Source of the DNA: a virus
Virus record (IMG/VR): IMGVR_UViG_3300045988_144418
Location: 32,001 to 96,000 of that record
Reading direction: 5' to 3' (one strand)
DNA length: 64,000 bases
Part shown: positions 1-64,000 of the stretch, piece by piece
Layout: every line of letters starts with the position of its first letter
How positions within the stretch are numbered: position 1 is the stretch's first letter
Position numbers and translations under genes: made by a program
Notes under the pieces: model-generated
What the model was told of the DNA's origin: nothing
The model's database searches: none
Seen by the model: only the letters and a program-made list of their open reading frames with translations

Positions 1-360
1 ACAGGTGTGCAGCAGAGTATTTCGTTTGGCGAATCCAGTGTTGATAGACAGACAGTGCTTACTGTTGAGCGAGGAATGGTGGTTGACTATATCACTAATG
101 AGAAATATAACTATTTTAATATTGTGAATATAGATGGTCTTAAGGATGCACTTGAAAAAGCCTTGTCCTCTGGTGTAGCTAACACGGAGTTTAACACTAC
201 TCTTACTCGTGAGGGTGATGTGTTTAACTTTTTCTTAAGACGTAGACAGTTCGTGAAAAATGTATGGAACGCTTCCATATCAACTGGAGCGTTGTTTGAA
301 GGAGAGGGGAATCTGGCTGCATTTTCATCAGATAAGATTGTGAGTCGTAAGGAGATTTAG
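1..360 (+). CDS. structural-module protein, C-terminal fragment (5' end outside window)
   Basis: Frame open from window edge to TAG 358-360; next gene starts 1 nt later; heads a baseplate gene string. Confidence 0.5.
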   Translation, partial: TGVQQSISFGESSVDRQTVLTVERGMVVDYITNEKYNYFNIVNIDGLKDALEKALSSGVANTEFNTTLTREGDVFNFFLRRRQFVKNVWNASISTGALFEGEGNLAAFSSDKIVSRKEI

Positions 361-361
361 T

Positions 362-1510
362 ATGATGTTTGATCAGAAGATATATGTTGACCTTTCGGGT
401 TATAAGGAGGGTGTTACACCTGTTACGGCTGATTTGGGTGGTCAGAGTGTGGGGCTTGCTCGTGTGATTGTTCCATCGGGTGTTGATAGGGATCAGTATG
501 TTGCAGACTGTTATCGTACAGGTCGTATTGATCTTTATGATGAAAGTCAGGGGACATATTTGAAGCAGTGTTATGCCACCAATGAGGTTCTTGCCAATCT
601 AAGATTTCCAAGAGGTGTCGGTGATATTGGTGATCCTGTTGTGTGGGTGGCACAGCCTATCATATTTAATAGGCCTATGGTTGTCGGTACGTTTCCGAGC
701 GGTGATAGGATGCGTCTTGGCACTGATCAGACAATTGAGATTCACAAAGAATGGGATAAGGGGTATGTTGATGTTACGGCTGATGCCAAGGACGGTTCTT
801 TGAATGTGGTGGTTCACGGTCAGGAAAAGAGTGGTGGAACGGTGCGTGTGTCAGTGCTTGGTGATGAGAAGTCCATCCTTGAGGTGAAGTCTGACGGTCT
901 TGTGTCCGTTGAATCTGGAAAGGAGCTTCGAGTGCGCTCCTATGAGAAGATAGATATACAGTTGGAGAACCCTGATAATCTGGATCAGACAGGTGTTGTT
1001 GTCACAAAGGATAGTGTTGATATTGCGGCTAATTATTCCGTGGATGAGGAGAATGCTGAAAAGGTGAACTACACTAAGGCTCATATCACTAAGAATGGTG
1101 TGTCCTGTGAGGAGTACTTTTGTGAGAATGATGATGTAACGAAGTATAATGTTGACATCAACAAGGAGGGGTTTATCGCAAAATCGGCGATTAAGGATGA
1201 TAAAGTGCAGTTTACTCACACAATCACTGATGAAGAGTGCAAAATCGAATTTAAGGACATTATTTTCACCCTAAAGGAAAAGCTTGCGGTTCTTCAACAG
1301 GGTGAAGACACCAAGGTAGAGCTAAAGGAGGGTAAAGTGGCGATAATTAATTCCGGTACTGGAATGAATGATATTCTTTCCTTGCTTGTTGATACGATAG
1401 AAAAGTTGACGGTGGCGACCTCTATGGGTCCGAGTGGCACACCACTTCCTCCTACTATTCAAGCTACTACGCAGTTGAAGCAGAAATTGAATCAATTTTT
1501 TAACGAATAG
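362..1510 (+). CDS. putative baseplate hub / central spike protein
   Basis: 382-aa ORF tightly packed upstream of gp25-like and Baseplate-J-like genes; beta-rich; function assigned by position only. Confidence 0.35.
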   Translation: MMFDQKIYVDLSGYKEGVTPVTADLGGQSVGLARVIVPSGVDRDQYVADCYRTGRIDLYDESQGTYLKQCYATNEVLANLRFPRGVGDIGDPVVWVAQPIIFNRPMVVGTFPSGDRMRLGTDQTIEIHKEWDKGYVDVTADAKDGSLNVVVHGQEKSGGTVRVSVLGDEKSILEVKSDGLVSVESGKELRVRSYEKIDIQLENPDNLDQTGVVVTKDSVDIAANYSVDEENAEKVNYTKAHITKNGVSCEEYFCENDDVTKYNVDINKEGFIAKSAIKDDKVQFTHTITDEECKIEFKDIIFTLKEKLAVLQQGEDTKVELKEGKVAIINSGTGMNDILSLLVDTIEKLTVATSMGPSGTPLPPTIQATTQLKQKLNQFFNE

Positions 1511-1514
1511 AATT

Positions 1515-1736
1515 ATGGCACTTGTACCACAGAATCTGGCCACGCAGTTGTATGGGTTCTTTCAGGAGATGCGTAACGTCACTGAAGCTGACGATATGGC
1601 TATGGCTCAGAAGTTTGCTAATATCATAGACGGATACATTAAGACAGCACAGGTGGCTCCTGGAATTCCAGTGGCTACAGCCGGAACAGCAGCAGCTCAA
1701 ACGGGGGCGACCACTGCACCTGGAACTTTGATATAA
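1515..1736 (+). CDS. hypothetical small protein (baseplate module)
   Basis: 73-aa ORF, 4 nt after upstream stop, co-directional; Ala/Thr/Gly-rich C-terminus. Confidence 0.55.
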   Translation: MALVPQNLATQLYGFFQEMRNVTEADDMAMAQKFANIIDGYIKTAQVAPGIPVATAGTAAAQTGATTAPGTLI

Positions 1737-1769
1737 TTTTGTATCTTTGCGTAAAAGAATGGGTGAATT

Positions 1770-2612
1770 ATGTCAGATGTGACGGAATACTTGCAGAATC
1801 GTGGAAACACCGTGATAAATGAGGCGATGCGGCTTGCCAAGAACATTGGTCTTCAGGCTATTGCGACAATGATGCCACACGAGTTTGAGTGGTATATGGT
1901 TGCCTTGGAGCTGGCCACGGCTGACAATAAGACGATAGACTATCTTACTTTTCCTATAATGCCTAATTCATTGTCCAAGGTGGAGCAAAATCGTACGTCC
2001 ATTAAGAAGTCCTTGAGTGGTGTGACTGTCTTGCAAAATTCAGCACTTCCACTCGGAGAGATTGTTCTCCAAGGTAATTTTGGGCGTGGGTTTAAGAATC
2101 TTGTAGGTATCAGTAATGATGTCTTTGGTGGTGCTCAGGCTTATAGTATGAAAGCAGGGAAGTACGATCTTTATTCCCTTCAGGAAGGAAGTGGTAGAAA
2201 GATTCCAAAGGTTAGGACATTTAATGCGGCTGTAAAGACAGGTTATGGTGTCGTAAAGATGCTTCAGGCTATGTTGAGCAAGAGCGTTGGGCACGATAAT
2301 CAGGGGAGACCGTTTCGCCTATTTTTCTATAATATGGCATTTGGAGAGTGTTATCAGGTTGTGGTTCCTTCCAACGGAATGCGATTCTATCAGGATCTTT
2401 CTAACAATATGATATGGAACTACGACTTGCGATTGACTGTTGTGGCTCCGCTTGATGCAGTTGTTAAGGATTCCAGGAAGTGGAAGCAGCTTGCGGCTTC
2501 AGCCATTAAGGGGAGTGTGGATATTGTCAGCACTGAAGTTAGGGACGTTGTTGGTGATCTCGGTGAAAAGGCAAGTATGAAAATTGATGACTGGACTAAT
2601 ATAGGGAACTGA
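1770..2612 (+). CDS. hypothetical baseplate-module protein
   Basis: 280-aa ORF; possible -7 box TATCTTTG at 1742-1749 upstream; stop overlaps next start (TGATG). Confidence 0.6.
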   Translation: MSDVTEYLQNRGNTVINEAMRLAKNIGLQAIATMMPHEFEWYMVALELATADNKTIDYLTFPIMPNSLSKVEQNRTSIKKSLSGVTVLQNSALPLGEIVLQGNFGRGFKNLVGISNDVFGGAQAYSMKAGKYDLYSLQEGSGRKIPKVRTFNAAVKTGYGVVKMLQAMLSKSVGHDNQGRPFRLFFYNMAFGECYQVVVPSNGMRFYQDLSNNMIWNYDLRLTVVAPLDAVVKDSRKWKQLAASAIKGSVDIVSTEVRDVVGDLGEKASMKIDDWTNIGN

Positions 2613-3526
2613 TGAACACGAGGGTTTTTGAAAGATTTCAGACTATTACAGGATATGATATTAAGTCATATCTTGAGAACTTTGTATTGTTCTGTCGGAA
2701 TTCCTTTCCTACGATTGTTCAGTATTATAACGGTAAGACTGTTGATACTAAAAAAGTGTTTAGTGAACTGGACTATCTTATACTCCAGTCTGAGACAATT
2801 GAATCTCTTTTTAGCTTGAAGGCTAATCAGATGGACACTATAGACTACTGGGAATTGCTGGATGTGTTTACAAATAGTCAGACAAAACTCTGGACTATAA
2901 ACAATTCTTCCAAGTGGTTTAGAAGTGCAATTATAGGGCGGTATGGGGGCAATACTGTGGTTCAGCGTACATTGAAGTCCAGGGAGACGTTTGAAAATGT
3001 TACGGAGTCACTTGGTATTTCTGAATCAGATGATTCGTGGGTTGATATAGCGAGACCGAACCAGATTGAGGAGGAAGACTACACACCTGATGACGGCTCC
3101 CCTATGTTTAAGATTAATATTAAGACAGGCGGTGTGTCACCGATTGATAACATTGTTGATTCATTGAGTGATAAGAGCATACTTGGCAAGGATGTTGACA
3201 AGAAGTTTGCGTTTGGCGGAAATGACTTGGTGACGGTTGAATATGATAATGCAGTTCGACAGGCACTTGATACAATTCTTAACAGCATACAGGGTTCAAT
3301 TCCGGAGTTTCCGGAATACGGCTTTGCTGACAGGGCGATAGGTGTGTCAATGAAAGCCCTTTCCTATCCTACCATTATAAAGAATATGATGGATATGTTT
3401 AGCAGAGATGGTCGGTGGGATGAGGTGAATATTCTTGATCTTTATGTTAAGGATGATAATGTGTTCTGCAAGATTAGCGCACGAACTGTTGTAAATAATT
3501 ATATTGTAACTAATGTTCAGATATGA
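2612..3526 (+). CDS. baseplate wedge protein with gp25/GPW-like C-terminal domain
   Basis: Coupled to neighbours by overlapping stop/start; C-terminal segment GSIPEFPEYGF...WDEVNILDL resembles gp25/GPW family signature (by eye). Confidence 0.5.
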   Translation: MNTRVFERFQTITGYDIKSYLENFVLFCRNSFPTIVQYYNGKTVDTKKVFSELDYLILQSETIESLFSLKANQMDTIDYWELLDVFTNSQTKLWTINNSSKWFRSAIIGRYGGNTVVQRTLKSRETFENVTESLGISESDDSWVDIARPNQIEEEDYTPDDGSPMFKINIKTGGVSPIDNIVDSLSDKSILGKDVDKKFAFGGNDLVTVEYDNAVRQALDTILNSIQGSIPEFPEYGFADRAIGVSMKALSYPTIIKNMMDMFSRDGRWDEVNILDLYVKDDNVFCKISARTVVNNYIVTNVQI

Positions 3527-4725
3527 TAACGAAGACAGATAATACAATTAATAATCTGAAGAACCTGTTTTTGGAGGTGCTTTTGAACAAGACGGATAAG
3601 GTGTCTGACATTACGGATAATTCCGTCTTGAATGGTGTTGCCTATGGTGCAGCTAAGATTGCTCAAAAGGCGATTAAGGATGTAGCTATTGTGGAGACGC
3701 AGATATTTCCAGAGACAGCATCAGGTGAGTGGCTGGATCGTTCGGCCTTGTTGTTCGGTGTTACTCCGAGGAAATCCACACACGGTTCTTCCACCTATGT
3801 CTGTGTGTTTGCCAATCCTGGAACAGTGTATGACAAGGATGTTCAGATATTTACGAATACTAATGGGGTTCGTTTTCAACCTGAGGAGACAGTTGTTGTC
3901 GGTGATTACGGTTATGCCTACATAAAGGTTCGAAGTGTTGGTGAGGGTGCTTATACCAATGTGGCGGCAAACAGTATTCTTCGTGTTGCGCCTGTTCCTA
4001 CGGGACATATAGCCTGTACGAATGAATATTATGCGCAGGGCGGTCGTGATGAGGAGGACGATGACACTTTTAGGCGTAGGATTCTTAATCATCAGAATCT
4101 GTTTGCGACGGCTACTTTGGAAAAAATTACGCAGGTGTTTCAGAACTTTGATGATAGGATTCTTAAGATTCTGTGGGTTGGGGTTATGGAGGACGGTTTT
4201 CTTCATATTGAGGTTGCCACTCAGAACGGTCAGGATTTGTCGGAGAATGAACGATATACTTTGTTGGAACAGGCACGTCCATATTTTGGCTTGAGCGACT
4301 TGATTGTCAGCGGTCGGCTGATGGGCATTAAACTTGACAATGTTCAATGGTATGAGGTTGGAGGGAAAGCAGGGCTTGATTTCAGGTGTGAGCTGGAGGC
4401 AGGTTATGAGGTTGCTGACGTGCGCAGAAGAATTCAAATTGGTATCACTAAATATCTTGACTGGAGATACTGGACGGCAGGGTCAAAGGTGGAGTGGGAT
4501 AATATACTGGAGATAGTTAAGGCCACAGAGGGTGTGAAGTATGTGGCTTCAGAGTGGTTCTATCCAAACGAGGACGAGTATGTGTCCGAGTTTATGCTTC
4601 CTCGTGTGAAGAGGTTTATAATGAGGAATTTGGACGGTACTGTGATGGTGGATTCATCTACTTCCATTGCGATTGAACAACGATATAACGAGCTGTTCCC
4701 GTCGTATTATGCAGCGAATAACTAA
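3523..4725 (+). CDS. Baseplate J-like (gpJ/gp6 family) wedge protein
   Basis: 400 aa; N-terminal region NGVAYGAAKIAQKA...ETASGEWLDRSALLFGVTPRKSTHGSS typical of Baseplate_J family; directly follows gp25-like gene as in contractile-tail baseplates. Confidence 0.65.
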   Translation: MITKTDNTINNLKNLFLEVLLNKTDKVSDITDNSVLNGVAYGAAKIAQKAIKDVAIVETQIFPETASGEWLDRSALLFGVTPRKSTHGSSTYVCVFANPGTVYDKDVQIFTNTNGVRFQPEETVVVGDYGYAYIKVRSVGEGAYTNVAANSILRVAPVPTGHIACTNEYYAQGGRDEEDDDTFRRRILNHQNLFATATLEKITQVFQNFDDRILKILWVGVMEDGFLHIEVATQNGQDLSENERYTLLEQARPYFGLSDLIVSGRLMGIKLDNVQWYEVGGKAGLDFRCELEAGYEVADVRRRIQIGITKYLDWRYWTAGSKVEWDNILEIVKATEGVKYVASEWFYPNEDEYVSEFMLPRVKRFIMRNLDGTVMVDSSTSIAIEQRYNELFPSYYAANN

Positions 4726-4735
4726 TTTTGTGTAT

Positions 4736-4751
4736 AAAATATTTTGTTATG
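4736..4751 (+). promoter_or_regulatory. start-codon-abutting motif AAAWGATTTYGTTATG (variant AAAATATTTTGTTATG)
   Basis: Recurrent motif ending in the ATG. Confidence 0.35.
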
Positions 4752-5048
4752 GGACAGAATTATAATTTAGGCAATTATGCCCAGACAACAGGCACTAAAT
4801 TGAAGTCTGAGGACGGTTTGCGTGATCTTACTGTGCAGATAGGTGAACTCTGGGATATTTCTGGTGACTTTATGTCGACAGAGCCGTTTGCCATCAAGAA
4901 TATATCTGAGGACAATGTTACCTTGAGTGTGCGCCTTTATGGTATGATGGAGTTCATCGAGACAGTGTTTTATCCAGGATGGAACATTGAACTTGTGTGT
5001 GAGGTTAAGGCAGTTCCAGCTGGGATTATACAGGGAGGTCGTTTGTAA
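4749..5048 (+). CDS. hypothetical protein (baseplate/tail module)
   Basis: ATG at 4749 preceded by AAAATATTTTGTTATG motif; the longer track ORF (4728) begins at a non-ATG codon. Confidence 0.55.
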   Translation: MGQNYNLGNYAQTTGTKLKSEDGLRDLTVQIGELWDISGDFMSTEPFAIKNISEDNVTLSVRLYGMMEFIETVFYPGWNIELVCEVKAVPAGIIQGGRL

Positions 5049-5260
5049 TGAATATCATCGGAAACATACACATTATCGGTAAGAAAGCCCTGAAGATTAT
5101 TCTTCGGTTTTTCTTCAGGAAGAGTGTTGTGTGGATTGATGATAATACACTGGAAGGAGATCAGGAGGTGATTTCCAACACTGATTGGAAACTTTATAAA
5201 GAAGGAGAACTTACTAATGATGAAGACACTGGAGTTGATTCTTTTGAGAACGAAGTTTAA
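5048..5260 (+). CDS. hypothetical small protein
   Basis: 70-aa ORF, TAATG overlap with upstream gene; overlaps next gene by 44 nt so real extent uncertain. Confidence 0.35.
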   Translation: MNIIGNIHIIGKKALKIILRFFFRKSVVWIDDNTLEGDQEVISNTDWKLYKEGELTNDEDTGVDSFENEV

Positions 5261-5687
5261 TGACAAGAGAACTATTGGGGAACTATTTGTCGATGGCGTA
5301 AAACTGGCGGACACGCTTGAGGACACGTTGCGTGAACTTCCTGAGAAGTGTCCATACACCCCTAAATTTAAGCCTTGTGCCTGTCCTGAAAAGGTTTATG
5401 GTCAGACCTGTATTCCAGCGGGACGATATAGGGTGAGATATCTTTATTCCAATCGGTTTAAGCGGAAGTATCCATGTGTTCAGGATGTTCCTCATTTTTT
5501 GGGTATTCTCATTCACGCAGGTTCTAATGAGGAACATTCAAAGGGGTGCATTCTTGTAGGCACTTTGGCTCAGGATGGACAGCATCTTGTGAACACATTT
5601 AAGGCTCGTGATAAGGTTTGTAACATTGTGGAAGACGCTGAGAAGAGTGGCGTGCAAGTGTGGATAACTATTAAAAATGAAAAGTGA
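5217..5687 (+). CDS. DUF5675-like protein with YkuD-type catalytic motif; candidate cell-wall enzyme (endolysin?)
   Basis: 156 aa; motif IHAGSNEEHSKGCILVG resembles the H..S.GC catalytic signature of L,D-transpeptidase (YkuD) fold; followed by a membrane-anchored protein. Confidence 0.45.
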   Translation: MMKTLELILLRTKFNDKRTIGELFVDGVKLADTLEDTLRELPEKCPYTPKFKPCACPEKVYGQTCIPAGRYRVRYLYSNRFKRKYPCVQDVPHFLGILIHAGSNEEHSKGCILVGTLAQDGQHLVNTFKARDKVCNIVEDAEKSGVQVWITIKNEK

Positions 5688-5689
5688 TT

Positions 5690-6328
5690 ATGTGGAAAGT
5701 TGTCTGGAGATTTGTCTGTAGAAATTGGAAGTGGGTCATGATGGGGTTGCTTGTTGTGGCTTTGCTTGCTTCTATGACTTATTCCAGAAACATGCGGTTG
5801 CGGTGGCTTCGTGAAAAGGGTAATACGGAGGCACTTACCATGAAATATCGGTTGTCCGAGACAAAGCGGGGTGAAGCAGTGACCACCATTCAGGAGTTGC
5901 AATATACGGTTGATGAGTTTAAGAAGCGTCAAGCAGATGATGCTGCAACCATAAAAGAACTAAAGATTCGTGCAAGTGAGGTGCGTGAGGTGGTGAAGAC
6001 GGTCGTTGAGACGAAGATTATGTATAAAGATACAGTGATTTTGATGCGACCTGATTCTATTCTACACTGGAATCGTGATACAAAGTGGTGGTCAGTGCAA
6101 CAGACGATAGATTTGGCAAAAAATCCGCCTATTACGGAATTTAATCTACATACTCGGGATAGTTTGACACATTACCTGTATTGTGTCCCTAAATGTCGGT
6201 TTTTAGGTTTGCATTTTGGTGCTAAAAGGTATGAGATAAAGGTTGTGAATCACAACCCTAATTCTACGATAAGCTATGCGAGGTGGATTTCTGTGTCAAA
6301 GGATAAACAAAAAAGGTATAGAGAATAG
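5690..6328 (+). CDS. membrane-anchored protein; lysis-accessory (holin/spanin-like) candidate
   Basis: N-terminal hydrophobic helix WVMMGLLVVALLASM then coiled-coil-like charged region; overlaps stop of the putative wall enzyme gene. Confidence 0.35.
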   Translation: MWKVVWRFVCRNWKWVMMGLLVVALLASMTYSRNMRLRWLREKGNTEALTMKYRLSETKRGEAVTTIQELQYTVDEFKKRQADDAATIKELKIRASEVREVVKTVVETKIMYKDTVILMRPDSILHWNRDTKWWSVQQTIDLAKNPPITEFNLHTRDSLTHYLYCVPKCRFLGLHFGAKRYEIKVVNHNPNSTISYARWISVSKDKQKRYRE

Positions 6329-8866
6329 ATGGCTTCATTTGTATTGGCGGAGTTTCCGCAGGTCGGGACAGGATTCACGGTAAAGACACAGTCAATTCCA
6401 TTGGCTGGACTTGTCTGTGTTATGCGTATGGCGAGAGCTAACTCCGGAAGCCTATTTAGATATTCGCTTGATGGTGGGCTGACATACACTGAATGGTTCA
6501 CTGTCAATGATGAATCTCTAAAGGCGTGTCTTGATATGAAGGATACGTTTGAGGTGGTGCTTGACTATGTAACCAAGGTTAAGGGTTCAGATCCTTCAGG
6601 AAGGATAGTTTTTAATAAGGACATTTTGAATATGCCGTCCAGCGGTGCTCCAGTACAGAATGGCATATCTTCCAGTGATGAGTGGGAGATAACCATTGGT
6701 GCTGAAAGTGAATCTACCGAGCCTATTGAAGATGGAATGCAGCCTGTTGATTCAGTGGTGTATGACAGAACAGGCTTTAAAAGTTTCTTTGATGTAAATG
6801 ATCTGGATGTTGTTGGGTGGGCTTGGAACGTTCTCGAAAAGATGTATATACATGGAGTTGTTCCCATCTATATTTCCAGAATTAATGCTGATGACTTTAA
6901 TTCCTTCTTTTTGGCCATTACCCATTTATTTGCGATAATAGTGGTCTATGGACGAAAGTATCGCAGAATAGAGGACAGTGAGGTTTTGATGAAGACGTTT
7001 CTGGAGCAGTGGGGTATTGTATATGAGACAATATTCACTCAAGAGGAACGAACCAATATTTTCAATGATTGGATAGGGGTCTTCAGCGAGAGGGGCACTT
7101 CGCAGATTGCTGACGAGGGTGTGCCCAATAGAGAGCTTCGCAGATTGCTTGGATATGGTAGGCCAAGTGAGTTTCTATTTGCCGTTCTGGAACCTTGTAA
7201 TGTTGGGTGGTGTGTCGGTTATTCCTCTCCTATGTGGTACGGCACGGAATCAGTGAATGCCGTTTCAAAAGGGTGGGACTATGGTTTGGATTGGCTTCGT
7301 GGTAGTGAGATGAGAGGTGTTGGTTCTATGCAGCACTATCCTGTTGTTGGCAGTATTTCCAGAATCAACACGACTGATGGGTATGTTTTTCAGACAGGTT
7401 CCGGACGATGCGGTCTATATTCCACTAACAAGTCCAAGGCTATTGAGGTTTATTCCGGAATGGACTATGAAGTGACTGTTTGGGTTAAGGCTTTATCAAG
7501 TGGTGCGCAGAATATTGACTTTGGTGTCAACTGTTTTGATGCCAATGGTGGAGTTTTGAAACAGGTCGGCCTTACCGATCTCCGAATCTCGGATAGCTTT
7601 TTTGATAGGGATGCTGATCATAGCCCTTGCCTTGTTCCTAACGTGTGGTATAGGTTACGGGGTGTTATTTATAACGTGCTTGCTGACAGGGATTTAAATT
7701 TAGCATTGAATTTTAAGGGTGGGAGACCTTTGAAGTTTGCCAACGGTACGGCATATCTGGCTCCATACATTATTCAAGATGGTCAGTCCAGTGTCACGAT
7801 GCAGATTGGCGGTGTGACGGTGAAGCCGTTGTATCTTTTTCCAAGACACCAGACATACAATGTATCTATTGGTGATTCAGTTCCTATGCTGATGGATGGA
7901 TATCCAGTGCAGGAACATTCGTGGAAGAACGGTGCTGGAAATGATATGGTTACGACCATATCTCCAGTGGGGCAGGGTTTTTTGGGGTCAAAGGATGTTG
8001 TAGCCATTTATTCGCAGATTAATTCCGCCAGAACCAAGAAGGATGTAGAGTTATTTATTAGGAATTATCTTCTCTCCTATAAGGAGGTCTTCTGGGGTGC
8101 ATGGCTTGATTATATTCGTCGTTCATCCTATTATCTTACATTTGCCGTGACAAAGGCAATTAATGGGGTTCCTCTTGAGGGTGTTGTTGTTACATTAAGT
8201 AATGGTTTGTCGGGAACAACGGATGAGGAGGGTTATATTCGATTTGAGGTTGAGACAGGCGTCACAGTGAACTGGGATGCTGTGATGAAGGGTGTTCGTG
8301 AGGTTGGCACAGTACAGATGACTGATGATAGGCTGGTGGAGGTGGCCTTGAATTTGCCTGTGAATGTGAATGTTTCCATTTATCAGGACGGTTGGGGTAC
8401 GGTTAAGGTTGGAGGTTCTCTTATTCCTGGATCCATTATGACGTTGACAGCTGTTGGTAAGAAAGGGTTCACGTTTAAGTCCTGGGAGGTGAACTATGAA
8501 GGGTTTACGGTTAATCCATTGAATTATCCTATTACAGGTTATGTGGATCCTATTGATGTGCTTGCCATTTTTGAGCGAAGTGGTGAGTTTGTGTTTGTTC
8601 CTCATAGGGTTGAGATTCCTTATGATGGGGGAACTGCTATTGTTCAGGCCTTATCATCCAAGAAGTGGGCTTTGGATGCTATTGATGCAGATTGGGTGTC
8701 TGTAAGTCCGAAGTCAGGAGGGGCAGGGGCGACTGAGATAAGAATTAATGTAAGTGACACTACCTATGACAAGTTCACTGTAAAGTCTGAGGGTTCTGAT
8801 GGCTATGAAGCCTTTACCTGTGAGACCGGAGGAAGTATTGCTGATGAATTGTTTGTAAAAAAATAA
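6329..8866 (+). CDS. tail fibre / receptor-binding protein, multi-domain, C-terminal BACON-like domain
   Basis: 845 aa in the tail module; CarboxypepD_reg-like segment (LTFAVTKAINGVPLEGVVVTLSNGLSGTTDEEGYIRF), InlB-B-repeat-like segment (VNVSIYQDGWGTVKVGG...GFTFKSWEV), C-terminal BACON-like segment (ADWVSVSPKSGGAGATEIRINV). Confidence 0.6.
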   Translation: MASFVLAEFPQVGTGFTVKTQSIPLAGLVCVMRMARANSGSLFRYSLDGGLTYTEWFTVNDESLKACLDMKDTFEVVLDYVTKVKGSDPSGRIVFNKDILNMPSSGAPVQNGISSSDEWEITIGAESESTEPIEDGMQPVDSVVYDRTGFKSFFDVNDLDVVGWAWNVLEKMYIHGVVPIYISRINADDFNSFFLAITHLFAIIVVYGRKYRRIEDSEVLMKTFLEQWGIVYETIFTQEERTNIFNDWIGVFSERGTSQIADEGVPNRELRRLLGYGRPSEFLFAVLEPCNVGWCVGYSSPMWYGTESVNAVSKGWDYGLDWLRGSEMRGVGSMQHYPVVGSISRINTTDGYVFQTGSGRCGLYSTNKSKAIEVYSGMDYEVTVWVKALSSGAQNIDFGVNCFDANGGVLKQVGLTDLRISDSFFDRDADHSPCLVPNVWYRLRGVIYNVLADRDLNLALNFKGGRPLKFANGTAYLAPYIIQDGQSSVTMQIGGVTVKPLYLFPRHQTYNVSIGDSVPMLMDGYPVQEHSWKNGAGNDMVTTISPVGQGFLGSKDVVAIYSQINSARTKKDVELFIRNYLLSYKEVFWGAWLDYIRRSSYYLTFAVTKAINGVPLEGVVVTLSNGLSGTTDEEGYIRFEVETGVTVNWDAVMKGVREVGTVQMTDDRLVEVALNLPVNVNVSIYQDGWGTVKVGGSLIPGSIMTLTAVGKKGFTFKSWEVNYEGFTVNPLNYPITGYVDPIDVLAIFERSGEFVFVPHRVEIPYDGGTAIVQALSSKKWALDAIDADWVSVSPKSGGAGATEIRINVSDTTYDKFTVKSEGSDGYEAFTCETGGSIADELFVKK

Positions 8867-8878
8867 ATAGATTGCGAT

Positions 8879-9763
8879 ATGAGCAGAATTAATATTCACA
8901 GAGGAACATTCTTGGAGAAAGAGGAGCTTGTGCGAATGTTGTCATTCCTGGAGGACAGAGATGATATATCAGCGGTTCTTTCCTCCTCTTTGACATACGG
9001 CATTGTTTCTCCAGGAGCAAAGGCAGGAACGGCATTTTCTATCTCTATTTCGGCGAAGGGTAATGCGGTCGACGTTGTAGGAGGATACATTATTACATCA
9101 GCTAATAAGGCCTTTAGATTACCTGATACGACAGAGTTTGCTATTCCAGAGGACAATCAGTTCTATTGGCTGAAGATTAGTCCAAGGGAACGGAACTATG
9201 AGGATGGAACTGTTCAAGTGGATGTGTCTGGAAATGTTTCCGGAAGTGTATCCTTTAATGGTGTTGTTCGTAGTCAGTCATCGGGTGTTCCTACGTGTAT
9301 TAAGTTTGTGAAGGATAATGGTTTCACACCGAAGAACAGTCAGGTTTATCAGGTTGTGGATATTGTGGATGATAATAATATCATTCTATCTGGCGGTCAG
9401 GCGTTTGTGAAGGAATCTGATCTCAAGGTTGTGGTGCTTGGTTCCATTCCGATGGGTAGGAGGTTTACTGATGAACAGTTGGAGGGTCTTTATACCTTTA
9501 CTGATGTAGAGATTAGTCTTGTTGAGGAAGTGGTTACTGGGGAAGCTCCACAGAAAGACAATGATGAATACTATATTGCCAGAATAAAGAACAACGGTGG
9601 AAATATTGTGTGGAGTGATGAACGTTCTGAATTTTGGAGTCTTGGAGGTGGTGGGGGTGTTCCAGTACCACAAGGATATGAAAGTTTTCAGGTTCTTACC
9701 GAAACTGGCTTGTATGAGAACTTTGAGGTTATTGACGGGATTTTGCAGGTGGTTGAACAGTAA
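8879..9763 (+). CDS. hypothetical structural protein (tail-fibre module)
   Basis: 294-aa ORF immediately after the fibre gene. Confidence 0.5.
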   Translation: MSRINIHRGTFLEKEELVRMLSFLEDRDDISAVLSSSLTYGIVSPGAKAGTAFSISISAKGNAVDVVGGYIITSANKAFRLPDTTEFAIPEDNQFYWLKISPRERNYEDGTVQVDVSGNVSGSVSFNGVVRSQSSGVPTCIKFVKDNGFTPKNSQVYQVVDIVDDNNIILSGGQAFVKESDLKVVVLGSIPMGRRFTDEQLEGLYTFTDVEISLVEEVVTGEAPQKDNDEYYIARIKNNGGNIVWSDERSEFWSLGGGGGVPVPQGYESFQVLTETGLYENFEVIDGILQVVEQ

Positions 9764-9775
9764 AGGAAGTGAATT

Positions 9776-10351
9776 ATGCAACTCTACTATACAACGACAA
9801 CAGGCTATAATGCTATTCAGACAAATCCAAGCAGGTCACTTGGAGGATTTAAGTCATCAACGCTTGTTATTAATGATGATTTTTCTAATCTTTTTGATGA
9901 CGTGTCCATTATGACGGTGCGTAATGCACGTCCGGAATATAGGGCTATCATTCTGAGGAATGAATTTATGAGTCAGGTTCGCAAGGTGAAAGTGTCGGTG
10001 AAGAATGCGGCAGATTCTATATGCCGATATAAGATGGCTGTGGAATATCTTGTTACGACTGACAAGTATGGTACAAAGAAAATGAGTAACGTTCAGTCGG
10101 CTCAGAGTAGGCCGTTTGCCGCACAGTTTGTGGATATGTCAGAGGGTGTGGTGCTTGATCTTGCAGAAACGCTTAATTCGGGTCAGGAAGTTGGTATCTG
10201 GATATGTCGTGAAATTGACAAAGTAAAGGCTAAAGAGCAATATGACAATGTCTGCAAGCCTGATCCGACAGATCCTACTGGAAGACGCTATGTGGCGGTG
10301 GAACGACTAACCGAGGAAGCCGTTGATATAGTGGTTGACTGGAAAGGTTAG
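9776..10351 (+). CDS. hypothetical protein
   Basis: 191-aa ORF, co-directional, short intergenic gaps. Confidence 0.55.
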   Translation: MQLYYTTTTGYNAIQTNPSRSLGGFKSSTLVINDDFSNLFDDVSIMTVRNARPEYRAIILRNEFMSQVRKVKVSVKNAADSICRYKMAVEYLVTTDKYGTKKMSNVQSAQSRPFAAQFVDMSEGVVLDLAETLNSGQEVGIWICREIDKVKAKEQYDNVCKPDPTDPTGRRYVAVERLTEEAVDIVVDWKG

Positions 10352-10367
10352 TCAGTCTGATTAAGTT

Positions 10368-10385
10368 AGAAATGATTTCGTTATG
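10368..10385 (+). promoter_or_regulatory. start-codon-abutting motif (AGAAATGATTTCGTTATG)
   Basis: Recurrent motif ending in the ATG. Confidence 0.35.
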
Positions 10386-10910
10386 TTGTATGACACAGAC
10401 ATTTATCAGAACATTGTTCTGACTCTATATGATTATCTTCAACGAAGTGTGAAGAAGATGCCACGTTCCATAAAGTGGGAAAAACCGTCTCATCGAAAGA
10501 CGGTTATTTCTTTTATAGAAAGTCTTCCTGATACAGCAGGGGTACAGTTTATTTGGGATTTTCTGGTTTTCCAGTTTTACATCTATAATTTTCAGGATCA
10601 AAAGTTGCGACCTCTTCCCGCTTGGTTTATGGGTAAGGAAGCGTGGGATCGGTGGAAATCTTATGATAGTGGTGCAAGGTATCACGCTTTTGAATGGGCA
10701 GGTGAACATCATATAGAAAATCCATTGAGAAATGTAAATTATAAAAATGTTGCACAGAGTGTGTTGGAAGCGGAAAGGCTGAGAATGTCTCGTATATCTG
10801 GGCCGAATTATTGTGGTTTGAAGTATGATAACCCCTATGATGGATCCAGTAGAATGTGCATGTCATGTCCATTTGTATGGGACTGTGATACTCTTTATGG
10901 AGGGAAATGA
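10383..10910 (+). CDS. hypothetical protein (Cys-rich C-terminus)
   Basis: 175-aa ORF; ATG abutted by AGAAATGATTTCGTTATG motif. Confidence 0.55.
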   Translation: MLYDTDIYQNIVLTLYDYLQRSVKKMPRSIKWEKPSHRKTVISFIESLPDTAGVQFIWDFLVFQFYIYNFQDQKLRPLPAWFMGKEAWDRWKSYDSGARYHAFEWAGEHHIENPLRNVNYKNVAQSVLEAERLRMSRISGPNYCGLKYDNPYDGSSRMCMSCPFVWDCDTLYGGK

Positions 10911-10911
10911 T

Positions 10912-11307
10912 ATGGGTGTAAAGGGAGTTTGTCGTAAGTGTGGACGTGAGACAGTGATAGTTAATAAGACGCACTGTTTGTGTAGTGGCTGTAATTATAG
11001 GCGACTGCATAATGGTCTGTCACGGTTTGAATATAAGTTTATGACGATGAAGTTTCCGGAGCGAGCACGGAAAAAGCGTACTGGGGAGGCGGAGCTTTTT
11101 AGGGAGATATGGGCGGAGCGACCACACATTTGTTCACATTGTGGCCGACAGCTTCCTCCTCCTATGCGAGCAGGTTATTTCAGCCATATTCATTCCAAGG
11201 GGGCAAGACCTGACTTGCGGCTTTGCAAGGATAATATAGAATTGTTATGTCTGGAGTGTCATTCACGGCACGAATTTGGATTTAATTATGAAAGAGATTC
11301 TCATTAA
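10912..11307 (+). CDS. HNH endonuclease
   Basis: Two CxxC pairs (CRKCG, CSGC) plus HSKGARPDLRLCKDNIELLCLECH (H-N-H core); ATG at 10912 directly after upstream TGA; track ORF 10825 is an overlapping N-terminal extension. Confidence 0.75.
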   Translation: MGVKGVCRKCGRETVIVNKTHCLCSGCNYRRLHNGLSRFEYKFMTMKFPERARKKRTGEAELFREIWAERPHICSHCGRQLPPPMRAGYFSHIHSKGARPDLRLCKDNIELLCLECHSRHEFGFNYERDSH

Positions 11308-11677
11308 GTTAAAGTTACTGGCTGACTCCTTAGGAATAGGTGCTGTGTCAGCGGAGGTTGAAAAGATTATGCTTCAGGAACAGCAGGTGTCAACGGAAAC
11401 GGTTCTTCGTCTGCTTGGCGAGTTGCTGTCAATGCTGTCCACTATGGGCAGAAGGATGATGCACTTTAGGGACAGGACAGGCCAGATTCTTTCCAAGGGC
11501 TTTATCATTATGTTCCGTAAGAGTGAGACAGTTGAGGGTGAGCCTACTATTGTTATCAATGACTTTGGTGCAGGACTAAAGGCGGAGAACAACCCTGTTA
11601 TAGAACTGGAGCTTGTTTATGACGATGTTGACGTGCGTGATGAGGACTTTGACACGTTATTATTAATGAAAAACTAA
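11288..11677 (+). CDS. hypothetical protein
   Basis: ATG at 11288 inside track ORF 11276..11677; overlaps the HNH stop by 20 nt. Confidence 0.5.
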   Translation: MKEILIKLKLLADSLGIGAVSAEVEKIMLQEQQVSTETVLRLLGELLSMLSTMGRRMMHFRDRTGQILSKGFIIMFRKSETVEGEPTIVINDFGAGLKAENNPVIELELVYDDVDVRDEDFDTLLLMKN

Positions 11678-11693
11678 AAATGATTTTGTTATG
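11676..11693 (+). promoter_or_regulatory. start-codon-abutting motif (AAAAATGATTTTGTTATG)
   Basis: Recurrent motif ending in the ATG. Confidence 0.35.
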
Positions 11694-12350
11694 AATTCCA
11701 CGATTAGGTACATAATTGTTGGTGACAGTGAGACTGGAGGGCTTCCTAATAAGGGCAAACAGGCTTTCTATGACATTGCACTGTGTGAATTTGCCTTTGT
11801 CGTTATAGATATTCAGGAAATGAAAGTGGTGGAGGAATGGAGTACACTCTTTAGACCCTATAAGGACAATCTTGAGTATAACCCCCAGGCACTTGAGGTC
11901 AATGGTCTTACGGTTGAACAGTTGCAGAAAAGCGGTGATGACCTGAAGAACATCTATAAGGAAATGATCATGTTGTTTAAGAAGTATAAGAATCCTCGTA
12001 TAGGAGCGGTACTTGCAGGACATAATTTTCAGCCGTTTGATATGCCTTTTCTCACTAATATGTTTGAGTTTTGCGGTGATAGCATCTGGAATTATGTCAC
12101 GTTCGTGGAGGACACCATGAAGCTGGCTTGGTATCGTGCCAAGGAGCAGGAAAATTACAAGCTCGGAACGTGCTGTCGTATGGAGGGTGTTGATTTGGTT
12201 AACGCTCATCGTGCGCTTGCTGACACAAAGGCGAACGCCCTGTTGCTTTTGAAATACATTTCCTATATGCGTGGCTCTGGAGAGGGTTCGAGCGTTGCGA
12301 TTCCAAGAATGAAGCCGTCTTCCTTTAGAGAGACCTTTCAACTTGTGTAG
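11691..12350 (+). CDS. DnaQ-like DEDDh 3'-5' exonuclease (proofreading subunit candidate)
   Basis: ExoI VGDSETGG, ExoII AGHNFQPFDMPFL, ExoIII NAHRALADTKA. Confidence 0.85.
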   Translation: MNSTIRYIIVGDSETGGLPNKGKQAFYDIALCEFAFVVIDIQEMKVVEEWSTLFRPYKDNLEYNPQALEVNGLTVEQLQKSGDDLKNIYKEMIMLFKKYKNPRIGAVLAGHNFQPFDMPFLTNMFEFCGDSIWNYVTFVEDTMKLAWYRAKEQENYKLGTCCRMEGVDLVNAHRALADTKANALLLLKYISYMRGSGEGSSVAIPRMKPSSFRETFQLV

Positions 12351-12352
12351 TG

Positions 12353-14452
12353 ATGATTGAGTTTAATGAGAATAACAGTCTTTCTTTTCGGCAGCTGGAT
12401 AGTATTATAGACACCACAACGAGAATAGTGCAGAATCTCCCTGTAAAAGCCATAAATCAGCTTATGGAGGGGTATAGGGGGGATCAGGATGCTATGTTGT
12501 CAGAGATGTTTCGTCAGACAGAGAATGTTCTGAAGTTGAACACTACATTGGAAACTGAACGTCTTTCCTATGTCGATCAGCTTATTGAGAGCATGGATGA
12601 GTCCTTGAAGATAATGTCATACAATTACTTCAAGACTACAATGCTTCCTAATTTTAGACAGGGGTGGAGAAATCTTGAGTGGGGTAATATGATTCAGCTG
12701 TACCCGAATAGTGCTTATCTTGCGGCTCGTTCTCATGGGAAGTGCTTTTTGGCTGGAACTCACATCTTGATGGCTGATTGGACAGTGAAGAATGTGGAGG
12801 ACATCTATCCTGGGATGGAGGTGATGGGTATGGACTTTACCCCAAGAAAGGTTTTCACACGGCATATTGGTCGGTCACAGATGTTTACGGTGCACCAGGA
12901 GAATGGCATTTCCTATACCGTGAATAGATTCCACATTCTCTGCCTATGGGATACAAAGAGGAAACACTATGTTGAGGTTCCGATGGGAAATTTTCTGAAA
13001 TATCCTCAAGAAAAACAGAATAGGTTTAGAGGGTACAGAGTGTTTTCGAGCGACAACCCTATACTGGAATATTCTCCTATAGCGGTTGAACCGTATGGTG
13101 ATGGATCCTACTATGGTTTTGCCTGTGACGGTGATCATAAGTTTCTTCTGGAGGACAATACTGTTGTTCATAATTCGTATGAATTTTGTATGGGGCTTCC
13201 TCTGTGGAGGATGTACTCCTATCGTAGACCAAATTTTATGAAGCCTGATATTCCGGACAATAGGAATAGAAAGGAAACTTGCATTATAACCAACACGGAG
13301 ACACTCGGTAAGGAGCATCTGGATAAGATTAAGGAGGAGATTCATACCAATGAAGCACTTTCAGCGGTGCTTAATCCGAACGGCAAGGCTTCGCTTGGAG
13401 CTACTGGCTTTGAGTGTGAGAATGGATCCAAACTGCATCTTAGAGGGAAGGACGGATTCATTCGAGGTCTTCACGTGGGTGCGGCTGTGTCTGATGACCT
13501 CCCTGATGATAGCTCCATCTATAGTCTGGAGCAGAGAGAGAAGTTGAGAGACCTGTTTAAGGGTGCTATCACCCCTATTGTAGAGCCGTATGGATATAAT
13601 ATCGTGGATGGCACACCGTATCAGGCACAGGATCTTTATTATGAGTTGAAGCAGGATCCGAAATTTATGGTGTTTGAGTATCCAGCCATATTTCCTGACG
13701 GCAGACTTTTGGCACCTGATCGTTTTACGTTTGACAAGTTGATGGAGGAAAAGAAGTCCGTGGGTACGCTTGTGTTTAGCCGTGAGTATCTTGTTGTTCC
13801 TATTTCTGACGATTCCACCATTTTTCCTATGGAGATATTAATGCGAAGCACGATAGGAATGGAGAATGTGCGACTTGTAGATAATATTGAATCGTTTCCA
13901 TTCAAGTTGTCCAGAGTGGTTGTAGGGTGTGATTTTGCCGTGTCAGGAAATGTGGGTGCTGACTACACTTGTTATACGGTATGGGGGAAGGATTTGAATG
14001 GTTCCTATTATCTTCTGTACATCTATCGGGAAAAAGGTTTGTCACATAATGAGCAGATAAACAAGATAGAGTACTTGAACACGGTGTTTAAGCCGAATGA
14101 GATTGTGGTGGAGAATAACGGTTTTCAGTCCATTCTTGCTGATATGTGTGTACAGAGAGGAATCAAAAATATATATCCGTTTACCACTACTTCAGGAAAC
14201 AAGAAGGACTTGCGAACAGGGTGGGCGTCGCTTGCAGCTCTATTTGAGAGAGGTGATATACGATGTCCGTATCATCCTGACACACGACAGAGGATAGACA
14301 CTATGTTTGGGGAGTTTACATCTATTGCGTTTCGTTCTGATAAAGGTACACTGGAATCCATTAGCGGTCACGATGACACAGTATCATCCTCGTTTATGGC
14401 AATAAATAGATTACGTGAATCAGCTGTTCAGATAAAGGTTGATGCAGTATAA
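12353..14452 (+). CDS. terL: terminase large subunit, interrupted by an in-frame mini-intein
   Basis: Exteins reconstruct Walker A AARSHGK|S; downstream AAVSDD (Walker B-like), DGTPY, nuclease-domain motifs VVGCDFA, VENNGFQ, GHDDTV. Confidence 0.9.
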   Translation: MIEFNENNSLSFRQLDSIIDTTTRIVQNLPVKAINQLMEGYRGDQDAMLSEMFRQTENVLKLNTTLETERLSYVDQLIESMDESLKIMSYNYFKTTMLPNFRQGWRNLEWGNMIQLYPNSAYLAARSHGKCFLAGTHILMADWTVKNVEDIYPGMEVMGMDFTPRKVFTRHIGRSQMFTVHQENGISYTVNRFHILCLWDTKRKHYVEVPMGNFLKYPQEKQNRFRGYRVFSSDNPILEYSPIAVEPYGDGSYYGFACDGDHKFLLEDNTVVHNSYEFCMGLPLWRMYSYRRPNFMKPDIPDNRNRKETCIITNTETLGKEHLDKIKEEIHTNEALSAVLNPNGKASLGATGFECENGSKLHLRGKDGFIRGLHVGAAVSDDLPDDSSIYSLEQREKLRDLFKGAITPIVEPYGYNIVDGTPYQAQDLYYELKQDPKFMVFEYPAIFPDGRLLAPDRFTFDKLMEEKKSVGTLVFSREYLVVPISDDSTIFPMEILMRSTIGMENVRLVDNIESFPFKLSRVVVGCDFAVSGNVGADYTCYTVWGKDLNGSYYLLYIYREKGLSHNEQINKIEYLNTVFKPNEIVVENNGFQSILADMCVQRGIKNIYPFTTTSGNKKDLRTGWASLAALFERGDIRCPYHPDTRQRIDTMFGEFTSIAFRSDKGTLESISGHDDTVSSSFMAINRLRESAVQIKVDAV
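12743..13174 (+). mobile_element. mini-intein (144 aa, no homing-endonuclease domain) in the terminase P-loop
   Basis: Begins with Cys (CFLAGTHILMADW, block A) directly after GK of Walker A; ends YYGFACDGDHKFLLEDNTVVHN followed by Ser (+1 nucleophile); splicing restores GKS. Confidence 0.85.
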
Positions 14453-14458
14453 TAAAAT

Positions 14459-14475
14459 AGAAATGATTTTGTATG
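14459..14475 (+). promoter_or_regulatory. start-codon-abutting motif (AGAAATGATTTTGTATG)
   Basis: Recurrent motif ending in the ATG. Confidence 0.35.
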
Positions 14476-16011
14476 CAGACAAAGAAATTTGATGCGGTCT
14501 TGAGTCCGACATTTGTTGAAGAAATGCTTCGGCTCGCATATTCCAACAAGACATTCGCAGGGCTTGTGGTTGAGAATGTTAATGTAAGCAATTTTCCTCG
14601 TGAGCTTGGTGCGTGTAAGGCAATGCTCAAGGTACTGGCTGATAACTATCGTAATGGAGTATTTGCCACCTTGGGAATGGTTGAGATGGCCTTTCCGAAG
14701 AGTGATGAAGTAGCCAAGAAGATTTCTGAAATTAAGAATATGCCTGTTCCTCCCTATGATGGGATGGTTAAGCAGTTGGAAACATTCATTCGTCGGCAGA
14801 CATTTGTGGCTGTGCAGCATGAAGTGAGTGATATGTATAATGAGGGTAAGCCTGACGAAGCGATGGACTTGTTGGGGCGCAGGATGTCTGAAATACTGTC
14901 CTTTTCTTTGAAGCAGGGTGCAAAGGGGAAATTTTCCAGAATATATAGGGACTTTGTGCGTAACATAGCGATTGCACAGCAGAAGCAGGATGATGAGGTT
15001 AAGCGTCCAAAGATTCCTCTTGGCATCACGTCTTTGGATGATTTAACTGACGGTGGTGTTCCTCGGCAGGATACTGTTCTTTGGATTATGCGTTCCGGAG
15101 TGGGAAAATCCACGGCCTTGAAATATCATGCTTGGTACAATACGTCAATATCACATAATCACTGTCTTCACATCCAGCTGGAGGGTGGTGAGCAGGAGGC
15201 AGTGGTGAAGTTTGATCAGATGCTTGCACAGACAACCTATGCAAAGGTTTTGCGAGGTGATATTACGTCTGACACTCAGAAGCGTGTGCAGTCACTTATC
15301 AGAAGGGCTGTTACGGTGAATTCTGATATAGACGTGTATGCTTCCGAGGAGATGATGGAAATGACGATAGCTGACATTGTCAAGGTGGTGGAGGATTATT
15401 ATCTGGAGTATGGCTATTATCCTGATCTGATAACAGTTGATTCCATTGATCTTTTGCTTACAGGGCAGAACAGCAAGATAGACTATGATCCTAACTTTAT
15501 TAAGTATAGACTACAGAAGTGTGCACAGCGGTTAAAGGATCTTGCCACGAAGTATGATTGTGTCGTGATGACAGCCACTCAGACCTGTGATGTTCCTATG
15601 GAACTATGGAACGATCCATCTCGTGTCATAACACGTCAGCACACAGAGGGTGATAGAACACTGGTCAAGCCGTTTTCCTTTGTGTTTACAGGTAATGTAA
15701 CCATTGAGGAGGGTGCTCAGAACGTTATGCGTATATTCTGTGATAAGTTTCGAAATTATCGAAATAACGGAATAATTGTGAAGATACCGACCAACTATGA
15801 GAACGGCTTCTTTTACGACCTAAAACGTTCCGTAAAGGAGGAACAGGTACTTGATATGAACGCTATGCTGAAGATGGATGGCGCTCCTACACGCAGAAGA
15901 CGCACAAGTGATGGCAGACAGACGGAGACAAAGACGGTTGAGGTGTCAAGCGGTGTGTTCGTGACTCAGAATGTTGAGAAGAAGAAAGTGCCGCAGAAAA
16001 GGGGTGTCTGA
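14473..16011 (+). CDS. DnaB-like replicative DNA helicase
   Basis: 512 aa; GITSLDDLTDGGVPRQDTVLWIMRSGVGKST (DnaB C-terminal Walker A context), later LITVDSID (Walker B-like). Confidence 0.7.
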   Translation: MQTKKFDAVLSPTFVEEMLRLAYSNKTFAGLVVENVNVSNFPRELGACKAMLKVLADNYRNGVFATLGMVEMAFPKSDEVAKKISEIKNMPVPPYDGMVKQLETFIRRQTFVAVQHEVSDMYNEGKPDEAMDLLGRRMSEILSFSLKQGAKGKFSRIYRDFVRNIAIAQQKQDDEVKRPKIPLGITSLDDLTDGGVPRQDTVLWIMRSGVGKSTALKYHAWYNTSISHNHCLHIQLEGGEQEAVVKFDQMLAQTTYAKVLRGDITSDTQKRVQSLIRRAVTVNSDIDVYASEEMMEMTIADIVKVVEDYYLEYGYYPDLITVDSIDLLLTGQNSKIDYDPNFIKYRLQKCAQRLKDLATKYDCVVMTATQTCDVPMELWNDPSRVITRQHTEGDRTLVKPFSFVFTGNVTIEEGAQNVMRIFCDKFRNYRNNGIIVKIPTNYENGFFYDLKRSVKEEQVLDMNAMLKMDGAPTRRRRTSDGRQTETKTVEVSSGVFVTQNVEKKKVPQKRGV

Positions 16012-17045
16012 TGAAGTACGATAAGGAGAATATTATTGACGAGCTTGGGCTTGTTCCGTTCGGTTCTCAGGGGTGGTTATCGAACAAGGAGATGGTCTGT
16101 CCGTTTTGTGGTAAGTCCGGAAAATGGGGTGTTATATTTAATGATACTGGAGGGGCGACATTTCATTGCTGGAAGTGTCCACGTAAGACTTCTTTGTATG
16201 AATTTCTTAAAAAGATAGGTAGAACGGATCTTGCAAGGGTTACATACACGGCCAAGCCTGATGAGGTGTGCCCAAGGATAGGTGAGGAGCAGACGGAGGA
16301 ATCACAGTGGATGACCTCCATGGAGTTGCAGCCTTTGGAGTTGCAGCCTGTTGCGCTTCCATTGCGACTGAAACCACTTGTGGGGGATGAGTATCTTGAA
16401 AGCAGGGGGTTCAATGACTATCACTATAGACTATTTGAACCATCCTACACAAATACACCACTGGAGCCGAAGTTGAAAAACTATATTGTGTTTAAGATGA
16501 AGATGAACGGTGTGTGTGTGGCTTGGTGGGCGAGAAGTCGTTATTCAAAGGAATGGCATAAGGAGAATCTGGAACTTTATAAGCAGCATAAGGCTGAGCT
16601 TGTGCTTCGGTATAGGAACTCAGAAAGCAATTTTCAGGACTTGCTTGGTGGTTATGATCAACTTGTTGAGGGTGTTACACAGACAGTGATTCTGGTGGAA
16701 GGCATTTTTGATATGATTAATATCACGAACATTCTTGGACTTGCTGATGTGAATGATGTTAAGTGCTGTTTTACATTCGGTAATAGCATAGGAAAGGGAC
16801 AGATAGAGTCATTGTTGAGGAAAAAAGTTAGGAATATAGTACTTTTGTATGATGATGGGACAATAGACGAAAGTCGTGAAGCGGCCTTGCGGATGAGGGA
16901 ACTGTTTGATACTGTGATGGTGGCGGCTATACGACGCAGAGGTGTTGATCCTGGAAACATAGACATAGACTATCTGATGGAGGTGTTGGAGTCAGCGTGT
17001 GATTCTCTAACATTCTCTTACAATAGGCTTGAAATGAAGATTTGA
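16011..17045 (+). CDS. DNA primase (zinc finger + TOPRIM)
   Basis: CPFCGKSGKW...HCWKCP zinc ribbon; TOPRIM-like ILVEGIFDMINI and LLYDDGTIDE; ATGA overlap with the helicase gene. Confidence 0.7.
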   Translation: MKYDKENIIDELGLVPFGSQGWLSNKEMVCPFCGKSGKWGVIFNDTGGATFHCWKCPRKTSLYEFLKKIGRTDLARVTYTAKPDEVCPRIGEEQTEESQWMTSMELQPLELQPVALPLRLKPLVGDEYLESRGFNDYHYRLFEPSYTNTPLEPKLKNYIVFKMKMNGVCVAWWARSRYSKEWHKENLELYKQHKAELVLRYRNSESNFQDLLGGYDQLVEGVTQTVILVEGIFDMINITNILGLADVNDVKCCFTFGNSIGKGQIESLLRKKVRNIVLLYDDGTIDESREAALRMRELFDTVMVAAIRRRGVDPGNIDIDYLMEVLESACDSLTFSYNRLEMKI

Positions 17046-17048
17046 GGT

Positions 17049-17507
17049 ATGAGCAAGGAAATGATTAGGTCTCAGAAGGAATTTATTCACAAGTTGGAAA
17101 TGGAGTATCTTACACACAAGTTGAGATCACTTGTGTATCGTAAGATGAAGTACATAAAGCTCTCCAGAGATATGGCTGTGAAGAAGAAGGAAAAGATTCA
17201 GGCACTCGGCATGAAGTTTGGCATTTCTACAATGTTTGATACAGGTGTAGAGAAGTTCGTGAATGAGCATTTCTGGAATAAGTGTGGGCTTCCAAATTTT
17301 TCCTATAAGGATAGTGAGCAGAAGCGTGTGCAGGGTAATTATGACGCTTGGTATCTTCTCTATCGTGGGGTTGTGATAATGTATAATGGTGAGCCTTATA
17401 CTGTTGTAAGCAACAACCCTTCGACAAGGACAGTTCAGGTGCTTGATGGTTGTTTTGCAATGAGTTATGATGAGATATCTCTTGTGAACGATTATGACTG
17501 GGAATAA
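17049..17507 (+). CDS. hypothetical protein
   Basis: 152-aa ORF 3 nt after the primase stop. Confidence 0.6.
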   Translation: MSKEMIRSQKEFIHKLEMEYLTHKLRSLVYRKMKYIKLSRDMAVKKKEKIQALGMKFGISTMFDTGVEKFVNEHFWNKCGLPNFSYKDSEQKRVQGNYDAWYLLYRGVVIMYNGEPYTVVSNNPSTRTVQVLDGCFAMSYDEISLVNDYDWE

Positions 17508-17534
17508 CGTTTTACTAAAAAGACAAAATAAAAG

Positions 17535-17990
17535 ATGATTAAGGTAAGGATTTTTAATGAAAGTAAGTTTCTGGGGTCGGAGTATTTTCCAGAATATAAG
17601 AGTTTGGGTGCGTCAGGCGTGGATCTTAGGGCTGACATCGGTGAGGATATTGTGCTTCATCCAATGCAGCGAATGTTGATTTCAACAGGTCTGCGAATAG
17701 CTATTCCTCAGAATTATGAGGCACAGGTTCGCTCTCGTTCAGGGCTTACAGTGAAGAACGGTGTTATTGTTCTTTCTCCAGGTACCATAGATAGTGATTA
17801 TAGAGGGGTTATTGGTGTTCCTTTGGCCAATCTGGGTGATGAGGATTTTGTAATTCATAGAGGGGATTGTATTGCACAGCTTGTTTTTCAGAAAGTGGAA
17901 AGAGTTTGGTTTGAGGGTGTCAGCTCTATTGAAGCACTTGGTCTAACTGATCGCGGTGAAGGAGGCTTTGGTCATACAGGCGTGAAATAG
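17535..17990 (+). CDS. dut: dUTP diphosphatase
   Basis: All trimeric dUTPase motifs: ASGVDLRA, RSRSGL, GTIDSDYRGVIGV, RGEGGFGHTG. Confidence 0.95.
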   Translation: MIKVRIFNESKFLGSEYFPEYKSLGASGVDLRADIGEDIVLHPMQRMLISTGLRIAIPQNYEAQVRSRSGLTVKNGVIVLSPGTIDSDYRGVIGVPLANLGDEDFVIHRGDCIAQLVFQKVERVWFEGVSSIEALGLTDRGEGGFGHTGVK

Positions 17991-18007
17991 AAATTTTCAA
18001 GAATATT

Positions 18008-18039
18008 CTTTGGATATCTAAGATAAGTGACTATATTTG
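18008..18039 (+). promoter_or_regulatory. early promoter cassette P1
   Basis: ctTTGGATATCTAAG ... TATATTTG; -33 TTG to -7 box spacing matches the other copies. Confidence 0.6.
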
Positions 18040-18075
18040 CACTGTGAAATTTTAACAATTAAATCAAAAACGTTT

Positions 18076-18669
18076 ATGGAACAGAAAGAATTGTCCGTAA
18101 GGATGAAAATTCGTAAGTTTAAGAATGACGCTGCCAAGCTGTCAGAAATCATTGAGTCAGAGGCTTCCACCGAACTGGAAAAGAAAGTGGCTTCGGAGTA
18201 TCTTGCCAAGTTGCAGGAACTCCCGCAGTCTGAACAGCCAGAAGCACCGCAAGCTCCGGAGGAGACGACACTTTTTCCTGAGGAAGAGGAGAAGTCAGCC
18301 CCTAAGAAGGAAGAGTCTATCAGTTCCGAGCTTACTCCTGAGGAAGTCGCTCGTCTTGATGCAGCGGAGAAGAAGTTCGATGAGCGTCAGGCCAGTCGTA
18401 AGACACCATCAAAGGGTGACAAGAATATGCGTGAGGAGCGTAAGAAGAAAAGTTCAACGGCTAATCTGCATGAGGGCAAACGTGAGAATCTTGAAGAATC
18501 CACGGAGGTTCCTGGTCTGAAGGTTGGTTCTACTGTAAAGGTGGGTAATGAGGAAGGCTCTGTCATTCGTGTCTATCGTAGCACCGACGGCAAGGAGAAG
18601 TGTATGGTCAAGATCGGAGACGGCAAGCCTGTCAAGAAGCGTGTTACTTCCGTGGAACTTGTAAAATAG
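18076..18669 (+). CDS. hypothetical acidic/lysine-rich protein with C-terminal SH3/KOW-like segment
   Basis: ATG 18076 lies 37 nt after the -7 box of promoter cassette P1; the track ORF start (18037) falls inside the promoter. Confidence 0.55.
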   Translation: MEQKELSVRMKIRKFKNDAAKLSEIIESEASTELEKKVASEYLAKLQELPQSEQPEAPQAPEETTLFPEEEEKSAPKKEESISSELTPEEVARLDAAEKKFDERQASRKTPSKGDKNMREERKKKSSTANLHEGKRENLEESTEVPGLKVGSTVKVGNEEGSVIRVYRSTDGKEKCMVKIGDGKPVKKRVTSVELVK

Positions 18670-18678
18670 TCGGGATTT

Positions 18679-19413
18679 ATGGTTACGGATTCAGGAACCA
18701 TAATTCTTATCAAGGGGGTCAGTGGAAGCGGTAAATCCACAAGGGTTTATTGCTTCCTTGATTTCCTGGAAAGCATTGGAATGAAACTGAAGCCATATCA
18801 GTTTGTGAATATACTTGGACAGACACAGGAGATAGGCTTGTATTCAGAGGAGTTGAATATGCTTTTTCTGGGAAAGTTCTATGACGACAATGGTGTTCGT
18901 AGGTGGCAGGGGTTGGATGCTGTTACAGGGCGATTGCACACGGCTGAGGGTCTTTCCTATTTCCTGAAGTGGGCTGGTCAGCGGAAGTTGAATGTTGTGC
19001 TGGAGGGGGCTGGAACGTCCGTGACGTGGCGATTGCGTCCGATGGAGATATGTGCCGAGTATGAGTATCTAAATATTCTCTATTTGGTCTATACGTTCAA
19101 ACTGGAGCAGTATGATGACTATATCAGGAGAATAGAGTATCGCTCGGGCAAGGCTCCGAAAAGCGACGCTATGTGGCGGAAGCGCAAGGGGTTTGAATCA
19201 GACTATACTCAGACTGTTGCGGAAGCGAAGGACTTGAATGCAGCAGGAGCGGACATTGTCATCAAGTACAATCTTTTCGATGTTGAAGCATGGGATCTCG
19301 GTGTAAGCATTATGCAGTATTTCGGTCTTGACGAGTTGTGCGATGAGTTCAAGCTGTTTGTGGAGGGTGGTGGTTATATTGGGCAGAATTCCTATGAAAA
19401 CATTGGTAGATGA
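18679..19413 (+). CDS. P-loop kinase; candidate 5-hydroxymethyl-dU DNA kinase
   Basis: Walker A GVSGSGKST near the N-terminus; ATGA-coupled to the aGPT-Pplase-like gene. The kinase family is clear; the substrate is inferred from context. Confidence 0.4.
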   Translation: MVTDSGTIILIKGVSGSGKSTRVYCFLDFLESIGMKLKPYQFVNILGQTQEIGLYSEELNMLFLGKFYDDNGVRRWQGLDAVTGRLHTAEGLSYFLKWAGQRKLNVVLEGAGTSVTWRLRPMEICAEYEYLNILYLVYTFKLEQYDDYIRRIEYRSGKAPKSDAMWRKRKGFESDYTQTVAEAKDLNAAGADIVIKYNLFDVEAWDLGVSIMQYFGLDELCDEFKLFVEGGGYIGQNSYENIGR

Positions 19414-20423
19414 GTAAAATAGTTCCAAATGACAATTTGACGTACCTCTTCTATTGGTGCTGTGAACGAATGAACATATTCTGGAAGCGGTATAATGGAG
19501 AGCAGTATCCATGGACTGATGATGAGATATTACAGCAGTATAAGTTCACAAATGTGTATCGGGTGCTGGATAGGTCAAGTCAGTATATGCTTCGTAACGT
19601 TATCTATAATGGTAAGCAGTATTCTCCGGAGGATATGTTTTTTCGTATTTTACTTTATAAGCATTTTAATCTTCCTGACACGTGGGGTGCCCTGATTAAG
19701 GAGTTTGGTGATATTACATACGACACCGGATGGGAGAACATTGCACGTTTTCTGGATGATAGAGGTAGACAGGACATCACCATCTATTCTAATGCCTTTA
19801 TGTTGACAGGGTGGTTTTATTCTCTTCCGGAGTATGCTAATATTCGTGGGACTTCAAAACATCGTGGATATTTTGAGGTGTTTAAGCGTCGAATTTTTGA
19901 TAATGGTAAGATTGATGCTTTTCTCAGTGCTGCAAGTTTTGAAGAGCTTTTTGGTATGTTTAAGGAGCTTGAACCATTTAGCGACTTCATGTCACAGCAG
20001 TATTGTCTTGACATGAATTATTCCCCTTTATACAACTTTACTGAGAATGACTTTGTGGTTGTCGGCCCTGGAAGTAAAAGGGGGATTCAATTTGCATTTA
20101 AGGGGGATCATAGAGATGACGGTGAAGTTGTTATCAGGTGGATGCAGGAGCACTTTGAGGAACTGATGACAAAGTTCTGTCAGGATTCAGGTATGATTTG
20201 GAATCCATTGCCGTGGGAGCCAGTGCCTACACTGACGAACATTCAAAATTGTTTTTGTGAGCTATCAAAGTATGCTAAATGTATGGGTGTGCAGTTTAAG
20301 AAGAATACTAAAGGTAGGATGAAAAATCTTTATACTACACCAAAATCAGAAATTTCTTATATGTTTCCACGGAAATGGAATGTTAAGATGCCGTTAAAAG
20401 GGCAGATAGAAACTTATAAATAA
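19410..20423 (+). CDS. alpha-glutamyl/putrescinyl-thymine pyrophosphorylase (aGPT-Pplase)-like DNA base hypermodification protein
   Basis: N-terminal ERMNIFWKRYNGEQYPWTDDEILQQYKFTNVYRVLDRSSQY matches my memory of the conserved aGPT-Pplase N-terminal signature (W.D..L..Y+F.NVYR..D+.T/S); not verified by search. Confidence 0.5.
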   Translation: MSKIVPNDNLTYLFYWCCERMNIFWKRYNGEQYPWTDDEILQQYKFTNVYRVLDRSSQYMLRNVIYNGKQYSPEDMFFRILLYKHFNLPDTWGALIKEFGDITYDTGWENIARFLDDRGRQDITIYSNAFMLTGWFYSLPEYANIRGTSKHRGYFEVFKRRIFDNGKIDAFLSAASFEELFGMFKELEPFSDFMSQQYCLDMNYSPLYNFTENDFVVVGPGSKRGIQFAFKGDHRDDGEVVIRWMQEHFEELMTKFCQDSGMIWNPLPWEPVPTLTNIQNCFCELSKYAKCMGVQFKKNTKGRMKNLYTTPKSEISYMFPRKWNVKMPLKGQIETYK

Positions 20424-20432
20424 AAAACGATT

Positions 20433-21560
20433 ATGGATTTTGTATTTGATAATCTTAGTCAGGCTTTTGTTGGGCTTTTAAGGGATCTTAAGGCTTTTGG
20501 TACTTGGACACAGAGGGGAACCAATTCAGCAGGAAATATGTGCTTGGAATTTCCAGAGCCAGTGCTTATAAAGATATATAATCCACTGAATAGATATGTT
20601 TTTGTTCCGGAGCGCAAGTGGAACAAGACGTTGGGGTGGATTGAATCACTCTGGATTGCCAGAGGTGACAACTCGCTTGAAATGCCGTCAGCCTATGTCA
20701 AGAACCTGTTGACGTTCTCCGATGACGGTGAGACAATGCGTGCAGGATACGGCCCGAGGATTCGTGCCTTTGGTGGTCATCTGTGGAAGAAAGGTGTTCG
20801 ATTTGAAGAGGGTTCACCGCTATACTGGATGAAGCAGCAGTATGATTCCAGATATGGGAATGGTACGGTTGCCGTTGTGGATCAGTTGAAATTTGTGATT
20901 GACAAATTTAAGCAGGATCCAACCACGAGGGAGGCTGTCATTACGATTCATGACCCTATGGCTGATGACTTCAGTGGCAAGGAGATTCTTAGAACGAAGG
21001 ACACCCCTTGCACACGCTCCATTCACTTTATGATCGTAGATGGCAAGATGAACTGTTACGTGGATATGAGATCTAATGATCTGTTCTGGGGCTTCAGTGC
21101 TGTCAATGTCTTCAATTTCACTTTGATGCAGGAGTATGTCGCCGCGATGGTGGGTGTGCCTGTGGGGGTATATTATCACAAAGTTGATAATTTGCACATG
21201 TACGAAGGATCTTTGCCTATGGCTAGGAATATTACTTCTATTTATGGAACAATGGCAGCAGTTGAAAAATGGTCTGACTTATATAGTTTTGATGAGGAAT
21301 TAGATTGGCACGGTTATAAACATACATTTACCACATTGGAGGTCTTTGACAATCTAATAGCGTTGCTATCTGAGTTTGAGCGTGGGATGCGTGGTGTCGA
21401 TGATTTGCCGTACAGCAAGGATGAAGCTCTGGAAACAATGAACATGATGTTTGGGGGTGAGCCGATGTTTATGGACTGGGCAAAGGTTATCTATCGTAAG
21501 TGGTCAAAGGACACGACCGTGACATTTGACAATCCGTATCTGACAAAGTTATTTGTCTGA
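20433..21560 (+). CDS. thymidylate synthase (ThyA) homologue; candidate dUMP hydroxymethylase
   Basis: ThyA-fold motifs VDQLKFVIDKFKQDPTTREAVITIHDP, catalytic-Cys context DTPCTRSIHF, MRSNDLFWGFSAVNVFNF; about 110-aa C-terminal extension relative to typical ThyA. Confidence 0.7.
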   Translation: MDFVFDNLSQAFVGLLRDLKAFGTWTQRGTNSAGNMCLEFPEPVLIKIYNPLNRYVFVPERKWNKTLGWIESLWIARGDNSLEMPSAYVKNLLTFSDDGETMRAGYGPRIRAFGGHLWKKGVRFEEGSPLYWMKQQYDSRYGNGTVAVVDQLKFVIDKFKQDPTTREAVITIHDPMADDFSGKEILRTKDTPCTRSIHFMIVDGKMNCYVDMRSNDLFWGFSAVNVFNFTLMQEYVAAMVGVPVGVYYHKVDNLHMYEGSLPMARNITSIYGTMAAVEKWSDLYSFDEELDWHGYKHTFTTLEVFDNLIALLSEFERGMRGVDDLPYSKDEALETMNMMFGGEPMFMDWAKVIYRKWSKDTTVTFDNPYLTKLFV

Positions 21561-21665
21561 AGTTACTTTGTAGAAACCATAAGAACAGCCGTGCAACCTC
21601 TGGTCGGGAAGCCTGTGATAGGTAAGGAGGAAGTTCGAGACTTCTCACGGCTGCAAGAACTAAAT

Positions 21666-21683
21666 AAAAATGATTTCGTTATG
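21666..21683 (+). promoter_or_regulatory. start-codon-abutting motif (AAAAATGATTTCGTTATG)
   Basis: Recurrent motif ending in the ATG. Confidence 0.35.
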
Positions 21684-22220
21684 AACTACAAAAAGATTGA
21701 CTATCTACTTCAGATGAAGCAGATACAGAGACTTCCAAATGTCCCCCATCATAGAAGTTATAATATTCTTGAGCACAGCTTTGTAGTCGGTATGCTTTTC
21801 AGGTGGTTTGCTTCCGCCTGTGATGTCTCCTACGATATAAATGTGTGGGATAAGGTGCTTATGCACGACTATCTTGAAGCATTTACAGGGGATTTGAACT
21901 TTGTTGTTAAGAATTTGACAGAGAAGACATCAAGTGCGTGGGCGACGATAGAGAAGGAGGTCTGTGATCATGACACTGTTTTGAATCATTATTCTGATGA
22001 AGCCATAAAGTCCGCCATGACGGAGGAGCAGCGCATTCTCTTTAAGGTGTGTGACTATCTTGATTTGTGGATTTTCTGCAAGCAGGAGGAGGCACTTGGT
22101 AATACCACGATTGGAAACAAGACCGTTATAGATAACTGTAAGAAGCTCATCTATGGTCTCTGTGGGCAGGATAGAAAGTGGTTTCCTATCTTTGATTTTA
22201 TGTGCAAATATACAGCGTAG
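21681..22220 (+). CDS. HD-domain phosphohydrolase (YfbR-like 5'-deoxynucleotidase candidate)
   Basis: H...HD...E..GD pattern: NILEHSFVVG ... LMHDYLEAFTGD; ATG 21681 abutted by AAAAATGATTTCGTTATG motif. Confidence 0.65.
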   Translation: MNYKKIDYLLQMKQIQRLPNVPHHRSYNILEHSFVVGMLFRWFASACDVSYDINVWDKVLMHDYLEAFTGDLNFVVKNLTEKTSSAWATIEKEVCDHDTVLNHYSDEAIKSAMTEEQRILFKVCDYLDLWIFCKQEEALGNTTIGNKTVIDNCKKLIYGLCGQDRKWFPIFDFMCKYTA

Positions 22221-22222
22221 CT

Positions 22223-22885
22223 ATGGATGAAAGAACCCCAGTTGAGATATATGCCTTTGTCGGGGTGATTGGCTCCGGCAAGAGCTATCGGCTTGAGCAG
22301 ATGAAGAGAGAATACAATGGTGTCGGTCAGGTTGTCATTACCGCTGACTTTTCAGATGGTATTCGAGATCTAACACGTCAGCTTTTGGGGTATGGTGCTA
22401 ACTTCGGTGATGTGAATTCACAGGAATATCGTGACTGGAAGGAGAACGTGGCCTGTGTGACAGTTCACAATGGAGCGGTGGTGAATTCTTTCACTGGACG
22501 TGATGTGTTGCGTAATGTGGGAGAGTCCACGAAGTGTATTGCAGGTCAGAACGTGTGGGCGAGATATACGACACAGTCCTTATATTCACGCATAGCGTAT
22601 CAGGCATTTCGCTCTGATTTATGTGTGAGTGGTGTTCGGGTGCTTATAGGGTCAGTGCGATTCAAGTGCGAGGCTCGGAGCATATTTGAGCTCTTTAGCG
22701 ATGTAGCAGCCAATATGGATAGCTTTATGAATCCGTCCTTGCACTTTATATTCTGCGACTATCACTCGTCGAGCTATGATGCGGCAAGTGGTCACGTCAG
22801 TGAGGCACTTGCACAGATCGTGTTGAATACAGGCAAGTACAAGGATGGTGATGATATCACCGAACTGATAGACACAATGGTATGA
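22223..22885 (+). CDS. P-loop NTPase; deoxynucleoside-monophosphate kinase candidate
   Basis: Walker A GVIGSGKSY 15 aa from the ATG at 22223; lies between the HD hydrolase and the polymerase. Confidence 0.4.
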   Translation: MDERTPVEIYAFVGVIGSGKSYRLEQMKREYNGVGQVVITADFSDGIRDLTRQLLGYGANFGDVNSQEYRDWKENVACVTVHNGAVVNSFTGRDVLRNVGESTKCIAGQNVWARYTTQSLYSRIAYQAFRSDLCVSGVRVLIGSVRFKCEARSIFELFSDVAANMDSFMNPSLHFIFCDYHSSSYDAASGHVSEALAQIVLNTGKYKDGDDITELIDTMV

Positions 22886-25800
22886 GACAGGAATTTGAAC
22901 AGTATCTACAGAGGAACCTGATGTCATATACGGAGGTCAGTCCTTATGTGTATGAAATAGATGGTAGGACATTCGAACTCTATAAGCCTGACAATGATGG
23001 CGCATTGTTTGACGATGACTTCAGGTTTACAGGCATTCCGGCCAATTTAGCGAGATACACCTCCACTGAGAAAACGGTGGACACACAGTGTGACTTTTAT
23101 GCCTATAAGTTTGGAGGAGTGTGGTATATGCTTCCAAGGGATGATAGAGACAAGGTTAAGTTGAAGCGCCTGAAATATCTTGGGGAAGCGGTGCAGGAGA
23201 TTCCAACACCTGTCTTTATGGGTGTTCATGGTCAGTATGAGATTATGTCGGGCTCCGGAACGTATGCTGATTGGTGTGCAAAGGCGAAGTTCTACGGTGT
23301 TACGACACTTGGTATCTGTGAGAAGAACACTTTGTCGGGTGTCTTGAAATTTCAGGTGGAATGTCAGAAGAACGGCCTGAAGCCTGTTATCGGGATGGAA
23401 TGCACTGTATATGATATTGTCAAGGACTTTAGGTTCACGGCCAAGGTGTTTGTCAGAAATGAGGTGGGTTGGCAGAGCATCCTCACTATGTCGGAAGCCA
23501 TTAACTGTGATAATCCTGGGTATATTCTCATTGACCAGTTTAGAGAGGAAATAAGCCGAAATGCGGAAGGATTGGTGGTGGTTGCAGACCCCAAGACGAC
23601 TGACTATGACAAGTTCGCTGAAATCGGTCTAAAAATAGATTACTATCAACTTGACCCTGTTAGATATGCGGAAGAATCTCGTGATGAAGTGTATTTGAAG
23701 AACCTGAGAAAATTTTATCATAGTGGTATGCTTGCTCTTCCTATGGCTGATGCTTGGTATCTGGACGAGGAGTATAGCTGTATCAGATCGAGACTTGCAA
23801 GCATAGGTGGATCTAACTTTTATGACAGTGATGATCAGTGGTTTAAGCCGAATGATGTATTGTTCTGTCAGCTTGCTGACATGTTTCCAAGCACGGATGA
23901 TGGTCTGGGGCTTGCGTACCAGGACTTTTTAGATGGGCTTGAAAGGTTGATGGATCTTGCTGATAGCATTGGCTTTATCGTGGACACAACCAAACGCCAT
24001 CTTCTACGCTACATTATGACAGAGGATGAAGCCGCTAAGTATGTCACCAATGAGGATATGTTCTGGGGGCTTATTGACGAGGGACTTCAGCGGCATCCTG
24101 AGCTGATTGAACAGTACGGTGAGGATGTGGTGATGGAACGCATTGATAGAGAAGTTGGTGTAATTAAGTTGGGGGATACAATCGATTACTTCCTAATTAC
24201 GAGGGATATTGTGAATTGGTGTCATCATAATGATATTATGACAGGTATATCCAGAGGTTCGGCAGGAGGGTGTCTTATCTCGTATCTTCTTGGGATCACA
24301 AAGTTGGATCCAATAGGCTATAATCTACTTTTTGAGAGGTTTTTGAACGAGGGTCGTGTAAAGAAAAGTCTTCCTGATATAGATACGGATTTCCCTGGAG
24401 AAGACCGAGGAAAAGTCAAGCAGTATATGGAACAACGATTTGGGGAGGTTAATGTCTGTTCTGTGGGTACTTATTCCGCCTTGCAGCTGAGAGCGGCTAT
24501 CAAGGACATGTCTCGTGTGTATGGGCTGGAGTTTCAAGAGGTGAATGATATGATGAAACTCTTTGCCGTGGATGATCGTAAGCCTGAAGACCTGTTTAGG
24601 ATAGCGTGTGCACAGCCACGTGTGAAGAAGTTTGTTAGAGAGCATTCTGACTTGGTGAATGAGGTGATGCTGATTATGCCAGCCCCCAAGGCACGTTCCG
24701 TTCACGCCTGTGCCACTATGATATTTCCGAAGGAGCACGATATGTTTCACTGGACACCTATTCGCAAACAGAACGGAGAGTATGTGACTGAGTGGGAGGG
24801 TGGTGAAATGGACGGTGCAGGATTTCTGAAGAATGATATCTTGGGTATTAAGCAGCTTGATAAATTTCAGAATATGGTGCGTCTTGTCAAGGAGAACGAG
24901 GGTGTTGATGTGGATATTTTCAATGTGCCGCTTGACGATTCAGAGGTGTATCGTTACTTTCAGAACGGCTGGACGGAGGATAATTTTCACTTCGGCTCTC
25001 GTGGTTTGACAGGCTACTGTAAGGAGATGAAGCCTGAAAACATAGAGGACTTGATTGTGGCCATCGCCCTGTATCGTCCTGGAGCAATGGAGAACGGCTT
25101 CCATACGGAGTATGTTAAGCGTAAGGAGGGTGCGCCTGTAAGTTACTTTGTAGGTTCCGAGGAAATTCTTTCCAATACTTATGGGATTTTCTGTTTTCAG
25201 GAACAGATCATGGAGTTGTGTAAGCATCTTGGGGGGCTTTCACTTGTGGAAGCTGATGACGTGCGAAAGGCGATGGTGAAGAAGAAGTACGAAGCACTTC
25301 ATCAGTATCATCCAAGATTTGTTGACAACTATGTGACACAGTTCGGTGTCACGAATGAATATGCTGAAAGTGTGTGGGATGCTATTGACAAGGCTTCCAC
25401 TTACCTGTTTAACCGTTCTCATGCTGTCGCCTATGCTCTTACTGGCTATATCTCGCAGTGGATGAAAGTACACTACCCAATAGAATACTGGAGTGTTGCG
25501 TTCAAGGAAGCGATGACGGAGGATTACCCTCGCTATATTGCTGAGATTAACAAGACAGGTGTCTGCACGGTGAGGTCTGTGGATATCAATCTGTCGGGAA
25601 CAGGCGTGTATATTGACTTTGCGGCCAGAACGCTCTATTGGTCTGTCACAGGCGTTAAGCAGGTGGCTGAAAAGGCGGCTACACAGATACTCAAGGAACG
25701 TGATGAGAATGGTAGGTATTGGTCTTTGGATGACTTTGTGACACGACATAAGTGGAAAGGGTCAGCGGTGAACACGAGGGTTGTGCAGAATCTTATTCTC

Positions 25801-26364
25801 GCAGGGGCATTTGATGACGTGGAGAACATCACTGATGCCTCTCAGAGGGTGGAACTATTGATATCCTATCTTGCTTCCACAAAAAACAAGTTGAATGAGA
25901 CTGATCCTATTATAGCAGGGTTTGACATTCACAGGAATGATGCTTGGTGGTGGCAGCTTATGCAGAAGAAACTTTCAGGGCTTGCATTCTTTGACTATGC
26001 AGGTCTTTATGACAAGGTGAAGCAGTTTTTCCCTGTTGACTATGAGTATTATACCTTTGAGGAATGTAGTGACGTGGAATATCGTCCTAACAGGGGATAT
26101 GTCATTGTTGGTGGGTATGTGTCAGCGATAGACCTGAAAAAAACCAAGAAAGGAGACATTCTATGCCGTATAACACTGGAGAACAACTATGAGTTTCTGG
26201 ACTTGGTTGTATTCCAGACGGAATATGAGCGGCTTCAGGAGGAGATTGCTGCAAGCAAGGATAATATCGTGCTTTTGAATGCAACACTTTACTATGACGC
26301 ACGGAATGATAAAAACGCCTTGCGTGCTGATATGGAGACATCCATTGTGACATTTAAGTTATAA
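22882..26364 (+). CDS. dnaE: DNA polymerase III alpha subunit (DnaE family, C-family polymerase)
   Basis: 1160 aa; N-terminal PHP region (FMGVHGQYEIMSGSG), palm/fingers signature GISRGSAGGCLISYLLGITKLDPI...LFERFLNEGRVKKSLPDIDTDF, ALYRPG, FNRSHAVAYA. Confidence 0.9.
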   Translation: MRQEFEQYLQRNLMSYTEVSPYVYEIDGRTFELYKPDNDGALFDDDFRFTGIPANLARYTSTEKTVDTQCDFYAYKFGGVWYMLPRDDRDKVKLKRLKYLGEAVQEIPTPVFMGVHGQYEIMSGSGTYADWCAKAKFYGVTTLGICEKNTLSGVLKFQVECQKNGLKPVIGMECTVYDIVKDFRFTAKVFVRNEVGWQSILTMSEAINCDNPGYILIDQFREEISRNAEGLVVVADPKTTDYDKFAEIGLKIDYYQLDPVRYAEESRDEVYLKNLRKFYHSGMLALPMADAWYLDEEYSCIRSRLASIGGSNFYDSDDQWFKPNDVLFCQLADMFPSTDDGLGLAYQDFLDGLERLMDLADSIGFIVDTTKRHLLRYIMTEDEAAKYVTNEDMFWGLIDEGLQRHPELIEQYGEDVVMERIDREVGVIKLGDTIDYFLITRDIVNWCHHNDIMTGISRGSAGGCLISYLLGITKLDPIGYNLLFERFLNEGRVKKSLPDIDTDFPGEDRGKVKQYMEQRFGEVNVCSVGTYSALQLRAAIKDMSRVYGLEFQEVNDMMKLFAVDDRKPEDLFRIACAQPRVKKFVREHSDLVNEVMLIMPAPKARSVHACATMIFPKEHDMFHWTPIRKQNGEYVTEWEGGEMDGAGFLKNDILGIKQLDKFQNMVRLVKENEGVDVDIFNVPLDDSEVYRYFQNGWTEDNFHFGSRGLTGYCKEMKPENIEDLIVAIALYRPGAMENGFHTEYVKRKEGAPVSYFVGSEEILSNTYGIFCFQEQIMELCKHLGGLSLVEADDVRKAMVKKKYEALHQYHPRFVDNYVTQFGVTNEYAESVWDAIDKASTYLFNRSHAVAYALTGYISQWMKVHYPIEYWSVAFKEAMTEDYPRYIAEINKTGVCTVRSVDINLSGTGVYIDFAARTLYWSVTGVKQVAEKAATQILKERDENGRYWSLDDFVTRHKWKGSAVNTRVVQNLILAGAFDDVENITDASQRVELLISYLASTKNKLNETDPIIAGFDIHRNDAWWWQLMQKKLSGLAFFDYAGLYDKVKQFFPVDYEYYTFEECSDVEYRPNRGYVIVGGYVSAIDLKKTKKGDILCRITLENNYEFLDLVVFQTEYERLQEEIAASKDNIVLLNATLYYDARNDKNALRADMETSIVTFKL

Positions 26365-26380
26365 CTAATACACACGAATT

Positions 26381-26911
26381 ATGATAATTACAACACACTT
26401 TGCGAATGTTCCGGTGGAACTGGAGACAAACGGCTTTGACGGTCGAATAGACATAGACCGCCTGACAAGTATTGACTATCAGAATCTGTTCGGAGAGGCC
26501 GTCACCGTAAGTGCCCTCCTTAACAAGGTGGGTCTCCTGAGAGCGGAAGCCGAAAAGGCTGTGGCTGAGAAGAAACTGGAGAAGGACATCTATGAAGCCG
26601 ACAGGAAGAAATTCTATCGTAGACAGGCGCAGAAGAACGGTGGTAAGTTCTTCTTTGACAATGACGAGATAAAGATGTCAGAAAAGGCTCTTGAGGAGGT
26701 TATTCTCCTTGATGAGGACTATCAGCAGCTGTCCTGTGAACTTATAGAAGCCCAGAAGAACTTCGCCATTCTGGACACGTTACAGTGGTCAGTGCAGGAC
26801 AAGAGCCGCAAGCTGAACAATCTCCTGAAGCCTGTCACTCCAGCGGAGTTTCTGCAGGAGCTTGTGGAGGGTGAAGTGAACTCCTTCCTAATACGTAAGA
26901 AAGGATTTTGA
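26381..26911 (+). CDS. hypothetical coiled-coil protein
   Basis: 176-aa ORF downstream of dnaE. Confidence 0.6.
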   Translation: MIITTHFANVPVELETNGFDGRIDIDRLTSIDYQNLFGEAVTVSALLNKVGLLRAEAEKAVAEKKLEKDIYEADRKKFYRRQAQKNGGKFFFDNDEIKMSEKALEEVILLDEDYQQLSCELIEAQKNFAILDTLQWSVQDKSRKLNNLLKPVTPAEFLQELVEGEVNSFLIRKKGF

Positions 26912-26929
26912 AGAATTCCTGATAAACTT

Positions 26930-26960
26930 CTTGGATATTCAAGAAAATTGACTACCTTTG
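26930..26960 (+). promoter_or_regulatory. early promoter cassette P2
   Basis: CTTGGATATTCAAGAAA ... TACCTTTG, then the conserved leader GTAATCATTAAATCA. Confidence 0.65.
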
Positions 26961-26985
26961 CAGTGTAATCATTAAATCACACGTT

Positions 26986-27249
26986 ATGAAAACACTTACA
27001 AGCAAAGAAATTGCACAGTTGATTCAGGAAAAGGTTCAGGATCGCAAGATTGAGTTAGGTGTTAACTTTACATATTACGATAAGATTCTTAAAAAGGATC
27101 GTTCAGATGTTCTTTGTGCAGTAGATTATTTATATAGAGGTAATTGCTGTCATGTCGGTGTTCAATTATTGAATGAAGGGTGGGTTAATTATAGGGACTT
27201 CAACTATTCAGATAGAAGACAGCTTGAACTGTTCATTAGGAATGCTTAA
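26986..27249 (+). CDS. hypothetical small early protein
   Basis: 87-aa ORF 26 nt after the -7 box of promoter cassette P2. Confidence 0.6.
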   Translation: MKTLTSKEIAQLIQEKVQDRKIELGVNFTYYDKILKKDRSDVLCAVDYLYRGNCCHVGVQLLNEGWVNYRDFNYSDRRQLELFIRNA

Positions 27250-27291
27250 TGAGAAATCGTTTATTTATTAACAAATTCATAACAACGAATT

Positions 27292-28707
27292 ATGGCAAGT
27301 TTTAACAGAGACAGATTTAGGGCTACTCCCCTGTCAACGGTGAATTCAACTGTCACCGAGACGAAGCAGTACGACACCTTTTACGGTGGAAACAGTGATT
27401 ATGCACCGTTCTTTAAGAATGTGGAGGGCGTGACCGTCAAGAGGGTGCTTCCAGCGCACGAGCCTGGAGACAGCCCGTATGTTCCTATGATGACCTCAAT
27501 GCTTGAGTGTGAGGTTGAGGACAAGAAGGACGGTGTGGTTATTGGCAAGAAGATTGCCAAGAAGAAGATCTTCATCGCCACGCTTCATGCAGGGTCAAAG
27601 TATGACATCATTGATGAGTACATCAAGAGGGTCTATGCCCTTGCAGAGCAGTATCAGGACAAGGACGAGCGTAGCCGCTTCCTTAACCCCATAACTGGGT
27701 ATCGTATGGGCAAGCAGTGGGTGTCAGGAATTCGTCCACAGCTGGAGTACGTTTACTATGCGCTTATCAACGGTCAGATCTATAGGGACAGCCTGAAGCC
27801 GAAGCAGATGGAAGCCCTCAACAAGGAATCCGCTGAGATGTGTGCTCAGGATGACACAGCCGCAATCGACATCTTCAGTGACCCTACGACTGGATATCCT
27901 ATTCAGTGGTCACGTGAAAAGGATGAGAACGGCAAGACGGTTGAGGTGCTCAAGGCATTGCCGCTCCCTCGTACAATGTCCTGGGATCAGTACTTTGAGA
28001 AGTATGCCGTTCCTGACAGGGTGCTGGAGGATCTTCTCAAGCTTCCTTCCCTGAAAAGCCTGTATGTCGGCTCCTATCGCAAGAAGGACTTTGAGTATGC
28101 ACTGGATGGTCTGAAGAGGTTTGATCAGAACAATAACTACAACATCTTCGCTGATGAGGACTATCTGGACTACATCGAGCGAGCGGAAGCCGAGCTTTCC
28201 AAGAAGTGGGGGTCAGAGGGTGATGATTCAGCCTCACAGCCACAGGCAACATCTCAGGTGGAAACTTCAGTGAAGCCGAAGCCTCTTGCAAAGAAGCCGA
28301 CGGCTAAAAAGGCCGCTCCGGAGGAGACGAAGGAGCCGACGCTGGAGGAGAAGTTGAAAGTAATCAACGAGGAGTTCGTTAGGCAGTACGGCAACGAGTA
28401 TGAGGACATCACCGCTGATGTCCTTGGTGATGACCTTGATTCCACCTATGCTCTTGCAGTCAAGAAGGAGGATCTCGGTTACGACCTTGACCATGTTCCT
28501 GGATGGGACGCAAAGCCTGAAGTTCCTGCAAAGCCGAAGCCAAAGGCAGCACCAAAGGTGGAGGAACCGAAGTCGGAACCTGAAGCAGCCCCAGAACCAC
28601 AGCCGCAGACAGCAGCCGCTCCACAGCCATCAGGCAACGCAACGGCACAGTCCGCTCTTGAACGAATCAAGGCTATGCGTGAGAGAGCCAAGCAGAACAA
28701 GCAGTAA
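27292..28707 (+). CDS. hypothetical protein with Pro/Glu/Lys/Ala low-complexity C-terminal third (ssDNA-binding role possible but unsupported)
   Basis: 471-aa ORF between polymerase and recombination genes; the low-complexity tail creates multiple shadow ORFs; followed by a strong terminator. Confidence 0.6.
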   Translation: MASFNRDRFRATPLSTVNSTVTETKQYDTFYGGNSDYAPFFKNVEGVTVKRVLPAHEPGDSPYVPMMTSMLECEVEDKKDGVVIGKKIAKKKIFIATLHAGSKYDIIDEYIKRVYALAEQYQDKDERSRFLNPITGYRMGKQWVSGIRPQLEYVYYALINGQIYRDSLKPKQMEALNKESAEMCAQDDTAAIDIFSDPTTGYPIQWSREKDENGKTVEVLKALPLPRTMSWDQYFEKYAVPDRVLEDLLKLPSLKSLYVGSYRKKDFEYALDGLKRFDQNNNYNIFADEDYLDYIERAEAELSKKWGSEGDDSASQPQATSQVETSVKPKPLAKKPTAKKAAPEETKEPTLEEKLKVINEEFVRQYGNEYEDITADVLGDDLDSTYALAVKKEDLGYDLDHVPGWDAKPEVPAKPKPKAAPKVEEPKSEPEAAPEPQPQTAAAPQPSGNATAQSALERIKAMRERAKQNKQ

Positions 28708-28726
28708 CAAAGTGATGGTATGATTG

Positions 28727-28755
28727 AGGGGTGGCTGAAACCACCCCTTTATTTC
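28727..28755 (+). terminator. rho-independent terminator
   Basis: aggggtgg-ctgaaa-ccacccct followed by ttatttc. Confidence 0.75.
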
Positions 28756-28762
28756 AATTCTT

Positions 28763-29788
28763 ATGAAACAACCTTTAGCGATAATCAGCACCGATTGGCA
28801 TCTCAAGACTGACAACAAGGAATCTATTTTGAGCATTGCGAAGCAGGAGATTCAGTCGGCTCAGGATCGTGGTGTGGACACGGTTATATGGCTTGGTGAT
28901 ATGTTTGACAGCAGAACAAGCCAGAGTCAGGAACTTCTTACCTTTATGGATAGCATTCTGAATATGTACTATCTTGCAGGGTTGACCGTACACTGCATTC
29001 CTGGAAACCACGATAAGACAGACTATGGGGATGACAGAAGTTTTTTGACAGTGTTCAAGTATCATCCTGACTTTCATCTTCATGAAACGCCTGATATGGT
29101 GGATTTTGGTGGCGTGAAGTTCTGGTTTATGCCGTTTTATCGGCAGGATGTGTATCTGGATAGATTTCAGATGTGTATGCCGTTGGGTCGATGTGTTCTG
29201 TTTAGTCATACGGCTATCTCAGGTTCAATTAACAATGACGGCAGTAAGGTGGAATCACCTATCAATGCTTCACTGTTTAAGGGGTTTGAAAAGGTCTTTC
29301 TTGGGCACTATCATAATAGACAGCAGCCAGCGAAGAATATCTTTCATCTACCGAGTGTTCAGCAGAACAATTTTGGGGAGGATGAGGATAAGGGTTTTAC
29401 CGTGCTATATGATGACTTATCCTTTGAACTTGTAAGGTCGGTTTTTAAGCCTTACAAAGAGATTGTGGTTGATGCACGGACAGTCACCTCGGAGGAACTT
29501 GTGGAACTCTCTAAATCGTCCGTTGATGGGGTGAACTTGCGTCTTACATTCACGGGAGATCAACAGGCGGTGAAGAAGATTGATCGTAAGAAGTTTACAG
29601 CCGTCGGCATAAGTGTGCAGGTCAAGTATGATGATGTTGATGTGGATGAAGTGGATAGACAGCAGGACATTGTTGCTATGACTGGAACAAATATTGCAGA
29701 GAAATTTGAGGAATTCTGTAAGGAAAAAGGTTATGATTATGTAAGGGGCTATGAATTATTAAAGGAGGTAATGAAATGGCAGGAATAG
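28763..29788 (+). CDS. sbcD: SbcD/Mre11-like nuclease
   Basis: Calcineurin-like phosphoesterase motifs STDWHL, LGDMFD, PGNHD, LGHYH. Confidence 0.75.
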   Translation: MKQPLAIISTDWHLKTDNKESILSIAKQEIQSAQDRGVDTVIWLGDMFDSRTSQSQELLTFMDSILNMYYLAGLTVHCIPGNHDKTDYGDDRSFLTVFKYHPDFHLHETPDMVDFGGVKFWFMPFYRQDVYLDRFQMCMPLGRCVLFSHTAISGSINNDGSKVESPINASLFKGFEKVFLGHYHNRQQPAKNIFHLPSVQQNNFGEDEDKGFTVLYDDLSFELVRSVFKPYKEIVVDARTVTSEELVELSKSSVDGVNLRLTFTGDQQAVKKIDRKKFTAVGISVQVKYDDVDVDEVDRQQDIVAMTGTNIAEKFEEFCKEKGYDYVRGYELLKEVMKWQE

Positions 29789-30738
29789 AAGAACTTGTAT
29801 CAACATTGCAGAAGAAGTTCGGCAAGGAGATTGTGGCTGGAAACACTTCACAGGAGGTAACTTTCATATCATCAGGCAGTATGGGTCTTGACTTGGCTCT
29901 GGGTGGTGGATACCCTCTCGGCAGAATAGTGGAACTCAGAGGGTATGAATCCAGTGGCAAGACAACGCTTGCTCTGACAGCTTGTGCAAGCATACAGAAA
30001 CAGACAGGCAAGGCGATTGTCTATGTGGACAGAGAGAACGCCATTGATATGGACTATGTTAAGGCACTGGGTGTGGATATTTCACCACAGATGTTCATTC
30101 TTACACAGGCCGGAACGGCTGAGGAGTGTCTGGAGATTATACGTGAATCAGCGAAGTCTGATGCAGTGGGTGGCATCGTTATGGATTCAGTGGCCGCTAT
30201 GTTTCCACGATGCTATCTGGAAGCGGAGGTGGGGGATGCCAAGATGGGTGTTCTGGCACGTCTGATGTCAGCGTGGCTTCCAGGGATTGTGGGTGACTTG
30301 AAAAGAAACAACATTATCGCTTTATTTATCAATCAGTATCGTGAAAAGATAGGTGTGATGTATGGTTCGCCTAAGACAACCCCAGGAGGAAAGAGTTTGG
30401 GTTTTTACGCAAGTCAGATTCTGGATATTGCCAAGTCAGGTGTTATTGGTGACAAGGGTGAGGAATCAGCCATTCACGTTAAGGTGCGTGTGGAAAAGAA
30501 CAAGGTTGCTCCACCGTTGCGTAAGGCGGAGTTTGATATTCGCTTCGGTGAGGGTGTGGACAGAGCGTCCGAGGTGCTTGACCTTGCCGTTGAATATGGT
30601 GTTGTGGACAAGAAAGGATCGTTCTTCCGTTATAACGGTGACTTAATCGGTCAGGGTTCGGAAAAGGCAAGGACTTTTCTTGCTGACAATCTTGAACTGA
30701 TGCAGGAGATAGAAGCAAAGGTGACTGAAAAGATTTAG
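29776..30738 (+). CDS. recA: RecA recombinase
   Basis: SSGSMGLDLALGGGYPLGRIVELRGYESSGKTTLAL (Walker A), IVMDSVAAM (Walker B), FINQYREKIGVMYGSPKTTPGGKSLGFYAS. Confidence 0.9.
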   Translation: MAGIEELVSTLQKKFGKEIVAGNTSQEVTFISSGSMGLDLALGGGYPLGRIVELRGYESSGKTTLALTACASIQKQTGKAIVYVDRENAIDMDYVKALGVDISPQMFILTQAGTAEECLEIIRESAKSDAVGGIVMDSVAAMFPRCYLEAEVGDAKMGVLARLMSAWLPGIVGDLKRNNIIALFINQYREKIGVMYGSPKTTPGGKSLGFYASQILDIAKSGVIGDKGEESAIHVKVRVEKNKVAPPLRKAEFDIRFGEGVDRASEVLDLAVEYGVVDKKGSFFRYNGDLIGQGSEKARTFLADNLELMQEIEAKVTEKI

Positions 30739-30742
30739 GCTT

Positions 30743-32737
30743 ATGAGGCTGGAAACGTTAAGATTAAAGAATTTTCTCTCTTTTAAGGAATTGAACCATA
30801 CATTTCGTAATGGGGCAATCCTTATACAGGGGCGCAACCTTACGGAGGACAGTAAGGAGACAAACGGTGCAGGAAAGTCAACGATGGAAGCAGGAATCTC
30901 CTATGCGTTGATGGCCACACCACTTCGTAAGCAGACACTTGATAGAGATTTGATAAGGTGGGGTGAGGATGAAGCGGAGATTGAACTGACGGTGTTCTGT
31001 CCAGTGCGTAGTCAGCGACTACGTATATTTAGGAGGATACGTGTTAAGGGGTCAGCGACACTGGAACTGTACCTGAATGAACAGTCTGTGCAGTTTGCTT
31101 CCGTGCTGGAGGGTAATAGGTATATTCTGGACTGGATAGCGATAACACCTGAGGACTTGAAGTCCTTTTACATCCTGAACAAGGAGAACTACAAGTCATT
31201 TTTGAGCGCATCCAACACGGACAAGCTCGCTTTGATCAATCGTTTTATGAAAGCGGAGCGACTGGAGGCGGCTGATGATGTCATAAAGGAGCAAAGTGCT
31301 CCTTATGTTGAGAAGCGTGATGCGGCTCAGAGAAAGGTCTTTTCCATTGAAGGCGAATTAAACGCCTATAAGGGTCAGTTGGTCTATGAGCAGTCCCGTA
31401 ACCTTGATGAGGAGCTGGAGCAGCAGGTGGCGACGATTAACGAGCAAATAGAGCAGTATGGGCGGAAGATTCAGGCATGTGATGATGATAGTAGGCGAGT
31501 GGAGAAATCCAGGGGTGAAGTTGAAGCCGATATCACGCAGAGGAGGGAAAGCCTGGACACGGTGAAGCGGTCACTCGAAGCGATGGTCGCCGACAACAGC
31601 CTTGAACGGCAGAAGGAATCCATTAGGCAGGAGCGTCAAGGGTTGGACAATGCCGCCTTTGAAGCCAGAAACTTTCGCAGTGAGGAACATAGACAACTTG
31701 ATGAAACGAACAGAAAGTTGGCTGAACTAAACAAAATGCTTGCAGGTGTGGTCACGTGTCCACACTGTCATCACAGATTCCTACTTAATGATACGGAACG
31801 TTCTGTTGCTGAACTGGAGAATGAGAAAGTTGCTGTAACATACGATGTGGACGCTCACAGTAGTGCAATAGAGGAGGTTAATGCGGTGCTTGATGAACTT
31901 GCGGCTGATCTTTCCACTTATGACTGCAAGGAAAAGGAGCTTGCTGAAGCGATGAACAGGCGTGATGCTGAGATGTCAACATTGCGTAGGCAGGTGGCTG
32001 ACGCCGAGCGTGTTATCTATGCCAAGGAGGCCGTATTGGGTCAGTGCAGTGAAACTGTTAGGCGTAATAACTCCACCATTGAAAGTCTGCGGAAGGACAT
32101 TCAGCAGGAACAGCAAAGGATTGCTGTGCTTATGGAGGATGGTATTCAGACCAAGGTCGAGGATTATAAGGGACTGATAACCCTGACAGAGAAGAAGCTG
32201 GATCGTGCTCAGAAGGAACTTGAAAAGGCGGAGGGTGAGCTTGGAGAACTTCAGCAGTGGGGTCAGCGGTTTAAGGACTTCAGAATGTCACTTGCCTGTG
32301 GACAGTTAAAGGTTATTCAGGATGTGGCCAATCTGTCCCTGGAAAGGCAGAAGTCTGAGCTTCGTGTGTCCATTGACGGCTTTAAGGTGAACGCCAAGGG
32401 TCAGATCAAGAGTGAGATTACGGTGCTTGTTATTAACGGTGAGGGTGAGTATAAGAGTTTCTGGTCGTACAGTGGCGGTGAGCGTGCCAGAGTGGAGATG
32501 GCTATGATTCAGGCCTTTCAGGAAATGCTGAATGCTACCAATCCTTATGGTGGGCTGGATTTTTTGATGATTGATGAAGTGCTGGAGGGGACTGACCCTC
32601 TTGGCTTGAACCTACTTATTGAATCGTTGAAGGATGTTGAAAATCCAGTTTATATCATTAGTCACGTGATGAACATTAAGGCTGGAGTGCCGACCTTGAC
32701 TATCACGAAGGAAAACGGTATAAGCAGAATAGAATGA
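30743..32737 (+). CDS. sbcC: SbcC/Rad50-like ATPase
   Basis: Walker A NGAGKST, long coiled coil with central CPHC zinc hook, ABC signature YSGGERARV, Walker B FLMIDEV. Confidence 0.8.
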   Translation: MRLETLRLKNFLSFKELNHTFRNGAILIQGRNLTEDSKETNGAGKSTMEAGISYALMATPLRKQTLDRDLIRWGEDEAEIELTVFCPVRSQRLRIFRRIRVKGSATLELYLNEQSVQFASVLEGNRYILDWIAITPEDLKSFYILNKENYKSFLSASNTDKLALINRFMKAERLEAADDVIKEQSAPYVEKRDAAQRKVFSIEGELNAYKGQLVYEQSRNLDEELEQQVATINEQIEQYGRKIQACDDDSRRVEKSRGEVEADITQRRESLDTVKRSLEAMVADNSLERQKESIRQERQGLDNAAFEARNFRSEEHRQLDETNRKLAELNKMLAGVVTCPHCHHRFLLNDTERSVAELENEKVAVTYDVDAHSSAIEEVNAVLDELAADLSTYDCKEKELAEAMNRRDAEMSTLRRQVADAERVIYAKEAVLGQCSETVRRNNSTIESLRKDIQQEQQRIAVLMEDGIQTKVEDYKGLITLTEKKLDRAQKELEKAEGELGELQQWGQRFKDFRMSLACGQLKVIQDVANLSLERQKSELRVSIDGFKVNAKGQIKSEITVLVINGEGEYKSFWSYSGGERARVEMAMIQAFQEMLNATNPYGGLDFLMIDEVLEGTDPLGLNLLIESLKDVENPVYIISHVMNIKAGVPTLTITKENGISRIE

Positions 32738-33237
32738 GTGGTGTTAAAACTATAATAGGGGTGGATCCTGGAAAGGAGGGGTATATTACATTGATGATAG
32801 GTGCTTGCTTTAGACACTATCCTATTCCTATGATAGGAAACAAGGAACTGGATATGGTGGCACTTTCATCATTGATTGTTGAGATAGCGAGCCTATGTGA
32901 TCCAAGCAAAACACAGGTTGTCATAGAGGACGTTCACGCAATATATGGAAGTTCCGCTGGAGCGACCTTTACATTCGGTGGAATAGCGTATGCGTTGCGA
33001 ATGGGATTCCTTATGGTGGGGCTTCCTGTTGTGCTTGTGTCACCGAAGAAGTGGCAGAAGGAGATGTTTGAGGGGATAAAACCTGATCCAGACAAGAAAG
33101 TGATGTCCATTGCAGCAGCAAAGCGTCTGTGTCCGACAGCGGACTTGCGACGCACGCCACGATGCACCAAGCCTGATAACAACCTCACGGATTCACTCCT
33201 CATAGCGATATACGGATCAAGACACTATGTACTATGA
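32734..33237 (+). CDS. RuvC-like Holliday junction resolvase
   Basis: IIGVDPGKEGY (first catalytic Asp), VVIEDVHAIYG (acidic pair), LTDSLLIA (C-terminal Asp); ATGA-coupled to sbcC. Confidence 0.55.
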   Translation: MSGVKTIIGVDPGKEGYITLMIGACFRHYPIPMIGNKELDMVALSSLIVEIASLCDPSKTQVVIEDVHAIYGSSAGATFTFGGIAYALRMGFLMVGLPVVLVSPKKWQKEMFEGIKPDPDKKVMSIAAAKRLCPTADLRRTPRCTKPDNNLTDSLLIAIYGSRHYVL

Positions 33238-33587
33238 AATGGGTTTTGAAGTGTTCAAATAGAGCGAATTGTAAATTTGCTCAGGATGACAGGTGGCTGG
33301 AATCAGGTCACTATGTGCTGAAGTATGACAGGAAGCGTAAGCGAATGTTTCCAGCCTCAGATGAGGAAGTGAGGTGTCCAGTGTGCGGTGAGCCGCTTCG
33401 ATGGGAGGAACAGACGGTTCCTATATCGGACTTTGGTGTCAGCACGTTTAACGGCCTTTCAGATGAAGCGAAGAAAAAGGTGTTACGGGAGCGCTTTGAT
33501 GCTGACAATAGACGCACTGGGGATGACATTAAGGCAAACAACCATCGTAGAGCGGTGGAAAAGATGATAGGTTATGACAAGCAATGA
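33234..33587 (+). CDS. hypothetical zinc-ribbon protein
   Basis: 117 aa; KCSNRANC ... CPVCGE Cys pairs. Confidence 0.55.
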   Translation: MKWVLKCSNRANCKFAQDDRWLESGHYVLKYDRKRKRMFPASDEEVRCPVCGEPLRWEEQTVPISDFGVSTFNGLSDEAKKKVLRERFDADNRRTGDDIKANNHRRAVEKMIGYDKQ

Positions 33588-33891
33588 AATGTTTTTGGAT
33601 GCCTGTCAGGGCATCGTGATGAACTGCAACAGGCAGATTCTTGTGATTAGGATTATGGATGAGTGGCGTGCAGTGCTCACGCAGTATGTTCGTCTTCCTA
33701 ACAGGGAGGTTCGCTATTCAGAGGTGTCAGGTCAGGACATAACTCGAATTGTGAAGAATGTTCAGAGTAATTTCCAGAGCATGACGGAACAGCGTCTGGA
33801 TGAGTTGGTGCAGTCAATATGTGTTCAGACATTTAAGTTTGAAACGAAGGATTATATCTGGCTGACCAAGGTGGATTTGAATCGAGGCTGA
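33574..33891 (+). CDS. hypothetical protein
   Basis: 105-aa ORF overlapping the upstream stop. Confidence 0.5.
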   Translation: MTSNEMFLDACQGIVMNCNRQILVIRIMDEWRAVLTQYVRLPNREVRYSEVSGQDITRIVKNVQSNFQSMTEQRLDELVQSICVQTFKFETKDYIWLTKVDLNRG

Positions 33892-33938
33892 TATAATCGA
33901 TGTGAAATGATTAAATTTGGGTCGTATATTAATGCTTT

Positions 33939-34562
33939 ATGATGATGAATACGACACAGATTGTAAGTTCGGCGATTGATACAGGCAAGGCGATTGGCGA
34001 CGTTGGTATGATGGCCGTTACGGCTGGATTTTTTCTTGTTCTTTCCGGGATTTTGATGGTGGTGTGCTTTAAGTGGTTCATTCGCCTGATTAATAGCATG
34101 CTTCAGGATCAGAAACGAACGATGGAAGAACTCTTGAAGGAGACACGAGATCAAAATTCAAAACTTGCGGAACTATCAGAATGTCTTGCTCCTGGAAATC
34201 AGTTAAAGACAAAAGTGATTTCAAATGCTTTCTTTGATTTAGGTGTCGAAAAGGTTTGCCGTGTTATCAAAAAGGTTAGGGCAGAAAATCACATTGTTGA
34301 CAGGGAAACAACAACGGCAAAGGTTCATAAATTGCTGAAGAATTTGCATGATGACAGGAATAGTAAACTGGATTCATTTACTTATTTAGGCCGACCTCTT
34401 TCAAGTTACACTGATGAAAAATGGGTTGTTAAGGTTGCGGAAGTCGTTCTTAGCGAAATTTATAATGAAAATGGAGCTAATGATGAAAGAGCCTGTACAA
34501 ATGTTACAGCCGTGTATGATCAAATAAAGTTGGATTTTTATAGTAATATGATGCAGAGATAG
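33939..34562 (+). CDS. hypothetical membrane-anchored protein
   Basis: 207 aa; N-terminal hydrophobic helix MMAVTAGFFLVLSGILMVVCF. Confidence 0.55.
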   Translation: MMMNTTQIVSSAIDTGKAIGDVGMMAVTAGFFLVLSGILMVVCFKWFIRLINSMLQDQKRTMEELLKETRDQNSKLAELSECLAPGNQLKTKVISNAFFDLGVEKVCRVIKKVRAENHIVDRETTTAKVHKLLKNLHDDRNSKLDSFTYLGRPLSSYTDEKWVVKVAEVVLSEIYNENGANDERACTNVTAVYDQIKLDFYSNMMQR

Positions 34563-34564
34563 TT

Positions 34565-34672
34565 ATGGGTCTTTTTGAATTTATAGCTAAATCACGTTCT
34601 GGAGTTTATAAGAATACTTCAGAAAATCGTAGACTCCATCGTGTGGGGCAAAGATATGGTGAGCAGAGGCAA
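34565..34672 (+). repeat. shared N-terminal leader, copy 1 (MGLFEFIAKSRSGVYKNTSENRRLHRVGQRYGEQRQ)
   Basis: About 26 of 36 residues identical to copy 2, with many synonymous nucleotide differences. Confidence 0.8.
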
Positions 34673-35698
34673 CTGGCGGATGAGGGTGAACTGATTCCAG
34701 GAATGCCTAATTTCACCAAGGTGAATCTGAAGAAGTATTTGTCTGACAAGATAAAGAAACAGGTGGATGACTATATTGTTAATGTCTCAACCACTCCAGG
34801 ATGGAATAATCCTGAGCAGGTCTCCCTTATGGTAAAAGTTGTGCAGAAGCACTTCAATGAAGCTTTTGATGATATGACCAAGGCGCAGAGAGCCTACTGG
34901 GTGGAATTGGCAAAGCGGCTTTTGGGGCGAATGGAATCTCTTAATGCAGGTGGCGACAAGGAGGAATCCGTTAAGCCTGAAGAGACACCAAAGCCTACAT
35001 TGAAGGAACGTGTTGACAATTTTGAACAGAAGGAAAAAGCGAAGAATATCTTTGAACAGGCAGCACAGAAGTACGGAATTGAACATGGTAAGCCGATGTC
35101 CATTGATAGAGCTGATCGTAAGCACGCCAACCCGAAATTTCTGACGCTTGTAGATGGAAGTTTTCGTCCATACACTTCAAACTGTCAGACCTGTGTGGTT
35201 GCCTATGAACTTCGTAAGAGGGGTTATGACGTTGAAGCAAAGGGTGTTGGTGTTAAGCCGAAGTCCTATGTAAATAATTTTCAAAGAGAAATGGCCTATG
35301 ATAGTACCTTTGCTTTTGCTGATAAGGATATAGATCTTATTAGGCCGAACTTTACAGGTGAGATTAAGTTCAATACGGATAAGGGTCGTAGGCAGTTTCG
35401 AATGAAAATTTTTGACGCCATAAAAGAGCAGGGAACTTATTTCTTATCTTTTAAGAACAAGGGGCGTCAGAGTGGTCATATTGTGGTGCTTGAACACACG
35501 ACTAATAATTTTTTGTTGATAGATCCACAGTCCAATAGAAGAATTGATCTTAAATCTGACGAATTCATGCAGTATCTTGCTGGAGTGGATGTTACACATA
35601 AAAATAATAGACTATTTAGGGTGAATGACTTGACATTCAAACCTGAGGTATTTTCTGTGATGGAAAAGGCAAATACAGAACCAGATATATATGATTAA
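34565..35698 (+). CDS. leader-bearing payload protein 1: C-terminal papain-like (Cys/His) polymorphic-toxin-like domain
   Basis: N-terminal 36 aa are paralogous to the 35985 gene; C-terminal YTSNCQTCVVAYELRKRGYDV ... RQSGHIVVLEH suggests a Cys-His catalytic pair (inference). Confidence 0.45.
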   Translation: MGLFEFIAKSRSGVYKNTSENRRLHRVGQRYGEQRQLADEGELIPGMPNFTKVNLKKYLSDKIKKQVDDYIVNVSTTPGWNNPEQVSLMVKVVQKHFNEAFDDMTKAQRAYWVELAKRLLGRMESLNAGGDKEESVKPEETPKPTLKERVDNFEQKEKAKNIFEQAAQKYGIEHGKPMSIDRADRKHANPKFLTLVDGSFRPYTSNCQTCVVAYELRKRGYDVEAKGVGVKPKSYVNNFQREMAYDSTFAFADKDIDLIRPNFTGEIKFNTDKGRRQFRMKIFDAIKEQGTYFLSFKNKGRQSGHIVVLEHTTNNFLLIDPQSNRRIDLKSDEFMQYLAGVDVTHKNNRLFRVNDLTFKPEVFSVMEKANTEPDIYD

Positions 35699-35927
35699 TG
35701 AAAAGGATATTTTGAAAATCTGCGAAGCGGCAGGTTGGAAAGGCGGCGAACTGATTTACGGTGGGTTTGCTGACGGCAAGTATTATGTCTCCTATGGAGC
35801 TGAGAGTGACGGTGCAGAACTTGCGTGTGTGGGCGCTCCTATAATTCTTGTCGTGGAGAACGGCAGATGTAGGACAGCTACTGACAAGGAATGGGTTTAT
35901 TTTTATGAAAATTTTGTGAAAGATTAA
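35691..35927 (+). CDS. small ORF coupled to payload 1 (immunity/antidote-like by position)
   Basis: 78 aa; its ATG overlaps the last codons of the upstream gene. Confidence 0.45.
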   Translation: MINEKDILKICEAAGWKGGELIYGGFADGKYYVSYGAESDGAELACVGAPIILVVENGRCRTATDKEWVYFYENFVKD

Positions 35928-35936
35928 GGATTAATC

Positions 35937-35967
35937 CTTGGATATTTCAGAATAATGATTATATTTG
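35937..35967 (+). promoter_or_regulatory. early promoter cassette P3
   Basis: CTTGGATATTTCAGAA ... TATATTTG; preceded by the palindrome GGATTAATCC. Confidence 0.65.
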
Positions 35968-35984
35968 CGTAGTAAAATTCAATT

Positions 35985-36092
35985 ATGGGTTTATTTGAAT
36001 ACATAGTTAAGTCCAGATCAGGTGTCTATAAGGATAATTCTGAAAATAGGCGGCTTCACAGGGCTGGACTGCAATATGGTCAGAAAAAGCAG
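35985..36092 (+). repeat. shared N-terminal leader, copy 2 (MGLFEYIVKSRSGVYKDNSENRRLHRAGLQYGQKKQ)
   Basis: Paralogous to 34565-34672 at the protein level. Confidence 0.8.
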
Positions 36093-36713
36093 CAGGAAAG
36101 CGTTCCTGATGTAAACAAGAAGGATCTTGAACTTGCGGAAGCAAAGGTTAAGAAAATGCTTGTCGTGAAGCAGAACTTTGATGATGTTTCACAGGCGGTG
36201 TGTCAGGAGGTTGGCTGTATTGTTTCTCCTACTAATATTAAAAAGCCCGTAAGAATTGCTCAGAAAATGGCTTCTGATGGTTCTACTATTGATGAGATTA
36301 AGGATGTTATGCGTAACACCTTTGTTGTTAATAGTGACGATGATGTTGGCAAGGTTATAGAAGCCATATCCAAGCATTATAAAGTTGTTAGGGTAAAGTA
36401 TCAAACGCCCGACAGGTTCGCTGGATATAGCGGCAATATTGTCAATGTGGAGCTTCCTAATGATGAAATTGGTGAAATGCAGGTGAATACGCCACAAATG
36501 ATATTTGGCAAGGAAGTTGAACGTGATGCCAGAATGATTTTGGGTGATGGCCTATGGGAACGATTGAAAGCCAATGCAGGAAATCTTATTCCAGGACTTG
36601 GTCATAGGATGTATGAGGTGCTTCGGGATGATTCCATTGACGATGAAAGGCTTGATATTGTCGAACGCAATAGTAGAATTTATTATGATAGAATTAGAAA
36701 GATTTCGCTATGA
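35985..36713 (+). CDS. leader-bearing payload protein 2: RelA/SpoT-homologue nucleotidyl/pyrophosphotransferase (small alarmone synthetase or toxSAS-like)
   Basis: Synthetase-fold pattern by eye: IKKPVRIAQKM, IKDVMRNTFVV, AGYSGNIVNVEL, IGEMQVNTPQM (compare GY.s.H and E.Q.RT..Q); driven by promoter cassette P3. Confidence 0.55.
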   Translation: MGLFEYIVKSRSGVYKDNSENRRLHRAGLQYGQKKQQESVPDVNKKDLELAEAKVKKMLVVKQNFDDVSQAVCQEVGCIVSPTNIKKPVRIAQKMASDGSTIDEIKDVMRNTFVVNSDDDVGKVIEAISKHYKVVRVKYQTPDRFAGYSGNIVNVELPNDEIGEMQVNTPQMIFGKEVERDARMILGDGLWERLKANAGNLIPGLGHRMYEVLRDDSIDDERLDIVERNSRIYYDRIRKISL

Positions 36714-36958
36714 GAACTGTAACTAACAAGGAACTGGGGGAGTTGCTCCGCTCCAATGAAATGGTCTATCTTCTGGACGACACTGATGAAATCGCATGGG
36801 GATTTCTCGGTGATGGAAAGAACCGTAGAAGAGTGGTGAGCAAGGCAAAGGGCAGGGAACCTGTTGAGCACAATCCCAAGCAGCAGAACTCCAATAGTAT
36901 GATTCGTGCCTATCTGAATAAGGATGTGATGACCAAGGAGGAGTTTGAAAACTATTAG
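36710..36958 (+). CDS. small ORF coupled to the RelA/SpoT-like gene (antitoxin/immunity-like by position)
   Basis: 82 aa; ATGA stop/start overlap. Confidence 0.45.
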   Translation: MRTVTNKELGELLRSNEMVYLLDDTDEIAWGFLGDGKNRRRVVSKAKGREPVEHNPKQQNSNSMIRAYLNKDVMTKEEFENY

Positions 36959-36965
36959 AATTTTC

Positions 36966-36996
36966 CTTGGAAATTCAAGAACAATGACTATATTTG
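36966..36996 (+). promoter_or_regulatory. early promoter cassette P4
   Basis: CTTGGAAATTCAAGAA ... TATATTTG. Confidence 0.65.
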
Positions 36997-37009
36997 CACT
37001 GTGAAAATT

Positions 37010-37027
37010 AAAAATGATTTTGTTATG
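37010..37027 (+). promoter_or_regulatory. start-codon-abutting motif (AAAAATGATTTTGTTATG)
   Basis: Recurrent motif ending in the ATG; here it lies downstream of cassette P4. Confidence 0.35.
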
Positions 37028-37477
37028 ATTAAGATTGTCACTAAATCTCAGGACAGATTTCGTCAGGCCGTTGAAATAGCTGTCCAGGCACATCAGGGTC
37101 AGGTTGACCGAAATGGTGTTCCGTATATCTGTCATTCTATTGCCGTTGCTCAAAAGTGCTCATTCTATACAGCCAAGTGTGTGGCTATGCTTCACGATGT
37201 GCTGGAGGACACGGAGGTTACGGCACAGGATCTATTTAAGATGGGTGTTGAGGAATATATCATTGAATGTGTGGAAAAATTGACGCACGATCCAAAGGTT
37301 CCATATCTGGATTATATTCAAAGCATAATTGACACCAGAGATGCTAATATCATATCGGTTAAGTACGCTGATCTATGTGATAATCTCGATCCTACGAGGG
37401 GTGGAATGAATGAAAAGAAAGTGCCTCTGTATCGCAAGGCCAGAAGAATGATGGAGGAAGCATTATGTTTCATATAG
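37025..37477 (+). CDS. small alarmone hydrolase (SpoT/RelA-type HD domain)
   Basis: AVEIAVQAHQGQVDRNGVPYICHSIAVAQ ... AMLHDVLEDTEVT is the (p)ppGpp-hydrolase HD signature; has its own promoter cassette P4. Confidence 0.75.
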   Translation: MIKIVTKSQDRFRQAVEIAVQAHQGQVDRNGVPYICHSIAVAQKCSFYTAKCVAMLHDVLEDTEVTAQDLFKMGVEEYIIECVEKLTHDPKVPYLDYIQSIIDTRDANIISVKYADLCDNLDPTRGGMNEKKVPLYRKARRMMEEALCFI

Positions 37478-39399
37478 AACTAAGAAATGAAATCCTCCGT
37501 TTGAATTCTCTGTATAGGCAGGGCAAGCCGGAGGTCAGTGATGTTGAGTACGATTCACTTGTGGAGCAACTGAGGGCTATATCTCCTGATGATGATTTCT
37601 TCAAGTCTGGTGTTGCTGAAAAGGCAACGGATAGAATGCAGAAACTCCCTCTTCCTATGTTTTCTCTGGAGAAAATAAAGACGTTTAAGGAGTTTTTGAC
37701 GTGGGTTGATAGGATGGTTATGGCTGGGTGTAAAAATCTCGTAATAACGCCTAAATATGACGGAATAAGTCTTCTTATCAGTGAACTGTCACAGGCTGCC
37801 TGGACAAGGGGTGACGGTGTGCAGGGTCAGCGGAGTGACGCACACTTTTCACGAATGAAGAATGGTGAGGTTGAACAGCCTGTGTTTGAATACATATGGG
37901 GTGAAGCTATCTGTTCCAAAAAGGATTTTGAATCCGTTAAGGGTGAGTACAAGAATGCTCGCAATATGGTTGCAGGTTTGTTCAATTCTCCTATGGGGGC
38001 TAATACAGAACAGATAGGGGCTGTCACCTTTGTAAGGTATGGCATTGATTCTGATGAAAATAAATCCGTTCAACTGGATTATCTTAATGGTCGTTACCAA
38101 TATACTACAACATACAGACTGATACAGATTGAAAACATTCTTATGTATAATGAGAATGATGTGCTGGATATGTTGGATAGGTTTTATAGAGAATGGAAGC
38201 TGGAGTATCAAATAGACGGTCTGGTGATTGAAGCTAATGAAAACAGTGTTCGAAAGAAGCTGGGTCGTAAGCCGAATGGAAATCCTGACTATGCTATTGC
38301 ATTTAAGAGGGAGGAGTGGTTGCAGTTCTATACAACGACCGTGGAAAAGGTTGAATGGAATGTTAGCAAGGATGGCTGTCTGTGTCCTGTGGTATGCGTA
38401 AAGCCTGTTGAAATGGAGAGTGCTACTGTTTCCAAGGTGACAGGGTATAATGCTAAATATATTCTTGACAATCATATTGCAGGTGGTTCTACAATAGACA
38501 TCATTCGTAGTGGCGACGTCATTCCAAAGCACATTAGAACACTTGGTTATTCTCCAGAAATATGTTCGAAGGAATTTCCTACTGTCTGTCCATGCTGTGG
38601 TAAGCCTGTTCAATGGGATGCTACGCATACTGAGCTTGTATGTGTGAATGAGAACTGTAAACAGCAGGTCATTTCTCGTATGGTGTATTTCTTCAGGACG
38701 ATGGGCTGCGAGGGTTTTGATGAACCTATTGTACGTCGCCTGTATGACGCTGGAATGGATAGTGTTCAGCTTGTTGTGGCAAGTAGGTCAATGGCATTTA
38801 TGCACATACTTGGGGAGAACAAGGGGCTGGCTGTGTATAATGAGATTCAGAATAGGGTGCTTAATACAAAGAACCCTGTCGCAAGACTTATGACTGCATA
38901 TAATGTTTTTGGAGGCGTTCTTGCCGAAAAGACGGCTCAAAGCATTATAGATGGCAGTGAAGCAGTTCAATATCTGTTGGATATCCATGAACCTATCAGG
39001 GATAATGATATTCTGGCAGATATTCTGGCAGTTCTTCGTGCGGAGCTTTGTTCTATTCCTGGTGTGGGTGCTGTCACGGCTGATACATTCATCACAGGTA
39101 TGAATAAGTTTTTGGATATGAGATGCCTGTATCTTTATTACATTTGCACTCCTAAGAAAATTTTGGCTGACAACTGTATGTATGTCTGCATGACAGGTTT
39201 TAGGGATAAGGAACTGGAGAATGAGCTTATAAAACAGGGACATGAGGTTCTGAATGGCGTTACGGCCAAGTGTACAGTTCTTGTGGTGGCTGATTTGAAT
39301 TCAACAAGCAGTAAGATGCAAAAGGCTCAGAAGATGGGAATTCGTATTGTGGACAGAAAGACATTTGAAAATGAAATATACGGCAAAGAAAATAAGTAA
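37465..39399 (+). CDS. ligA: NAD-dependent DNA ligase
   Basis: Adenylation KxDG (TPKYDGISL), DGLVIEA, Cys4 zinc finger CPCCGK...CVNENC, C-terminal BRCT-like MTGFRDKELE...VLVVAD. Confidence 0.9.
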   Translation: MFHIELRNEILRLNSLYRQGKPEVSDVEYDSLVEQLRAISPDDDFFKSGVAEKATDRMQKLPLPMFSLEKIKTFKEFLTWVDRMVMAGCKNLVITPKYDGISLLISELSQAAWTRGDGVQGQRSDAHFSRMKNGEVEQPVFEYIWGEAICSKKDFESVKGEYKNARNMVAGLFNSPMGANTEQIGAVTFVRYGIDSDENKSVQLDYLNGRYQYTTTYRLIQIENILMYNENDVLDMLDRFYREWKLEYQIDGLVIEANENSVRKKLGRKPNGNPDYAIAFKREEWLQFYTTTVEKVEWNVSKDGCLCPVVCVKPVEMESATVSKVTGYNAKYILDNHIAGGSTIDIIRSGDVIPKHIRTLGYSPEICSKEFPTVCPCCGKPVQWDATHTELVCVNENCKQQVISRMVYFFRTMGCEGFDEPIVRRLYDAGMDSVQLVVASRSMAFMHILGENKGLAVYNEIQNRVLNTKNPVARLMTAYNVFGGVLAEKTAQSIIDGSEAVQYLLDIHEPIRDNDILADILAVLRAELCSIPGVGAVTADTFITGMNKFLDMRCLYLYYICTPKKILADNCMYVCMTGFRDKELENELIKQGHEVLNGVTAKCTVLVVADLNSTSSKMQKAQKMGIRIVDRKTFENEIYGKENK

Positions 39400-39589
39400 A
39401 GGGCATTATTTGTATCGTGGTTATCGTATCAATTGTGTTGGTTATTATGCCCCTGATAAACATAAATGTTGGGAAGCAGTTGATAAGGACGGTACTGGAT
39501 TCGCTCATTCTTATTCTTTGCGTATGACCAAGGCACTTGTGGATGACGAGGTGGCCAGAAAGGAACGTGGTGAGGAGGACGGATGGTGA
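39371..39589 (+). CDS. hypothetical small protein
   Basis: 72 aa from ATG 39371; overlaps the ligA stop and the SNF2 start. Confidence 0.4.
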   Translation: MKYTAKKISKGHYLYRGYRINCVGYYAPDKHKCWEAVDKDGTGFAHSYSLRMTKALVDDEVARKERGEEDGW

Positions 39590-41253
39590 TGCGGTATTTC
39601 TATCGTGACAGTGCTTGGTGGCACATCGGGTTTAGTTATGATCCAGAGTTGGTAAAGGAAGTCAAGTCCTTTGCCAATTCCGGATTTAACCCTGAATTGC
39701 GTGAATGGTATGTTCCTGTTCATATAACTACATCGGCAGCGGTGCAGAAGTGGCTTGCAGACCACAATTTTCGGGAAGAAAGGGTATATACACCATCCAA
39801 GAGAGTTGTGGAGTATCAGGAACCACCTGAAGTGATTACGGCTGACGATGTGCTTGCGGCATGTAAGGAAGTTAGCCTGAAGCGCACACCACGACACTAT
39901 CAGGCGGAGGGCATTGCCTATATGATTAATCACGGTAACTGCATCAATGGAGATGGCTGTGGGCTTGGTAAAACCGGACAATCTATTGTTACTGTAGAGC
40001 TTATGGATGTCTTTCCTACGCTTGTCATCTGTCCAGCGTCCGTTAAATACAACTGGAAAAAGGAGTGGCAGAAGTGGAATCCAGCCAGAACGGTGGGTAT
40101 AGTGGAATCGGGAAAGAAGTATGATGAATCCGTATGGAACAGTGACGTGGTGGTTATAAACTTTGATATTCTCGGTGAGCGAAGTACGGATAAGCCAAAG
40201 GTGAAATACAAGGAGCTTCTGAAAAAATACTGGGGTTCGTGTATAATTGATGAGATCCACTTTTTAAAGTCAGAAAAGGCGATACGCACCCGAATGACTA
40301 AGAAGATAACGAAGCATATTGCTCACGTGTGGGGGTTGACTGGAACGCTGACGCAGAACCGTCCTTTGGAACTCATTCAGCCTTACCAGATACTTCGTAG
40401 GTTCAGCGAAATCTTTGGTGACACTCTTGCATTCAAGTTCAGGTACTGTGATGCAAAGAAGACGATGTTTGGTTTTGATGCGAGTGGATTCAGCAACTTG
40501 GAGGAGCTTCACGAATTGTTGCGAATGGCTGGATATATTCGACGGGATAAGAGGGATGTGCTTACGGAACTTCCACCTGTCATAGAGCAGATTGTGGATG
40601 CTCCTATAAGCAATGCGAGAGAATATCATCATGCGAAGGATGATCTATTGAATTATCTGGAAACAATAGACGTGGAAAAGACAAGTTCAGCGGCCAATGC
40701 TCCTCATCTTGTTATGTTGAATACACTTCGTACGTTGAGCATTGTCGGGAAGATGGCCTTTATTAAGTCCTATATTCAGGAATGGCTGGAATCCAACGAG
40801 GAGAAGCAGCTTGCTGTCTTTGGTGTGCATCGTGAGCTGCTTCAGGAGCTTGCTGATCATTTTAAGGCTCCAGTCATACAGGGTGGTGTGTCCATAGAGA
40901 ACAAGCAGAGAATCGTGGATGCCTTTGCGGCACGGAAGCATCGTCTTCTGTTTGCCAATATTCAGTCGGCTGGAACTGGAACGGACGGTCTTCAGACACA
41001 CTGTTCGGACATGATATACATAGAGCTTCCGGATAGAAGCACTGATGTTGAGCAGACAAACGCTCGACTGGAGCGTATGGGGCAGAAGAATACCATAACA
41101 GTCACCTATCTGCTGTCACCTGAAACAATTGATGTTGAGATGAAGGAAACACTGGACGGCAAGAAGATGCTTACTGACATTGTAAATGCAGGACACAGTG
41201 AGAATGAACTTATTGCTATGAAATTCTTTAGAAATCGCAGGAGGAATTCTTGA
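39583..41253 (+). CDS. SNF2-family helicase/ATPase
   Basis: Motif I GLGKTGQ, motif II DEIHFLK, motif III LTGTLTQNR, C-terminal helicase motifs (QSAGTGTDGLQ). Confidence 0.85.
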   Translation: MVMRYFYRDSAWWHIGFSYDPELVKEVKSFANSGFNPELREWYVPVHITTSAAVQKWLADHNFREERVYTPSKRVVEYQEPPEVITADDVLAACKEVSLKRTPRHYQAEGIAYMINHGNCINGDGCGLGKTGQSIVTVELMDVFPTLVICPASVKYNWKKEWQKWNPARTVGIVESGKKYDESVWNSDVVVINFDILGERSTDKPKVKYKELLKKYWGSCIIDEIHFLKSEKAIRTRMTKKITKHIAHVWGLTGTLTQNRPLELIQPYQILRRFSEIFGDTLAFKFRYCDAKKTMFGFDASGFSNLEELHELLRMAGYIRRDKRDVLTELPPVIEQIVDAPISNAREYHHAKDDLLNYLETIDVEKTSSAANAPHLVMLNTLRTLSIVGKMAFIKSYIQEWLESNEEKQLAVFGVHRELLQELADHFKAPVIQGGVSIENKQRIVDAFAARKHRLLFANIQSAGTGTDGLQTHCSDMIYIELPDRSTDVEQTNARLERMGQKNTITVTYLLSPETIDVEMKETLDGKKMLTDIVNAGHSENELIAMKFFRNRRRNS

Positions 41254-41288
41254 TATTTTCGTTATATGTGTAATAAATAATTTTGTGG

Positions 41289-41465
41289 ATGGAAACACTA
41301 AAAAGATTCAAGTGTCGGTTCTTTGGCAGCAAGGAACGTAAGGGTCAGATCACACGGCAGACTGTTTTTGTCACGACCTATGATCGTGCTATGGTTGAGG
41401 AAGTTCTCAACAATCAGGGGTGGATTAAGATTAACGGTCTGAAGATAAGGGAATGCGAAGAATAG
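41289..41465 (+). CDS. hypothetical small protein
   Basis: 58 aa from ATG 41289. Confidence 0.3.
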   Translation: METLKRFKCRFFGSKERKGQITRQTVFVTTYDRAMVEEVLNNQGWIKINGLKIRECEE

Positions 41466-41929
41466 ACATATACACTGACGGCAGCTGTAACGCACGAATT
41501 AGAGTAGGTGGCTACGGTGTGTATGTTAAGGAGGAAGGACGTGAAACGGTTATTCATCAGGGCTATACTCACACCACGACGGCACGGATGGAAATGAGGG
41601 CTGTGCTTCATGCGATACGCTTGGTATCCAACGAATCCATGGACGTTTATATTCATTCTGATTCTCAATTTGTGGTAAATGCGTTTAAGGAAGGATGGCT
41701 GTCCAGATGGCGGCTATCTAATTTTGTTGGGGTGAAGAACACTCCTATCTGGAAGGCTATTGCGCTTGAATTGGCAAAAAGACCACAGGTTCATTTTCAC
41801 ATTAGATGGCTTCACGGACACCAGAAGGATATTCTGGACGAGACCGTGTTCGGGAACACGGTGGCGGATGCACTTGCCGACTACAAGAATCAGGAATCAT
41901 ACATTAAAGACACTGATGACAATATATGA
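41453..41929 (+). CDS. rnhA: ribonuclease HI
   Basis: IYTDGSC, TTARMEMRA, IHSDSQFV, WLHGH...NTVADALA (DEDD catalytic set). Confidence 0.85.
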   Translation: MRRIDIYTDGSCNARIRVGGYGVYVKEEGRETVIHQGYTHTTTARMEMRAVLHAIRLVSNESMDVYIHSDSQFVVNAFKEGWLSRWRLSNFVGVKNTPIWKAIALELAKRPQVHFHIRWLHGHQKDILDETVFGNTVADALADYKNQESYIKDTDDNI

Positions 41930-43380
41930 CACCAGACAAGTATCAACAGGCGGTGATTGATGAATATAGGCGCACCAATCACAATATCTTTATAAGCGCG
42001 ACGGCAGGAAGTGGCAAGACCACCTGTCTTTTGGAACTTGCCAAGAGAACTCCTCCTATTAAGTCTTCCATCTTTCTTGCATTTAACAAGTCTATTGCCG
42101 AGGAACTTGGCAGGAAGCTTCCTCCTACGGTTAAGGCTATGACGCTTCACGGATGTGCACTGGCGGCTCTTTGTAAGGCGTTTTCTCTGAAGTTTACAAT
42201 CAAGGAAAACAAGTATTTTAGTATAGCGAGTGAGATTCTGGAATCACATAAGGTGCATTTCAAGCGGATTCCTGGACTTGCCGTGCGTATGTGCAGACTG
42301 CACGATCTTATGCGATACAATCTTGTCAGTGGTGGTGTGGATGAGATCTGTGTCCTTGCTGAGAGATACGGTGAGGACTGTGATGAGAAAATGGCTGGAT
42401 ACGCCTATGAGCTGTATTCAGCGGCAAGGCGAGCGGCTGACACGTTCTTTTCAGGTGGCGGTCAGGGAACCATCTCCATGGACTTCACGGATATGCTTGT
42501 GTGGGCGGTGAAATATGTACCTCAAGCGGAGTTCAAGCAGTATAGTGTGGTGATGTGTGATGAGTGTCAGGACATTAGTGCATTACAATATGAGTTGATA
42601 AAGAGATTGAAGACTCCAAAGGGGCGTCTTGTGGCTGTGGGTGATCCAAGACAGTCCATCTATTCATTTCAGGGTTCTAATCTGGATTCGCTCCATGCCA
42701 TACAGAATTCGCTTAATACAGTGACGCTACCTTTGTCCATCACCTATCGTTGTGCCAAGGCCATTGTCAAGGAGGCTCAAAGGGTGTTTCCGGAGGGCAT
42801 AGAAGCGGCTCCGACAGCTGTTGAGGGTACGGTCACGAGGGGGCGACTTAATGAGGCCGTTGAGGGTGACTTCATCCTATGTCGTAATAATGCACCATTG
42901 ATAGATGCTTGGTTGAAGCTTGTTAAGATGGGTCGTAGGTGCGTGATACTCGGCAAGGATTTCGGTGATGCTCTTATGGAGCTTCTGGACAATGCGGAGT
43001 GTGTGGATGACCTGGAGAAGCCGCTTGTGGATCTTCTGGAGCGACTGCATCGTAAGGGCATTGAAAGACCTGAGAGAACAGAGGCATACGCCAATCTGGA
43101 TGAAAAGGTGAATATTCTGCTGAACCTGTTTGACTTCTTTGGTAGCCTTGAGGCAGTGAGAGAAAGAATTTTTGATATTTTTGTGGAAAACGCTGATGAG
43201 AAGCACGTTATTTTATCAACAATTCACAAATCCAAGGGGCTTGAAGCTGATAGAGTGTTCTTCCTTGAACCAGAGTTGATTCCAAGCAGGTTTGCGACAA
43301 CGGAATTGTCTATGTATGCCGAGAAGTGCCTTATGTTTGTGGCTATTACACGAGCGAAGAAAGAATTGATTTACATATAG
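41926..43380 (+). CDS. UvrD/PcrA-like superfamily 1 helicase (paralogue 1)
   Basis: ATAGSGKTT (Ia), DECQD (II), VGDPRQSIY (III), TIHKSKGLEADRVF (V/VI). Confidence 0.8.
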   Translation: MTPDKYQQAVIDEYRRTNHNIFISATAGSGKTTCLLELAKRTPPIKSSIFLAFNKSIAEELGRKLPPTVKAMTLHGCALAALCKAFSLKFTIKENKYFSIASEILESHKVHFKRIPGLAVRMCRLHDLMRYNLVSGGVDEICVLAERYGEDCDEKMAGYAYELYSAARRAADTFFSGGGQGTISMDFTDMLVWAVKYVPQAEFKQYSVVMCDECQDISALQYELIKRLKTPKGRLVAVGDPRQSIYSFQGSNLDSLHAIQNSLNTVTLPLSITYRCAKAIVKEAQRVFPEGIEAAPTAVEGTVTRGRLNEAVEGDFILCRNNAPLIDAWLKLVKMGRRCVILGKDFGDALMELLDNAECVDDLEKPLVDLLERLHRKGIERPERTEAYANLDEKVNILLNLFDFFGSLEAVRERIFDIFVENADEKHVILSTIHKSKGLEADRVFFLEPELIPSRFATTELSMYAEKCLMFVAITRAKKELIYI

Positions 43381-43382
43381 TT

Positions 43383-43802
43383 ATGGAAAAAAAAAAGGAA
43401 TTTAAGATTTACATTATTGTACCAAGGGGTAAGAATCGTGTATTGCTTAACTGTAATAACATGAAGTCTATGCAGGGCTTAACACCGACAGCTGAGATTC
43501 TTGCCACACATTTTCAAGCGGAGCGGGTGCGTGTGGAAATCTGGAAAAGAGACCACCCCGAATGGTGTAGATTATCAGTTAATCAAAAAAGGGCTTCAGC
43601 GGAACAGTCTTACAGGCCACAGCCTCTCTACATCGAAACGGAGCCTGACAGGTTCCAGGACATTGTGGACGAGGTTAAGAATAAGGTTACTGGATGTAAT
43701 GACTTATCACATATTGCTCTGACAATGGGTTCCGTCTATATACCTTGCTGTATCATAAGTGCGTTCCATCCTGAGGAATACGAAAAACAATCCATTAAAT
43801 AA
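43383..43802 (+). CDS. hypothetical protein
   Basis: 139 aa from ATG 43383; A10 run at 43387-43396 in codons 2-5. Confidence 0.5.
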   Translation: MEKKKEFKIYIIVPRGKNRVLLNCNNMKSMQGLTPTAEILATHFQAERVRVEIWKRDHPEWCRLSVNQKRASAEQSYRPQPLYIETEPDRFQDIVDEVKNKVTGCNDLSHIALTMGSVYIPCCIISAFHPEEYEKQSIK

Positions 43803-43814
43803 AAGAAGATTACG

Positions 43815-45431
43815 ATGAACACAAGAATTCTTTTTGGAAAGGACGCAAGAGCAGCTCTGCTCGCTGGAGCGGAGGAGCTCTATTCAGCGGTGGCGTCCAC
43901 ACTCGGACCGAGAGGTCACACGGTTGCGATTGATAAGGGGTACGGCATACCTCATATCACCAAGGATGGTGTGACGGTGGCTCGTGCCTATGACATTGAT
44001 GATCCGATGAAGCGAATGGGCGCAACACTCGTTAAGATGGTGGCTGCAAAGACCTGTGATCAAGCAGGTGACGGAACCACCACGGCCACGATATTGTCCT
44101 ACGCTATGATGAAGCGTGGTGTGTGTGGCTCGGTGAACATACAGAATCCGCATGAGTATCGCAGAGGTATGGAAGACGCACTGGATGAGGCTGTCAGCTA
44201 TATTAAGTCCAGTGCTGTAAAGATAGAGCCTGACGAGATTGACAAAATCAGACAGGTGGCCAAGGTGTCAGCCAACGGTGATGATATGGTGGCTGATCTT
44301 ATTACATCGGCGATAGAGAGTGTCGGCAATGACGGCATCATTACCGTTGAGGAGAGCACCAAGGGAGATGAATCCACGGTGGAGGTTACAACTGGCTTTC
44401 AGTGGAGTAAGGGGATTATAAATCCATATTTTGTTACTGACAGTGAGCGAATGGAGTGTGTTCTGGATAAGCCGTATGTTCTTATCTGGGGTCAAAACAT
44501 CAATTATGTTCAGGAGATTCTTGCTGTGGTGCAGACTGTATATACAGCCAAGAGATCCCTTTTGATTGTAGCTCCAAACGCTTCCAATGACGTGATAAAG
44601 TTTCTTGTCACAAACGTTCAGCAGAATAACGGTCTAAAGGCATGTTTTGTAAAGGCTCCAGGATTCGGTCAGATGCAGAAAGACTTGATGCAGGATTTGG
44701 CTGTAAAGGTGGGCGGCAAAATTGTTGGTGAGGAATACGGTAATGCCATGGAGTCATTTGGAACTGACTGGCTTGGTGAGGTGGACAAGGCCACAATCTC
44801 AGCCAATAGAACCGTTCTCGTGGGCGGTGCTGGAAAGTCTGTGGATATAGATGCTCGAATAGAATTCATCAGGAATGAAATGGCTGAAAACTCCAACACC
44901 TATGATAGAGAAAAGTATAGAGAGCGCATCAGTCGTCTTACAGGCGGTGCGGCTGTCATCTATGTAGGTGCGGACAGTGAAGTGGAGATGAATGAGCGCA
45001 AGGATAGAGTGGATGACGCCATTGCGGCCACCAGAGCCGCTCTTGATGAGGGTTATGTTCCGGGAGGGGGGACAATTCAGTATAAGATAGCCAAGATTCT
45101 GGAAAGGTCACTGGATGACAACCCAAAATGGAGCACCGATTATTTGGAGGGCTACCGTACTGTGATTGATGCCCTGAAGAAACACTTTCACATTCTATGT
45201 GAGAATGCAGGAGTGGAGCCTATTCGGATTGAGGTTATGATGGACTTGAAGTCCACGGCATTACAGCAGGGCTACAATCCATTTACTAACAGTATAGAGG
45301 ATATGTATAAGGCTGGCGTGATAGATCCAGCCAAGGTCACACGAACATCACTGGAGAATGCTGTGTCGGTGGCCGTTCAGTTCCTCGGTATGTCGTGCGC
45401 TATGTCAGGTGAGGAGGCTAAGAAAGTATGA
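43815..45431 (+). CDS. groEL: GroEL-type chaperonin (Cpn60)
   Basis: AVASTLGPRGHTVAIDKGYG.PHITKDGVTVA, DQAGDGTTTATIL, VGADSEVEMNERKDRVDDA, GGG motif; 538 aa. Confidence 0.9.
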   Translation: MNTRILFGKDARAALLAGAEELYSAVASTLGPRGHTVAIDKGYGIPHITKDGVTVARAYDIDDPMKRMGATLVKMVAAKTCDQAGDGTTTATILSYAMMKRGVCGSVNIQNPHEYRRGMEDALDEAVSYIKSSAVKIEPDEIDKIRQVAKVSANGDDMVADLITSAIESVGNDGIITVEESTKGDESTVEVTTGFQWSKGIINPYFVTDSERMECVLDKPYVLIWGQNINYVQEILAVVQTVYTAKRSLLIVAPNASNDVIKFLVTNVQQNNGLKACFVKAPGFGQMQKDLMQDLAVKVGGKIVGEEYGNAMESFGTDWLGEVDKATISANRTVLVGGAGKSVDIDARIEFIRNEMAENSNTYDREKYRERISRLTGGAAVIYVGADSEVEMNERKDRVDDAIAATRAALDEGYVPGGGTIQYKIAKILERSLDDNPKWSTDYLEGYRTVIDALKKHFHILCENAGVEPIRIEVMMDLKSTALQQGYNPFTNSIEDMYKAGVIDPAKVTRTSLENAVSVAVQFLGMSCAMSGEEAKKV

Positions 45432-45652
45432 GCAGAAAGATCATTGGTAAGGGCGACATTGTTCGCATACGCCACAATACGTCAGATCATTTCTTCAAGG
45501 AGAACGAGCTTGTGGTTGTCAAGGAGACGTACCCTCTATATGAGGATGATCCTGAATATCTAAAGTGTGCCAACAGAGAGACACACTGGATGGTTAATAT
45601 GGAGGACGTCACTCTGTTTGAGCGCAACCCACACCCTGACGACGATGAATAA
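45428..45652 (+). CDS. hypothetical small protein
   Basis: 74 aa, ATGA-coupled to groEL; does not look like GroES. Confidence 0.5.
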   Translation: MSRKIIGKGDIVRIRHNTSDHFFKENELVVVKETYPLYEDDPEYLKCANRETHWMVNMEDVTLFERNPHPDDDE

Positions 45653-45675
45653 AGATCAAGTTTAATCAATTAAAT

Positions 45676-45688
45676 AAAAATGATTATG
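45676..45688 (+). promoter_or_regulatory. start-codon-abutting motif, short variant (AAAAATGATTATG)
   Basis: Partial match to the recurrent motif. Confidence 0.25.
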
Positions 45689-46144
45689 TATTACGAAGTA
45701 AGAGTTAAGAGAACGTGCATCACTGACGGCAACGCCTATGGCACGCTGAAGGAGTCCTATCTGGTCAATGCGGTGAGCTACACTGACGCTGAGGCAAGTG
45801 TGGCTCGCTATATGGAGACTGTTTATCCAGGAGCCGAGTACAGCGTTCAGCGCATTTCCAAGAGCAGGGTTGAGGACTATGTTCAGAAGGAATCGGCCGA
45901 TGGTCAGAAAAAGCCTGAAGCTTATTACAAGGTGCGTTGTGCCTATGTGGAGGACATTGACGGTCACGCCAAGAAGCGTAAAGTGATGGTACTCGTGAAC
46001 GCTTTTGACGTGGAAGAGGCCGCTTTAACGGCATTGTCCATCTATGACCCTGATGGAGATCTGAAGCATGAAGAAGTCGTGAAAGTGGAGAAGACATCCA
46101 TTGTTGACGTTATAGACATAAGTGGTGAAGAACTTAGGTCATAG
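45680..46144 (+). CDS. hypothetical protein (DUF4494-like, two internal repeats)
   Basis: YEVRVKR...ESYLVNAVSYTDAEA and YYKVRCAY...VLVNAFDVEEAA resemble the Bacteroidota DUF4494 pattern (from memory); start is either 45680 or 45686. Confidence 0.45.
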   Translation: MIMYYEVRVKRTCITDGNAYGTLKESYLVNAVSYTDAEASVARYMETVYPGAEYSVQRISKSRVEDYVQKESADGQKKPEAYYKVRCAYVEDIDGHAKKRKVMVLVNAFDVEEAALTALSIYDPDGDLKHEEVVKVEKTSIVDVIDISGEELRS

Positions 46145-46160
46145 TTTAGTGTGTGAATCA

Positions 46161-46205
46161 CCCCTGTCGTGGAGGAAGTCTTCGGCAGGGGTTAATTTCT
46201 TTTAC
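46161..46205 (+). terminator. rho-independent terminator
   Basis: cccctgtcg ... cggcagggg (one mismatch) followed by ttaatttctttt. Confidence 0.6.
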
Positions 46206-46207
46206 CT

Positions 46208-47653
46208 ATGTCGAATGGAAAATCAGTACCGAAGCGAGTGATAACTGAGCAGGACGTGGAACGCATTATGCGAACAGCTCCTGACTGGATTATGGATGCG
46301 GCTGACGAGATACATGATTTATATGTGGCGGCTGAATGGGCAAAGGAGGAGCGTGACCTGTCTCCAAAACGATATTTTGATATTACCCTGAATGCAGGCA
46401 CGGCCAAGGAGAAGGAACTTCACATTGACTTCCAGCAAACGGTGAATCCGTCATCAGTTATCAAGTCATCAGGCGGCACACTGGAGGATATGCAGAGAGC
46501 CAATGGAGCACGTCTCGGCTATCTGGCTCTTGACCGTGCCTACAACAATGCTGTTCTCGCCCTGAATACGGCCTTGGGCATACGAAGTCGCAAGCCAAGG
46601 AACATCGTGGACTATACAGGCACGATAATGGAGCTGTTCGGCAAGTTCTACACTGTGGCTGACGTGCACAACGTGTTAAGCAAGGAGTATCGTATAAAGG
46701 TTCCTGAGGACGAGCTTCGTAAGTTCTATGTGGAGCATCGTGATCTGATAACCAAGCGTAGAGCCGAGTATGTACTGAATAGCAAGGAGTTCAGAATAGC
46801 CACTGAAACAGGTCGTCTGGAGGTGTTGAACAAGCTTCTTGTGGAGTTCGAGGTGAAGAACAAGGCGGCAGGAGGAAGCAATCTGGAGATATCCAGCATG
46901 ATTTTGCGCATCATTGAACAGGCACGCAAGGAGGTCAAGGGGAACGAGCTGAAGATGACCGTGGACGGACGAATAGACGTGTCAGCCACGGTTCACGCAG
47001 AATCCAACGTGATGGATGTGATGAAGCATCTGTCCATTAACGCTCTTGTCATCGGTCTGACAGCGGCCAAGGCAGGACTGAATCCAGCCGTGTTGATAGG
47101 ACAGCTCGCGAACAGTTGGTATAGTCAGTTTAACGGATTCAACGGCAACATTATGGAGGGTAAGGAAGTGCGTCTTCCTTCCGCACTGATACGTTCCTAT
47201 GACTGGGATGTGATAGCCAAGGAGAGCAAGGCGTTTATCGGGGAATTTAAGCCCATTACGGATGTTGTTGATGAGCAGGACACCATTGCTCGGGAACAGG
47301 GTGAAAGTCGTCGTGAGGAGCTTGTAAATCGTCTTAGAAACATAAAGAATGCGAAGAACAGAGAACAGGAAAGAGCCAACCCTTACACCACGGACGGACT
47401 GCCAGAGGAGGCCTCCGGAGGTCTGGTGGCAGCCCCTGTCACGGCAGGAGAAGGAGCAGCGGAGCCAAAGCATGAATTTGAAGTGGATTACGCCTTAAAT
47501 AACAATCAGAAGCAGAAACATAACATTCGCATTCGGGGGAAGATACGTGAATCCATTGACCGTCATGCGGCTCAGAGGGGGGTTACGGCTGAGAAAAGGC
47601 GCAAGGCCAGAGTCGTGCGTAGGAAGGACGCCAATAAGGGCAAGAATGAATAG
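46208..47653 (+). CDS. hypothetical protein with basic C-terminal tail
   Basis: 481-aa ORF after a terminator hairpin. Confidence 0.6.
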   Translation: MSNGKSVPKRVITEQDVERIMRTAPDWIMDAADEIHDLYVAAEWAKEERDLSPKRYFDITLNAGTAKEKELHIDFQQTVNPSSVIKSSGGTLEDMQRANGARLGYLALDRAYNNAVLALNTALGIRSRKPRNIVDYTGTIMELFGKFYTVADVHNVLSKEYRIKVPEDELRKFYVEHRDLITKRRAEYVLNSKEFRIATETGRLEVLNKLLVEFEVKNKAAGGSNLEISSMILRIIEQARKEVKGNELKMTVDGRIDVSATVHAESNVMDVMKHLSINALVIGLTAAKAGLNPAVLIGQLANSWYSQFNGFNGNIMEGKEVRLPSALIRSYDWDVIAKESKAFIGEFKPITDVVDEQDTIAREQGESRREELVNRLRNIKNAKNREQERANPYTTDGLPEEASGGLVAAPVTAGEGAAEPKHEFEVDYALNNNQKQKHNIRIRGKIRESIDRHAAQRGVTAEKRRKARVVRRKDANKGKNE

Positions 47654-47674
47654 AATTGCTATATTTGCAGCGTT

Positions 47675-48061
47675 ATGAAGATAGTGTATAACAAAATAAT
47701 TCCCTTTAAGGGGTATCTCTGCATTAATCTGTTCGAGGTGCTCTTTGTGCGTGGTACGAGGGTGAAAAAGGAACATCGAATCACCGCCAAGGTGGTGAAT
47801 CATGAGGGGATTCACACGGCACAGATGAGGGAGATGGGTTACATTTTCTTTTATCTGTGGTACTTCGTGGAATACTGTATCATCAGGCTCTTTCATCAGA
47901 AGCAGGGTTGTGCCTATCGGGACGTTTCCTTTGAGGAGGAAGCCCATCGTCACGAGAATGACTATCAATATCTGCAGAACAGACGTCACTATGCTTGGTT
48001 CAAGTACCTCAGGGCGAGAAGCAACCATTTGCATACTGGACACGGCTACTGTCAGAGGTGA
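47675..48061 (+). CDS. small HExxHxxQ zinc-metallopeptidase-like protein
   Basis: NHEGIHTAQ motif; -7 box TATATTTG at 47660-47667 ends only 8 nt before the ATG. Confidence 0.45.
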   Translation: MKIVYNKIIPFKGYLCINLFEVLFVRGTRVKKEHRITAKVVNHEGIHTAQMREMGYIFFYLWYFVEYCIIRLFHQKQGCAYRDVSFEEEAHRHENDYQYLQNRRHYAWFKYLRARSNHLHTGHGYCQR

Positions 48062-48079
48062 TATATGTATGTAAATCAG

Positions 48080-48101
48080 GGACGCCCAGACGTGGGCGTC
48101 C
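48080..48101 (+). terminator. GC-rich hairpin (terminator candidate, weak U-tract)
   Basis: ggacgccca-gacg-tgggcgtcc. Confidence 0.45.
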
Positions 48102-48137
48102 TCCAAAATGTTTAATAATTATTAAATCTAATTCATT

Positions 48138-49052
48138 ATGGCAAAACCAGATTGGATAACATTAAGCAAGACGTCAGGTACAGGCAATGATACTGTTACC
48201 GTGACGGCTGCGAAGAACACGGGCACCTCTGCAAGGAGCGGCTCAATCACTGTCAAGTCAGGATCTCTATCAAAGGTGGTGACGATAAGTCAAGAGGCGC
48301 AGACCCAGAATTCTCTCGTGTGGCCTACAAGTGGGCTGGCGTTTCCTCCGATTCAGAATTATAGTTCTAACAATTCTACTCACCTGGATGTGGATCTTAA
48401 ATACTTTGACGGTTCACTCACCACACTGGACGCTACAATCTTTATGGTGAATGGTGAGGAAGAATCCTCCAGCCGAGTTCTATCTGACTTCGGTCTATCC
48501 TTGACAGGGTCTATCATAAAGACAAACGGTGACACCACGACAGTCAGGTTCCAGGTGACAGTCACTGATTCCACCAAGCTGGAGGCCGAGCTGGACACTT
48601 CCCATTATGGAGAGGGAACCGAGACGGAGCCATATTATGGAGACATGAGTTTTTACATCACTGGATTGAAAGGTGAGGACGGTGTGGGTGTTGCAAGCGA
48701 AACGTATGCGCTTACAATCTACAAGGTAGTGCCACAAAGCCCTGTTGGTAAAATTACATTATCGCCTGAAACTGTGGAGATTGATCTTGAGGGTAATGCT
48801 TCCGTTACCGTAACTTATTCCAACATCGTTCCTTCCTCCATCCAAATAGACACAAGTGAAGTCCCTGACAGCATTACAATTGCCCCTCAGAACCTGCCTG
48901 TCGGACAGGAAATAAGTAGTGGAACACTTGATCTCTTTATTACCGTTAGTTCAGAAGCGACAACGGATTTCAACCACGAATTTAACGTTTCAGGTCGTGA
49001 TTCTGAAGGTCAGACAATCACGGCAACAGGTACAATCTATATTAGACCGTAG
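48138..49052 (+). CDS. BACON-domain surface/adhesion protein, currently expressed variant (constant N-terminus + C-terminal cassette A)
   Basis: N-terminal PDWITLSKTSGTGNDTVTVTAAKNTGTSARSGSITV is BACON-like; the 55-bp IR-L occupies codons 35-53; a terminator hairpin follows the stop. Confidence 0.7.
   Translation: MAKPDWITLSKTSGTGNDTVTVTAAKNTGTSARSGSITVKSGSLSKVVTISQEAQTQNSLVWPTSGLAFPPIQNYSSNNSTHLDVDLKYFDGSLTTLDATIFMVNGEEESSSRVLSDFGLSLTGSIIKTNGDTTTVRFQVTVTDSTKLEAELDTSHYGEGTETEPYYGDMSFYITGLKGEDGVGVASETYALTIYKVVPQSPVGKITLSPETVEIDLEGNASVTVTYSNIVPSSIQIDTSEVPDSITIAPQNLPVGQEISSGTLDLFITVSSEATTDFNHEFNVSGRDSEGQTITATGTIYIRP
48241..48295. repeat. inverted repeat left arm (IR-L, 55 bp)
   Basis: gctcaatcactgtcaagtcaggatctctatcaaaggtggtgacgataagtcaaga is the exact reverse complement of 50107-50161. 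Confidence 0.95.
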
Positions 49053-49079
49053 GTTTTGTGAATTTAATTGCAAATTCAA

Positions 49080-49112
49080 GGGAACGTCCTATTGGGCGTT
49101 CCCTAATTATTT
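49080..49112 (+). terminator. terminator hairpin after cassette A
   Basis: gggaacg(t)cc-tatt-gg(g)cgttccc followed by taattattt. Confidence 0.6.
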
Positions 49113-49151
49113 AGAAGATTGTAGGATACATATAAATTCTGACAATCTTCT
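49113..49151 (-). terminator. hairpin immediately after the cassette B stop codon
   Basis: agaagattgt ... acaatcttct (10-bp stem, 19-nt loop); no clear U-tract on the minus strand. Confidence 0.35.
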
Positions 49152-50126
49152 TTATGATATATCAAGGAACTCATCATCACAATATAAGGTGATAATTATA
49201 TCGTCCTTAATAGATACATAACCATTTAAATCTAACAAAGATGGATTTTGCATCTCAAGCACGACAGACGAATCAAATCCAGGAACTTCTGTTCCGAAAT
49301 AAGTCTCTGACAAATCAAAGGTAGGCAAATTTAATAAACTTAAATTACCTGTTTTGATCTCTGAAATTGACACAACACCGATTTGGGTAGCTTCTATGGC
49401 AGCAAAATCAGTAACAAAGGCTAGATTATTTAGTTTGAAAACTGAGAACGGCATTGGAATGCACCTATATACATCCATCCTAAGTTCTGGTACTGATCCA
49501 CCTGCATCTACACCTGTTACGTAAGGAAATATAGGTAAGTAACTTGTATTGTTATCCCTGTTTATTAACCAAACAAGACCGAACTTCTCACTGGTAAATT
49601 GTGATGGCATTCTGGAGAGGAAAATCGAATCTGATCTAATGACTGCGTGGTATCTGGTTTGATATTCTTCAACAATACAATCAGATTCAAGTATAATTGA
49701 AGAATCATGAGAAGTAACGACATTCTCAACTTTGGTAAAGAGATCTGCTTGAACTTTTGCAATTTCACATAACAAGAAGTTCTCATTGTTATAAAAGTCT
49801 GTATGTGCAGACGTTTCATTATTATAAACAGTATCAGGATTAGTGGATCCGTTTAATATATGAACATATAAGAACTGATTATATTTCCAGTCAACCTGCA
49901 ACTTGTTGTATAATTCGGTAACATTAGACTTTGGAATATCAATGTATATGTATTGTGAATCCATTGATACGATTGTTCCCAAAGATAAACCATCCGTTAC
50001 AGTCAAGCCATTGGTATTAATATATACTTCTGTATCATGATTCGTTACATCTAAATTTTGATCAGCATTTGATATTGCAATCTTCATTGCAACAACGGTA
50101 GAAGCATCTTGACTTATCGTCACCAC
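49152..50126 (-). CDS. silent alternative C-terminal cassette B for the BACON-domain protein (no start codon or promoter of its own)
   Basis: The only long minus-strand ORF not shadowing a + gene. The frame stays open through IR-R up to a TAA at 50175-50177 with no upstream ATG. The IR-encoded residues SITVKSGSLSKVVTISQ are in frame. The region looks AT-richer than its flanks. Confidence 0.6.
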   Translation of the reverse strand: MVTISQDASTVVAMKIAISNADQNLDVTNHDTEVYINTNGLTVTDGLSLGTIVSMDSQYIYIDIPKSNVTELYNKLQVDWKYNQFLYVHILNGSTNPDTVYNNETSAHTDFYNNENFLLCEIAKVQADLFTKVENVVTSHDSSIILESDCIVEEYQTRYHAVIRSDSIFLSRMPSQFTSEKFGLVWLINRDNNTSYLPIFPYVTGVDAGGSVPELRMDVYRCIPMPFSVFKLNNLAFVTDFAAIEATQIGVVSISEIKTGNLSLLNLPTFDLSETYFGTEVPGFDSSVVLEMQNPSLLDLNGYVSIKDDIIITLYCDDEFLDIS

Positions 50127-50161
50127 CTTTGATAGAGATCCTGACTTGACAGTGATTGAGC
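50107..50161. repeat. inverted repeat right arm (IR-R, 55 bp)
   Basis: Exact reverse complement of 48241-48295 (checked base by base). Confidence 0.95.
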
Positions 50162-50196
50162 ATTTGACGGAACGTTATTTGTAAACATATATTAAA

Positions 50197-50655
50197 ATGA
50201 CAGTTATGACAGAGGAAAACATTATCATTAGACGGTTGAATGAGTTATTAGGCTCACACTTCACCGTGATGACCTACGCTTGGGGCTGTCACTGGAACGT
50301 GACAGGAATGGGATTTAAGGCGGCTCATGACTTTTTGAAGGATCTTTATGAGGCCGAGCAGGAGCGTGTGGACGCCACGGCTGAAAGAATTCGTGCTCTG
50401 GGCGGCATGGCTTCAGCATCCATAGAGGAGATGGAGCGTAGAACGCTTATATCCGCCGACGGTGATACCGTGAACAGTCATGACATGGCTTCCGTGTGGA
50501 GCAGCCTTGCTCGTCTATGGGGCAGTCTCATCAACATTATAGCTGATGTTCATGGGGTCACGGCTGAGGCTGACATCGCGACACGGTCATTTCTGGAGAA
50601 TATGACAGAGGAGATGCAGAAGGAACTATGGATGATCACGGCAAATCTTAAATAG
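50197..50655 (+). CDS. dps: Dps-family ferritin-like DNA-protection protein
   Basis: CHWNVTGMGFKAAHDFLKDLYEAEQERVDATAERIRALGG matches the Dps ferroxidase-site helices. Confidence 0.8.
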   Translation: MTVMTEENIIIRRLNELLGSHFTVMTYAWGCHWNVTGMGFKAAHDFLKDLYEAEQERVDATAERIRALGGMASASIEEMERRTLISADGDTVNSHDMASVWSSLARLWGSLINIIADVHGVTAEADIATRSFLENMTEEMQKELWMITANLK

Positions 50656-50658
50656 GTT

Positions 50659-51090
50659 ATGAAATACAGTATCTGGAAGAGAATAATGATGGTATTCAGT
50701 CCAAGGCGGCTGGAACAGGCCATCGATGAGGAAGTGCAGAGGGTGAACTTGGGGTGGCATAAGGTGTTGAACTCCATCTACACTGACAGACCTCTTGATC
50801 CCGACGTTACACCATTCGTGTCACGTCACGTGACCAAGGCTGGAATCTGGTGTAACGGCAAAAAATGGCGCAGAAGTGATGTCATGTTCCAGCAGAGATC
50901 CGGAGGGCAAGCAATGGACTTTAGTCCGGCTGTTATGCAGGAGTTCTGGGGTGAGGTTACAAAGGCGCTCGGTGCGTACATCCTGGAGCACGGCTATGGT
51001 CAGGTAGTGCTGTCCACCGATCCTATGGACAGTAGGGTGAAGATTGCCAATGTACGGTTGAACGCCTATAATCCAGAGATAGATAGGTAA
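50659..51090 (+). CDS. hypothetical protein
   Basis: 143-aa ORF followed by a strong terminator. Confidence 0.6.
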   Translation: MKYSIWKRIMMVFSPRRLEQAIDEEVQRVNLGWHKVLNSIYTDRPLDPDVTPFVSRHVTKAGIWCNGKKWRRSDVMFQQRSGGQAMDFSPAVMQEFWGEVTKALGAYILEHGYGQVVLSTDPMDSRVKIANVRLNAYNPEIDR

Positions 51091-51126
51091 CTTTCCGCAA
51101 GTCCATTATCAAGTTTTATCAGTTGG

Positions 51127-51160
51127 AAATGGTCAGAATGTATTTTCTGACCATTTTTAT
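51127..51160 (+). terminator. rho-independent terminator
   Basis: aaatggtcagaa-tgtatt-ttctgaccattt followed by ttat. Confidence 0.8.
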
Positions 51161-51178
51161 GAATTATCTGGAGTAATT

Positions 51179-51210
51179 CTTGGATATTCCAGGACGATTA
51201 TGCAACTTTG
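51179..51210 (+). promoter_or_regulatory. early promoter cassette P5
   Basis: CTTGGATATTCCAGGA ... CAACTTTG. Confidence 0.6.
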
Positions 51211-51237
51211 CATTCGTAATTAAAAACACACTGAACA

Positions 51238-51552
51238 ATGAAGTCACTAAAGAAATTATTGATGAATCTTTTGACTAAACCTGTGTCGGATCACGTCTAC
51301 ATGAACGGCAAGTCAGTCAAGGAAAAGCTGGAACTGATAGCCAGAGCGCACACAATCTACTTCAGTAGGGTTAATCTCATAAACTATGAGGCCACCGTGC
51401 GTGGGTGGTTTGAAGCCGCTGGGTTTGTGGTGCGGCAGAGCTATTCTAATATCACACCGTTCACGGCCAGAATCACCGTTAACCTCTTCTATCCGAACGG
51501 TGATGGCAGCGTGATGTCACATATTGTGGAGCTGTTTACCAGAACTGCATAG
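51238..51552 (+). CDS. hypothetical early protein
   Basis: 104-aa ORF behind promoter cassette P5. Confidence 0.6.
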   Translation: MKSLKKLLMNLLTKPVSDHVYMNGKSVKEKLELIARAHTIYFSRVNLINYEATVRGWFEAAGFVVRQSYSNITPFTARITVNLFYPNGDGSVMSHIVELFTRTA

Positions 51553-51554
51553 AT

Positions 51555-52154
51555 ATGGCATACGTTATGAAGAGAACAAGGAGGGAAGCGGACTTCTTTC
51601 TTGTGCAGAGGGCAATCTGCGGTGATCAGTCCGCCTACACCAAGATATATGAGGACTATCAGAAGTCCGTTCGATATGTTGTGACCAAAATTTTATATAG
51701 AAGACCGATGGAAGTGGAGGATGTGTGCATGGAGACGTTCGAGAGGGCGTTCTCCCTACTGCACAGATTTCAGCCTGACTATCAGCTATCGGCTTGGCTT
51801 GTGAGGATAGCGTCCAACAGAGCGCTGGACTGTCTACGGAGGGGCAATAGACTGGACGTCACGGCTGATGATGACAGCCCTGTTCTGGAGTTGCAACTGA
51901 TGGATGACGCACCTCTTCCCATGGAGCAGGTGGAACGTACACAGGACATCTCCTATCTGAACAGTCTTATGGAGGAGCTTCCAGACAATGAGCGTGACGC
52001 ACTTCGCATGAGATGTCTGGACGGCCTTTCAAGCGACGAGTGCGCAGAGCAGATGGGAACCACCAGACGCACGGTGCGTCACTCCGTGCGTGACGGCATA
52101 CACCACCTGAAGAGTATGGTGGACAAGACTGATGTTGAACTTAGAAGCAAATAG
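51555..52154 (+). CDS. ECF-type sigma-70 family RNA polymerase sigma factor
   Basis: Region 2 (YQKSVRYVV...EDVCMETFERAF...LSAWLVRIASNRALDCLRR) and region 4 HTH (ERDALRMRCLDGLSSDECAEQMGTTRRTVRHSVRDGIHHLK). Confidence 0.8.
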   Translation: MAYVMKRTRREADFFLVQRAICGDQSAYTKIYEDYQKSVRYVVTKILYRRPMEVEDVCMETFERAFSLLHRFQPDYQLSAWLVRIASNRALDCLRRGNRLDVTADDDSPVLELQLMDDAPLPMEQVERTQDISYLNSLMEELPDNERDALRMRCLDGLSSDECAEQMGTTRRTVRHSVRDGIHHLKSMVDKTDVELRSK

Positions 52155-52160
52155 TGTGTT

Positions 52161-52463
52161 ATGGCAACAAATGGAATGGACTCTCTTGTGCGCAGAATAA
52201 GGCAGGGGGCAGGTGTCGTGGTGGATCGCGGCACATTAAGGTGTGACTGGATTGAGGGTGGCAGCAACGGAGTGCAGACGTTCTTCATGACGGCTGAGGA
52301 GCTGGAGGCCTTTAACGAGAGGCAGATGAAGAAATTTGGGCGTATAAATCTACGAACGCTGCAAACAGAGCACTGGGTGAAGGATCACTGGGAGGTGGAT
52401 GAGGATGGGGAGCCGACCGCCAATGATATGGAGGACACTGACTATGATGAGGAAAATGAATAG
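52161..52463 (+). CDS. hypothetical acidic protein downstream of the sigma factor
   Basis: 100-aa ORF 6 nt after the sigma gene; strongly acidic C-terminus. Confidence 0.5.
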   Translation: MATNGMDSLVRRIRQGAGVVVDRGTLRCDWIEGGSNGVQTFFMTAEELEAFNERQMKKFGRINLRTLQTEHWVKDHWEVDEDGEPTANDMEDTDYDEENE

Positions 52464-52929
52464 TATGGATCCACGTGTGGAAGCCGTTCGGCAGTCCATA
52501 GACAAGAGCTCCATTCCTGAGGAGATGGCTTCCTGCATGGTTATGGCCACAGCCATGGAGACAGTGATGAATGACGTCATGGAACGCATCAGGATGAAAT
52601 ACAAGGCCGTGGGTCTGGATGTTAGGCGCAATGACGTGCTCAAGGGGCTGAAAGGCTACTGTCAGGCCGTGAAGACGGCTGGATACTGGTTTGATAGAGA
52701 GGTTGAGCCGAGAAACGTTGAGTGTACCTTTGGAACATACGGAACGGCCTCCTCCTATGACGGCTTTCGCGCAAGATGCGGTGAGGTGGCAGAGCTGATG
52801 TCCATGATTGTGCAGGCAAGCAAGGATCCCTCCGCAATGGAGAAAATTAGAGATGCAGCGAGAGAGGCCGCTCGTGACCGAGGAGTTACCCTTGAGGACT
52901 GGACAAGACTGCATCTAAGGACGGATTAA
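52456..52929 (+). CDS. hypothetical protein
   Basis: ATG 52456 (or 52465) within track ORF 52399..52929; overlaps the upstream stop. Confidence 0.5.
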   Translation: MNSMDPRVEAVRQSIDKSSIPEEMASCMVMATAMETVMNDVMERIRMKYKAVGLDVRRNDVLKGLKGYCQAVKTAGYWFDREVEPRNVECTFGTYGTASSYDGFRARCGEVAELMSMIVQASKDPSAMEKIRDAAREAARDRGVTLEDWTRLHLRTD

Positions 52930-53501
52930 TGACTAACATTATAAAAAGGAGAATTATGAACTTTTACGAGGCAGCGATAAGGACGGTCTGCACGGCCTAT
53001 GACATAACACCGGAGGTGTTGAGGGGGGATCGCAGAGATGAGCGAATAGTTGAGGCACGAAAGTGGTACTGCCTACTCACGACGCCACGACCCCTGGAGA
53101 GGTCAGGCAGATACATCAATCGTGATCACGCCACCGTTCTGCACCACAGAAGAGAGATGCGTGAGGCCATAGGCATCTATCCTCTCCATGAGGAAAGATG
53201 GCGTGTGATGAAGCGCCTATTCAACAGCATTCTTGTGGAGGAACGAATGAATGGGTGTCACGTGGGTGTGAAGGAATACAGGGCTGAATGGAGAAACTAT
53301 CAGGATCTACTGTCAGCCGCTGAGAATGCGAGACATAGACTGGAGGAGCTGTCCACGGCCGTCACGGGGGAGCCGTGCGTGGTGTGTGAGAACGGTGACG
53401 GTGGATTCCATGTGGTGAAAGTGAGGGACAGGATTGGCAGACCGCTGCCGTTGGTCTATATGCTGAACGTCATAAGGAGGAGAGATGGACAACCAATATA
53501 A
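52929..53501 (+). CDS. DnaA C-terminal-domain-like helix-turn-helix DNA-binding protein
   Basis: RRDERIVEARKWYCLLTTPRPLERSGRYINRDHATVLHHRREM resembles the DnaA domain IV pattern (R......AR...myL......S...IG..f.RDHtTV.h). Confidence 0.5.
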   Translation: MTNIIKRRIMNFYEAAIRTVCTAYDITPEVLRGDRRDERIVEARKWYCLLTTPRPLERSGRYINRDHATVLHHRREMREAIGIYPLHEERWRVMKRLFNSILVEERMNGCHVGVKEYRAEWRNYQDLLSAAENARHRLEELSTAVTGEPCVVCENGDGGFHVVKVRDRIGRPLPLVYMLNVIRRRDGQPI

Positions 53502-53513
53502 AGAAAAGAAGCC

Positions 53514-53900
53514 ATGAATATTGATGAATGTATTAAGATTCTGGATGCCGTAAGGCAGCAGAAGCCTGTTGAGTATCGCTTTAGGGGTGATGATGTCTGG
53601 AAGGACTTGCTGATGGAGGATTCTCGGATGGATAACGTGACCCTGAACTTCCACAAGAAGGAATACAGGTTGAAGAAGCCCATCAGGTATAGATCCTACA
53701 CCGGAGTGGACGAGTTTGTGAATGAGGCCTGTAATCATGAGTGTATGCTTATGAGAAGGAGAGATACAGGGGTAGTTCTTGTTCCATCCACAATCACCAA
53801 TGACGGTGTTCAGTGCGGTGATTATTACATCAATTATTCCGAGCTTCTGGATAGGGTGGTGTGGTATGACGATGGAACGCCTGTGGGGATGAAGATATAG
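53514..53900 (+). CDS. hypothetical protein
   Basis: 128-aa ORF; last gene before the long non-coding region. Confidence 0.55.
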   Translation: MNIDECIKILDAVRQQKPVEYRFRGDDVWKDLLMEDSRMDNVTLNFHKKEYRLKKPIRYRSYTGVDEFVNEACNHECMLMRRRDTGVVLVPSTITNDGVQCGDYYINYSELLDRVVWYDDGTPVGMKI

Positions 53901-53970
53901 AGTAGAGACAGGTGCATAATTAAATCTTATCACCCTCGATAAGCAGAACTTATAGTTGATCATAATTGAT

Positions 53971-54069
53971 AGACACACAGAGAATCCGGAGATTGGTCTT
54001 GACCCTGTGTGTCTTTTCGTGTGAACTCCGTAGGATGTTCACACATGGAACGTTCGAACAGAACGTTCC
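53971..54069 (+). terminator. three tandem hairpins (terminator cluster or structured element)
   Basis: agacacacag/ctgtgtgtct (53971-54014, then TTTT); gtgtgaac/gttcacac (54019-54044); ggaacgttc-gaaca-gaacgttcc (54047-54069). Confidence 0.55.
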
Positions 54070-54170
54070 CCAACTCCCTGATATTCAGAACACTTCACTA
54101 TTTCTATGATAAGCATTTCTTATAATGGGTGATAATCCTTCCTTATATGGAGCACTTGAATACAGGCATT

Positions 54171-54339
54171 GAGGGTGTGGAGGTGAATGACATCAAGGGA
54201 GAGGGTTCAGTCAGGAGACTCGGTTTAGGAGGGTATGGAATGGGTTTAGGAGGAGAGGGTCGGTTGGGGTGTATTGATTCAGGTTCAGTATGGGGTATCT
54301 TGAGGTCGGTTTGGATTGAGAGGTTCTGGGTATTTAGAG
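54171..54339 (+). repeat. C-depleted G/T-rich tract with degenerate repeats
   Basis: By my count 12 C in 169 nt; ggtttaggagg at 54222 and 54243; tcggtt(t/g)gg at about 54220, 54260 and 54306; many GGG/GGGG runs. Confidence 0.7.
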
Positions 54340-54463
54340 CCGTGCGGAACCATCCGCTCCCAAATCCCTTTCGCTCACGTCGTGGCTGTTTTCGGGCGAA
54401 ATTAGCCGATGACAGGGTGCTTCCGACATGGATGCACCACCTATGAGCGGCCAGTTCCCTAAA

Positions 54464-54669
54464 CTCCGGGATTTTCGGTACTTAACGGAAGCTCATCGGG
54501 ATAGGCGGATGCCGAGATTTTGTGAAAAACTGGGTGTGAAAATGCCGTGAAAAATATAATTCGCTGATAATGAGTGACTGATTTCAAATGTTAAGTGGTT
54601 GATACCAAAATCCCGGAGAGTATTAAAACGAAATTAAGCAAAAATCCCGAAATTACGTAAAATGTTAAG
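54464..54669. repeat. iteron-like short repeats
   Basis: ctccgggatttt (54464-54475) is inverted relative to aaaatcccggag (54607-54618); aaaatcccga (54641-54650); GTGAAAA x3 at 54522, 54536, 54547; aaatgttaag x2 at 54586 and 54660. Confidence 0.6.
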
Positions 54670-54760
54670 CAGTTTTTGAAGTCCGTTCCTATAACTCCAC
54701 TCAGGTATCCCGAGTTATGATGATTAAAATTGTAAGTAATAGAATTTTCGTGAAAACTTC

Positions 54761-54791
54761 ATTGGATATTCAAGAAAATACACCAACTTTG
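54761..54791 (+). promoter_or_regulatory. early promoter cassette P6
   Basis: ATTGGATATTCAAGAAA ... CAACTTTG, then the leader GTAATCGTTAAAATCA. Confidence 0.65.
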
Positions 54792-54819
54792 CACCGTAAT
54801 CGTTAAAATCATTAAAATT

Positions 54820-55083
54820 ATGGATGCACAGAAACAACTTCAGGAGCGTATCAGATGTTCCGAAGCTTTGATTAAGGGGCTGGATTTGCAGATTAGTCAA
54901 AAAATCAACGAACTTCATAATCTGCAGAGCCGTATGGTAAGGAATAGGGATAGGCTTGCTGCCATCAGGGACGCAAGGGGCGGCATCTACGATAAGTGGT
55001 ATCGGCATCATAGGGAGGACAATTTTGCATACGACACACAGTGGGAAATAGAGAAAGGGCTTATGTTGTTAGAGGGGGTATGA
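54820..55083 (+). CDS. hypothetical early protein (coiled coil)
   Basis: 87-aa ORF behind promoter cassette P6. Confidence 0.6.
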   Translation: MDAQKQLQERIRCSEALIKGLDLQISQKINELHNLQSRMVRNRDRLAAIRDARGGIYDKWYRHHREDNFAYDTQWEIEKGLMLLEGV

Positions 55084-55136
55084 GGGTGAATTCAAGGTTG
55101 TGGAGGGGTAATAACTTTTGCTTATAATTAAAACTT

Positions 55137-55319
55137 ATGGATATGACACAGAAGGAACGAAACGCACACATCGTACGAAATGCGGTGGCCACGTCGGACA
55201 CCGTCACAATACGTCTCGGGGATGGAACCGAGCTCTGCTTCTATCGCAGCCAAGCCTTGGCTGCACGGCAGTTCAGGGAGGAACTCGGCAGAATAGTGGA
55301 ACAGTATCTATTGGCATGA
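55137..55319 (+). CDS. hypothetical small protein
   Basis: 60-aa ATG ORF; the overlapping 55118 ORF in another frame is less likely. Confidence 0.4.
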   Translation: MDMTQKERNAHIVRNAVATSDTVTIRLGDGTELCFYRSQALAARQFREELGRIVEQYLLA

Positions 55320-55341
55320 CAAACCTATAATCAGAATCTAT

Positions 55342-55506
55342 ATGAACACACCTACATGGAGAATCTCCTGGTTGGAGAAAGGGTCAGAGGTCGTTCACAC
55401 GACACGCCTCACAAGACAGTGCAGTCGTATTGAAGCGGAGCGGTACATAAAGAGAATAAGGCCGGACATTGTGTGGTGTGAGGTCGTTCTCGAGGGTATA
55501 AGGTAG
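55342..55506 (+). CDS. hypothetical small protein (54 aa, below the ORF-track cutoff)
   Basis: Translated by hand: MNTPTWRISWLEKGSEVVHTTRLTRQCSRIEAERYIKRIRPDIVWCEVVLEGIR; fills a gap in the co-directional gene string. Confidence 0.3.
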   Translation: MNTPTWRISWLEKGSEVVHTTRLTRQCSRIEAERYIKRIRPDIVWCEVVLEGIR

Positions 55507-55560
55507 AACTGATGAGTGGAGAGCCTTGCTTCTCCATTTATCATATATGATAAATGAAAA

Positions 55561-55794
55561 ATGAACGATAGGAAATATTGCTGTGCAAGTTGCAGACACT
55601 GGGAGCCAGGAGATTCGTGGAGAACCACTCCCATAGGTATGGAACGCAGGGTTCCAACGGCTATTATGGCACAGGGCACGTGTCATGTCACGGATAGACC
55701 CTATGGACGAATGAACTATATGAAGCCCTGTAAGAGATTCGAATGCAGACTATATGAAAATCTAGGATTAATTTCACGAAATTTTCAGAAATAG
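55561..55794 (+). CDS. hypothetical Cys-rich small protein
   Basis: 77 aa with CCASC and scattered Cys/His. Confidence 0.45.
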   Translation: MNDRKYCCASCRHWEPGDSWRTTPIGMERRVPTAIMAQGTCHVTDRPYGRMNYMKPCKRFECRLYENLGLISRNFQK

Positions 55795-55795
55795 T

Positions 55796-55827
55796 CTTGG
55801 AAGATTCAAGAAATAGCCCCAACTTTG
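55796..55827 (+). promoter_or_regulatory. early promoter cassette P7
   Basis: CTTGGAAGATTCAAGAAA ... CAACTTTG. Confidence 0.6.
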
Positions 55828-55875
55828 TATCGTTGGTTCAGTTGAGCGCTGCCAACAAGGGTTAAAGTTTAATAT

Positions 55876-55893
55876 CTAAATCATTTCGTTATG
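55876..55893 (+). promoter_or_regulatory. start-codon-abutting motif (CTAAATCATTTCGTTATG)
   Basis: Recurrent motif ending in the ATG. Confidence 0.3.
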
Positions 55894-56397
55894 AACGCTA
55901 CAATCATTCTTCCGGACGTCGATCAGTCATTCAGGTCACACATTCTCGCCAAGGACAAGACGGCTATGAAATATGTTACCACGGCACAGATTCAGAGAGA
56001 GCTTCACCTTTTATATGAGGCAGTTCGCAAAGCTGGGGCAAACATTATCATACCACGCAGAGAGGTGAAGTCCAAGACTGATCTTATGGACATATACGGC
56101 TGTTTCTATAGGGAATGCGAGAAGTATAATGCGGAGGTTCTGGCTGAGCGTCAGGCCAAGGTGGAGCAGGAATCAGCGGAAAGGGCACTGAAGTCATCCA
56201 ATAGGCACGAGCGTAAGGCCGCACGTCTGAGTGACGCTGAGGAAAGGTTCACACGTTACAGCGAAGAGCTTGCCAAGCGTGAGGCAGGAGACATGATGGG
56301 GCTGGACGCAAAGGGGCAGAAGCATCGCATAGCCAGTCTGAAGCGTAAGATTGCTCGTGCTGAAGCGAGCCTGAAGAAACTTCAGGAGAATTCATAG
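55891..56397 (+). CDS. hypothetical early protein (paralogous C-terminus with the 56466 gene)
   Basis: Behind promoter cassette P7 and an AAATCATTTCGTTATG motif; C-terminal LKRKIARAEASLKKLQ. Confidence 0.6.
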   Translation: MNATIILPDVDQSFRSHILAKDKTAMKYVTTAQIQRELHLLYEAVRKAGANIIIPRREVKSKTDLMDIYGCFYRECEKYNAEVLAERQAKVEQESAERALKSSNRHERKAARLSDAEERFTRYSEELAKREAGDMMGLDAKGQKHRIASLKRKIARAEASLKKLQENS

Positions 56398-56404
56398 GGT
56401 GGTT

Positions 56405-56436
56405 CTTGGATATTCCAGAAATTCACCCCAACTTTG
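56405..56436 (+). promoter_or_regulatory. early promoter cassette P8
   Basis: CTTGGATATTCCAGAAA ... CAACTTTG, then the leader GTAATCGTTAAATCA. Confidence 0.65.
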
Positions 56437-56465
56437 TGGGCGTAATCGTTAAATCATTATTAACT

Positions 56466-57035
56466 ATGGCAGCAGCATCAAAGTCAATCGCTATTCAGCA
56501 GTCGTTTCTTGATCTCGGTCTTACGGCAAGCGAGATTCAGTTCATAAAGGATGTTATCCTTAACGGCTATTGGGGTGACGCCTCCATTGAAATCAACGGT
56601 GCCGTCGTACTGTCTAATGGGTACATCATCAATAATAATCAAGTCTATGGGACTTATAAGGGCAAGCAGGTAAGTGGTTATGCAAGCAGCGTGTCCAGAA
56701 AATTGGACGCTCATCAATGTTCGTTTATGAAGCACTGCCCTGACTACTGGGGAGACGGTGGCGGAGATGTCTTCTTCTTTTCAGAAGCCTTTGCCTCCTA
56801 TGACGAACTGATGAAGTGGGCAAAGTCATCCACCAAAGCCGAAAGGCTTGAGCGTAAGCACAATGAGCGCATCAAGGCCGTTGAGGATAGGCGTGACAGC
56901 TATATGGCCGAGTTCTATAAGTGTCAGGACAGGAAGCGCAACGCATCCCTGTTGCGCAAGATAGCCAGAGCGGAAGCCAGACTGGAGGTGCTCCGCTCCA
57001 TTGACGGCCTGTTTAGGAAACCTGAAGAAAAGTAG
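56466..57035 (+). CDS. hypothetical early protein (paralogous C-terminus with the 55891 gene)
   Basis: ATG 56466 lies 30 nt after the -7 box of P8; C-terminal LLRKIARAEARLEVLR. Confidence 0.6.
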   Translation: MAAASKSIAIQQSFLDLGLTASEIQFIKDVILNGYWGDASIEINGAVVLSNGYIINNNQVYGTYKGKQVSGYASSVSRKLDAHQCSFMKHCPDYWGDGGGDVFFFSEAFASYDELMKWAKSSTKAERLERKHNERIKAVEDRRDSYMAEFYKCQDRKRNASLLRKIARAEARLEVLRSIDGLFRKPEEK

Positions 57036-57042
57036 AGAAGTT

Positions 57043-57072
57043 CCTGGGAAATCCAGGACTCCCTTATATTTG
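57043..57072 (+). promoter_or_regulatory. early promoter cassette P9 (variant dyad)
   Basis: CCTGGGAAATCCAGGA ... TATATTTG, then the leader GTAATCATTAATTCA; both arms are changed yet still complementary (CCTGG/CCAGG). Confidence 0.6.
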
Positions 57073-57099
57073 CATCGTAATCATTAATTCATACACGTT

Positions 57100-57999
57100 A
57101 TGTCACATTTCAACAGCATCACATCGTTTCAGAATCTCAAGGATCAGTACAGAATCCTTGCTATGGCCAACCACCCTGACAGGGGCGGTGACACAGCCAC
57201 TATGCAGGAGATCAATGCCGAATACAGCCGCCTGTACGCCATCTGGGTGAACAGGATAGAGGACGCAAACGTTCGCCCCACGATGACGGCCGAGCAGTCC
57301 ATCCACCACTTCTACACGCAGAACGGATGGGAGGGTTCCAACTATGACTCCAGTCTCAGCACCAAGGACATCGCCGCTCTGGTTCGTGAATACTGCAAGC
57401 AGAACTGGAATCAGTGGAAGTTCTCTATCAGATGCCACTTTGCCTCCATGTGCAGCGAAATTAGGGTATATCTTCAGGGTGGCCCGATAGCTTCAGGTCT
57501 GGTCGGGGAGCAGGGTGAATGCTGTCAGGAGTTCGGCTACCAGACGAGATACCAATACAGAAGTGAGCGTGACGACAGGGTGGCACCTGAGGCGGAGATT
57601 GTGATGCAGGACGTCATCGCCTACCTTAAATCCTTCAACTATTACGACAGTGACAGTATGATCGACTACTTCGACACGAACTTCTATCTGTCTGAATACA
57701 TCGCTGGCAGCAAGGAATGGAAGCACGTCCAGAGACAGGCTCGCATCACAGCCCCACAACCTACACCGAGTGAGGAACAGGCCTCAGCCCCAGGCCTTGG
57801 CGAGGGTGTGGACATCATCACCTATTCTGACAGGGCTCTGGCCGTGGTGGGGGATACCAAGCCGCTGAGAGCACGCCTGAAGGAGCTCAAGGGTCGCTTC
57901 AATCCAGGCCTGACGGTGGATGGTGTTAGGAGGGCTGGATGGGTGTTCAGCGCAAAGACCTACACGGTTGACACCCTGAGACAGGCGATATTCGCCTGA
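57100..57999 (+). CDS. J-domain (DnaJ-like) protein
   Basis: N-terminal LKDQYRILAMANHPDRGGDTATMQEINAEYSRLY carries the HPD tripeptide; behind promoter cassette P9. Confidence 0.8.
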   Translation: MSHFNSITSFQNLKDQYRILAMANHPDRGGDTATMQEINAEYSRLYAIWVNRIEDANVRPTMTAEQSIHHFYTQNGWEGSNYDSSLSTKDIAALVREYCKQNWNQWKFSIRCHFASMCSEIRVYLQGGPIASGLVGEQGECCQEFGYQTRYQYRSERDDRVAPEAEIVMQDVIAYLKSFNYYDSDSMIDYFDTNFYLSEYIAGSKEWKHVQRQARITAPQPTPSEEQASAPGLGEGVDIITYSDRALAVVGDTKPLRARLKELKGRFNPGLTVDGVRRAGWVFSAKTYTVDTLRQAIFA

Positions 58000-58092
58000 A
58001 TTTGCGTTAAAATCACGAAAATTAGGAGGTGTTGCTCCCCATCTGATACATCCGGCAGGACACACCTCCACAATCGTAAATAATGACACAAT

Positions 58093-58434
58093 ATGACGTT
58101 TTTACAAATCAACATAGGCACGAGAAAGGTGGCGTCACTGGAATGCGGCAAGGCCGTGTCTGATTCAGTCAAGGGCTTCTTCCGCATTCCAGTGACGGAA
58201 TTAAGGGCGTGCGTTCTGGACGAGCGCAGCGGCTTCCTATCTCTGAGGATGCGACATGAGACGCTTAACCTCCACTCCACGGGCTGGAAATGGGAAGATC
58301 TTCTGGACGCATTCGTCGCGACCACTGAAGCCCTGATGAGCCACTATGCCGACAGACCTGACATGGAGAGCATGATAACCATAACCGAGACAGGAAACAT
58401 CACAACACTTGTAAATCTATATTACGATGAATAG
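58093..58434 (+). CDS. hypothetical protein
   Basis: 113-aa ORF overlapping the start of the methylase gene. Confidence 0.5.
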   Translation: MTFLQINIGTRKVASLECGKAVSDSVKGFFRIPVTELRACVLDERSGFLSLRMRHETLNLHSTGWKWEDLLDAFVATTEALMSHYADRPDMESMITITETGNITTLVNLYYDE

Positions 58435-59338
58435 TAGAAAAGAAACACAGGCCGAGCCGTTCTTGAAGTGGGTCGGTGGAAAGGCTCGCAGGGTGAATGA
58501 GATACTTGACCTTATGCCTGAACAGATTGATTACTACATGGAGCCGTTCCTGGGAGGTGGTGCGGTGGCACTGGAGGTTCTCCGGAGAAATCCTGATTGC
58601 AAGGCTCTGCTCTCGGATCTAAATCCACACCTCATCGACTGTTGGCGACAGGTCAAGGAGAACCCACAGGATGTCATACGTTCCGTCCACGCACTGGATG
58701 ACCGCTATCTGCGTCTAAAGTTCGCCTCTGAGCAGAAGTCGTTCTATATGGCCGTGCGTGAAAGGTGGAACATATATATGGCCGTGCTTGAGCGGTGTAA
58801 CGAGAGTATGGGTGATGATGACAGCGGTGGCGAGGCTGGCAGAGCCGGAATGTTCCTGTGGCTGAATCGCAACTGTTTTCAGGGGATGTGGCGTGTGAAC
58901 TCCAGGGGTGAGTTCAACGTTCCTTCAAGACAGTCCCGCACAAGGGAGAGTCGTGTGAACTATGAGGCGATAGAACAGGCGTCCGCTCTGCTGAGAAACG
59001 CTGATATCCAGCAGGGAGGCTTTGATGAATTCGTTATGGCTCCAGGAACGGTCGTCTTCGTGGATCCACCCTATATACGTGAAAATAACGGTCGTGGATT
59101 CACGGCATACACCAAGGACGGCTTCACCGATGCGGATCATCTTGCACTGGCCGAGAAGCTGAGGCTAAGCGGAGCCACCTATGTGCTGACGATAGGCGGT
59201 GATGAGGACATCGTGCGTGAGATATACGGACAGCCTGACAGCGTGTCAGAGATTCCCTGTACGTTTGCAGCCACCAACGCAGGAAGACGGACGAGAAATG
59301 AGTTTATAATTACAAACAATCTACGTAAATTAAAATAA
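58427..59338 (+). CDS. dam: DNA adenine methyltransferase (Dam-like, D12 class)
   Basis: FLKWVGGKARR (motif X/I region), FLGGGAV (SAM binding), VFVDPPY (motif IV). Confidence 0.85.
   Translation: MNSRKETQAEPFLKWVGGKARRVNEILDLMPEQIDYYMEPFLGGGAVALEVLRRNPDCKALLSDLNPHLIDCWRQVKENPQDVIRSVHALDDRYLRLKFASEQKSFYMAVRERWNIYMAVLERCNESMGDDDSGGEAGRAGMFLWLNRNCFQGMWRVNSRGEFNVPSRQSRTRESRVNYEAIEQASALLRNADIQQGGFDEFVMAPGTVVFVDPPYIRENNGRGFTAYTKDGFTDADHLALAEKLRLSGATYVLTIGGDEDIVREIYGQPDSVSEIPCTFAATNAGRRTRNEFIITNNLRKLK
58745..58804 (+). repeat. imperfect 30-bp in-frame tandem duplication inside dam
   Basis: tatatggccgtgcgtgaaaggtggaacata / tatatggccgtgcttgagcggtgtaacgag encode YMAVRERWNI / YMAVLERCNE. Confidence 0.8.
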
Positions 59339-59350
59339 CGGAGAAGAATT

Positions 59351-59734
59351 ATGAACGATAAACTAAAAGAACTAATTCAGCCTTACTGGGTTGAGGAGCA
59401 ACAGGGGGTATATATTCCATTGATTGATAAAGTGTTGCTTAAAGACAATGTTCCTGCGATGCCATATCACGATTTTATGGAATATGCAAAATCCAATGGA
59501 GTTCAAATTGCTACAAAAGACGAACTCCTACAAATATATCTTCAGAGAGATCAAATCAATAAGATACTTAAAAAGCATAATGGAGACATTCTTGCATTTA
59601 CTTGGTTTGGTTCTTCATCGAAGTCTGATTCAGATATGGAGTTGGTCGTTCATCTTGGCTCAGGCGTTAGCAACTACACATATATGGATTATTATTATGC
59701 CAGTAAGGCGGTCGTAGATTTGAAATCAAAATAA
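59351..59734 (+). CDS. hypothetical protein (DUF1566-like pattern)
   Basis: 127 aa; MEYAKSNGVQIATKDELLQIY ... FTWFGSSS resembles the Lcl C-terminal/DUF1566 layout (weak, from memory). Confidence 0.4.
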   Translation: MNDKLKELIQPYWVEEQQGVYIPLIDKVLLKDNVPAMPYHDFMEYAKSNGVQIATKDELLQIYLQRDQINKILKKHNGDILAFTWFGSSSKSDSDMELVVHLGSGVSNYTYMDYYYASKAVVDLKSK

Positions 59735-59740
59735 GTAAAT

Positions 59741-60193
59741 ATGGAACAGTTTAATTTAGCAAAATATCTTGAAAATCCCAATCGAAAGATTGTCACAAGA
59801 GATGGTGAAAGTGTAAGAATTATCTGTACCGATAGAAAAAGTGAAAATCGCCCAATTGTAGCACTTATTCAAGACAATCCTTACAATGAGGAGTATGTAT
59901 ATTATTATACAATAGATGGTAAGTTGGCTTTTAATAGAATGAAATCGATGGACTTATTTTTCGCTACAGAAAAACAAGAGTGCCCCTTTAAAAAGGGTGA
60001 CAGGGTACTGGTTCGTGATTATGATAACGAAAGCTGGCGTCCTCGCATCTTCAGCAGTTACGACAGTTACGACAAAGAATGTAAGTATAAGTATGAGTGC
60101 GAGGGTGATGATGATAAATATATACAGTGTATCCCTTATAACGAACACACATGGAAATTATTAGACACGACTGATGAATACAAGGAGGAATAA
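59741..60193 (+). CDS. hypothetical protein
   Basis: 150-aa ORF in a stretch that looks AT-rich. Confidence 0.5.
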   Translation: MEQFNLAKYLENPNRKIVTRDGESVRIICTDRKSENRPIVALIQDNPYNEEYVYYYTIDGKLAFNRMKSMDLFFATEKQECPFKKGDRVLVRDYDNESWRPRIFSSYDSYDKECKYKYECEGDDDKYIQCIPYNEHTWKLLDTTDEYKEE

Positions 60194-60355
60194 TATGAAG
60201 CAGCATTCCAAAAAGAGAATTTGTATTATTGGCAGAAGCAAATTGTTGTGGAATTTGTAGGGTGTAGGGGAGATGGGAAGTACATATTTAACACCAAGAT
60301 CAAGTGCAAACTCAAATATCTGAAGACCAATAGAATTGAAATAATCATAATCATT

Positions 60356-60574
60356 ATGGCAACAATAATAGATAAGGCGAGAGAATATTCTCCTGACAAT
60401 AATGAAAGTAAGGATGCGTTCCTGAACGGTGCTCTGTGGATGCTTGAAAAAGCAATAGACTGGTTGCAGGGGCATGTAAACGACTACCTCTTTGATGATG
60501 GCACTCCTGAAAGACCGTGGTTAAAGTGTAAATCAGAGATGTTCGTTGATTTCAAGAAAGCAATGGAGAAATAA
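60356..60574 (+). CDS. hypothetical small protein
   Basis: 72 aa from ATG 60356 inside track ORF 60221..60574. Confidence 0.4.
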   Translation: MATIIDKAREYSPDNNESKDAFLNGALWMLEKAIDWLQGHVNDYLFDDGTPERPWLKCKSEMFVDFKKAMEK

Positions 60575-60584
60575 TTATATATTT

Positions 60585-60659
60585 AAGGCAATCGGGTGGG
60601 AGGGGCACTTTACGAGTAGAGAGTATCTAAAATCGGATTTGCACATTCCCGATTGCCTT
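60585..60659 (+). other. long-range hairpin (12-bp stem, 51-nt loop); terminator or small structured RNA
   Basis: aaggcaatcggg (60585-60596) pairs with cccgattgcctt (60648-60659); intergenic. Confidence 0.4.
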
Positions 60660-60694
60660 TCATTAGTGATACAGTTATTATAAATTCTAAATTT

Positions 60695-61081
60695 ATGAGC
60701 AAGCGAACGAATGAAGCTGAGGGTCTGCTGAATAGGCTTATGGAGATGCACGACGGATGGGTAGCCTACGGATGTGAGCCTGGAGACATCATGAAACTGA
60801 CAGCCGCCATGATGGCCGTGCTGACACAAAAGGCATTTCCACGGAATCCTACCCAGAGTGATCTTATGGAGTTCCCAACTCGTCTGCTGAACTGCAATAT
60901 GGTGTGGGAGAAGTTCGTGTCCGGACACAGGGACGCACTCTTCTACACAGCTGACATGTTCCGAAAATGGGTCTGGGGGCTGTATCGTGGCCACACGAAA
61001 ACGAGGGCTGGTCTATGGAAGATACTCGGGTGGGAGACGTTCAACACCGATGATGAGGAGGTGAACAATGAAAAAGAATAA
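60695..61081 (+). CDS. hypothetical protein
   Basis: 128 aa from ATG 60695; the track ORF start 60653 lies inside the hairpin. Confidence 0.5.
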   Translation: MSKRTNEAEGLLNRLMEMHDGWVAYGCEPGDIMKLTAAMMAVLTQKAFPRNPTQSDLMEFPTRLLNCNMVWEKFVSGHRDALFYTADMFRKWVWGLYRGHTKTRAGLWKILGWETFNTDDEEVNNEKE

Positions 61082-61421
61082 GGGACACGTCAACGGTGAC
61101 ATTCGCAAGGTCGTCGATGACGTGCTGATGAAAGGCTCCGAACGCTGCCCCTATGCCGGACTTGCAGGAAGCCTGTTCGGTATGACACCTGACGACTATC
61201 GTCTGGATGGATGGACAGAGTGTGCATCGTTTACGACCAAAGCCACGCTTACGCACATGAAGAGCACCATCGAGGAGAATATGAAGAAATGCAACGTGGA
61301 AGACGTGATAGGCGTGTCCTATGGGTCTGGATATCGTCAGGGTGTGCGGGACGTGCTGGACTTGCTTGATGAGATGATTAAACAACTAAATGAAGAAGAC
61401 AATGCTAAACGGATGGATTAG
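61068..61421 (+). CDS. hypothetical protein
   Basis: 117-aa ORF overlapping its neighbours. Confidence 0.5.
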   Translation: MKKNKGHVNGDIRKVVDDVLMKGSERCPYAGLAGSLFGMTPDDYRLDGWTECASFTTKATLTHMKSTIEENMKKCNVEDVIGVSYGSGYRQGVRDVLDLLDEMIKQLNEEDNAKRMD

Positions 61422-61824
61422 ATGGTTCAGCATTCTGATGGGAGTGATGAATCTGGCGTGCTGCATCTATAATGGGTGCACAGACAAATGGGAGGTGGCG
61501 TGCTGTGAATTCACGACCTCTATGGTGTTCCTTACGCTTGCCCTGCATGACTGGGCGGTGAAGCGAATACTTTCAGTCACACGTCGAAGATGGTTCCGCA
61601 ACGGATGGATACAGTGTCAAAGCACAATGGATGAGAAGCTTTTGAATCGATACAGACTACTTCTACAGTGGAAGCAGTCCACGTCAAATCCACGTGTGAA
61701 CGAGGTGAATCATATTCGATGCCACACAGTTTATAGCCTAAGGGATTCCCTCAGAAATAGAATGATAAATGACAATTTTGAGCACTACGACTATGAAAGC
61801 AAGAATAGCACTGAAGATTGTTAG
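61390..61824 (+). CDS. hypothetical membrane protein
   Basis: 144 aa; two hydrophobic segments near the N-terminus. Confidence 0.45.
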   Translation: MKKTMLNGWIRWFSILMGVMNLACCIYNGCTDKWEVACCEFTTSMVFLTLALHDWAVKRILSVTRRRWFRNGWIQCQSTMDEKLLNRYRLLLQWKQSTSNPRVNEVNHIRCHTVYSLRDSLRNRMINDNFEHYDYESKNSTEDC

Positions 61825-62026
61825 GCGTATTCAAGAGAGACCTGAACTCTTCCGCTCCTATAATAGAAGAACAGTAGAGCGTGCCGTAAACACGGTGTAT
61901 TGTAGAAATCGACTTGCATCATGGATGAAGTCTCACGTGAGACTTCGCCTTGATGACAGAACGGTAGTTATGATGCCGGACGGGACATTCAGTTTTATTC
62001 TAAACGAGCAATTTGACAAATTATGA
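61793..62026 (+). CDS. hypothetical small protein
   Basis: ATG 61793 (or 61769) within the track ORF. Confidence 0.4.
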   Translation: MKARIALKIVRRIQERPELFRSYNRRTVERAVNTVYCRNRLASWMKSHVRLRLDDRTVVMMPDGTFSFILNEQFDKL

Positions 62027-62253
62027 ATGCACGACAGACACGACGAGCCAGACGGCTCATAGCCCGAAAGGGGTACTGGAAAGCACGATGGCTTCAAATG
62101 AGGATGAATCTAAGGGATCTTCAACTGGACTATACCACCTACACGAATGAAATAGACGGTGACGCCAATATGGATCCTGGATTATTTCAGTGGTACAGAG
62201 ACAGATATGTAAGAATATCCAAGAAAATAGCATACTACGAGAGAAAAATGTAA
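62023..62253 (+). CDS. hypothetical small basic protein
   Basis: 76 aa, ATGA-coupled; followed by a terminator. Confidence 0.5.
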   Translation: MNARQTRRARRLIARKGYWKARWLQMRMNLRDLQLDYTTYTNEIDGDANMDPGLFQWYRDRYVRISKKIAYYERKM

Positions 62254-62336
62254 CGAAAAAGCGTTATATATATGAATGAGTTTAGTCATAGCTAAAATGA
62301 CAAATCAATTGTCTTAGGTGAATTAATGATTATCAG

Positions 62337-62370
62337 AAACAGGGTCGCAGGGATGCGCTCCTGTTTTTCT
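62337..62370 (+). terminator. rho-independent terminator
   Basis: aaacagg..cgca-ggga-tgcg..cctgttt followed by ttct. Confidence 0.65.
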
Positions 62371-62426
62371 TTAGCGGAATCACGAATTCTATATTATGAA
62401 ATTTCAGAATAATTCTTAGAATTTAT

Positions 62427-62458
62427 CTTGGATATTTCAAGAATTCACCCCAACTTTG
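62427..62458 (+). promoter_or_regulatory. early promoter cassette P10
   Basis: CTTGGATATTTCAAGAA ... CAACTTTG, then the leader GTAATCATTAAAACA. Confidence 0.65.
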
Positions 62459-62486
62459 CCGTGTAATCATTAAAACATCACGTCTT

Positions 62487-62843
62487 ATGGCAAACAGATC
62501 AAAGCAAAGCCCGAAGGGCATTTTATTCATCAAGTGGCATCACAAAAATTCCACTTGCATCTGTTACGGCACACTCGCAGGTCTTGTCAGTGAGGTGTTC
62601 AACTATACGCTTGAATGCGGTCATTCCTGGGATCCTTCCATTTCTATGGAACCAAAGAGCCTCAAGTCGCTCGTAAGAGCCCTAAACAACTCCTATGACG
62701 TTCTTAACAGGTACTCTACTTATGTGGAGGAAAGCAACTTTCAGGAGTTCCTTCAGGCTTATGGCAGTGACTTTGATAGAGGAATTCTTACCGCAAAGGC
62801 GGCTATTGACCCTATGTTTCACGATAGAATTGAAGTAAGATAA
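62487..62843 (+). CDS. hypothetical early protein
   Basis: 118-aa ORF behind promoter cassette P10. Confidence 0.6.
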   Translation: MANRSKQSPKGILFIKWHHKNSTCICYGTLAGLVSEVFNYTLECGHSWDPSISMEPKSLKSLVRALNNSYDVLNRYSTYVEESNFQEFLQAYGSDFDRGILTAKAAIDPMFHDRIEVR

Positions 62844-62857
62844 GGAGGGGGTACATC

Positions 62858-63217
62858 ATGAACAACACGATAAACATTTTCGAAATCAACATCAGTATCC
62901 CTATATGGACTATTGAACAACAGACAGGCTACAAGCCTGAGACAACGTTCTGGCAGGACTTTTCCATCGCTGAAAAGGTGGGTGGTCTAAAGAGCATCCA
63001 GGAAACGTTTGACAGGGTATTTAAGGAATGGTCAGACAAGTACAGGTATCTCACGGAGCTTGTTCTTGTGCTCAACTGGAAGTGTTGGGATTGGTATGAT
63101 CAGGGCGATGATGATCTGTCAATGCTGTATCAGAATCTCTTTTATCAGGCAAGAGAATACGCACTGGACAACCTTAAGGACGAGGAACTTTCCTATTTCG
63201 TGGAAACTACGGATTAA
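62858..63217 (+). CDS. hypothetical acidic protein
   Basis: 119-aa ORF. Confidence 0.55.
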   Translation: MNNTINIFEINISIPIWTIEQQTGYKPETTFWQDFSIAEKVGGLKSIQETFDRVFKEWSDKYRYLTELVLVLNWKCWDWYDQGDDDLSMLYQNLFYQAREYALDNLKDEELSYFVETTD

Positions 63218-63219
63218 TC

Positions 63220-63250
63220 CTTGGATATTTCAAAAATATGACTACCTTTG
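63220..63250 (+). promoter_or_regulatory. early promoter cassette P11
   Basis: CTTGGATATTTCAAAAA ... TACCTTTG, then the leader GTTAATCATTAAATCA; preceded by GGATTAATCC. Confidence 0.65.
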
Positions 63251-63278
63251 TGGCAGTTAATCATTAAATCATCTACAT

Positions 63279-64000
63279 TATGGGATTCACACCGAGCAAG
63301 TATCAGCAGCGCATCTACGATTTCATCGAAAGGGGATCAGGCAATGCGGTCATCAACGCAGTCGCGGGAAGCGGCAAGACAACGACTCTAATCAGTCTTC
63401 TGGAGCGTGTTCCGTCCACAAGCAGGGTTCTCTTCCTTGCGTTCAACAAGTCCATCGTGGAGGAGCTTAAGATAAAGACCTCACGATTCAGTAACGTGGA
63501 TGTCAAAACTCTGCACTCACTCGGGTGCTCGGCTCTTCGCAAGCAGATATCCACCATCGGTGACATCAACAGCAGCAAGTATCGTCAGTACGTCACGGAG
63601 CAGCTGAAGTCCGGTGCATACGCACCTACAAGGGAGCTGTCACTGGAGGAGAAGTCCGAGTATAAGTCCAACATTATCAACCTCATTGACCTTGCACGTG
63701 TCAATCTGTGTCAGTCCACACAGGACATCATCAGTGTGGCTCACAAGCACGGCATCTTCCTGTACGATAACGAGGTTCAGCTCGTCACGAATGCAATCGT
63801 CTGGGGTCGCAGCGAAAGCGGTCTATCCACCATTGACTTCACGGACATGATTTACCTCCCGTGTTATCTCAAGGACATCAGGTTCTTCAGATACGACCTT
63901 GTCCTTATAGATGAGTGCCAGGACTTGAATGCGGCACAGAGAACCCTGTTCCTGAAGACCATCAAGCGCAACGGACGCTTCGTGGCGGTGGGCGACCCAC
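63279..64000 (+). CDS. UvrD/PcrA-like helicase (paralogue 2), N-terminal part; 3' end outside window
   Basis: Hand translation MGFTPSKYQQRIYDFIERGSGNAVINAVAGSGKTTT...FLAFNKSIVEEL...LIDECQDLNAAQ...VGDP parallels the N-terminus of the 41926 gene; behind promoter cassette P11. Confidence 0.7.

Follow-up and report, generated by a model that had tools for sequence, protein, structure and literature searches.

Gene content and organisation of the locus

We analysed a 64,000-nt stretch of DNA (the window) from a human-gut phage of ~101.5 kb, probably one with a Bacteroidota host. The original prediction had proposed a thymidine-hypermodification pathway encoded by six nearly contiguous genes, and a check of the open reading frames recovered all six at the same coordinates on the plus strand, followed directly, as claimed, by the DnaE polymerase gene (Table 1). 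A seventh conserved open reading frame, orfB, absent from that prediction, was identified between the dUTPase and kinase genes. Its start was taken from the public gene call, the longest frame beginning with TTG at 18037, and its product had no match in Pfam, PHROG or NCBIfam. Homologues of orfB occupy the equivalent position in ~40 related loci, always just upstream of the kinase or PF18723 gene; where a locus has no kinase, orfB immediately precedes PF18723.

Table 1. Genes of the locus, with coordinates in the window
Feature	Coordinates	Strand	Evidence
dUTPase, trimeric-type	17535..17990	+	PF00692 6.2e-27; phrog_135 2e-46
orfB, conserved acidic/Lys-rich protein	18076..18669	+	small C-terminal beta-rich domain
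[quoted passage not shown]
PF18723 protein	19410..20423	+	PF18723 3.8e-74; 250 bits vs cut-off 25
ThyA-like pyrimidine hydroxymethylase (predicted)	20433..21560	+	PF00303 3.7e-17; TPC(193)T, AVN(225)VF
HD-domain phosphohydrolase, YfbR-like 5'-deoxynucleotidase	21591..22220	+	PF12917 2.4e-16, above Pfam cut-off
Second P-loop kinase	22202..22885	+	GVIGSGKS; weak phrog_139 dNMP kinase match 3.8e-6
DnaE-type replicative polymerase	22882..26364	+	precomputed PHP, DNA_pol3_alpha, finger, HHH_6 domains

The order TerL-DnaB-primase-orf-dUTPase-orfB-kinase-PF18723-ThyA-like-HD-kinase-DnaE recurs in ~45 IMG/VR contigs of gut phages (~100 kb each, 52-96% identity), indicating that the arrangement is not due to chance. 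Almost every related locus has the second kinase gene after the HD gene, and the placement of DnaE directly downstream of the module is likewise conserved. Across 51 related phage loci, the ThyA-like gene lies within 1.5 kb of the PF18723 gene in 42, and the kinase within 1 kb upstream of it in 29; PF18723 occurs without the kinase in 18, with glycosyltransferases instead in some. The kinase, the PF18723 protein and the ThyA-like protein all find their phage matches in the same groups, namely ViI-like Salmonella (160-164), Vibrio (62-67), Klebsiella (44-45) and Dickeya (19-21) phages.

Enzymes predicted to act on nucleotides

The dUTPase, which had been called canonical, matched PF00692 and exceeded the NCBIfam dUTP diphosphatase equivalog cut-off (160.7 bits against 103). 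The ThyA-like protein contains an internal insertion and, as anticipated alongside the intact catalytic Cys, a C-terminal extension. It scored below every NCBIfam thymidylate synthase (TS) equivalog cut-off (50-66 bits against 108-427), in keeping with the suspicion that it is not an ordinary TS, and grouped with the ThyA-like proteins of phages SP10 (gp188, 34% identity) and M6 (gp58, 29%). Its best solved relative is the CMP 5-hydroxymethylase MilA of mildiomycin biosynthesis (9e-24, against 1e-10 for TS; PDB 5b6d, 5jnh), which acts on a ribonucleotide and shares with it a [FY]S.DG...YGPR segment and an R-[SA]-N-D core. Equivalents of Cys146, Arg166, Ser167, Asp169, Asn177, His207 and Tyr209 are all retained, and a [FY]SDDG motif common to SP10 gp188 and M6 gp58 replaces Trp80 and Trp83. 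The Asn proposed to discriminate the base (Asn225) indeed sits at the position of E. coli N177, where MilA has Asp, implying uracil rather than cytosine as the substrate base. From its grouping with MilA, SP10 gp188 and M6 gp58, we predict that this enzyme hydroxymethylates dUMP to 5-hmdUMP.

The HD phosphohydrolase proved to be YfbR-like, its nearest solved structure being YfbR (2paq, 4.5e-6 in PDB), with an NCBIfam 5'-deoxynucleotidase score of 36.5 bits that is below the cut-off of 122. It is 24% identical to M6 gp59 (8e-13), and both genes are placed after the ThyA-like gene; the protein may remove dTMP and thereby exclude T. The public gene call for this protein starts at 21615, and that for the second P-loop kinase at 22223. 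The second kinase had no sequence match in Pfam, NCBIfam or PDB, and its AF2 model (pLDDT 89.9) retrieved only generic P-loop kinases in Foldseek (TM 0.3-0.4). A dNMP kinase identity was not confirmed by PHROG, PDB or Foldseek comparison; it may act as a 5-hmdUMP kinase.

Every protein of the cluster belongs to a superfamily used in normal dNTP metabolism, all alignable TS catalytic residues are present in the ThyA-like protein, and relatives are annotated 'thymidylate synthase' or 'guanylate kinase' in public records. The genes could thus encode an ordinary nucleotide supply, with a plain TS, dTMP or dNMP kinases and an HD dNTPase serving a phage with unmodified DNA. We regard this as very improbable, since the ThyA-like protein is far from the TS equivalogs and closer to MilA, the specific families PF18747 and PF18723 exceed threshold, synteny and phage distribution are as in known hypermodifying phages, and a dTMP producer beside a 5'-deoxynucleotidase would be futile.

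Bacillus phages of the SPO1/SP8 type completely substitute T with 5-hmdU, using a dUMP hydroxymethylase together with enzymes that remove dUTP and dTMP and keep T out, and the pre-replicative logic of the window is the same. A homologue of the ThyA-like protein was present in 61 Bacillus phage records and one of PF18723 in only 6, those listed being SP10-like (SP-10, SBSphiC, Goe26), while the window DNA kinase had no homologue among the Bacillus phage records. Unlike SPO1/SP8-type phages, the window encodes both a kinase and PF18723, and further processing of 5-hmdU is therefore to be expected.

The predicted DNA kinase and the PF18723 protein

The upstream P-loop kinase, recognised from the start by its GVSGSGKST motif, is a member of the 5-hmdU DNA kinase 2 family (PF18747 HMUD2, 78.9 bits against a cut-off of 25; phrog_4409, 1.6e-22). 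In tblastn searches, ViI-like Kuttervirus phages and Klebsiella phages proved to encode a 300-aa protein with 27-30% identity to it, and the window kinase resembled the kinase-1 type M6 gp54 at the level of the P-loop only. The public gene call begins at window position 18859, so that the annotated protein has lost the P-loop. The same kinase 2 family includes ViI gp243, which yields 5-PmdU in vitro, and SP10 gp186 forms 5-PmdU in DNA (PMC8989533). The window kinase is accordingly predicted to convert 5-hmdU in DNA to 5-phosphomethyl-dU.

The next gene starts with an ATG that overlaps the kinase stop as ATGA, and both this coupling and the N-terminal peptide that had suggested an aGPT-Pplase lineage were found. 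A Pfam profile test bore out that lineage, returning PF18723, formerly labelled 'aGPT-Pplase clade 1', as it still is in phage records, and now 'HMUDK_hel'; it also appears as 'putative DNA base hypermodification protein'. What did not carry over is the role attached to the name: substitution of the base by aGPT-Pplase-family enzymes has been demonstrated for clade 2 only (PF18724, the amino acid:DNA transferase; PMC8989533), whereas this protein belongs to clade 1.

The protein is all-helical and distantly HhH-glycosylase-like (AF2 pLDDT 93.6). Foldseek matched its model to SP10 gp186 (1e-10, TM 0.73) and PhiW-14 C9DG43 (4e-7), followed by models of clade-2 transferases (TM 0.43-0.50), with E-values of only 0.04-0.26 for amino acid:DNA transferases and no match in PDB. 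C283, E284 and K287, forming a Cys-Glu-x-x-Lys motif, are present in 148-150 of the 150 sequences aligned from a diverse set, alongside Arg51, Asp54, Gln197 and Asp201 in PF18723 sequences less than 50% identical, and C283/E284/K287 are likely to be the active site. A sole hhalign alignment places C283 on the essential Cys of clade-2 transferases with a probability of 3.5%; together with the Foldseek values, this makes the link between the two families statistically weak.

The PF18723 protein might not catalyse a further step but bind DNA or flip bases, handing 5-hmdU to a neighbouring or fused enzyme, here the kinase, and leaving 5-hmdU and 5-phosphomethyl-dU as the final protective bases. 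The Pfam label now denotes a 'helical domain' of 5-hmdU DNA kinase, the domain forms a single protein with the kinase in SP10, whereas in the window the two genes are ATGA-coupled, and its fusion partners elsewhere include numerous catalytic domains with no relation to one another (P-loop kinases, GT1, radical SAM, MT-A70, NADAR), a pattern typical of a targeting module. Clade 1 is moreover dispensable in vitro for phosphorylation and amino-acid transfer, as seen with M6 gp55 and a C-terminal deletion of SP10 gp186, and phosphorylation on its own already blocks NcoI (PMC8989533). However, the activity of the SP10 kinase domain without its PF18723 part argues against such a partnership (PMC8989533), PF18723 is found in loci lacking any kinase, and the near-invariant residues point to chemistry beyond binding. 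We therefore consider this explanation rather unlikely, if a serious one.

The closest relatives of the PF18723/ThyA-like pair were identified in bacteria, Bacteroidota among them, as part of TIR-Nmad2-PF18723-ThyA-like cassettes. One such set, DS-4 ('NTTI', DefensePredictor), comprising a TS-like protein, kinase, PF18723, TIR and Nmad2, is an experimentally validated defence system (PMC13092281). The cassettes and the window have in common a core of ThyA-like enzyme, PF18723 and small P-loop kinase, and the catalytic Cys and Asn of the ThyA-like protein and the Cys-Glu-Lys site of PF18723 are all conserved. The window ThyA-like protein is 31% identical to that of DS-4 and 37-41% to Bacteroidota cassette proteins, and its PF18723 is 33-44% identical to that of the cassettes. 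The kinases, in contrast, have no detectable relation beyond the P-loop, the window and the seen parts of the record contain neither a TIR nor an Nmad2 gene, and PADLOC gave no hits, which we counted as a further difference. The window genes lie in a phage replication module (dUTPase, HD enzyme, DnaE), those of DS-4 type in a defence island.

PF18723 could alternatively act on free nucleotides and not on DNA, making with the ThyA-like enzyme and a small kinase, ahead of replication, a modified deoxynucleotide that DnaE incorporates or that disturbs nucleotide pools, the latter being what DS-4-type TIR-Nmad2 systems presumably do. The protective activity of DS-4 favours this, as does the tightest genomic link of PF18723 being with the ThyA-like gene (42/51 phage and 39/80 bacterial loci) and not with the DNA kinase, and the window pair is closer to the bacterial pair than to M6 or SP10. 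Fusions or pairings of PF18723 with MazG, thymidylate-kinase-like domains and viperin-like radical-SAM enzymes, the last of which can replace the ThyA-like gene in bacteria, also fit a nucleotide-level substrate. On the other hand, the fold resembles that of HhH DNA glycosylases, the kinase partners ViI gp243 and SP10 gp186 work on polymer DNA (PMC8989533), and other fusion partners act on DNA (MT-A70, GT1/TAGT context, M6-type radical SAM), and we judge this reading to be unlikely.

Proposed modification pathway and known phage systems

We favour, with a probability of roughly 0.4, a thymidine-replacement and modification module in which 5-hmdU would take the place of T, be phosphorylated and then be acted on by the PF18723 protein. 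Before replication, to judge from homology and synteny, the dUTPase would supply dUMP and keep dUTP out of DNA, the ThyA-like enzyme would produce 5-hmdUMP, the second P-loop kinase and a host NDP kinase would raise this to 5-hmdUTP, the HD 5'-deoxynucleotidase would drain dTMP, and DnaE would build 5-hmdU, not T, into the phage DNA. Once the DNA is replicated, the kinase-2-type enzyme would turn some of the 5-hmdU in the polymer into 5-phosphomethyl-dU, an activity known from family members, and the coupled PF18723 protein may then act on (phospho)hydroxymethyl-uracil, possibly by a Michael-type attack at C6 from its Cys283/Glu284/Lys287 site, like clade-2 transferases. Weighing against this reading are the dispensability of clade 1 in vitro, the 18 of 51 phage loci with PF18723 but no kinase, the association of PF18723 with free-nucleotide enzymes, the weak tie to clade-2 transferases, the unconfirmed dNMP kinase identity of the second kinase and the HD protein's score below the NCBIfam cut-off.

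The original prediction had noted no PLP or radical-SAM enzyme nearby, and this absence extends to clade-2 (PF18724) transferases and FAD enzymes, none of which was found in ~99 of 101.5 kb (the window, the rest of the record as seen and, for the first ~17.5 kb, 20 kb of upstream sequence from close relatives, covering all but ~2.6 kb). The end product would therefore differ from every base known to derive from amino acids or polyamines; it might be a mixture of 5-hmdU and 5-PmdU, thymine restored within the polymer, or a small adduct not yet described. Of the proposed hypermodification, the parts still predicted are the synthesis of 5-hmdU, its phosphorylation in DNA and a single subsequent step; hypermodification in the known sense is not predicted, because no clade-2 gene was found in the sequence covered. 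In more distant relatives, transferase cassettes (PF18724 with PLP and radical-SAM enzymes, or with GATase, amidoligase and GNAT) or glycosyltransferase cassettes are inserted between the kinase and PF18723, indicating that this slot is a modification locus. We regard the cluster as a transferase-less variant of the known thymidine modification pathway.

That pathway yields 5-NedU in M6 (Pseudomonas), 5-NeOmdU in ViI (Salmonella), alpha-glutamyl-T in SP10 (Bacillus) and alpha-putrescinyl-T in PhiW-14 (Delftia) (PMC5889632, PMC8989533). Gene order in the window matches that of M6 (gp54 kinase, gp55 clade 1, gp58 ThyA-like, gp59 HD, gp62 polymerase) and SP10 (gp186 kinase and clade-1 fusion, gp188, gp191). 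Identities to the characterised proteins are only 21-34%. Besides lacking the transferase and tailoring enzymes, the window differs in having kinase 2 as its sole DNA kinase, a DnaE polymerase and a probable Bacteroidota host.

A cultured example of the kinase and clade-1 set is provided by Microbacterium phages such as BouleyBill, Kauala and Koji (39-kb genomes), in which a small P-loop kinase gene overlaps the PF18723 gene. ThyA, thymidylate kinase and MazG lie close by, and the stretch examined has no annotated clade-2 gene. Their kinase is not a PF18747-type match of the window kinase, which had no Microbacterium record among its matches, and their ThyA, at 270 aa, has the usual length.

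Composition of the dUTPase-to-DnaE cluster

The cluster lies on a 101,564-bp scaffold from a gut-type metagenome (ENA ERZ28572370 scaffold_130, in which positions equal the window position + 27,683), and no near-identical phages emerged when the region was compared by megablast with 50,697 phage records. All genes in the window are on the plus strand and GC skew is strongly positive. The ORF listing, in which we found every peptide cited in the original prediction, places the genes from dUTPase to DnaE in tight succession, with the ATG of the 19410 gene on the TGA of the first kinase gene. We additionally identified a conserved acidic and Lys-rich reading frame (orfB), absent from the original prediction, which is always located directly 5' of the kinase gene, or of the PF18723 gene in kinase-less relatives, and may be an unrecognised part of the module.

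Table. Genes of the cluster, with window coordinates and the family matches of their products
Feature	Coordinates	Strand	Family match or character
dUTPase	17535-17990	+	NCBIfam equivalog passed
Acidic/Lys-rich ORF (orfB)	18076-18669	+	small C-terminal beta-rich domain; no family matches
First P-loop protein	18679-19413	+	GVSGSGKST; PF18747, 78.9 bits (cut-off 25)
PF18723 protein, 337 aa	19410-20423	+	PF18723, 250 bits (cut-off 25)
ThyA-like protein, 375 aa	20433-21560	+	weak PF00303, 62.8 bits
HD protein	21591-22220	+	YfbR-like
Second P-loop protein	22202-22885	+	weak PHROG dNMP-kinase match only (phrog_139, 3.8e-6)
DnaE	22882-26364	+	

The first P-loop protein is assigned to the 5-hydroxymethyl-dU (5-hmdU) DNA kinases by a match above cut-off to PF18747 ('HMUD2, 5-hmdU DNA kinase 2') and by homology to the 'kinase 2' of ViI-like phages. 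Its closest phage relatives are 300-aa proteins of that group; the homologue in Salmonella phage Se-J lies four genes ahead of a gene resembling PF18724 (aGPT-Pplase clade 2, the amino acid:DNA transferases), the same spacing as between ViI gp243 and gp247. The public gene call starts at 18859, 180 nt late. This late start removes the P-loop and accounts for the lack of a Pfam match in the stored product; automated pipelines would miss the kinase. For the second kinase, a putative dNMP kinase of the T4 gp1 type, the AF2 model (pLDDT 89.9) found only generic P-loop kinases in Foldseek (TM 0.3-0.4), and a sequence search of the PDB gave no matches.

The ThyA-like protein scored 36.6-66 bits with the seven NCBIfam thymidylate synthase (TS) equivalog models, against cut-offs of 108-427; among solved structures it comes closest to the CMP hydroxymethylase MilA (9e-24, versus 1e-10 for any TS). 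Aligned with E. coli ThyA, M6 gp58, SP10 gp188 and others, it retains equivalents of Glu58, Tyr94, Cys146, Arg166, Ser167, Asp169, Asn177, His207 and Tyr209, and in place of the folate-stacking Trp80 and Trp83 of TS (E. coli numbering) it has Leu/Phe, within an [FY]SDDG motif common to this protein, MilA, SP10 gp188 and M6 gp58. It groups with the latter two, at 34% identity to SP10 gp188 and 29% to M6 gp58. We rejected an ordinary thymidylate synthase cluster, the protein falling below all seven TS models and being closer to MilA; that the genes serve plain dTMP synthesis is highly improbable. The Asn of the SAVNVFN segment, previously placed by eye near the base-discriminating residue, is Asn225 and does occupy the E. 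coli N177 position, opposite the Asp of MilA, which indicates a uracil-type substrate for this putative dUMP hydroxymethylase.

The HD protein matched the Pfam YfbR-like family (60.4 bits, cut-off 25.9), and the nearest solved structure is that of YfbR (PDB 2paq, 4.5e-6). It reached 36.5 bits with the NCBIfam 5'-deoxynucleotidase equivalog (cut-off 122) and is homologous to M6 gp59 (8e-13).

From the kinase onward, the gene order matches that of the characterised phages M6 and SP10. M6 encodes gp51 (clade 2), gp52 (PLP), gp53 (radical SAM), gp54 (kinase), gp55 (clade 1), gp58 (ThyA-like), gp59 (HD) and gp62 (polymerase), and SP10 encodes gp185 (radical SAM), gp186 (kinase fused to clade 1), gp188 (ThyA-like) and gp191 (polymerase). 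The window differs from M6 in being without the gp51-gp53 part. Among Bacillus phage records, ThyA-like homologues were found in 61, PF18723 homologues in 6 only and first-kinase homologues in none; the listed records with PF18723 are SP10-like (SP-10, SBSphiC, Goe26), and SPO1 itself lay outside the comparison. These counts fit a link between PF18723 and further processing of 5-hmdU.

The best-supported reading of the cluster is a thymidine-replacement module. The best-supported course of the pathway, as read from homology, is that 5-hmdUTP would be made with exclusion of T and then incorporated by DnaE, after which 5-hmdU in DNA is probably phosphorylated by the kinase-2 enzyme.

The PF18723 protein and the search for a clade-2 transferase

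Residues 11-292 of the 19410 protein cover positions 5-275 of the 281 in the PF18723 profile. This family was named in 2013, and is called 'HMUDK_hel' by Pfam, 'aGPT-Pplase clade 1' in phage records and UniProt, and 'putative DNA base hypermodification protein' by NCBI. A whole-library profile search recovered 5,031 cluster representatives at 50% identity, and the literature searched contained no functional studies of clade 1 and no function assignments for PF18723. The AF2 model is all-helical (pLDDT 93.6). By sequence it had no matches in the PDB, and Foldseek gave no significant PDB neighbours, the best being HhH glycosylases at E>=0.5. Among predicted viral structures, Foldseek recovered SP10 gp186 (1e-10, TM 0.73) and PhiW-14 gp72 (C9DG43; 4e-7, TM 0.64), among others, followed weakly by clade-2 transferases (E 0.04-0.26, TM 0.43-0.50) and then endonuclease III. 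Values of pI gave no clue on DNA binding.

We identified a C-E-x-x-K-Y motif in the 19410 protein, NCFC(283)E(284)LSK(287)Y, within an alignment of 150 sequences comprising cluster representatives at <=50% identity together with M6 gp55 and SP10 gp186. C283, E284 and K287 are kept in 148-150 of the 150, and Arg51, Asp54, Gln197 and Asp201 are almost invariant. Near-invariance across so many sequences makes an active site likely, and points to the conserved Cys, Glu and Lys as its candidate residues. Homology between clades 1 and 2 was not accepted as established, hhalign against a clade-2 alignment being non-significant (probability 3.5%). In the sole alignment returned, C283 stands opposite the essential Cys of the clade-2 transferases, and a relation between the clades is suggestive.

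Kinases of this pathway, including ViI gp243 and the isolated SP10 kinase domain, form 5-phosphomethyl-dU (5-PmdU) in DNA (Lee et al. 2021, PMC8989533). A clade-2 enzyme alone then replaces the phosphate by an amino acid, with a Cys and a Glu being essential, and M6 gp55 (clade 1) is dispensable (PMC8989533). The original prediction had assigned the 19410 protein to the aGPT-Pplase family and, with it, the substitution of the base. The family holds (PF18723, 250 bits), but the step does not: as a clade-2 enzyme alone suffices and clade 1 is dispensable, adduct formation belongs to clade 2 and not to the clade of the 19410 protein (PMC8989533).

We did not find a clade-2 gene in the parts of the phage record that were covered. 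Pfam scans of ~49 window proteins, and precomputed Pfam annotation of record positions 19453-100900, contained no PF18724, PLP, radical-SAM or FAD enzymes, in agreement with the earlier remark that no PLP or radical-SAM tailoring enzyme is visible nearby. Searches of six-frame ORFs from the window and record loci, by phmmer with four clade-2 sequences and by an HMM built from twelve, gave no matches, nor did the HMM when two walking steps extended the search by 20 kb upstream in close relatives. These negatives are meaningful because the identical queries do retrieve clade-2 genes in distant relatives. They cover all but ~2.6 kb of the 101,564 bp (1-1946 and 100901-101564), with positions 1-19452 covered via close relatives only. 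A pathway that includes installation of the adduct, as first proposed, is accordingly not upheld.

Our favoured reading, to which we give a probability of roughly 0.4, is that PF18723 proteins would use their Cys to act on hydroxymethyl-uracil, phosphorylated or not, within DNA. The domain is fused to thymidylate-kinase-like kinases, MazG + MazG_C, NADAR, MT-A70 and radical SAM (seen among the PF18723 proteins P0137, P0139, P0164, P0167, P0168, P0181, P0224, P0253, P0118 and P0123), and to GT1, a range of partners that is unusually broad for a domain of unknown function. P0123 (829 aa) has an N-terminal extension of ~500 aa, resembling the GT1 fusion of phage locus L047. This mix, including free-nucleotide enzymes, is compatible with one chemical step common to all partners and equally with a module for targeting. 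An accessory targeting role, leaving 5-PmdU and 5-hmdU as final bases, is a less likely alternative given the conserved putative active site; if PF18723 did no more than assist the kinase, the final base, and a naturally occurring one, would be 5-phosphomethyl-dU. A role at the nucleotide level, in keeping with the free-nucleotide partners, seems somewhat less likely still. As to the product of a Cys-dependent reaction in DNA, post-replicative conversion of hmU to T has been reported in SP10 and PhiW-14, with its mechanism unexplained. Through such a reaction PF18723 would either regenerate thymine, which would be this conversion, or form an undescribed small adduct, a proposal we regard as doubtful.

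Related phages and bacterial cassettes

A profile scan of IMG/VR provided 76 related phage loci, in ~45 of which the order from TerL to DnaE is intact, at 52-96% identity; the literature searched contained nothing relevant on this phage family. We counted neighbours in the 51 loci with sufficient flank. The ThyA-like gene lies <=1.5 kb downstream of PF18723 in 42 of these. In 29 the kinase lies <=1 kb upstream, and none of the 29 has a clade-2 gene, while an insert of ~3 kb separates kinase and PF18723 in four, all four of which contain PF18724. Eighteen have no kinase-2 match.

The contents of this slot, which lies between the kinase or dUTPase gene and the PF18723 gene, differ between relatives, L040 among them. 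The insert of L075 consists of PLP, radical SAM and PF18724 genes, as in M6, and that of L049-L051 of GATase, PF18724, amidoligase and GNAT genes; in L055 a GNAT-like part is apparently fused to PF18724, and a separate amidoligase ORF was not seen. Kinase-less loci carry a HAD/kinase-like protein, a cytidylyltransferase and a GT1, fused to PF18723 in L047 and L060, and L046, which is also kinase-less, has a TET-associated-type glycosyltransferase (TAGT) in the slot. In some close relatives, judged by eye, it holds a GIY-YIG-like homing endonuclease only (e.g. L020, 9369-9974). Several distinct thymidine modifications inside one phage group are implied. Because relatives fill the slot with variable tailoring cassettes, the window lineage represents a stripped-down form of a modular locus.

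We additionally observed interruptions of 0.1-1 kb in the dUTPase gene (L007, L008, L010, L022) and in the DnaE gene (L007, L026, L038, L040-L043) of related phages. In the large terminase of the window (12350-14452), residues 132-200 form a Hint domain of the intein type, and the terminase ORF is ~400 aa longer in the relatives L007 and L009. This module seems to be a frequent site of mobile introns, inteins or homing endonucleases.

The nearest non-viral homologues of the 19410 protein are encoded on bacterial chromosomes, mostly of Bacteroidota, at 33-44% identity. Among 80 bacterial loci (L176-L255; examples are L178 4837-7967, L170 5939-8910 and L168 4984-7581), PF18723 lies beside a ThyA-like gene, a ThsB-type TIR gene and Nmad2 in 39, and a viperin-like radical-SAM gene replaces the ThyA-like gene in 11; certain cassettes lie within islands of capsule or defence genes. 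Compared with the window protein over near full length, including the C-terminal extension, the ThyA-like proteins of bacteria show 37-41% identity and keep Cys146 and Asn177, and are nearer to it than those of M6 or SP10. The cassettes with TIR and Nmad2 are similar to E. coli DS-4, a defence system validated in the DefensePredictor study, which comprises TS-like, adenylate-kinase-like, PF18723, TIR and Nmad2 proteins (PMC13092281). The DS-4 ThyA-like protein is 31% identical to that of the window.

We considered, and rejected, a phage-borne defence system of the DS-4 type. Six-frame ORFs from the window and from the same-contig stretches L001, L002 and L005 contained no match to TIR or Nmad2 at E<=1, nor did Pfam scans show either, and PADLOC models gave no matches to window proteins; the genes moreover lie within a replication module. 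The window cluster is the phage-side counterpart of DS-4-type cassettes, not a defence system.

Significance of the configuration and other observations

As both the pathway in general and its parts are already known, the cluster does not represent a novel type of system; no description of kinase 2 and clade 1 combined without a transferase was found in the literature searched. Many related contigs of gut phages share this conserved configuration, whose core pair also occurs in DS-4-type cassettes. The lineage is a natural experiment in which kinase 2 and clade 1 have been kept and the sole known adduct-installing enzyme is lacking, providing a clean handle on the very large PF18723 family. 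As a minimal natural system, with the kinase and PF18723 alone, it could settle the PF18723 question and tie it to the function of DS-4-type cassettes, and could address both the origin of thymine from 5-hmdU in the polymer and 5-phosphomethyl-dU as an end product. Thymidine hypermodification shields phage DNA against restriction and other nucleases. If it takes place in this phage, the pathway would reach a human-gut phage lineage of ~100 kb, probably of Bacteroidota, with ~45 IMG/VR contigs. Modified T in such phages could skew gut virome studies, both in library preparation with enzymes and in base-calling of long reads.

Cultured phages contain parts of the same gene set. In Microbacterium phage BouleyBill (39 kb; genes 53-52, L084 1357-2830) a small P-loop kinase gene overlaps a PF18723 gene, with ThyA, thymidylate kinase and MazG nearby and no clade-2 gene annotated within the stretch seen, and such 39-kb phages are tractable isolates for the product of the kinase and clade 1. 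Maribacter phage Molly_1, a cultured phage of Bacteroidota (Flavobacteriia; L087 5288-10047), has a ThyA-like gene whose product is 37% identical to the window protein, directly 3' of UDP-glucose dehydrogenase, epimerase and beta-glucosyltransferase genes, which suggests a glycosylated hydroxymethyl-pyrimidine in that phage.

Elsewhere in the window we identified a GroEL-type chaperonin (43815-45431), a DUF4494 protein (45680-46144), a BACON-domain protein (48138-49052) and a ferritin-like protein (50197-50655). The BACON domain, which is linked to Bacteroidota hosts, hints at such a host here, in agreement with the mostly Bacteroidota origin of the bacterial PF18723 relatives. A D12-class N6-adenine DNA methyltransferase (58427-59338, 1.6e-41) may confer additional adenine methylation on the phage. 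Finally, three neighbouring ORFs may together form a toxin or alarmone-type module within the phage; their products are like a papain-fold glutamine deamidase (34565-35698), like a RelA/SpoT nucleotidyltransferase, though under the Pfam cut-off (35985-36713), and a hydrolase of the HD_4 type (37001-37477).

Follow-up and report, generated by a model that had tools for sequence, protein, structure and literature searches.

The locus considered here raises the question of what purpose is served by a short N-terminal peptide shared by two neighbouring phage genes whose products are otherwise unrelated, and what kind of unit these genes form with the small ORFs that overlap their stop codons. The locus lies in a 64-kb window (the whole stretch of DNA analysed, 64,000 nucleotides) that appears to derive from a lytic-looking, contractile-tailed phage of gut Bacteroidales, ~100 kb in size, with a gene content that resembles that of 'Gratiaviridae'; no sign of lysogeny was seen within the window. 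The answer we favour, with a probability of roughly 0.6, is a composite one, namely that the genes form a toxin/immunity cassette and that the shared leader targets the toxins to the virion. The relevant features, all on the + strand, are as follows.

34565..35698, +, g1, 377 aa: leader, helical 'VNLKKYLS' module, linker and papain-fold Gln_amidase domain
34565..34672, +, leader copy 1 (36 aa), the N-terminus of g1; scores 90.9 bits with the leader profile
34697..34948, +, another conserved module within g1 (aa ~45-128), a bundle of helices with 'KVNLKKYLS...FNxxFDxMxKAxRA'
35180..35536, +, Gln_amidase (papain fold toxin 1) domain of g1, NCQTC...GHIV...DPQ; Pfam PF15644
35691..35927, +, imm1, 78 aa, predicted Gln_amidase immunity protein
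35936..35968, +, 33-nt promoter-like repeat upstream of g2, copy 1, with a TAnnTTTG-type end: TATATTTGC
35985..36713, +, g2, 242 aa: leader and predicted Tas1/Apk-type (p)ppApp synthetase toxin domain (aa 58-239, nt 36156-36701)
35985..36092, +, leader copy 2 (36 aa), the N-terminus of g2
36710..36958, +, imm2, 82 aa, candidate immunity protein of the binding type for g2; its ATG at 36710 overlaps the g2 stop as ATGA
36965..36997, +, 33-nt promoter-like repeat upstream of the hydrolase gene, copy 2
37001..37477, +, small Aph1-like hydrolase of (p)ppApp with an HD domain; expected to be an enzymatic antidote to g2

The two leaders (MGLFEFIAKSRSGVYKNTSENRRLHRVGQRYGEQRQ in g1 and MGLFEYIVKSRSGVYKDNSENRRLHRAGLQYGQKKQ in g2) are identical at 26 of 36 residues (pairwise BLASTP, E=6e-16), and beyond residue ~40 the same comparison finds no meaningful similarity between the proteins, which agrees with what a sequence-only reading of this DNA had reported; the four ORFs it had drawn were recovered at the same positions. 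The 64-kb window has no further copy of the leader. The DNA under the two leaders matches at 73 of 108 nucleotides (68%), and the 26 identical residues are encoded by the same codon in 11 cases and by different synonymous codons in 15, with pairs such as CGT/AGA, CGT/AGG, AGA/CGG and CTT/TTA. Because more than half of the identical residues (15/26) differ in codon, selection acts on the leader peptide, as that reading had proposed in preference to a recent duplication. An account in which the shared N-terminus is a recombination handle, or the product of recent gene conversion, with the DNA conserved and the peptide functionless, can point to the conserved 5' ends and the repeated 33-nt intergenic element, which could aid cassette shuffling; it is contradicted by the codon analysis and the low nucleotide identity, and is further weakened by the retention of the peptide on divergent DNA across the protein clusters described below, and we consider it very improbable.

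An exhaustive search of 1.84 billion cluster representatives with a leader profile returned 876 protein clusters at E<=1e-3 and 221 at E<=1e-10. Among the best 148 matches, 79 carry a single N-terminal copy and 13 an N-terminal copy plus a second one, and in 63 of 92 proteins the anchor Gly falls between residues 13 and 15. The consensus reads M-x-x-L-T-E-x-x-I-x-K-S-R-S-G-V-Y-x-D-T-x-E-N-R-R-L-H-R-V-G-Q-x-Y-G and is followed by an acidic linker. A word-index search with the leader returned only seven short proteins of 43-69 aa, all frameshifted N-terminal fragments, a result that we read as bias of the prefilter toward short targets, given the hundreds of full-length proteins recovered by the exhaustive search. 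The payloads behind the leader, surveyed in 84 proteins, include Gln_amidase (5), ADPrib_exo_Tox (3), Zeta_toxin (1) and RelA_SpoT (1), with additional leader-Zeta kinases in L008, L021, L023, L027, L053 and DAC22 gp77. Single-linkage clustering of the payloads was uninformative, as mosaic shared segments join 54 of 92 proteins into one component. Long head-module proteins that are not toxins bear the motif as well, and in multi-domain proteins it lies where domains join: the 1411-aa P0022, with DUF5661 and a zincin-like motif, has two copies, and P0017, which has NUDIX and GNAT domains, has it at a domain junction. The core of the motif further appears as tandem repeats in gastropod protein kinases. 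No model in Pfam, PHROGs, NCBIfam or PADLOC corresponds to the leader, a full-text search with motif strings found no description of it in the literature covered, and a term search of the polyvalent-protein paper (PMC5512222) was likewise negative. Within that scope, the view that no such leader had been described in Bacteroidota phages holds. Among cultured phages, tblastn with leader variants matched only the B. thetaiotaomicron DAC/SJC phages, and megablast of positions 33900-37500 against INPHARED phages gave no match. The leader marks a large family of swappable phage toxins that is apparently undescribed.

The C-terminus of g1, previously described as putatively papain-like, matches Pfam PF15644 (Gln_amidase) over aa 206-324 with E=5.7e-8 and 34.3 bits, above the gathering cut-off of 24.1; residues N206, C207, Q208 and C210 are invariant among homologues, GHIV is conserved, and Foldseek with the toxin domain retrieves papain-like toxins and deamidases. 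The preceding 'VNLKKYLS' module is found in 46 of the best 148 leader-bearing cluster representatives and is modelled by AF2 with pLDDT 72-89, and no Pfam or PHROG family matches it. The second payload had been called RelA/SpoT-like. Residues 58-239 of g2 match residues 256-435 of Tas1 (PDB 6OX6, E=9.3e-17), aa 85-178 match PF04607 RelA_SpoT slightly below the cut-off of 27 (25.9 bits, E=1.3e-5), and the protein also matches the C-terminal part of phrog_7625 'head morphogenesis'. It contains EMQVNT, which we take to resemble the RSH catalytic motif, and g2 is predicted to be a (p)ppApp synthetase of the Tas1/Apk type.

The small ORFs begin within the payload genes, as had been noted: the imm1 ATG at 35691 lies 8 nt within g1, whose stop codon occupies 35696-35698, and imm2 overlaps its partner as listed above. 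Neither has a match in Pfam (including immunity families), PHROGs, NCBIfam or PADLOC, and a profile of imm1 homologues found no match in the PDB. The AF2 model of imm2 has a pLDDT of 88; a Tis1-like fold was considered and is unsupported, as Tis1 was found neither by phmmer against the PDB nor among the 50 best Foldseek matches of the model. An antidote role is predicted for imm1 and imm2 from position and co-variation. Downstream lies a gene with two candidate starts, GTG at 37001 (158 aa) and ATG at 37025 (150 aa), whose product matches phrog_990 (E=2.6e-37), has the HD motif MLHDVLED, and finds its best PDB match in 7SMG, a '(p)ppApp hydrolase' (E=3e-20), a stronger match than to any (p)ppGpp hydrolase. 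Aph1 is a (p)ppApp hydrolase of known function (PMC10083569), and the gene at 37001-37477 is accordingly named Aph1-like and counted as part of the toxin/immunity cassette. The 33-nt repeat has exactly two matches in the window, with none expected, and is conserved in the loci L001-L004. The earlier inventory of the locus had both toxin/small-ORF pairs and missed this hydrolase gene, the g1 module at aa ~45-128 and the 33-nt repeat.

Related phages of ~100 kb share conserved flanking genes, which in the window are a 207-aa gene (33939-34562) on one side and the hydrolase and ligase genes on the other, and the cassette site between them is hypervariable. The arrangements found are:

L020: g1-imm1-g2-imm2
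L021, L023: g1-imm1-leader-Zeta
L022, L024: g1-imm1 only
L037, L038, L041: Aph, g2-like gene, 76-aa ORF
L053: 492-aa leader-Zeta protein, then a 78-aa ORF
L008: leader-Zeta gene at the g1 position

The g2-like gene and its small ORF in L037, L038 and L041 have diverged together (39% and 26% identity, respectively), and small ORFs of 80-88 aa that resemble imm1 by eye follow the Gln_amidase toxins found beside portal genes. That the locus has the architecture of polymorphic toxin/immunity genes is therefore a claim of the earlier reading that has gained ground, with the leader on varied payloads in hundreds of clusters, a hypervariable site, and small ORFs that travel with toxin types and recur without toxins in bacterial chromosomes; we regard this part of our interpretation as highly probable.

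The same features could instead describe ordinary type II toxin-antitoxin, abortive-infection or superinfection-exclusion modules resembling toxSAS, with the leader acting as a shared handle for regulated proteolysis or for an antitoxin or chaperone. RelA/SpoT toxins with small coupled antitoxins, and small alarmone hydrolases that serve as general antidotes, are known toxSAS features (PMC7229694), and the overlap of stop and start codons between toxin and antidote genes fits as well. Against this, no PADLOC defence model matches, g2 is nearest to the secreted or phage-fused Tas1/Apk clade, and the leader is borne by long head-module proteins that are not toxins and is found where domains join. 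Moreover, one leader is combined with unrelated toxins and unrelated antidotes, so that it cannot be a binding site for a specific antitoxin. We consider such modules improbable. As in toxSAS modules, a small alarmone hydrolase would serve as a general antidote, and as in the Tas1/Tis1 pair of type VI secretion the catalytic domain is homologous to Tas1 and a small coupled gene follows; unlike in these systems, the delivery module is neither a PAAR/T6SS domain nor absent, as it is in toxin-antitoxin loci, and imm2 is unrelated to Tis1 in sequence and predicted fold.

The closest parallel to a toxin/immunity cassette with a trafficking leader is provided by the MuF polymorphic toxins, which are phage-encoded and combine a constant N-terminal module with a variable C-terminal toxin and downstream immunity gene(s) (PMC5576092; PMC10083569; PMC12226406). 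MuF toxins often carry ADP-ribosyltransferase and RelA-like domains and are found almost exclusively on temperate phages (PMC5576092), and the MuF-Apk2 / BcTis1 / Aph1 cluster of a Bacteroides caccae prophage has been characterised experimentally (PMC10083569), with a gene order that parallels g2, the 82-aa ORF and the HD hydrolase. The two groups share (p)ppApp synthetase and ADP-ribosyltransferase payloads and, through structural matches to capsid-protein fusions, the papain-fold toxin: in BFVD the Gln_amidase fold is fused to proteins annotated 'minor capsid', 'capsid morphogenesis' or 'MuF-like fusion'. They differ in that the ~300-aa MuF domain is replaced by a 36-aa leader, with or without the ~85-aa helical module, and that imm2 is not Tis1-like. 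No MuF domain (PF04233/PF06152 or MuF3/4) was found in g1 or g2 at Pfam E<=1, and the PHROG matches cover the payloads only. The contrast with a much longer MuF module, drawn from the letters alone, was thus apt, since g2 with its two antidotes corresponds to MuF-Apk2/Tis1/Aph1 stripped of MuF, and other phages have the g1 fold joined to MuF or minor-capsid proteins.

The genomic setting bears on whether the leader also delivers its cargo into virions. Leader-bearing genes also form a second group in the same phage clade, placed two genes upstream of the portal gene within modules of portal, NUDIX, maturation protease and major capsid genes, and one of these portal-adjacent genes (L043) shares a 97.9-kb contig with L020, the 95-100% relative of the window. 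The P0022 gene, too, belongs to a head module: it lies upstream of the major capsid gene and directly follows a 626-aa gene without annotation, possibly the portal gene. It is these paralogues, and not the cassette in the window, that share with MuF toxins a place beside the portal gene; the window cassette sits in a replication/recombination module, between RecA/SbcCD genes and a ligase gene, rather than beside portal or terminase genes. It lies apart from the head genes and carries promoter-like elements of its own, so there is no evident sign that it is expressed late, together with proheads.

A second parallel is the capsid targeting sequence of T4, an N-terminal peptide of 10-19 residues by which a variety of internal proteins are brought into the head, as are foreign proteins to which it has been fused (PMC9026906; PMC3012670). 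As on the T4 proteins IPI-III and Alt, a short N-terminal peptide is found on unrelated and rapidly diversifying proteins; the T4 peptide is portable to any cargo, and its bearers are effectors delivered with the DNA. The differences are that the two share no sequence homology, that the conserved block of the leader is ~33 aa, and that T4 internal proteins come without immunity genes. In addition, the T4 sequence is cut by gp21 after L/I-x-E. The clade encodes a head maturation protease (phrog_1028), and no conserved cleavage site could be defined in the leaders, of which only 66 of 92 have an [LIVMF]-x-E ahead of the motif. The isolated leader is predicted by AF2 to be disordered (pLDDT <50), as expected of a docking peptide. 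A signal peptide or membrane anchor was rejected on inspection, the leader having no hydrophobic stretch, and an amyloid signalling motif (RHIM/BASS-like), suggested by the gastropod kinases, was rejected because the motif is highly charged. Given the head-module location, the MuF-equivalent payloads and the T4 analogy, virion targeting by the leader is plausible, and on these comparisons we put it at about even odds.

The leader is strongly basic, with abundant Arg, Lys and His, and nucleic-acid binding is an equally simple reading of that composition. The toxins might then be unpackaged effectors of host takeover or anti-defence that act within the infected cell, with antidotes setting timing and dose and with the leader serving as a nucleic-acid-binding, localisation or regulatory peptide, such as a tether to phage DNA or to a host complex. 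The placement of the window cassette in a replication/recombination module with its own promoter-like repeats suits this account, as does the recurrence in gastropod kinases of the core motif, which can therefore act outside virions and has some binding property that is not capsid-specific. DNA-binding anchors of polyvalent proteins have reportedly been proposed to 'piggyback' on injected DNA, which we also count on this side. Left unexplained, however, are the extreme N-terminal placement of the leader, the clustering of paralogues beside the portal gene and the payload overlap with MuF fusions; toxins that come from outside would more readily account for the toxin-less antidote arrays of bacteria, and DNA binding and packaging are compatible with each other. 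We judge this account unlikely, if less so than a toxin-antitoxin module. The polyvalent proteins themselves (PMC5512222) are predicted injected multi-effector proteins with RelA/SpoT, ART, peptidase, GNAT and NUDIX domains, and the leader motif lies at domain junctions of such proteins (P0022, P0017); g1 and g2 differ from them in having one payload each.

If the leader does target toxins to the virion, it would occupy the place of the MuF domain, helped in g1 by the 'VNLKKYLS' module, and would act as a short linear docking signal that carries any C-terminal cargo into the procapsid, with or without cleavage, and the toxins would be ejected into the next host along with the DNA. Packaging and injection are still an open question for the MuF toxins as well (PMC10083569). 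The papain-fold toxin of g1 would be neutralised by the translationally coupled imm1, and g2 would make (p)ppApp and deplete ATP, to be countered twice, by the coupled imm2 and by the Aph1-like hydrolase degrading (p)ppApp. The antidotes would protect the producing cell, and also the newly infected cell once phage genes are expressed.

A bacterial counterpart of these antidotes was found in chromosomes of Bacteroidales and Muribaculaceae, which hold low-GC arrays (0.40-0.45, flanks 0.52-0.56) of antidote genes with neither toxin nor leader. Identities to the window and phage genes are 37% for the Aph-like HD gene, 89-90% for imm2 and 60-82% for imm1, and a Zeta-associated C-terminal domain is also present (58-71%); the 33-nt promoter-like repeat is absent from these islands. 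Given such toxin-less arrays, the toxins probably act on cells lacking the phage. The arrays resemble the AID and rAID-1 islands of Bacteroidales in being low-GC, toxin-less immunity islands near a tyrosine recombinase in gut Bacteroidales (bioRxiv 10.1101/471110), with the difference that their antidotes match the toxins of this phage family and not known T6SS effectors. rAID-1 islands are defined by a 5' XerD-like recombinase, at least two co-directional downstream genes and low GC (bioRxiv 10.1101/471110). Here the recombinase is ~4 kb away on the opposite strand, and the array is not co-directionally downstream of it; with the recombinase in the wrong orientation, we do not assign the arrays to rAID-1. 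We offer only tentatively, as somewhat doubtful, the joint proposal that the leader is a portable capsid-loading and ejection signal of a large clade of Bacteroidota phages and that the arrays are a previously unrecognised, pre-emptive defence against injected phage toxins.

The N-terminal trafficking module is what defines a family of polymorphic toxins, and to our knowledge the ~300-aa MuF domain is the only such module described so far in phages. On the present evidence we take the locus to be a genuine polymorphic toxin/immunity cassette whose N-terminal module is of a new kind, and a leader of 36 aa that carries these classes of payload would be the smallest module of this sort. If this is true, the leader would be a simple experimental handle and possibly a protein-delivery tag for engineered Bacteroides phages, and its profile offers an annotation key for several hundred protein clusters without assigned function. 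The antidote-only arrays, for their part, suggest that phage-borne toxins have exerted selection on bacteria of the gut, and link phage effectors to the 'orphan immunity' so far ascribed to T6SS warfare.

The four ORFs on which the sequence-only reading was built were confirmed at exactly their coordinates, and together with a downstream hydrolase gene and two copies of a 33-nt repeat they give the following layout:

34565-35698, g1, 377 aa, leader followed by a papain-fold (Gln_amidase) domain
35691-35927, imm1, 78 aa, small ORF after g1
35936-35968, promoter-like 33-nt repeat, copy before g2 (CCTTGGAWATTYMAGAAYAATGAYTATATTTGC)
35985-36713, g2, 242 aa, leader followed by a Tas1/Apk-type (p)ppApp synthetase domain
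36710-36958, imm2, 82 aa, small ORF after g2
36965-36997, second copy of the 33-nt repeat, before the hydrolase gene
37001-37477, Aph1-like hydrolase gene

The first 36 residues of g1 and g2 align (E=6e-16) with 26 of 36 identical, and past approximately residue 40 there is no meaningful alignment, so that the shared leader and the unrelated payloads are both as first described. Fifteen of the 26 identical residues use different synonymous codons and nucleotide identity is 73/108, which argues, in agreement with the selection originally proposed, that the leader is conserved as a peptide and does not stem from a recent duplication of the DNA. The same codon analysis contradicts a role for the leader as a recombination handle. 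No third copy of the leader is found in the 64-kb window. Each small ORF begins within the end of its toxin gene, by an 8-nt overlap at 35691 and an ATGA at 36710. The 33-nt repeat occurs in exactly two copies in the window (0 expected by chance), only before g2 and the hydrolase gene; it terminates in TATATTTGC, a Bacteroidetes-type TAnnTTTG element, and is kept in close relatives.

Thirty-nine leader loci were found in IMG/VR. Near-identical relatives such as L020 (95-100% protein identity) have the window's cassette, and other related loci carry different contents between the same flanks:

L021, L023: g1-imm1 and a leader-Zeta kinase
L022, L024: g1-imm1 alone
L037, L038, L041: hydrolase first, followed by a g2 diverged to 39% identity and a small ORF sharing 26% identity with imm2
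L053: 492-aa leader-Zeta protein and a 78-aa ORF
L008: Zeta payload at the g1 position

Varied contents between constant flanking genes are the behaviour of a polymorphic toxin locus, and they bear out the proposal that a constant module, a variable toxin and a coupled small gene form a toxin/immunity cassette, a reading to which we assign a probability of about 0.85.

The length of homopolymer runs also varies among relatives, precisely at the junction of trafficking module and payload (near locus position 11080 in L046, L049 and L050, ~10170 in L001, ~10100 in L003, and ~10120 and ~11630 in L006). With A10 the reading frame is intact (548 aa), whereas with A9 or A14 the gene breaks into two ORFs of 375/378 + 173 aa; elsewhere the change is from A4 to A5, from A5G to A8, or in a G-run. 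Such differences may reflect assembly error, phase variation or transcriptional slippage. No run of this kind is present at the junction in the window's own genes.

A profile search with g1, which had been suggested to end in a papain-like domain, matched residues 206-324 to PF15644 (Papain fold toxin 1, glutamine deamidase) at a score exceeding the curated Pfam cut-off, and among g1 homologues NCQTC is invariant and GHIV conserved; C207 is the putative catalytic residue. AlphaFold models g1 with moderate overall confidence (mean pLDDT 61.6), and a structure search with this model gave papain-like toxins and effectors, for instance CdiA-CT, OspI and AvrPphB. Neighbours in BFVD include viral proteins labelled 'Papain fold toxin 1', and others labelled 'minor capsid protein', 'capsid morphogenesis protein' and 'capsid maturation protease and MuF-like fusion protein'. 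Residues ~45-128 of g1 form a confidently predicted helical module (VNLKKYLS; pLDDT 72-89), for which no family assignment was found. One BFVD entry, A0A8S5VM21, is a 377-aa viral UniProt protein 97% identical to g1 with no name in the tables checked; the g1 gene is thus already public, without annotation.

The assignment of g2 as RelA/SpoT-like was sharpened by a match of residues 58-239 to the toxin domain of Tas1 (PDB 6OX6, E=9.3e-17), a (p)ppApp synthetase of the Pseudomonas T6SS; the Glu of EMQVNT is the putative catalytic residue of g2. The best solved relative of the hydrolase is 7SMG, '(p)ppApp hydrolase' (Aph1; E=3e-20), which outscores every (p)ppGpp hydrolase. In a B. caccae prophage, the genes after that of a MuF-fused (p)ppApp synthetase, Apk2, encode a Tis1-like immunity protein of the binding type and then Aph1, with partial protection from each of the latter two (Ahmad et al. 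2023, PMC10083569). By sequence, g2, imm2 and the HD hydrolase appear to match this cluster in order and enzymology, but the window genes are without the MuF domain, the ~300-aa N-terminal domain of known phage polymorphic toxins, and have the 36-aa leader in its place. The imm2 product folds confidently (AlphaFold pLDDT 88) but is not Tis1-like, and hence its predicted immunity role rests on context.

A word-index search with the leader returned only short frameshifted fragments. To find other leader-bearing genes, a profile of 7 leader sequences was run with HMMER exhaustively against 1.84 billion cluster representatives, which gave 876 matches at E<=1e-3 and 221 at E<=1e-10. Among the best 148 matches, 79 have a single leader copy at the extreme N-terminus, 13 an N-terminal copy and a second copy, and 32 have 1-3 internal motif copies, some in large multi-domain 'polyvalent-like' proteins (for instance P0022, with DUF5661 and a zincin-like motif, and P0017, with NUDIX and GNAT); the VNLKKYLS module is also present in 46 of the 148. 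The consensus of 92 N-terminal leaders is M-K-x-L-T-E-x-x-I-[E/L]-K-S-R-S-G-V-Y-x-D-T-x-E-N-R-R-L-H-R-V-G-Q-x-Y-G, at a near-constant distance from the protein start and followed by an acidic linker. Payloads behind the leader that Pfam recognises are Gln_amidase, ADP-ribosyltransferase, Zeta toxin and RelA/SpoT, and the majority are unannotated. The remaining 24 of the best 148 matches are gastropod Ser/Thr kinases (P0008, Biomphalaria pfeifferi KAK0061970.1; P0011, Physella acuta XP_059146664.1; and ~22 further representatives) in which the core motif Y-x-D-N-x-x-N-R-x-L-G-R-V-G is repeated 4-13 times in tandem, with Ser-rich spacers between the copies, on the N-terminal side of the kinase domain, which suggests that the motif is a general binding peptide.

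A second leader locus is found in the same genomes: L043 shares a contig with L020, as do L045 with L021, L025 with L022, and L042 with L023. It consists of two genes immediately upstream of the portal gene, the one with two internal motif copies and the other, of 199-724 aa, with the leader at its N-terminus; in several cases this leader gene has a C-terminal Gln_amidase domain, and after it comes an 80-88-aa ORF that is like imm1 by eye alone. Downstream of the portal are a NUDIX protein, a head maturation protease (phrog_1028) and the major capsid protein. Contig IMGVR_UViG_3300045988_142699, which encodes a portal, a protease and a major capsid protein, also has a 261-aa putative scaffold. 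The portal is of SPO1/Herelleviridae type and 36% identical to that of the B. thetaiotaomicron DAC/SJC phages, the sole cultured phages found with leader-like genes. In DAC22 (MT074141.1, L009), gp77 (Zeta toxin; 2938-3783), gp80 (4384-5076) and gp82 (5319 onwards) lie close together, each with a leader-like motif at residues ~25-60, and this cluster provides a cultured phage usable for experiments. Judged by gene content, the window agrees with what has been published on the candidate family 'Gratiaviridae':

12353-45431: TerL, DnaB, primase, thymidylate synthase, DnaE, SbcCD, RecA, NAD ligase, SNF2, UvrD
43815-45431: GroEL-like chaperonin

SF1 and SF2 helicases and a baseplate are also part of this set, and an intein lies within the DnaE gene of relative L001.

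The leader would be a constant trafficking module, assisted in many members by the VNLKKYLS module, and its most likely function would be to draw cargo into the procapsid, from which it would be ejected along with the DNA. Several observations point this way: the leader replaces MuF on the same payload classes, even within the Apk cluster of three genes; its position at the N-terminus is fixed; paralogues lie within the head module of the same phages; and it appears in models to behave as a disordered docking peptide, its pLDDT of <50 being the expectation for a peptide that folds only upon partner binding. T4 offers a precedent, in that a capsid targeting sequence of 10-19 residues loads diverse internal proteins and foreign cargo (PMC9026906; PMC3012670). 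Against virion targeting, the window's cassette has its place in the replication module, the core motif also functions in animals, in an unrelated setting, and the basic composition equally fits nucleic-acid binding, as would be the case if the leader were a DNA- or RNA-binding tag on an intracellular effector; the toxin-small ORF pairs might likewise be a TA or abortive-infection module. On balance we give virion targeting about even odds.

Homologues of imm1 and imm2 are also encoded on bacterial-size contigs, the longest 368 kb. In all five array loci examined (among them L014 4801-6888; L018 7287-8577, in Bacteroidales MAG CAKULN010000003.1; and L019 1549-2851, in a Muribaculaceae MAG), an Aph-like HD gene (sharing about 37% identity with the window hydrolase), imm2 (89-90%), imm1 (60-82%) and one or two ~100-aa domains follow in a row, and no match to a toxin domain or leader was found in any of the five. 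The ~100-aa domain is 58-71% identical to the in-frame C-terminus of phage leader-Zeta proteins (L021 10001-11254; L023 10001-11260), a domain of ~107 aa from around MEMKNDF. In the arrays it is a separate small ORF; in the phage it may serve as an immunity domain, either joined to the toxin or made from an internal start codon. The L014, L018 and L019 arrays are chromosomal, low in GC and near a tyrosine recombinase; the L018 island has a GC content of 40-45% versus 52-56% in its flanks, with ispD on one side and mreBCD on the other. The arrays resemble the orphan-immunity clusters AID/rAID-1, but do not fit the rAID-1 layout.

The payloads and hydrolase belong to known families, and the cassette is organised like those of known polymorphic toxins. 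The leader has no model in Pfam, NCBIfam or PADLOC, and its motif did not occur in the literature searched; a ~36-aa leader family in hundreds of clusters appears to be a new trafficking module, and its tie to toxin-less antidote arrays in gut Bacteroidales is apparently also new. The antidote set of the arrays corresponds to the toxin set of the window's phage family, which supports the predicted antidote role of the small ORFs and suggests that the phage toxins reach phage-free cells.

Follow-up and report, generated by a model that had tools for sequence, protein, structure and literature searches.

A predicted Apk-type toxin-immunity module of a Bacteroidales phage bears a short leader in place of MuF and has toxin-less immunity counterparts in gut Bacteroidales

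Why would a phage encode, side by side, a toxin with a synthetase fold, a small protein predicted to neutralize it, and a hydrolase predicted to reverse its reaction, and in which cell would such a toxin act? The purpose of phage toxin-immunity modules is an acknowledged open question, and for the toxins that carry a MuF domain it is unknown, according to the paper describing Aph1, whether they ride in virions and get injected (PMC10083569). We took up the question with a stretch of viral DNA of 64 kb (the window), in which an original prediction had placed a RelA/SpoT-like (RSH) synthetase gene (ORF A), a small coupled ORF (ORF B), and a stand-alone alarmone hydrolase gene (ORF C) in a toxSAS-like layout. 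The three ORFs and their landmark motifs are all present in the sequence as it had described them (Table 1), namely, IKKPVRIAQKM, DVMRNTFVV, AGYSGNIVNVEL, and GEMQVNTPQM in ORF A and HQGQVDRNGVPYICHSIAVA and MLHDVLEDTE in ORF C. Our analysis identifies the locus as an Apk-type toxin-immunity module in which ORF A is the pyrophosphokinase, ORF B the immunity protein, and ORF C the hydrolase, all three activities being predicted.

Table 1. Features of the module and its neighborhood (positions in the window)
Feature	Position	Strand	Remarks
Sister cassette: same leader and papain-fold glutamine-deamidase toxin domain	34565..35698	+	377 aa
78-aa ORF, putative cognate immunity protein	35691..35927	+	Overlaps end of Gln-deamidase gene
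Promoter-like cassette upstream of ORF A; left repeat of Apk/immunity cassette	35935..35968	+	TTGG...N...TATATTTGC, Bacteroidetes-type -33/-7 shape
ORF A, leader and Tas1/Apk-type RelA-SpoT-fold domain	35985..36713	+	242 aa; predicted (p)ppApp synthetase
ORF A N-terminal leader (aa 1-36)	35985..36092	+	Core motif KSRSGVYKDNSENRRLHRAGLQYG; 72% identity to start of ORF 34565..35698
ORF A toxin domain (aa ~58-239)	36156..36701	+	Tas1/Apk-type RelA-SpoT fold
ORF B, Tis1/IapK-like structural immunity protein (predicted)	36710..36958	+	82 aa; start overlaps ORF A stop (ATGA)
Second promoter-like cassette, upstream of ORF C; right repeat of Apk/immunity cassette	36964..36997	+	34-nt repeat
Four-codon upstream ORF (ATG ATT TTG TTA TGA)	37014..37028	+	Stop overlaps ORF C ATG
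ORF C, Aph1-like stand-alone HD hydrolase (predicted (p)ppApp hydrolase)	37025..37477	+	150 aa

The RSH synthetase fold proposed for ORF A is supported by sequence as well as predicted structure. Tas1 (PDB 6ox6_A; E 9.3e-17) was the sole RSH protein retrieved from the PDB by phmmer, and it was also the top Foldseek match of the AF2 model (E 4.6e-11, TM 0.82, rmsd 2.7 Å), whose pLDDT is about 90 across residues 45 to 242. Foldseek returned 38 PDB matches at E ≤ 1e-3, all matches listed being RSH enzymes, and every match other than Tas1 has a TM of at most 0.64; CapRel (E 4e-5, TM 0.41) falls far below Tas1, and the Rel and SAS enzymes are, like it, much weaker structural matches. The profile check that had been proposed gave a divided result, in that both families were matched while the curated Pfam cutoffs were just missed (RelA_SpoT, PF04607, 25.9 bits against 27 for ORF A, E 1.3e-5; HD_4, 21 bits against 27.2 for ORF C). 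Aligned with Tas1, ORF A shows a syn1-like IKKPVRIAQKM, a syn2-like KDVMRNT, and a syn4-like GEMQVNTPQM motif. The syn3 signature of Apk enzymes is GxN (PMC12226406); ORF A, which reads GYSGNI at this place, where P0012 has GYSGHI and Tas1 has GYSGVN, matches it only in part, so that the substrate assignment is provisional. The toxin domain resembles Tas1tox and Apk2tox more than it does tRNA pyrophosphokinases or enzymes synthesizing (p)ppGpp, and we assign ORF A to the Tas1/Apk family of (p)ppApp-synthetase toxins, with the predicted activity of converting ATP and ADP into (p)ppApp. The toxSAS-like layout holds as far as an RSH toxin, a neutralizer, and a hydrolase are concerned, whereas the family is Tas1/Apk; we rejected the classical toxSAS toxin-antitoxin system as the best label because CapRel and the Rel/SAS enzymes match far more weakly than Tas1. 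PADLOC had no model for ORFs A, B, and C or for the Gln-deamidase pair upstream.

ORF B has the position and the predicted fold of a Tis1/IapK protein: it is small, lies directly 3' of the Apk gene, its start overlapping the ORF A stop (ATGA), and gives an AF2 model (pLDDT 90.3) for which Tis1 (6ox6_B) ranks first among 350,542 PDB chains (prob 1.00, TM 0.63/0.67, E only 0.097), the second-best Foldseek match reaching a TM of 0.34. A search of the PDB by sequence yielded nothing meaningful, and the relation to Tis1 therefore rests on the predicted fold. In locus L001, a 76-aa homologue of ORF B comes just after the leader-Apk gene, the latter being 39% identical to ORF A. Coupling and fold both speak for the small cognate neutralizer that had been envisaged, and ORF B is predicted to block the toxin at its active site. 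ORF C, for its part, proved to be a compact HD protein of a single domain, most like the (p)ppApp-specific hydrolase Aph1 (7smg_A; phmmer E 2.7e-20, with the runner-up at E 6e-10), of nearly the same length (150 aa, counted from the first in-frame ATG, versus 149 aa) and with the catalytic H..H..HD..ED..D residues retained in the alignment with Aph1; it also matches phrog_990 (E 3e-37). This agrees with a stand-alone alarmone hydrolase, predicted here to turn (p)ppApp back into ATP and ADP. The four-codon ORF upstream of its gene is kept in the aligned loci L074 to L077, and ORF C itself overlaps the start of an NAD-ligase gene (37465..39399). The coexistence of both activities, which had been called unusual, is not so, because the order of toxin, Tis1-like immunity protein, and Aph1 has already been published for MuF-Apk2 in phages of B. 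caccae, S. pneumoniae, M. haemolytica, and P. multocida (PMC10083569, PMC12226406).

The toxin and immunity genes are framed by two copies of a 34-nt element, TCCTTGGAWATTYMAGAAYAATGAYTATATTTGC, which occurs exactly twice in the 64 kb, at 35935 and 36964 (none expected from shuffles), and which provides ORF A and ORF C each with a promoter-like cassette of its own, as the original prediction had it. Scans for sigma-70 promoters and intrinsic terminators gave matches no commoner than in shuffled sequence. Members of the same promoter-like class lie at 18011, 26932, and 63222 of the window and directly before the head-morphogenesis operon in loci L070, L071, and L072, so that the class is not specific to early genes and the designation of these promoters as "early" is not supported. 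In sister phages, the slot of Apk and ORF B is occupied by a Zeta toxin or is empty, with the hydrolase kept, and the empty site of L075/L076 is a hybrid of the copies at 35935 and 36964. Flanked by the promoter-like repeats, the Apk/ORF B pair is a cassette that sister phages exchange or lose. Polymorphic toxins in the sense of Zhang et al. 2012 combine a constant N-terminal module with varying C-terminal toxins, neighboring immunity genes, and exchange of cassettes, and the system described here belongs among them by its leader joined to different cargos, the small ORFs behind the toxins, and the changing content of the slot, with a recombinant promoter junction at the empty site; by the description of MuF polymorphic toxins in Jamet et al. 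2017, ORF A falls outside that class, having no MuF domain and a gene in the replication module.

That the hydrolase is present for the sake of the ORF A toxin is not supported by the collinear relatives, all of which keep it whether the toxin slot holds Apk, a Zeta toxin, or nothing. Because sister phages without Apk retain the hydrolase, its role may be other, or broader, than countering Apk. One could take this further and regard ORF C as chiefly an antidefense protein that degrades the (p)ppApp or (p)ppGpp arising from toxSAS-type abortive infection or from the stringent response of the host, the Apk cassette being an unrelated selfish toxin-antitoxin moron. Such a role would fit the conservation of ORF C independently of Apk, its own promoter-like element, and the existence of toxSAS that make (pp)pApp, which are described as toxin-antitoxin and defense modules (PMC7229694, PMC11782079). 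We nonetheless consider it very improbable: in the distant lineage of loci L001 to L003 the genes for the hydrolase and for leader-Apk overlap within a single operon, and in the bacterial loci discussed below the HD gene overlaps a Tis1-like gene, two overlaps that suggest a functional tie of the hydrolase to Apk.

How a toxin of this kind would reach another cell is suggested by its N terminus. ORF A has neither the PAAR domain of Apk1 nor the MuF domain of Apk2 (Pfam, PHROGs, and the model), and all that precedes its toxin domain is the 36-aa leader and a helical linker. The leader recurs, as had been noticed, at the start of the neighboring upstream ORF (72% identity, E 6e-15), which encodes a toxin domain recognized by Pfam Gln_amidase (34.3 bits, exceeding the cutoff of 24.1) and is followed by the 78-aa ORF, for which Pfam and PHROGs gave no family match; a third copy was not found within the window. 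Between the two genes, 15 of the 26 conserved leader codons differ synonymously, which places the conservation at the protein level. We conclude from these sequences that the leader (consensus over about 36 aa, KSRSGVYxDxxENRRLHRVGQxYG) is a modular element under protein-level selection, and the cargos that it heads include Apk, Gln_amidase, and Zeta_toxin (kinase) domains and others without a known domain. In 35 of 62 IMG/VR loci, tblastn placed the leader gene between those of a 546-aa-like protein and a ~225-aa protein, the latter followed by the portal gene (PHROGs searches of the neighbors within 3-kb flanks were mostly uninformative). In L070, the genes next after the portal encode a MuF-like minor head protein (14652..15599, a separate gene without a toxin), a NUDIX protein, the head maturation protease, and the major capsid protein, and contig L073, 92.5% identical to the window at the nucleotide level, has three copies of the leader motif beside the portal (locus L071). 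In this phage lineage, the motif marks the products of genes that lie directly upstream of the portal, MuF-like, protease, and major-capsid genes.

The toxin domain has 691 representative relatives, and MuF fusions, 35 to 43% identical to it in this domain, account for most of ten proteins sampled among its best relatives that lack the leader. These fusions were found with PHROGs, Pfam having detected no MuF at E ≤ 1e-4 in ten long Apk relatives, and the leader motif was not found in the MuF-fused relatives. That most of the sampled relatives bear MuF, another head-associated domain, is an argument for head delivery. The new element here is that MuF appears to be replaced by a short leader common to head-module proteins and other toxins. 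A profile search with the leader alignment in a set of 5.8 billion proteins recovered short fragments only and no further cargo types, and a literature search with the motif strings turned up no relevant paper. Among cultured phages, SJC03 and DAC16/19/20/22 of B. thetaiotaomicron match the motif, which in SJC03 (leader-bearing gene SJC03_69) stands at the head of a Zeta-like kinase; these phages offer a tractable handle on the packaging question. The phage studied here is about 100 kb in size and has baseplate genes, with none of its scanned ORFs encoding an integrase. Its 5.5-kb region had no match in a near-identity search of 50,697 GenBank phages, among which the only TerL relatives were distant, DAC19/20/22 and SJC03, at 34% identity.

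Taken together, we favor, at a probability of roughly 0.55, the explanation that the Apk toxin is packaged in the head and injected, is switched off by ORFs B and C, and is countered by orphan immunity genes in bacteria. In the producing cell, ATGA-coupled synthesis would keep the toxin inactive because toxin and immunity protein are made together; given this coupling, the toxin must act outside the producing cell to make sense. The leader would dock the toxin into the assembling head, as would hold for the leader proteins of the head module, and at the next infection the toxin would enter with the DNA into a recipient cell that has no immunity. There it would drain ATP and block the making of purines, bringing host metabolism and the defenses that depend on energy to a halt; a cell in which the phage DNA has been destroyed may be poisoned as well. 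Freshly made ORF B and ORF C would then turn the toxin off and restore ATP for replication, and bacteria would respond by keeping orphan copies of the immunity genes in a defense island. The single promoter class in front of toxin cassettes and head operon is an argument for packaging; arguments against it are the location of the toxin cassettes in the replication/recombination module (RecA, SbcCD, ligase, helicases), outside the head module, and the leader itself, which has a pLDDT below 50 in the ORF A model and is predicted to be disordered on its own. For the explanation as a whole, the partly matched syn3 signature, the retention of the hydrolase without Apk, and the few acquisitions behind the bacterial islands count on the other side.

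The same location among replication and recombination genes, the Bacteroidetes-type promoter-like element before each gene, and the leader without a confident fold are also what one would expect of an unpackaged, intracellular enzyme for host takeover, expressed from its own promoter soon after DNA entry, causing a transient collapse of ATP and purines, and titrated by ORFs B and C. The leader would in that case serve otherwise, in binding a host target, in control of stability, or as homology for cassette recombination, and we regard both the enzyme's role and these uses of the leader as unlikely. ATGA coupling would neutralize the toxin during its synthesis, the leader motif is concentrated in portal-adjacent proteins, the head operon has the same promoter class, and if toxin and immunity protein were always coexpressed, it would be difficult to account for bacterial immunity arrays that lack the toxins.

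These arrays extend the injection model to the host side. All 16 Bacteroidales chromosomal loci, which span at least four chromosomal contexts, carry an ORF B homologue (89 to 95% identical) and, adjoining it, a homologue of the 78-aa ORF (46 to 82% identity); the Zeta C-terminal module is present in 10 of them and an Aph-like HD protein, intact or fragmented, in most. No Apk, Gln-deamidase, or Zeta kinase domain occurs in any of the 16. The defense gene UzuA opens 15 of the loci (PADLOC E 1.7e-80), and because the islands, 87 to 91% identical in UzuA, resemble one UzuA-led mobile element, they point to few independent acquisitions. To judge from these sequences, gut Bacteroidales keep matching immunity genes without the toxins beside the anti-phage gene UzuA, which is new: a literature search for orphan immunity against phage or MuF toxins found no precedent among the papers covered. 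We read toxin-less immunity arrays in chromosomes of the host order, beside a defense gene, as an ecological sign of intoxication from outside. A weapon and shield among phages would leave unexplained why it is bacteria, and not phages, that gather the immunity genes beside UzuA. Here, a packaged or expressed toxin would disable cells occupied by rivals or exclude superinfecting relatives, and the Aph-like hydrolase would confer cross-immunity to the Apk toxins of cocirculating relatives. The sister phages, whose sole difference lies in what the toxin slot holds (Apk, Zeta, or nothing) and which all have the hydrolase, are consistent with this, as is the statement in PMC12226406 that hydrolase immunity is interchangeable among Apk toxins and Tis1/IapK-type immunity specific. 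We find both the weapon and the cross-immunity quite improbable as the main role, and they overlap with injection from the head without excluding it.

A wider reading, which we hold tentatively and at somewhat less than even odds, is that probably virulent Bacteroidales phages use a short N-terminal peptide in place of MuF to load interchangeable toxins into the capsid for injection with the DNA and that gut bacteria answer with UzuA-led islands of orphan immunity genes. The toxins so loaded would be the (p)ppApp synthetase, the Zeta kinase, the glutamine deamidase, and others. A literature search for phage toxins that are packaged or injected and have immunity proteins found no precedent among the papers covered. 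In this locus the same toxin would have a second delivery architecture, independent of the first, and orphan immunity would be a form of anti-phage defense, doing against phages what the AID arrays do against T6SS effectors. If confirmed, this would carry the concept of polymorphic toxins over to phages that are probably virulent, and anti-phage protection would gain a new class.

Several known systems share parts of this arrangement. Tas1-Tis1 (Apk1), an effector and its immunity protein from Pseudomonas aeruginosa PA14 (PDB 6ox6), provides the closest solved structures for ORFs A and B. Tas1, unlike the phage-borne ORF A, is a bacterial protein with an N-terminal PAAR domain, delivered by the T6SS and without an associated hydrolase. 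In phage T4, the internal proteins IPI-III and Alt bear a short capsid-targeting N-terminal peptide, are packed into the head, are injected with the DNA, and act on the host. The T4 peptides likewise sit on unrelated cargos and have no sequence relation to the leader described here, for which we infer packaging and cleavage by the head protease. The toxSAS systems (FaRel with its SAH antitoxin, CapRel, and FaRel2) also combine an RSH-fold toxin with a small antitoxin or alarmone hydrolase that keeps it in check, and FaRel is described as another producer of (pp)pApp (PMC7229694, PMC11782079); these toxins act within the cell that encodes them and have no delivery leader, whereas ORF A carries one. 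The MuF-Apk2/Tis1(IapK)/Aph1 modules of temperate phages, which have been characterized experimentally (PMC10083569, PMC12226406), are like the present module phage borne and agree with it in the three protein families and in gene order. They differ in having MuF where ORF A has its ~36-aa leader, which MuF toxins lack, whereas the module described here is set apart by its site in the replication module, a promoter-like element for each unit, and a swappable toxin/immunity pair. On the bacterial side, the AID and rAID-1 arrays of gut Bacteroidales (Ross et al., bioRxiv 10.1101/471110) are likewise consolidated, toxin-less immunity arrays on mobile chromosomal islands, with T6SS effectors as cognate toxins where those of the UzuA islands would be phage encoded. 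We do not count the UzuA islands among the rAID-1 arrays, in which a tyrosine recombinase resembling XerD stands 5' and is followed by co-directional low-GC immunity genes: the one tyrosine recombinase near an island (L084) is convergent, and what comes first in place of the co-directional recombinase is the anti-phage gene UzuA.

At the level of fold, the three co-directional genes of this region are an Apk-type toxin (ORF A), a Tis1-like immunity protein (ORF B) and an Aph1-like hydrolase (ORF C), which confirms the synthetase, coupled small ORF and alarmone hydrolase of the original prediction—all of its quoted peptide landmarks are found in the region—and partly supports its interpretation, sharpened here to a known trio. 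ORF A scores 25.9 bits against the Pfam RelA_SpoT profile, whose cut-off is 27, and the only RSH protein that it matches in a PDB sequence search is the (p)ppApp-synthesising T6SS toxin Tas1 (E 9.3e-17; residues 58 to 239 aligned to Tas1 256 to 435). An AlphaFold model of ORF A, built from seven sequences, has a pLDDT of ∼90 for residues 45 to 242 and of <50 for residues 1 to 40, where the N-terminal leader is predicted to be disordered in isolation; its best structural match in the PDB is again Tas1 (E 4.6e-11, TM 0.82, rmsd 2.7 A), with an exported Streptomyces alarmone synthetase, Rel, CapRel and SAS enzymes far behind. The syn1-, syn2- and syn4-like segments are conserved in the alignment with Tas1, and syn3 reads GYSGNI in ORF A versus GYSGVN in Tas1, so that the published Apk syn3 signature "GxN" (PMC12226406) is matched only in part. 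Profile and PDB sequence searches found no family for ORF B; its model (pLDDT 90.3) ranks Tis1, the immunity protein cocrystallised with Tas1, first of 350,542 PDB chains (probability 1.00, TM 0.63/0.67, E 0.097), and the next-best match has a TM of 0.34. ORF C is closest to Aph1 (7smg; E 2.7e-20, next match 6e-10), a (p)ppApp-specific hydrolase from a B. caccae phage, with which it shares its compact length and the HD-motif residues. A GTG at 37001 is an unlikely start for ORF C, as it lies only four bases past a promoter-like −7 box.

Coordinates of features in the window and in compared phage and bacterial loci
Feature	Sequence	Position	Description
207-aa protein	window	33939..34562	predicted membrane segment; phrog_19698, E 6e-75; directly 5' of the toxin cassettes in all relatives, distant L001 lineage included
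Gln-deamidase cassette	window	34565..35927	directly 5' of ORF A
ORF A	window	35985..36713	242 aa; co-directional with ORFs B and C
ORF B	window	36710..36958	82 aa; co-directional with ORFs A and C; ATG within ORF A stop (ATGA overlap)
Upstream ORF	window	37014..37028	four codons (MILL-stop); TGA overlaps hydrolase ATG; kept in sister phages (alignment)
ORF C	window	37025..37477	150 aa from first in-frame ATG; co-directional with ORFs A and B
34-nt element	window	35935, 36964	
Promoter-like consensus	window	18011, 26932, 35939, 36968, 63222	weaker at 57045, 33906
GroEL-like phage chaperonin	window	43815..45431	replication region; phrog_5725, E 1e-141
First head-operon gene	L070; L071	8672..10312; ∼8051..10516	
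SJC03_69	L086 (phage SJC03)	8938..9783	281 aa
Leader-Zeta protein	L004	6001..7254	also in L074, L077
Zeta C-terminal region	L084	6529..6828	separate 99-aa gene
Bacterial island	L084	2576..6828	example among L078-L094
Helicase and endonuclease genes	L001; L002	11806..; 9209..9961	

Representative relatives of the ORF A toxin domain number 691 (E≤1e-3), mostly as the C-terminal part of 500- to 1400-aa proteins, and most of the 10 sampled from the best relatives are fused to head-morphogenesis/MuF domains (phrog_7625, 115, 1657). ORF A starts instead with a leader (motif KSRSGVYxDxxENRRLHRVGQxYG) whose 36 residues match the N-terminus encoded by the upstream ORF 34565..35698 at 72% identity; the 64-kb window has no third copy. 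The two copies differ synonymously at 15 of 26 conserved codons, which indicates conservation at the protein level and no recent gene conversion. This leader is modular: other proteins headed by it end in Zeta_toxin, Gln_amidase or unrecognised regions, and among 148 toxin-domain representatives it is found in just four further short proteins and in none of the MuF fusions. The upstream cassette shares this leader. It also has a conserved module ('VNLKKYLS...FNxxFDxMxKAxRA'), a glutamine-deamidase toxin domain of papain fold (34.3 bits with Pfam Gln_amidase) and a 78-aa ORF that overlaps the deamidase gene and has homologues in bacterial immunity arrays.

In relatives, the leader is linked to the head module. 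Of 62 leader loci from an IMG/VR scan, 35 have the fixed order 546-aa-like protein, leader protein, ∼225-aa protein and portal, where the leader protein is highly variable in length and in some cases ends in a Gln-deamidase domain. In the phage locus L070, the portal is followed by genes for a MuF-like minor head protein, a NUDIX protein, the head maturation protease and the major capsid protein, and the IMG/VR contig L073, 92.5% identical in nucleotides to the window over 8.5 kb, has three motif copies at its head locus (L071). The window's own toxin cassettes are located in the replication module. The ∼546-aa product of the first head-operon gene in L070 and L071 bears two internal copies (GTYTDTPENRKLNRVGQAY and HGRYADTAKNRRLHRVGQEYG), so the motif is not confined to N-termini. 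The motif is also matched in the cultured B. thetaiotaomicron phages SJC03 and DAC16/19/20/22; SJC03_69, annotated only as hypothetical, carries it (GIYKNNPLNRKLGRVGQRYG) ahead of a Zeta-like P-loop kinase and offers an experimental entry point.

The cassettes are exchanged among phages. Otherwise collinear sister phages differ in what lies between the hydrolase and the Gln-deamidase/78-aa pair, a slot with three states: (i) leader-Apk plus the 82-aa ORF (window and L073); (ii) a leader-Zeta protein of 417 to 419 aa (L004, L074 and L077); and (iii) empty (L075 and L076). At the empty site, the two promoter cassettes that flank the Apk pair in the window are cleanly merged into one hybrid sequence, which fits gain or loss of the pair through recombination between these repeats. 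The hydrolase is kept in every state, also without Apk, and could alternatively be mainly an anti-defence enzyme; the module as a whole might be weapon and shield of phage against phage. In a distant lineage, whose toxin is 39 to 41% identical, the genes overlap in the order HD hydrolase, leader-Apk and a 76-aa ORF homologous to ORF B over its full length (26% identity, E 4e-8), as would be expected if toxin and immunity protein diverge as a pair. The leader-Zeta protein includes a C-terminal region of ∼100 aa that stands alone in a bacterial array (L084), 82% identical to the phage version, so the phage protein may be a toxin-immunity fusion, perhaps split by proteolysis; a variant, P0017, retains this region and lacks the kinase domain. 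Mobile elements also vary among otherwise collinear phages, namely Hint/homing-endonuclease (intein-like) domains in the UvrD-like helicase and a GIY-YIG/NUMOD3 endonuclease gene inserted after the ligase.

A 34-nt element (TCCTTGGAWATTYMAGAAYAATGAYTATATTTGC), not expected by chance, is present in exactly two copies in the 64-kb window, one just 5' of each of ORFs A and C. The same promoter-like class lies directly 5' of the head operon in L070, L071 and L072, and since toxin cassettes and head operon have it in common, the description of these promoters as "early" is unsupported. The phage-wide promoter-like consensus TGGAWATTYMAGAAnAnTGACTAYMTTTG, with a start codon ∼20 to 35 nt downstream, exceeds the plain Bacteroidetes −33/−7 consensus in length and thereby hints at phage-specific recognition.

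Bacteroidales carry the matching immunity genes as orphans. ORF B homologues form 76 clusters, nearly all 85 to 98% identical, many of them on contigs much longer than the phage. The 16 chromosomal loci that we fetched, including two named MAGs (an uncultured Bacteroidales bacterium and a Muribaculaceae bacterium), represent at least four contexts, adjoining thioredoxin-reductase/BamD/rpoZ/recN-like, fatty-acid-synthesis/LolA/Fe-ADH or YccF/peptidase M28 genes, or lying between topA/ispD-like and mreB-like genes. All 16 have homologues of ORF B and of the 78-aa ORF, and also an Aph-like HD protein, whole or in fragments, that overlaps the ORF B homologue; 10 have a homologue of the Zeta C-terminal region, and Apk, Gln-deamidase and Zeta kinase domains are absent from all 16. 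BLASTN of six loci (L078-L083) against the window gave 91.5 to 93% nucleotide identity restricted to ORF B, plus a weaker stretch over the 78-aa ORF. The islands start, in 15 of 16 cases, with a 293-aa GIY-YIG-containing protein matching the PADLOC model (E 1.7e-80) of UzuA, the gene of the Uzume anti-phage system. Because UzuA is 87 to 91% identical across loci, the islands look like one spread mobile element, not many independent acquisitions. Between UzuA and the immunity genes, which are ordered Aph-like HD, Tis1-like, 78-aa-like and Zeta-C-like, lie two to four small uncharacterised proteins, some of which start like a signal peptide or a lipoprotein; in some islands the HD gene survives as decayed fragments of 64 to 93 aa beside an intact Tis1-like gene. 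T5orf172 and Schlafen/AlbA_2-HATPase genes adjoin the island in one context.

The toxin could be a takeover enzyme that is not packaged; its coupling in translation to a neutraliser, pointless if it acted only where it is made, and the neutralisers held by bacteria without toxins both argue for action outside the producing cell. This Bacteroidales phage of ∼100 kb has baseplate genes and is probably virulent. We propose that the leader would dock the toxins into its head and that ORF B, translated together with the toxin, and ORF C would keep the toxin silent in the producing cell. Injected along with the DNA, the toxin would drain ATP in the new host until shut off by newly made immunity protein and hydrolase, and bacterial orphan immunity would blunt it.

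The gene order toxin, Tis1-like immunity and Aph1 is that published for the MuF-fused Apk2 toxins of temperate phages, where both immunity proteins protect (PMC10083569; PMC12226406). As this order is published and most of the sampled best relatives of ORF A are MuF fusions, the core of our finding belongs to a known kind, and the view that having both activities together is unusual fails. The hydrolase type of Apk immunity is described as interchangeable across toxins and the binding type as specific (PMC12226406). What is new is the proposed delivery leader, the way the cassettes behave in the phage and the matching orphan-immunity islands. Unlike MuF-Apk2 or PAAR-bearing toxins, ORF A has neither a MuF nor a PAAR domain and bears the leader at its N-terminus. 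The bacterial arrays fall outside the definition of rAID-1 and resemble the AID/rAID arrays of Bacteroidales against T6SS toxins (bioRxiv 10.1101/471110).
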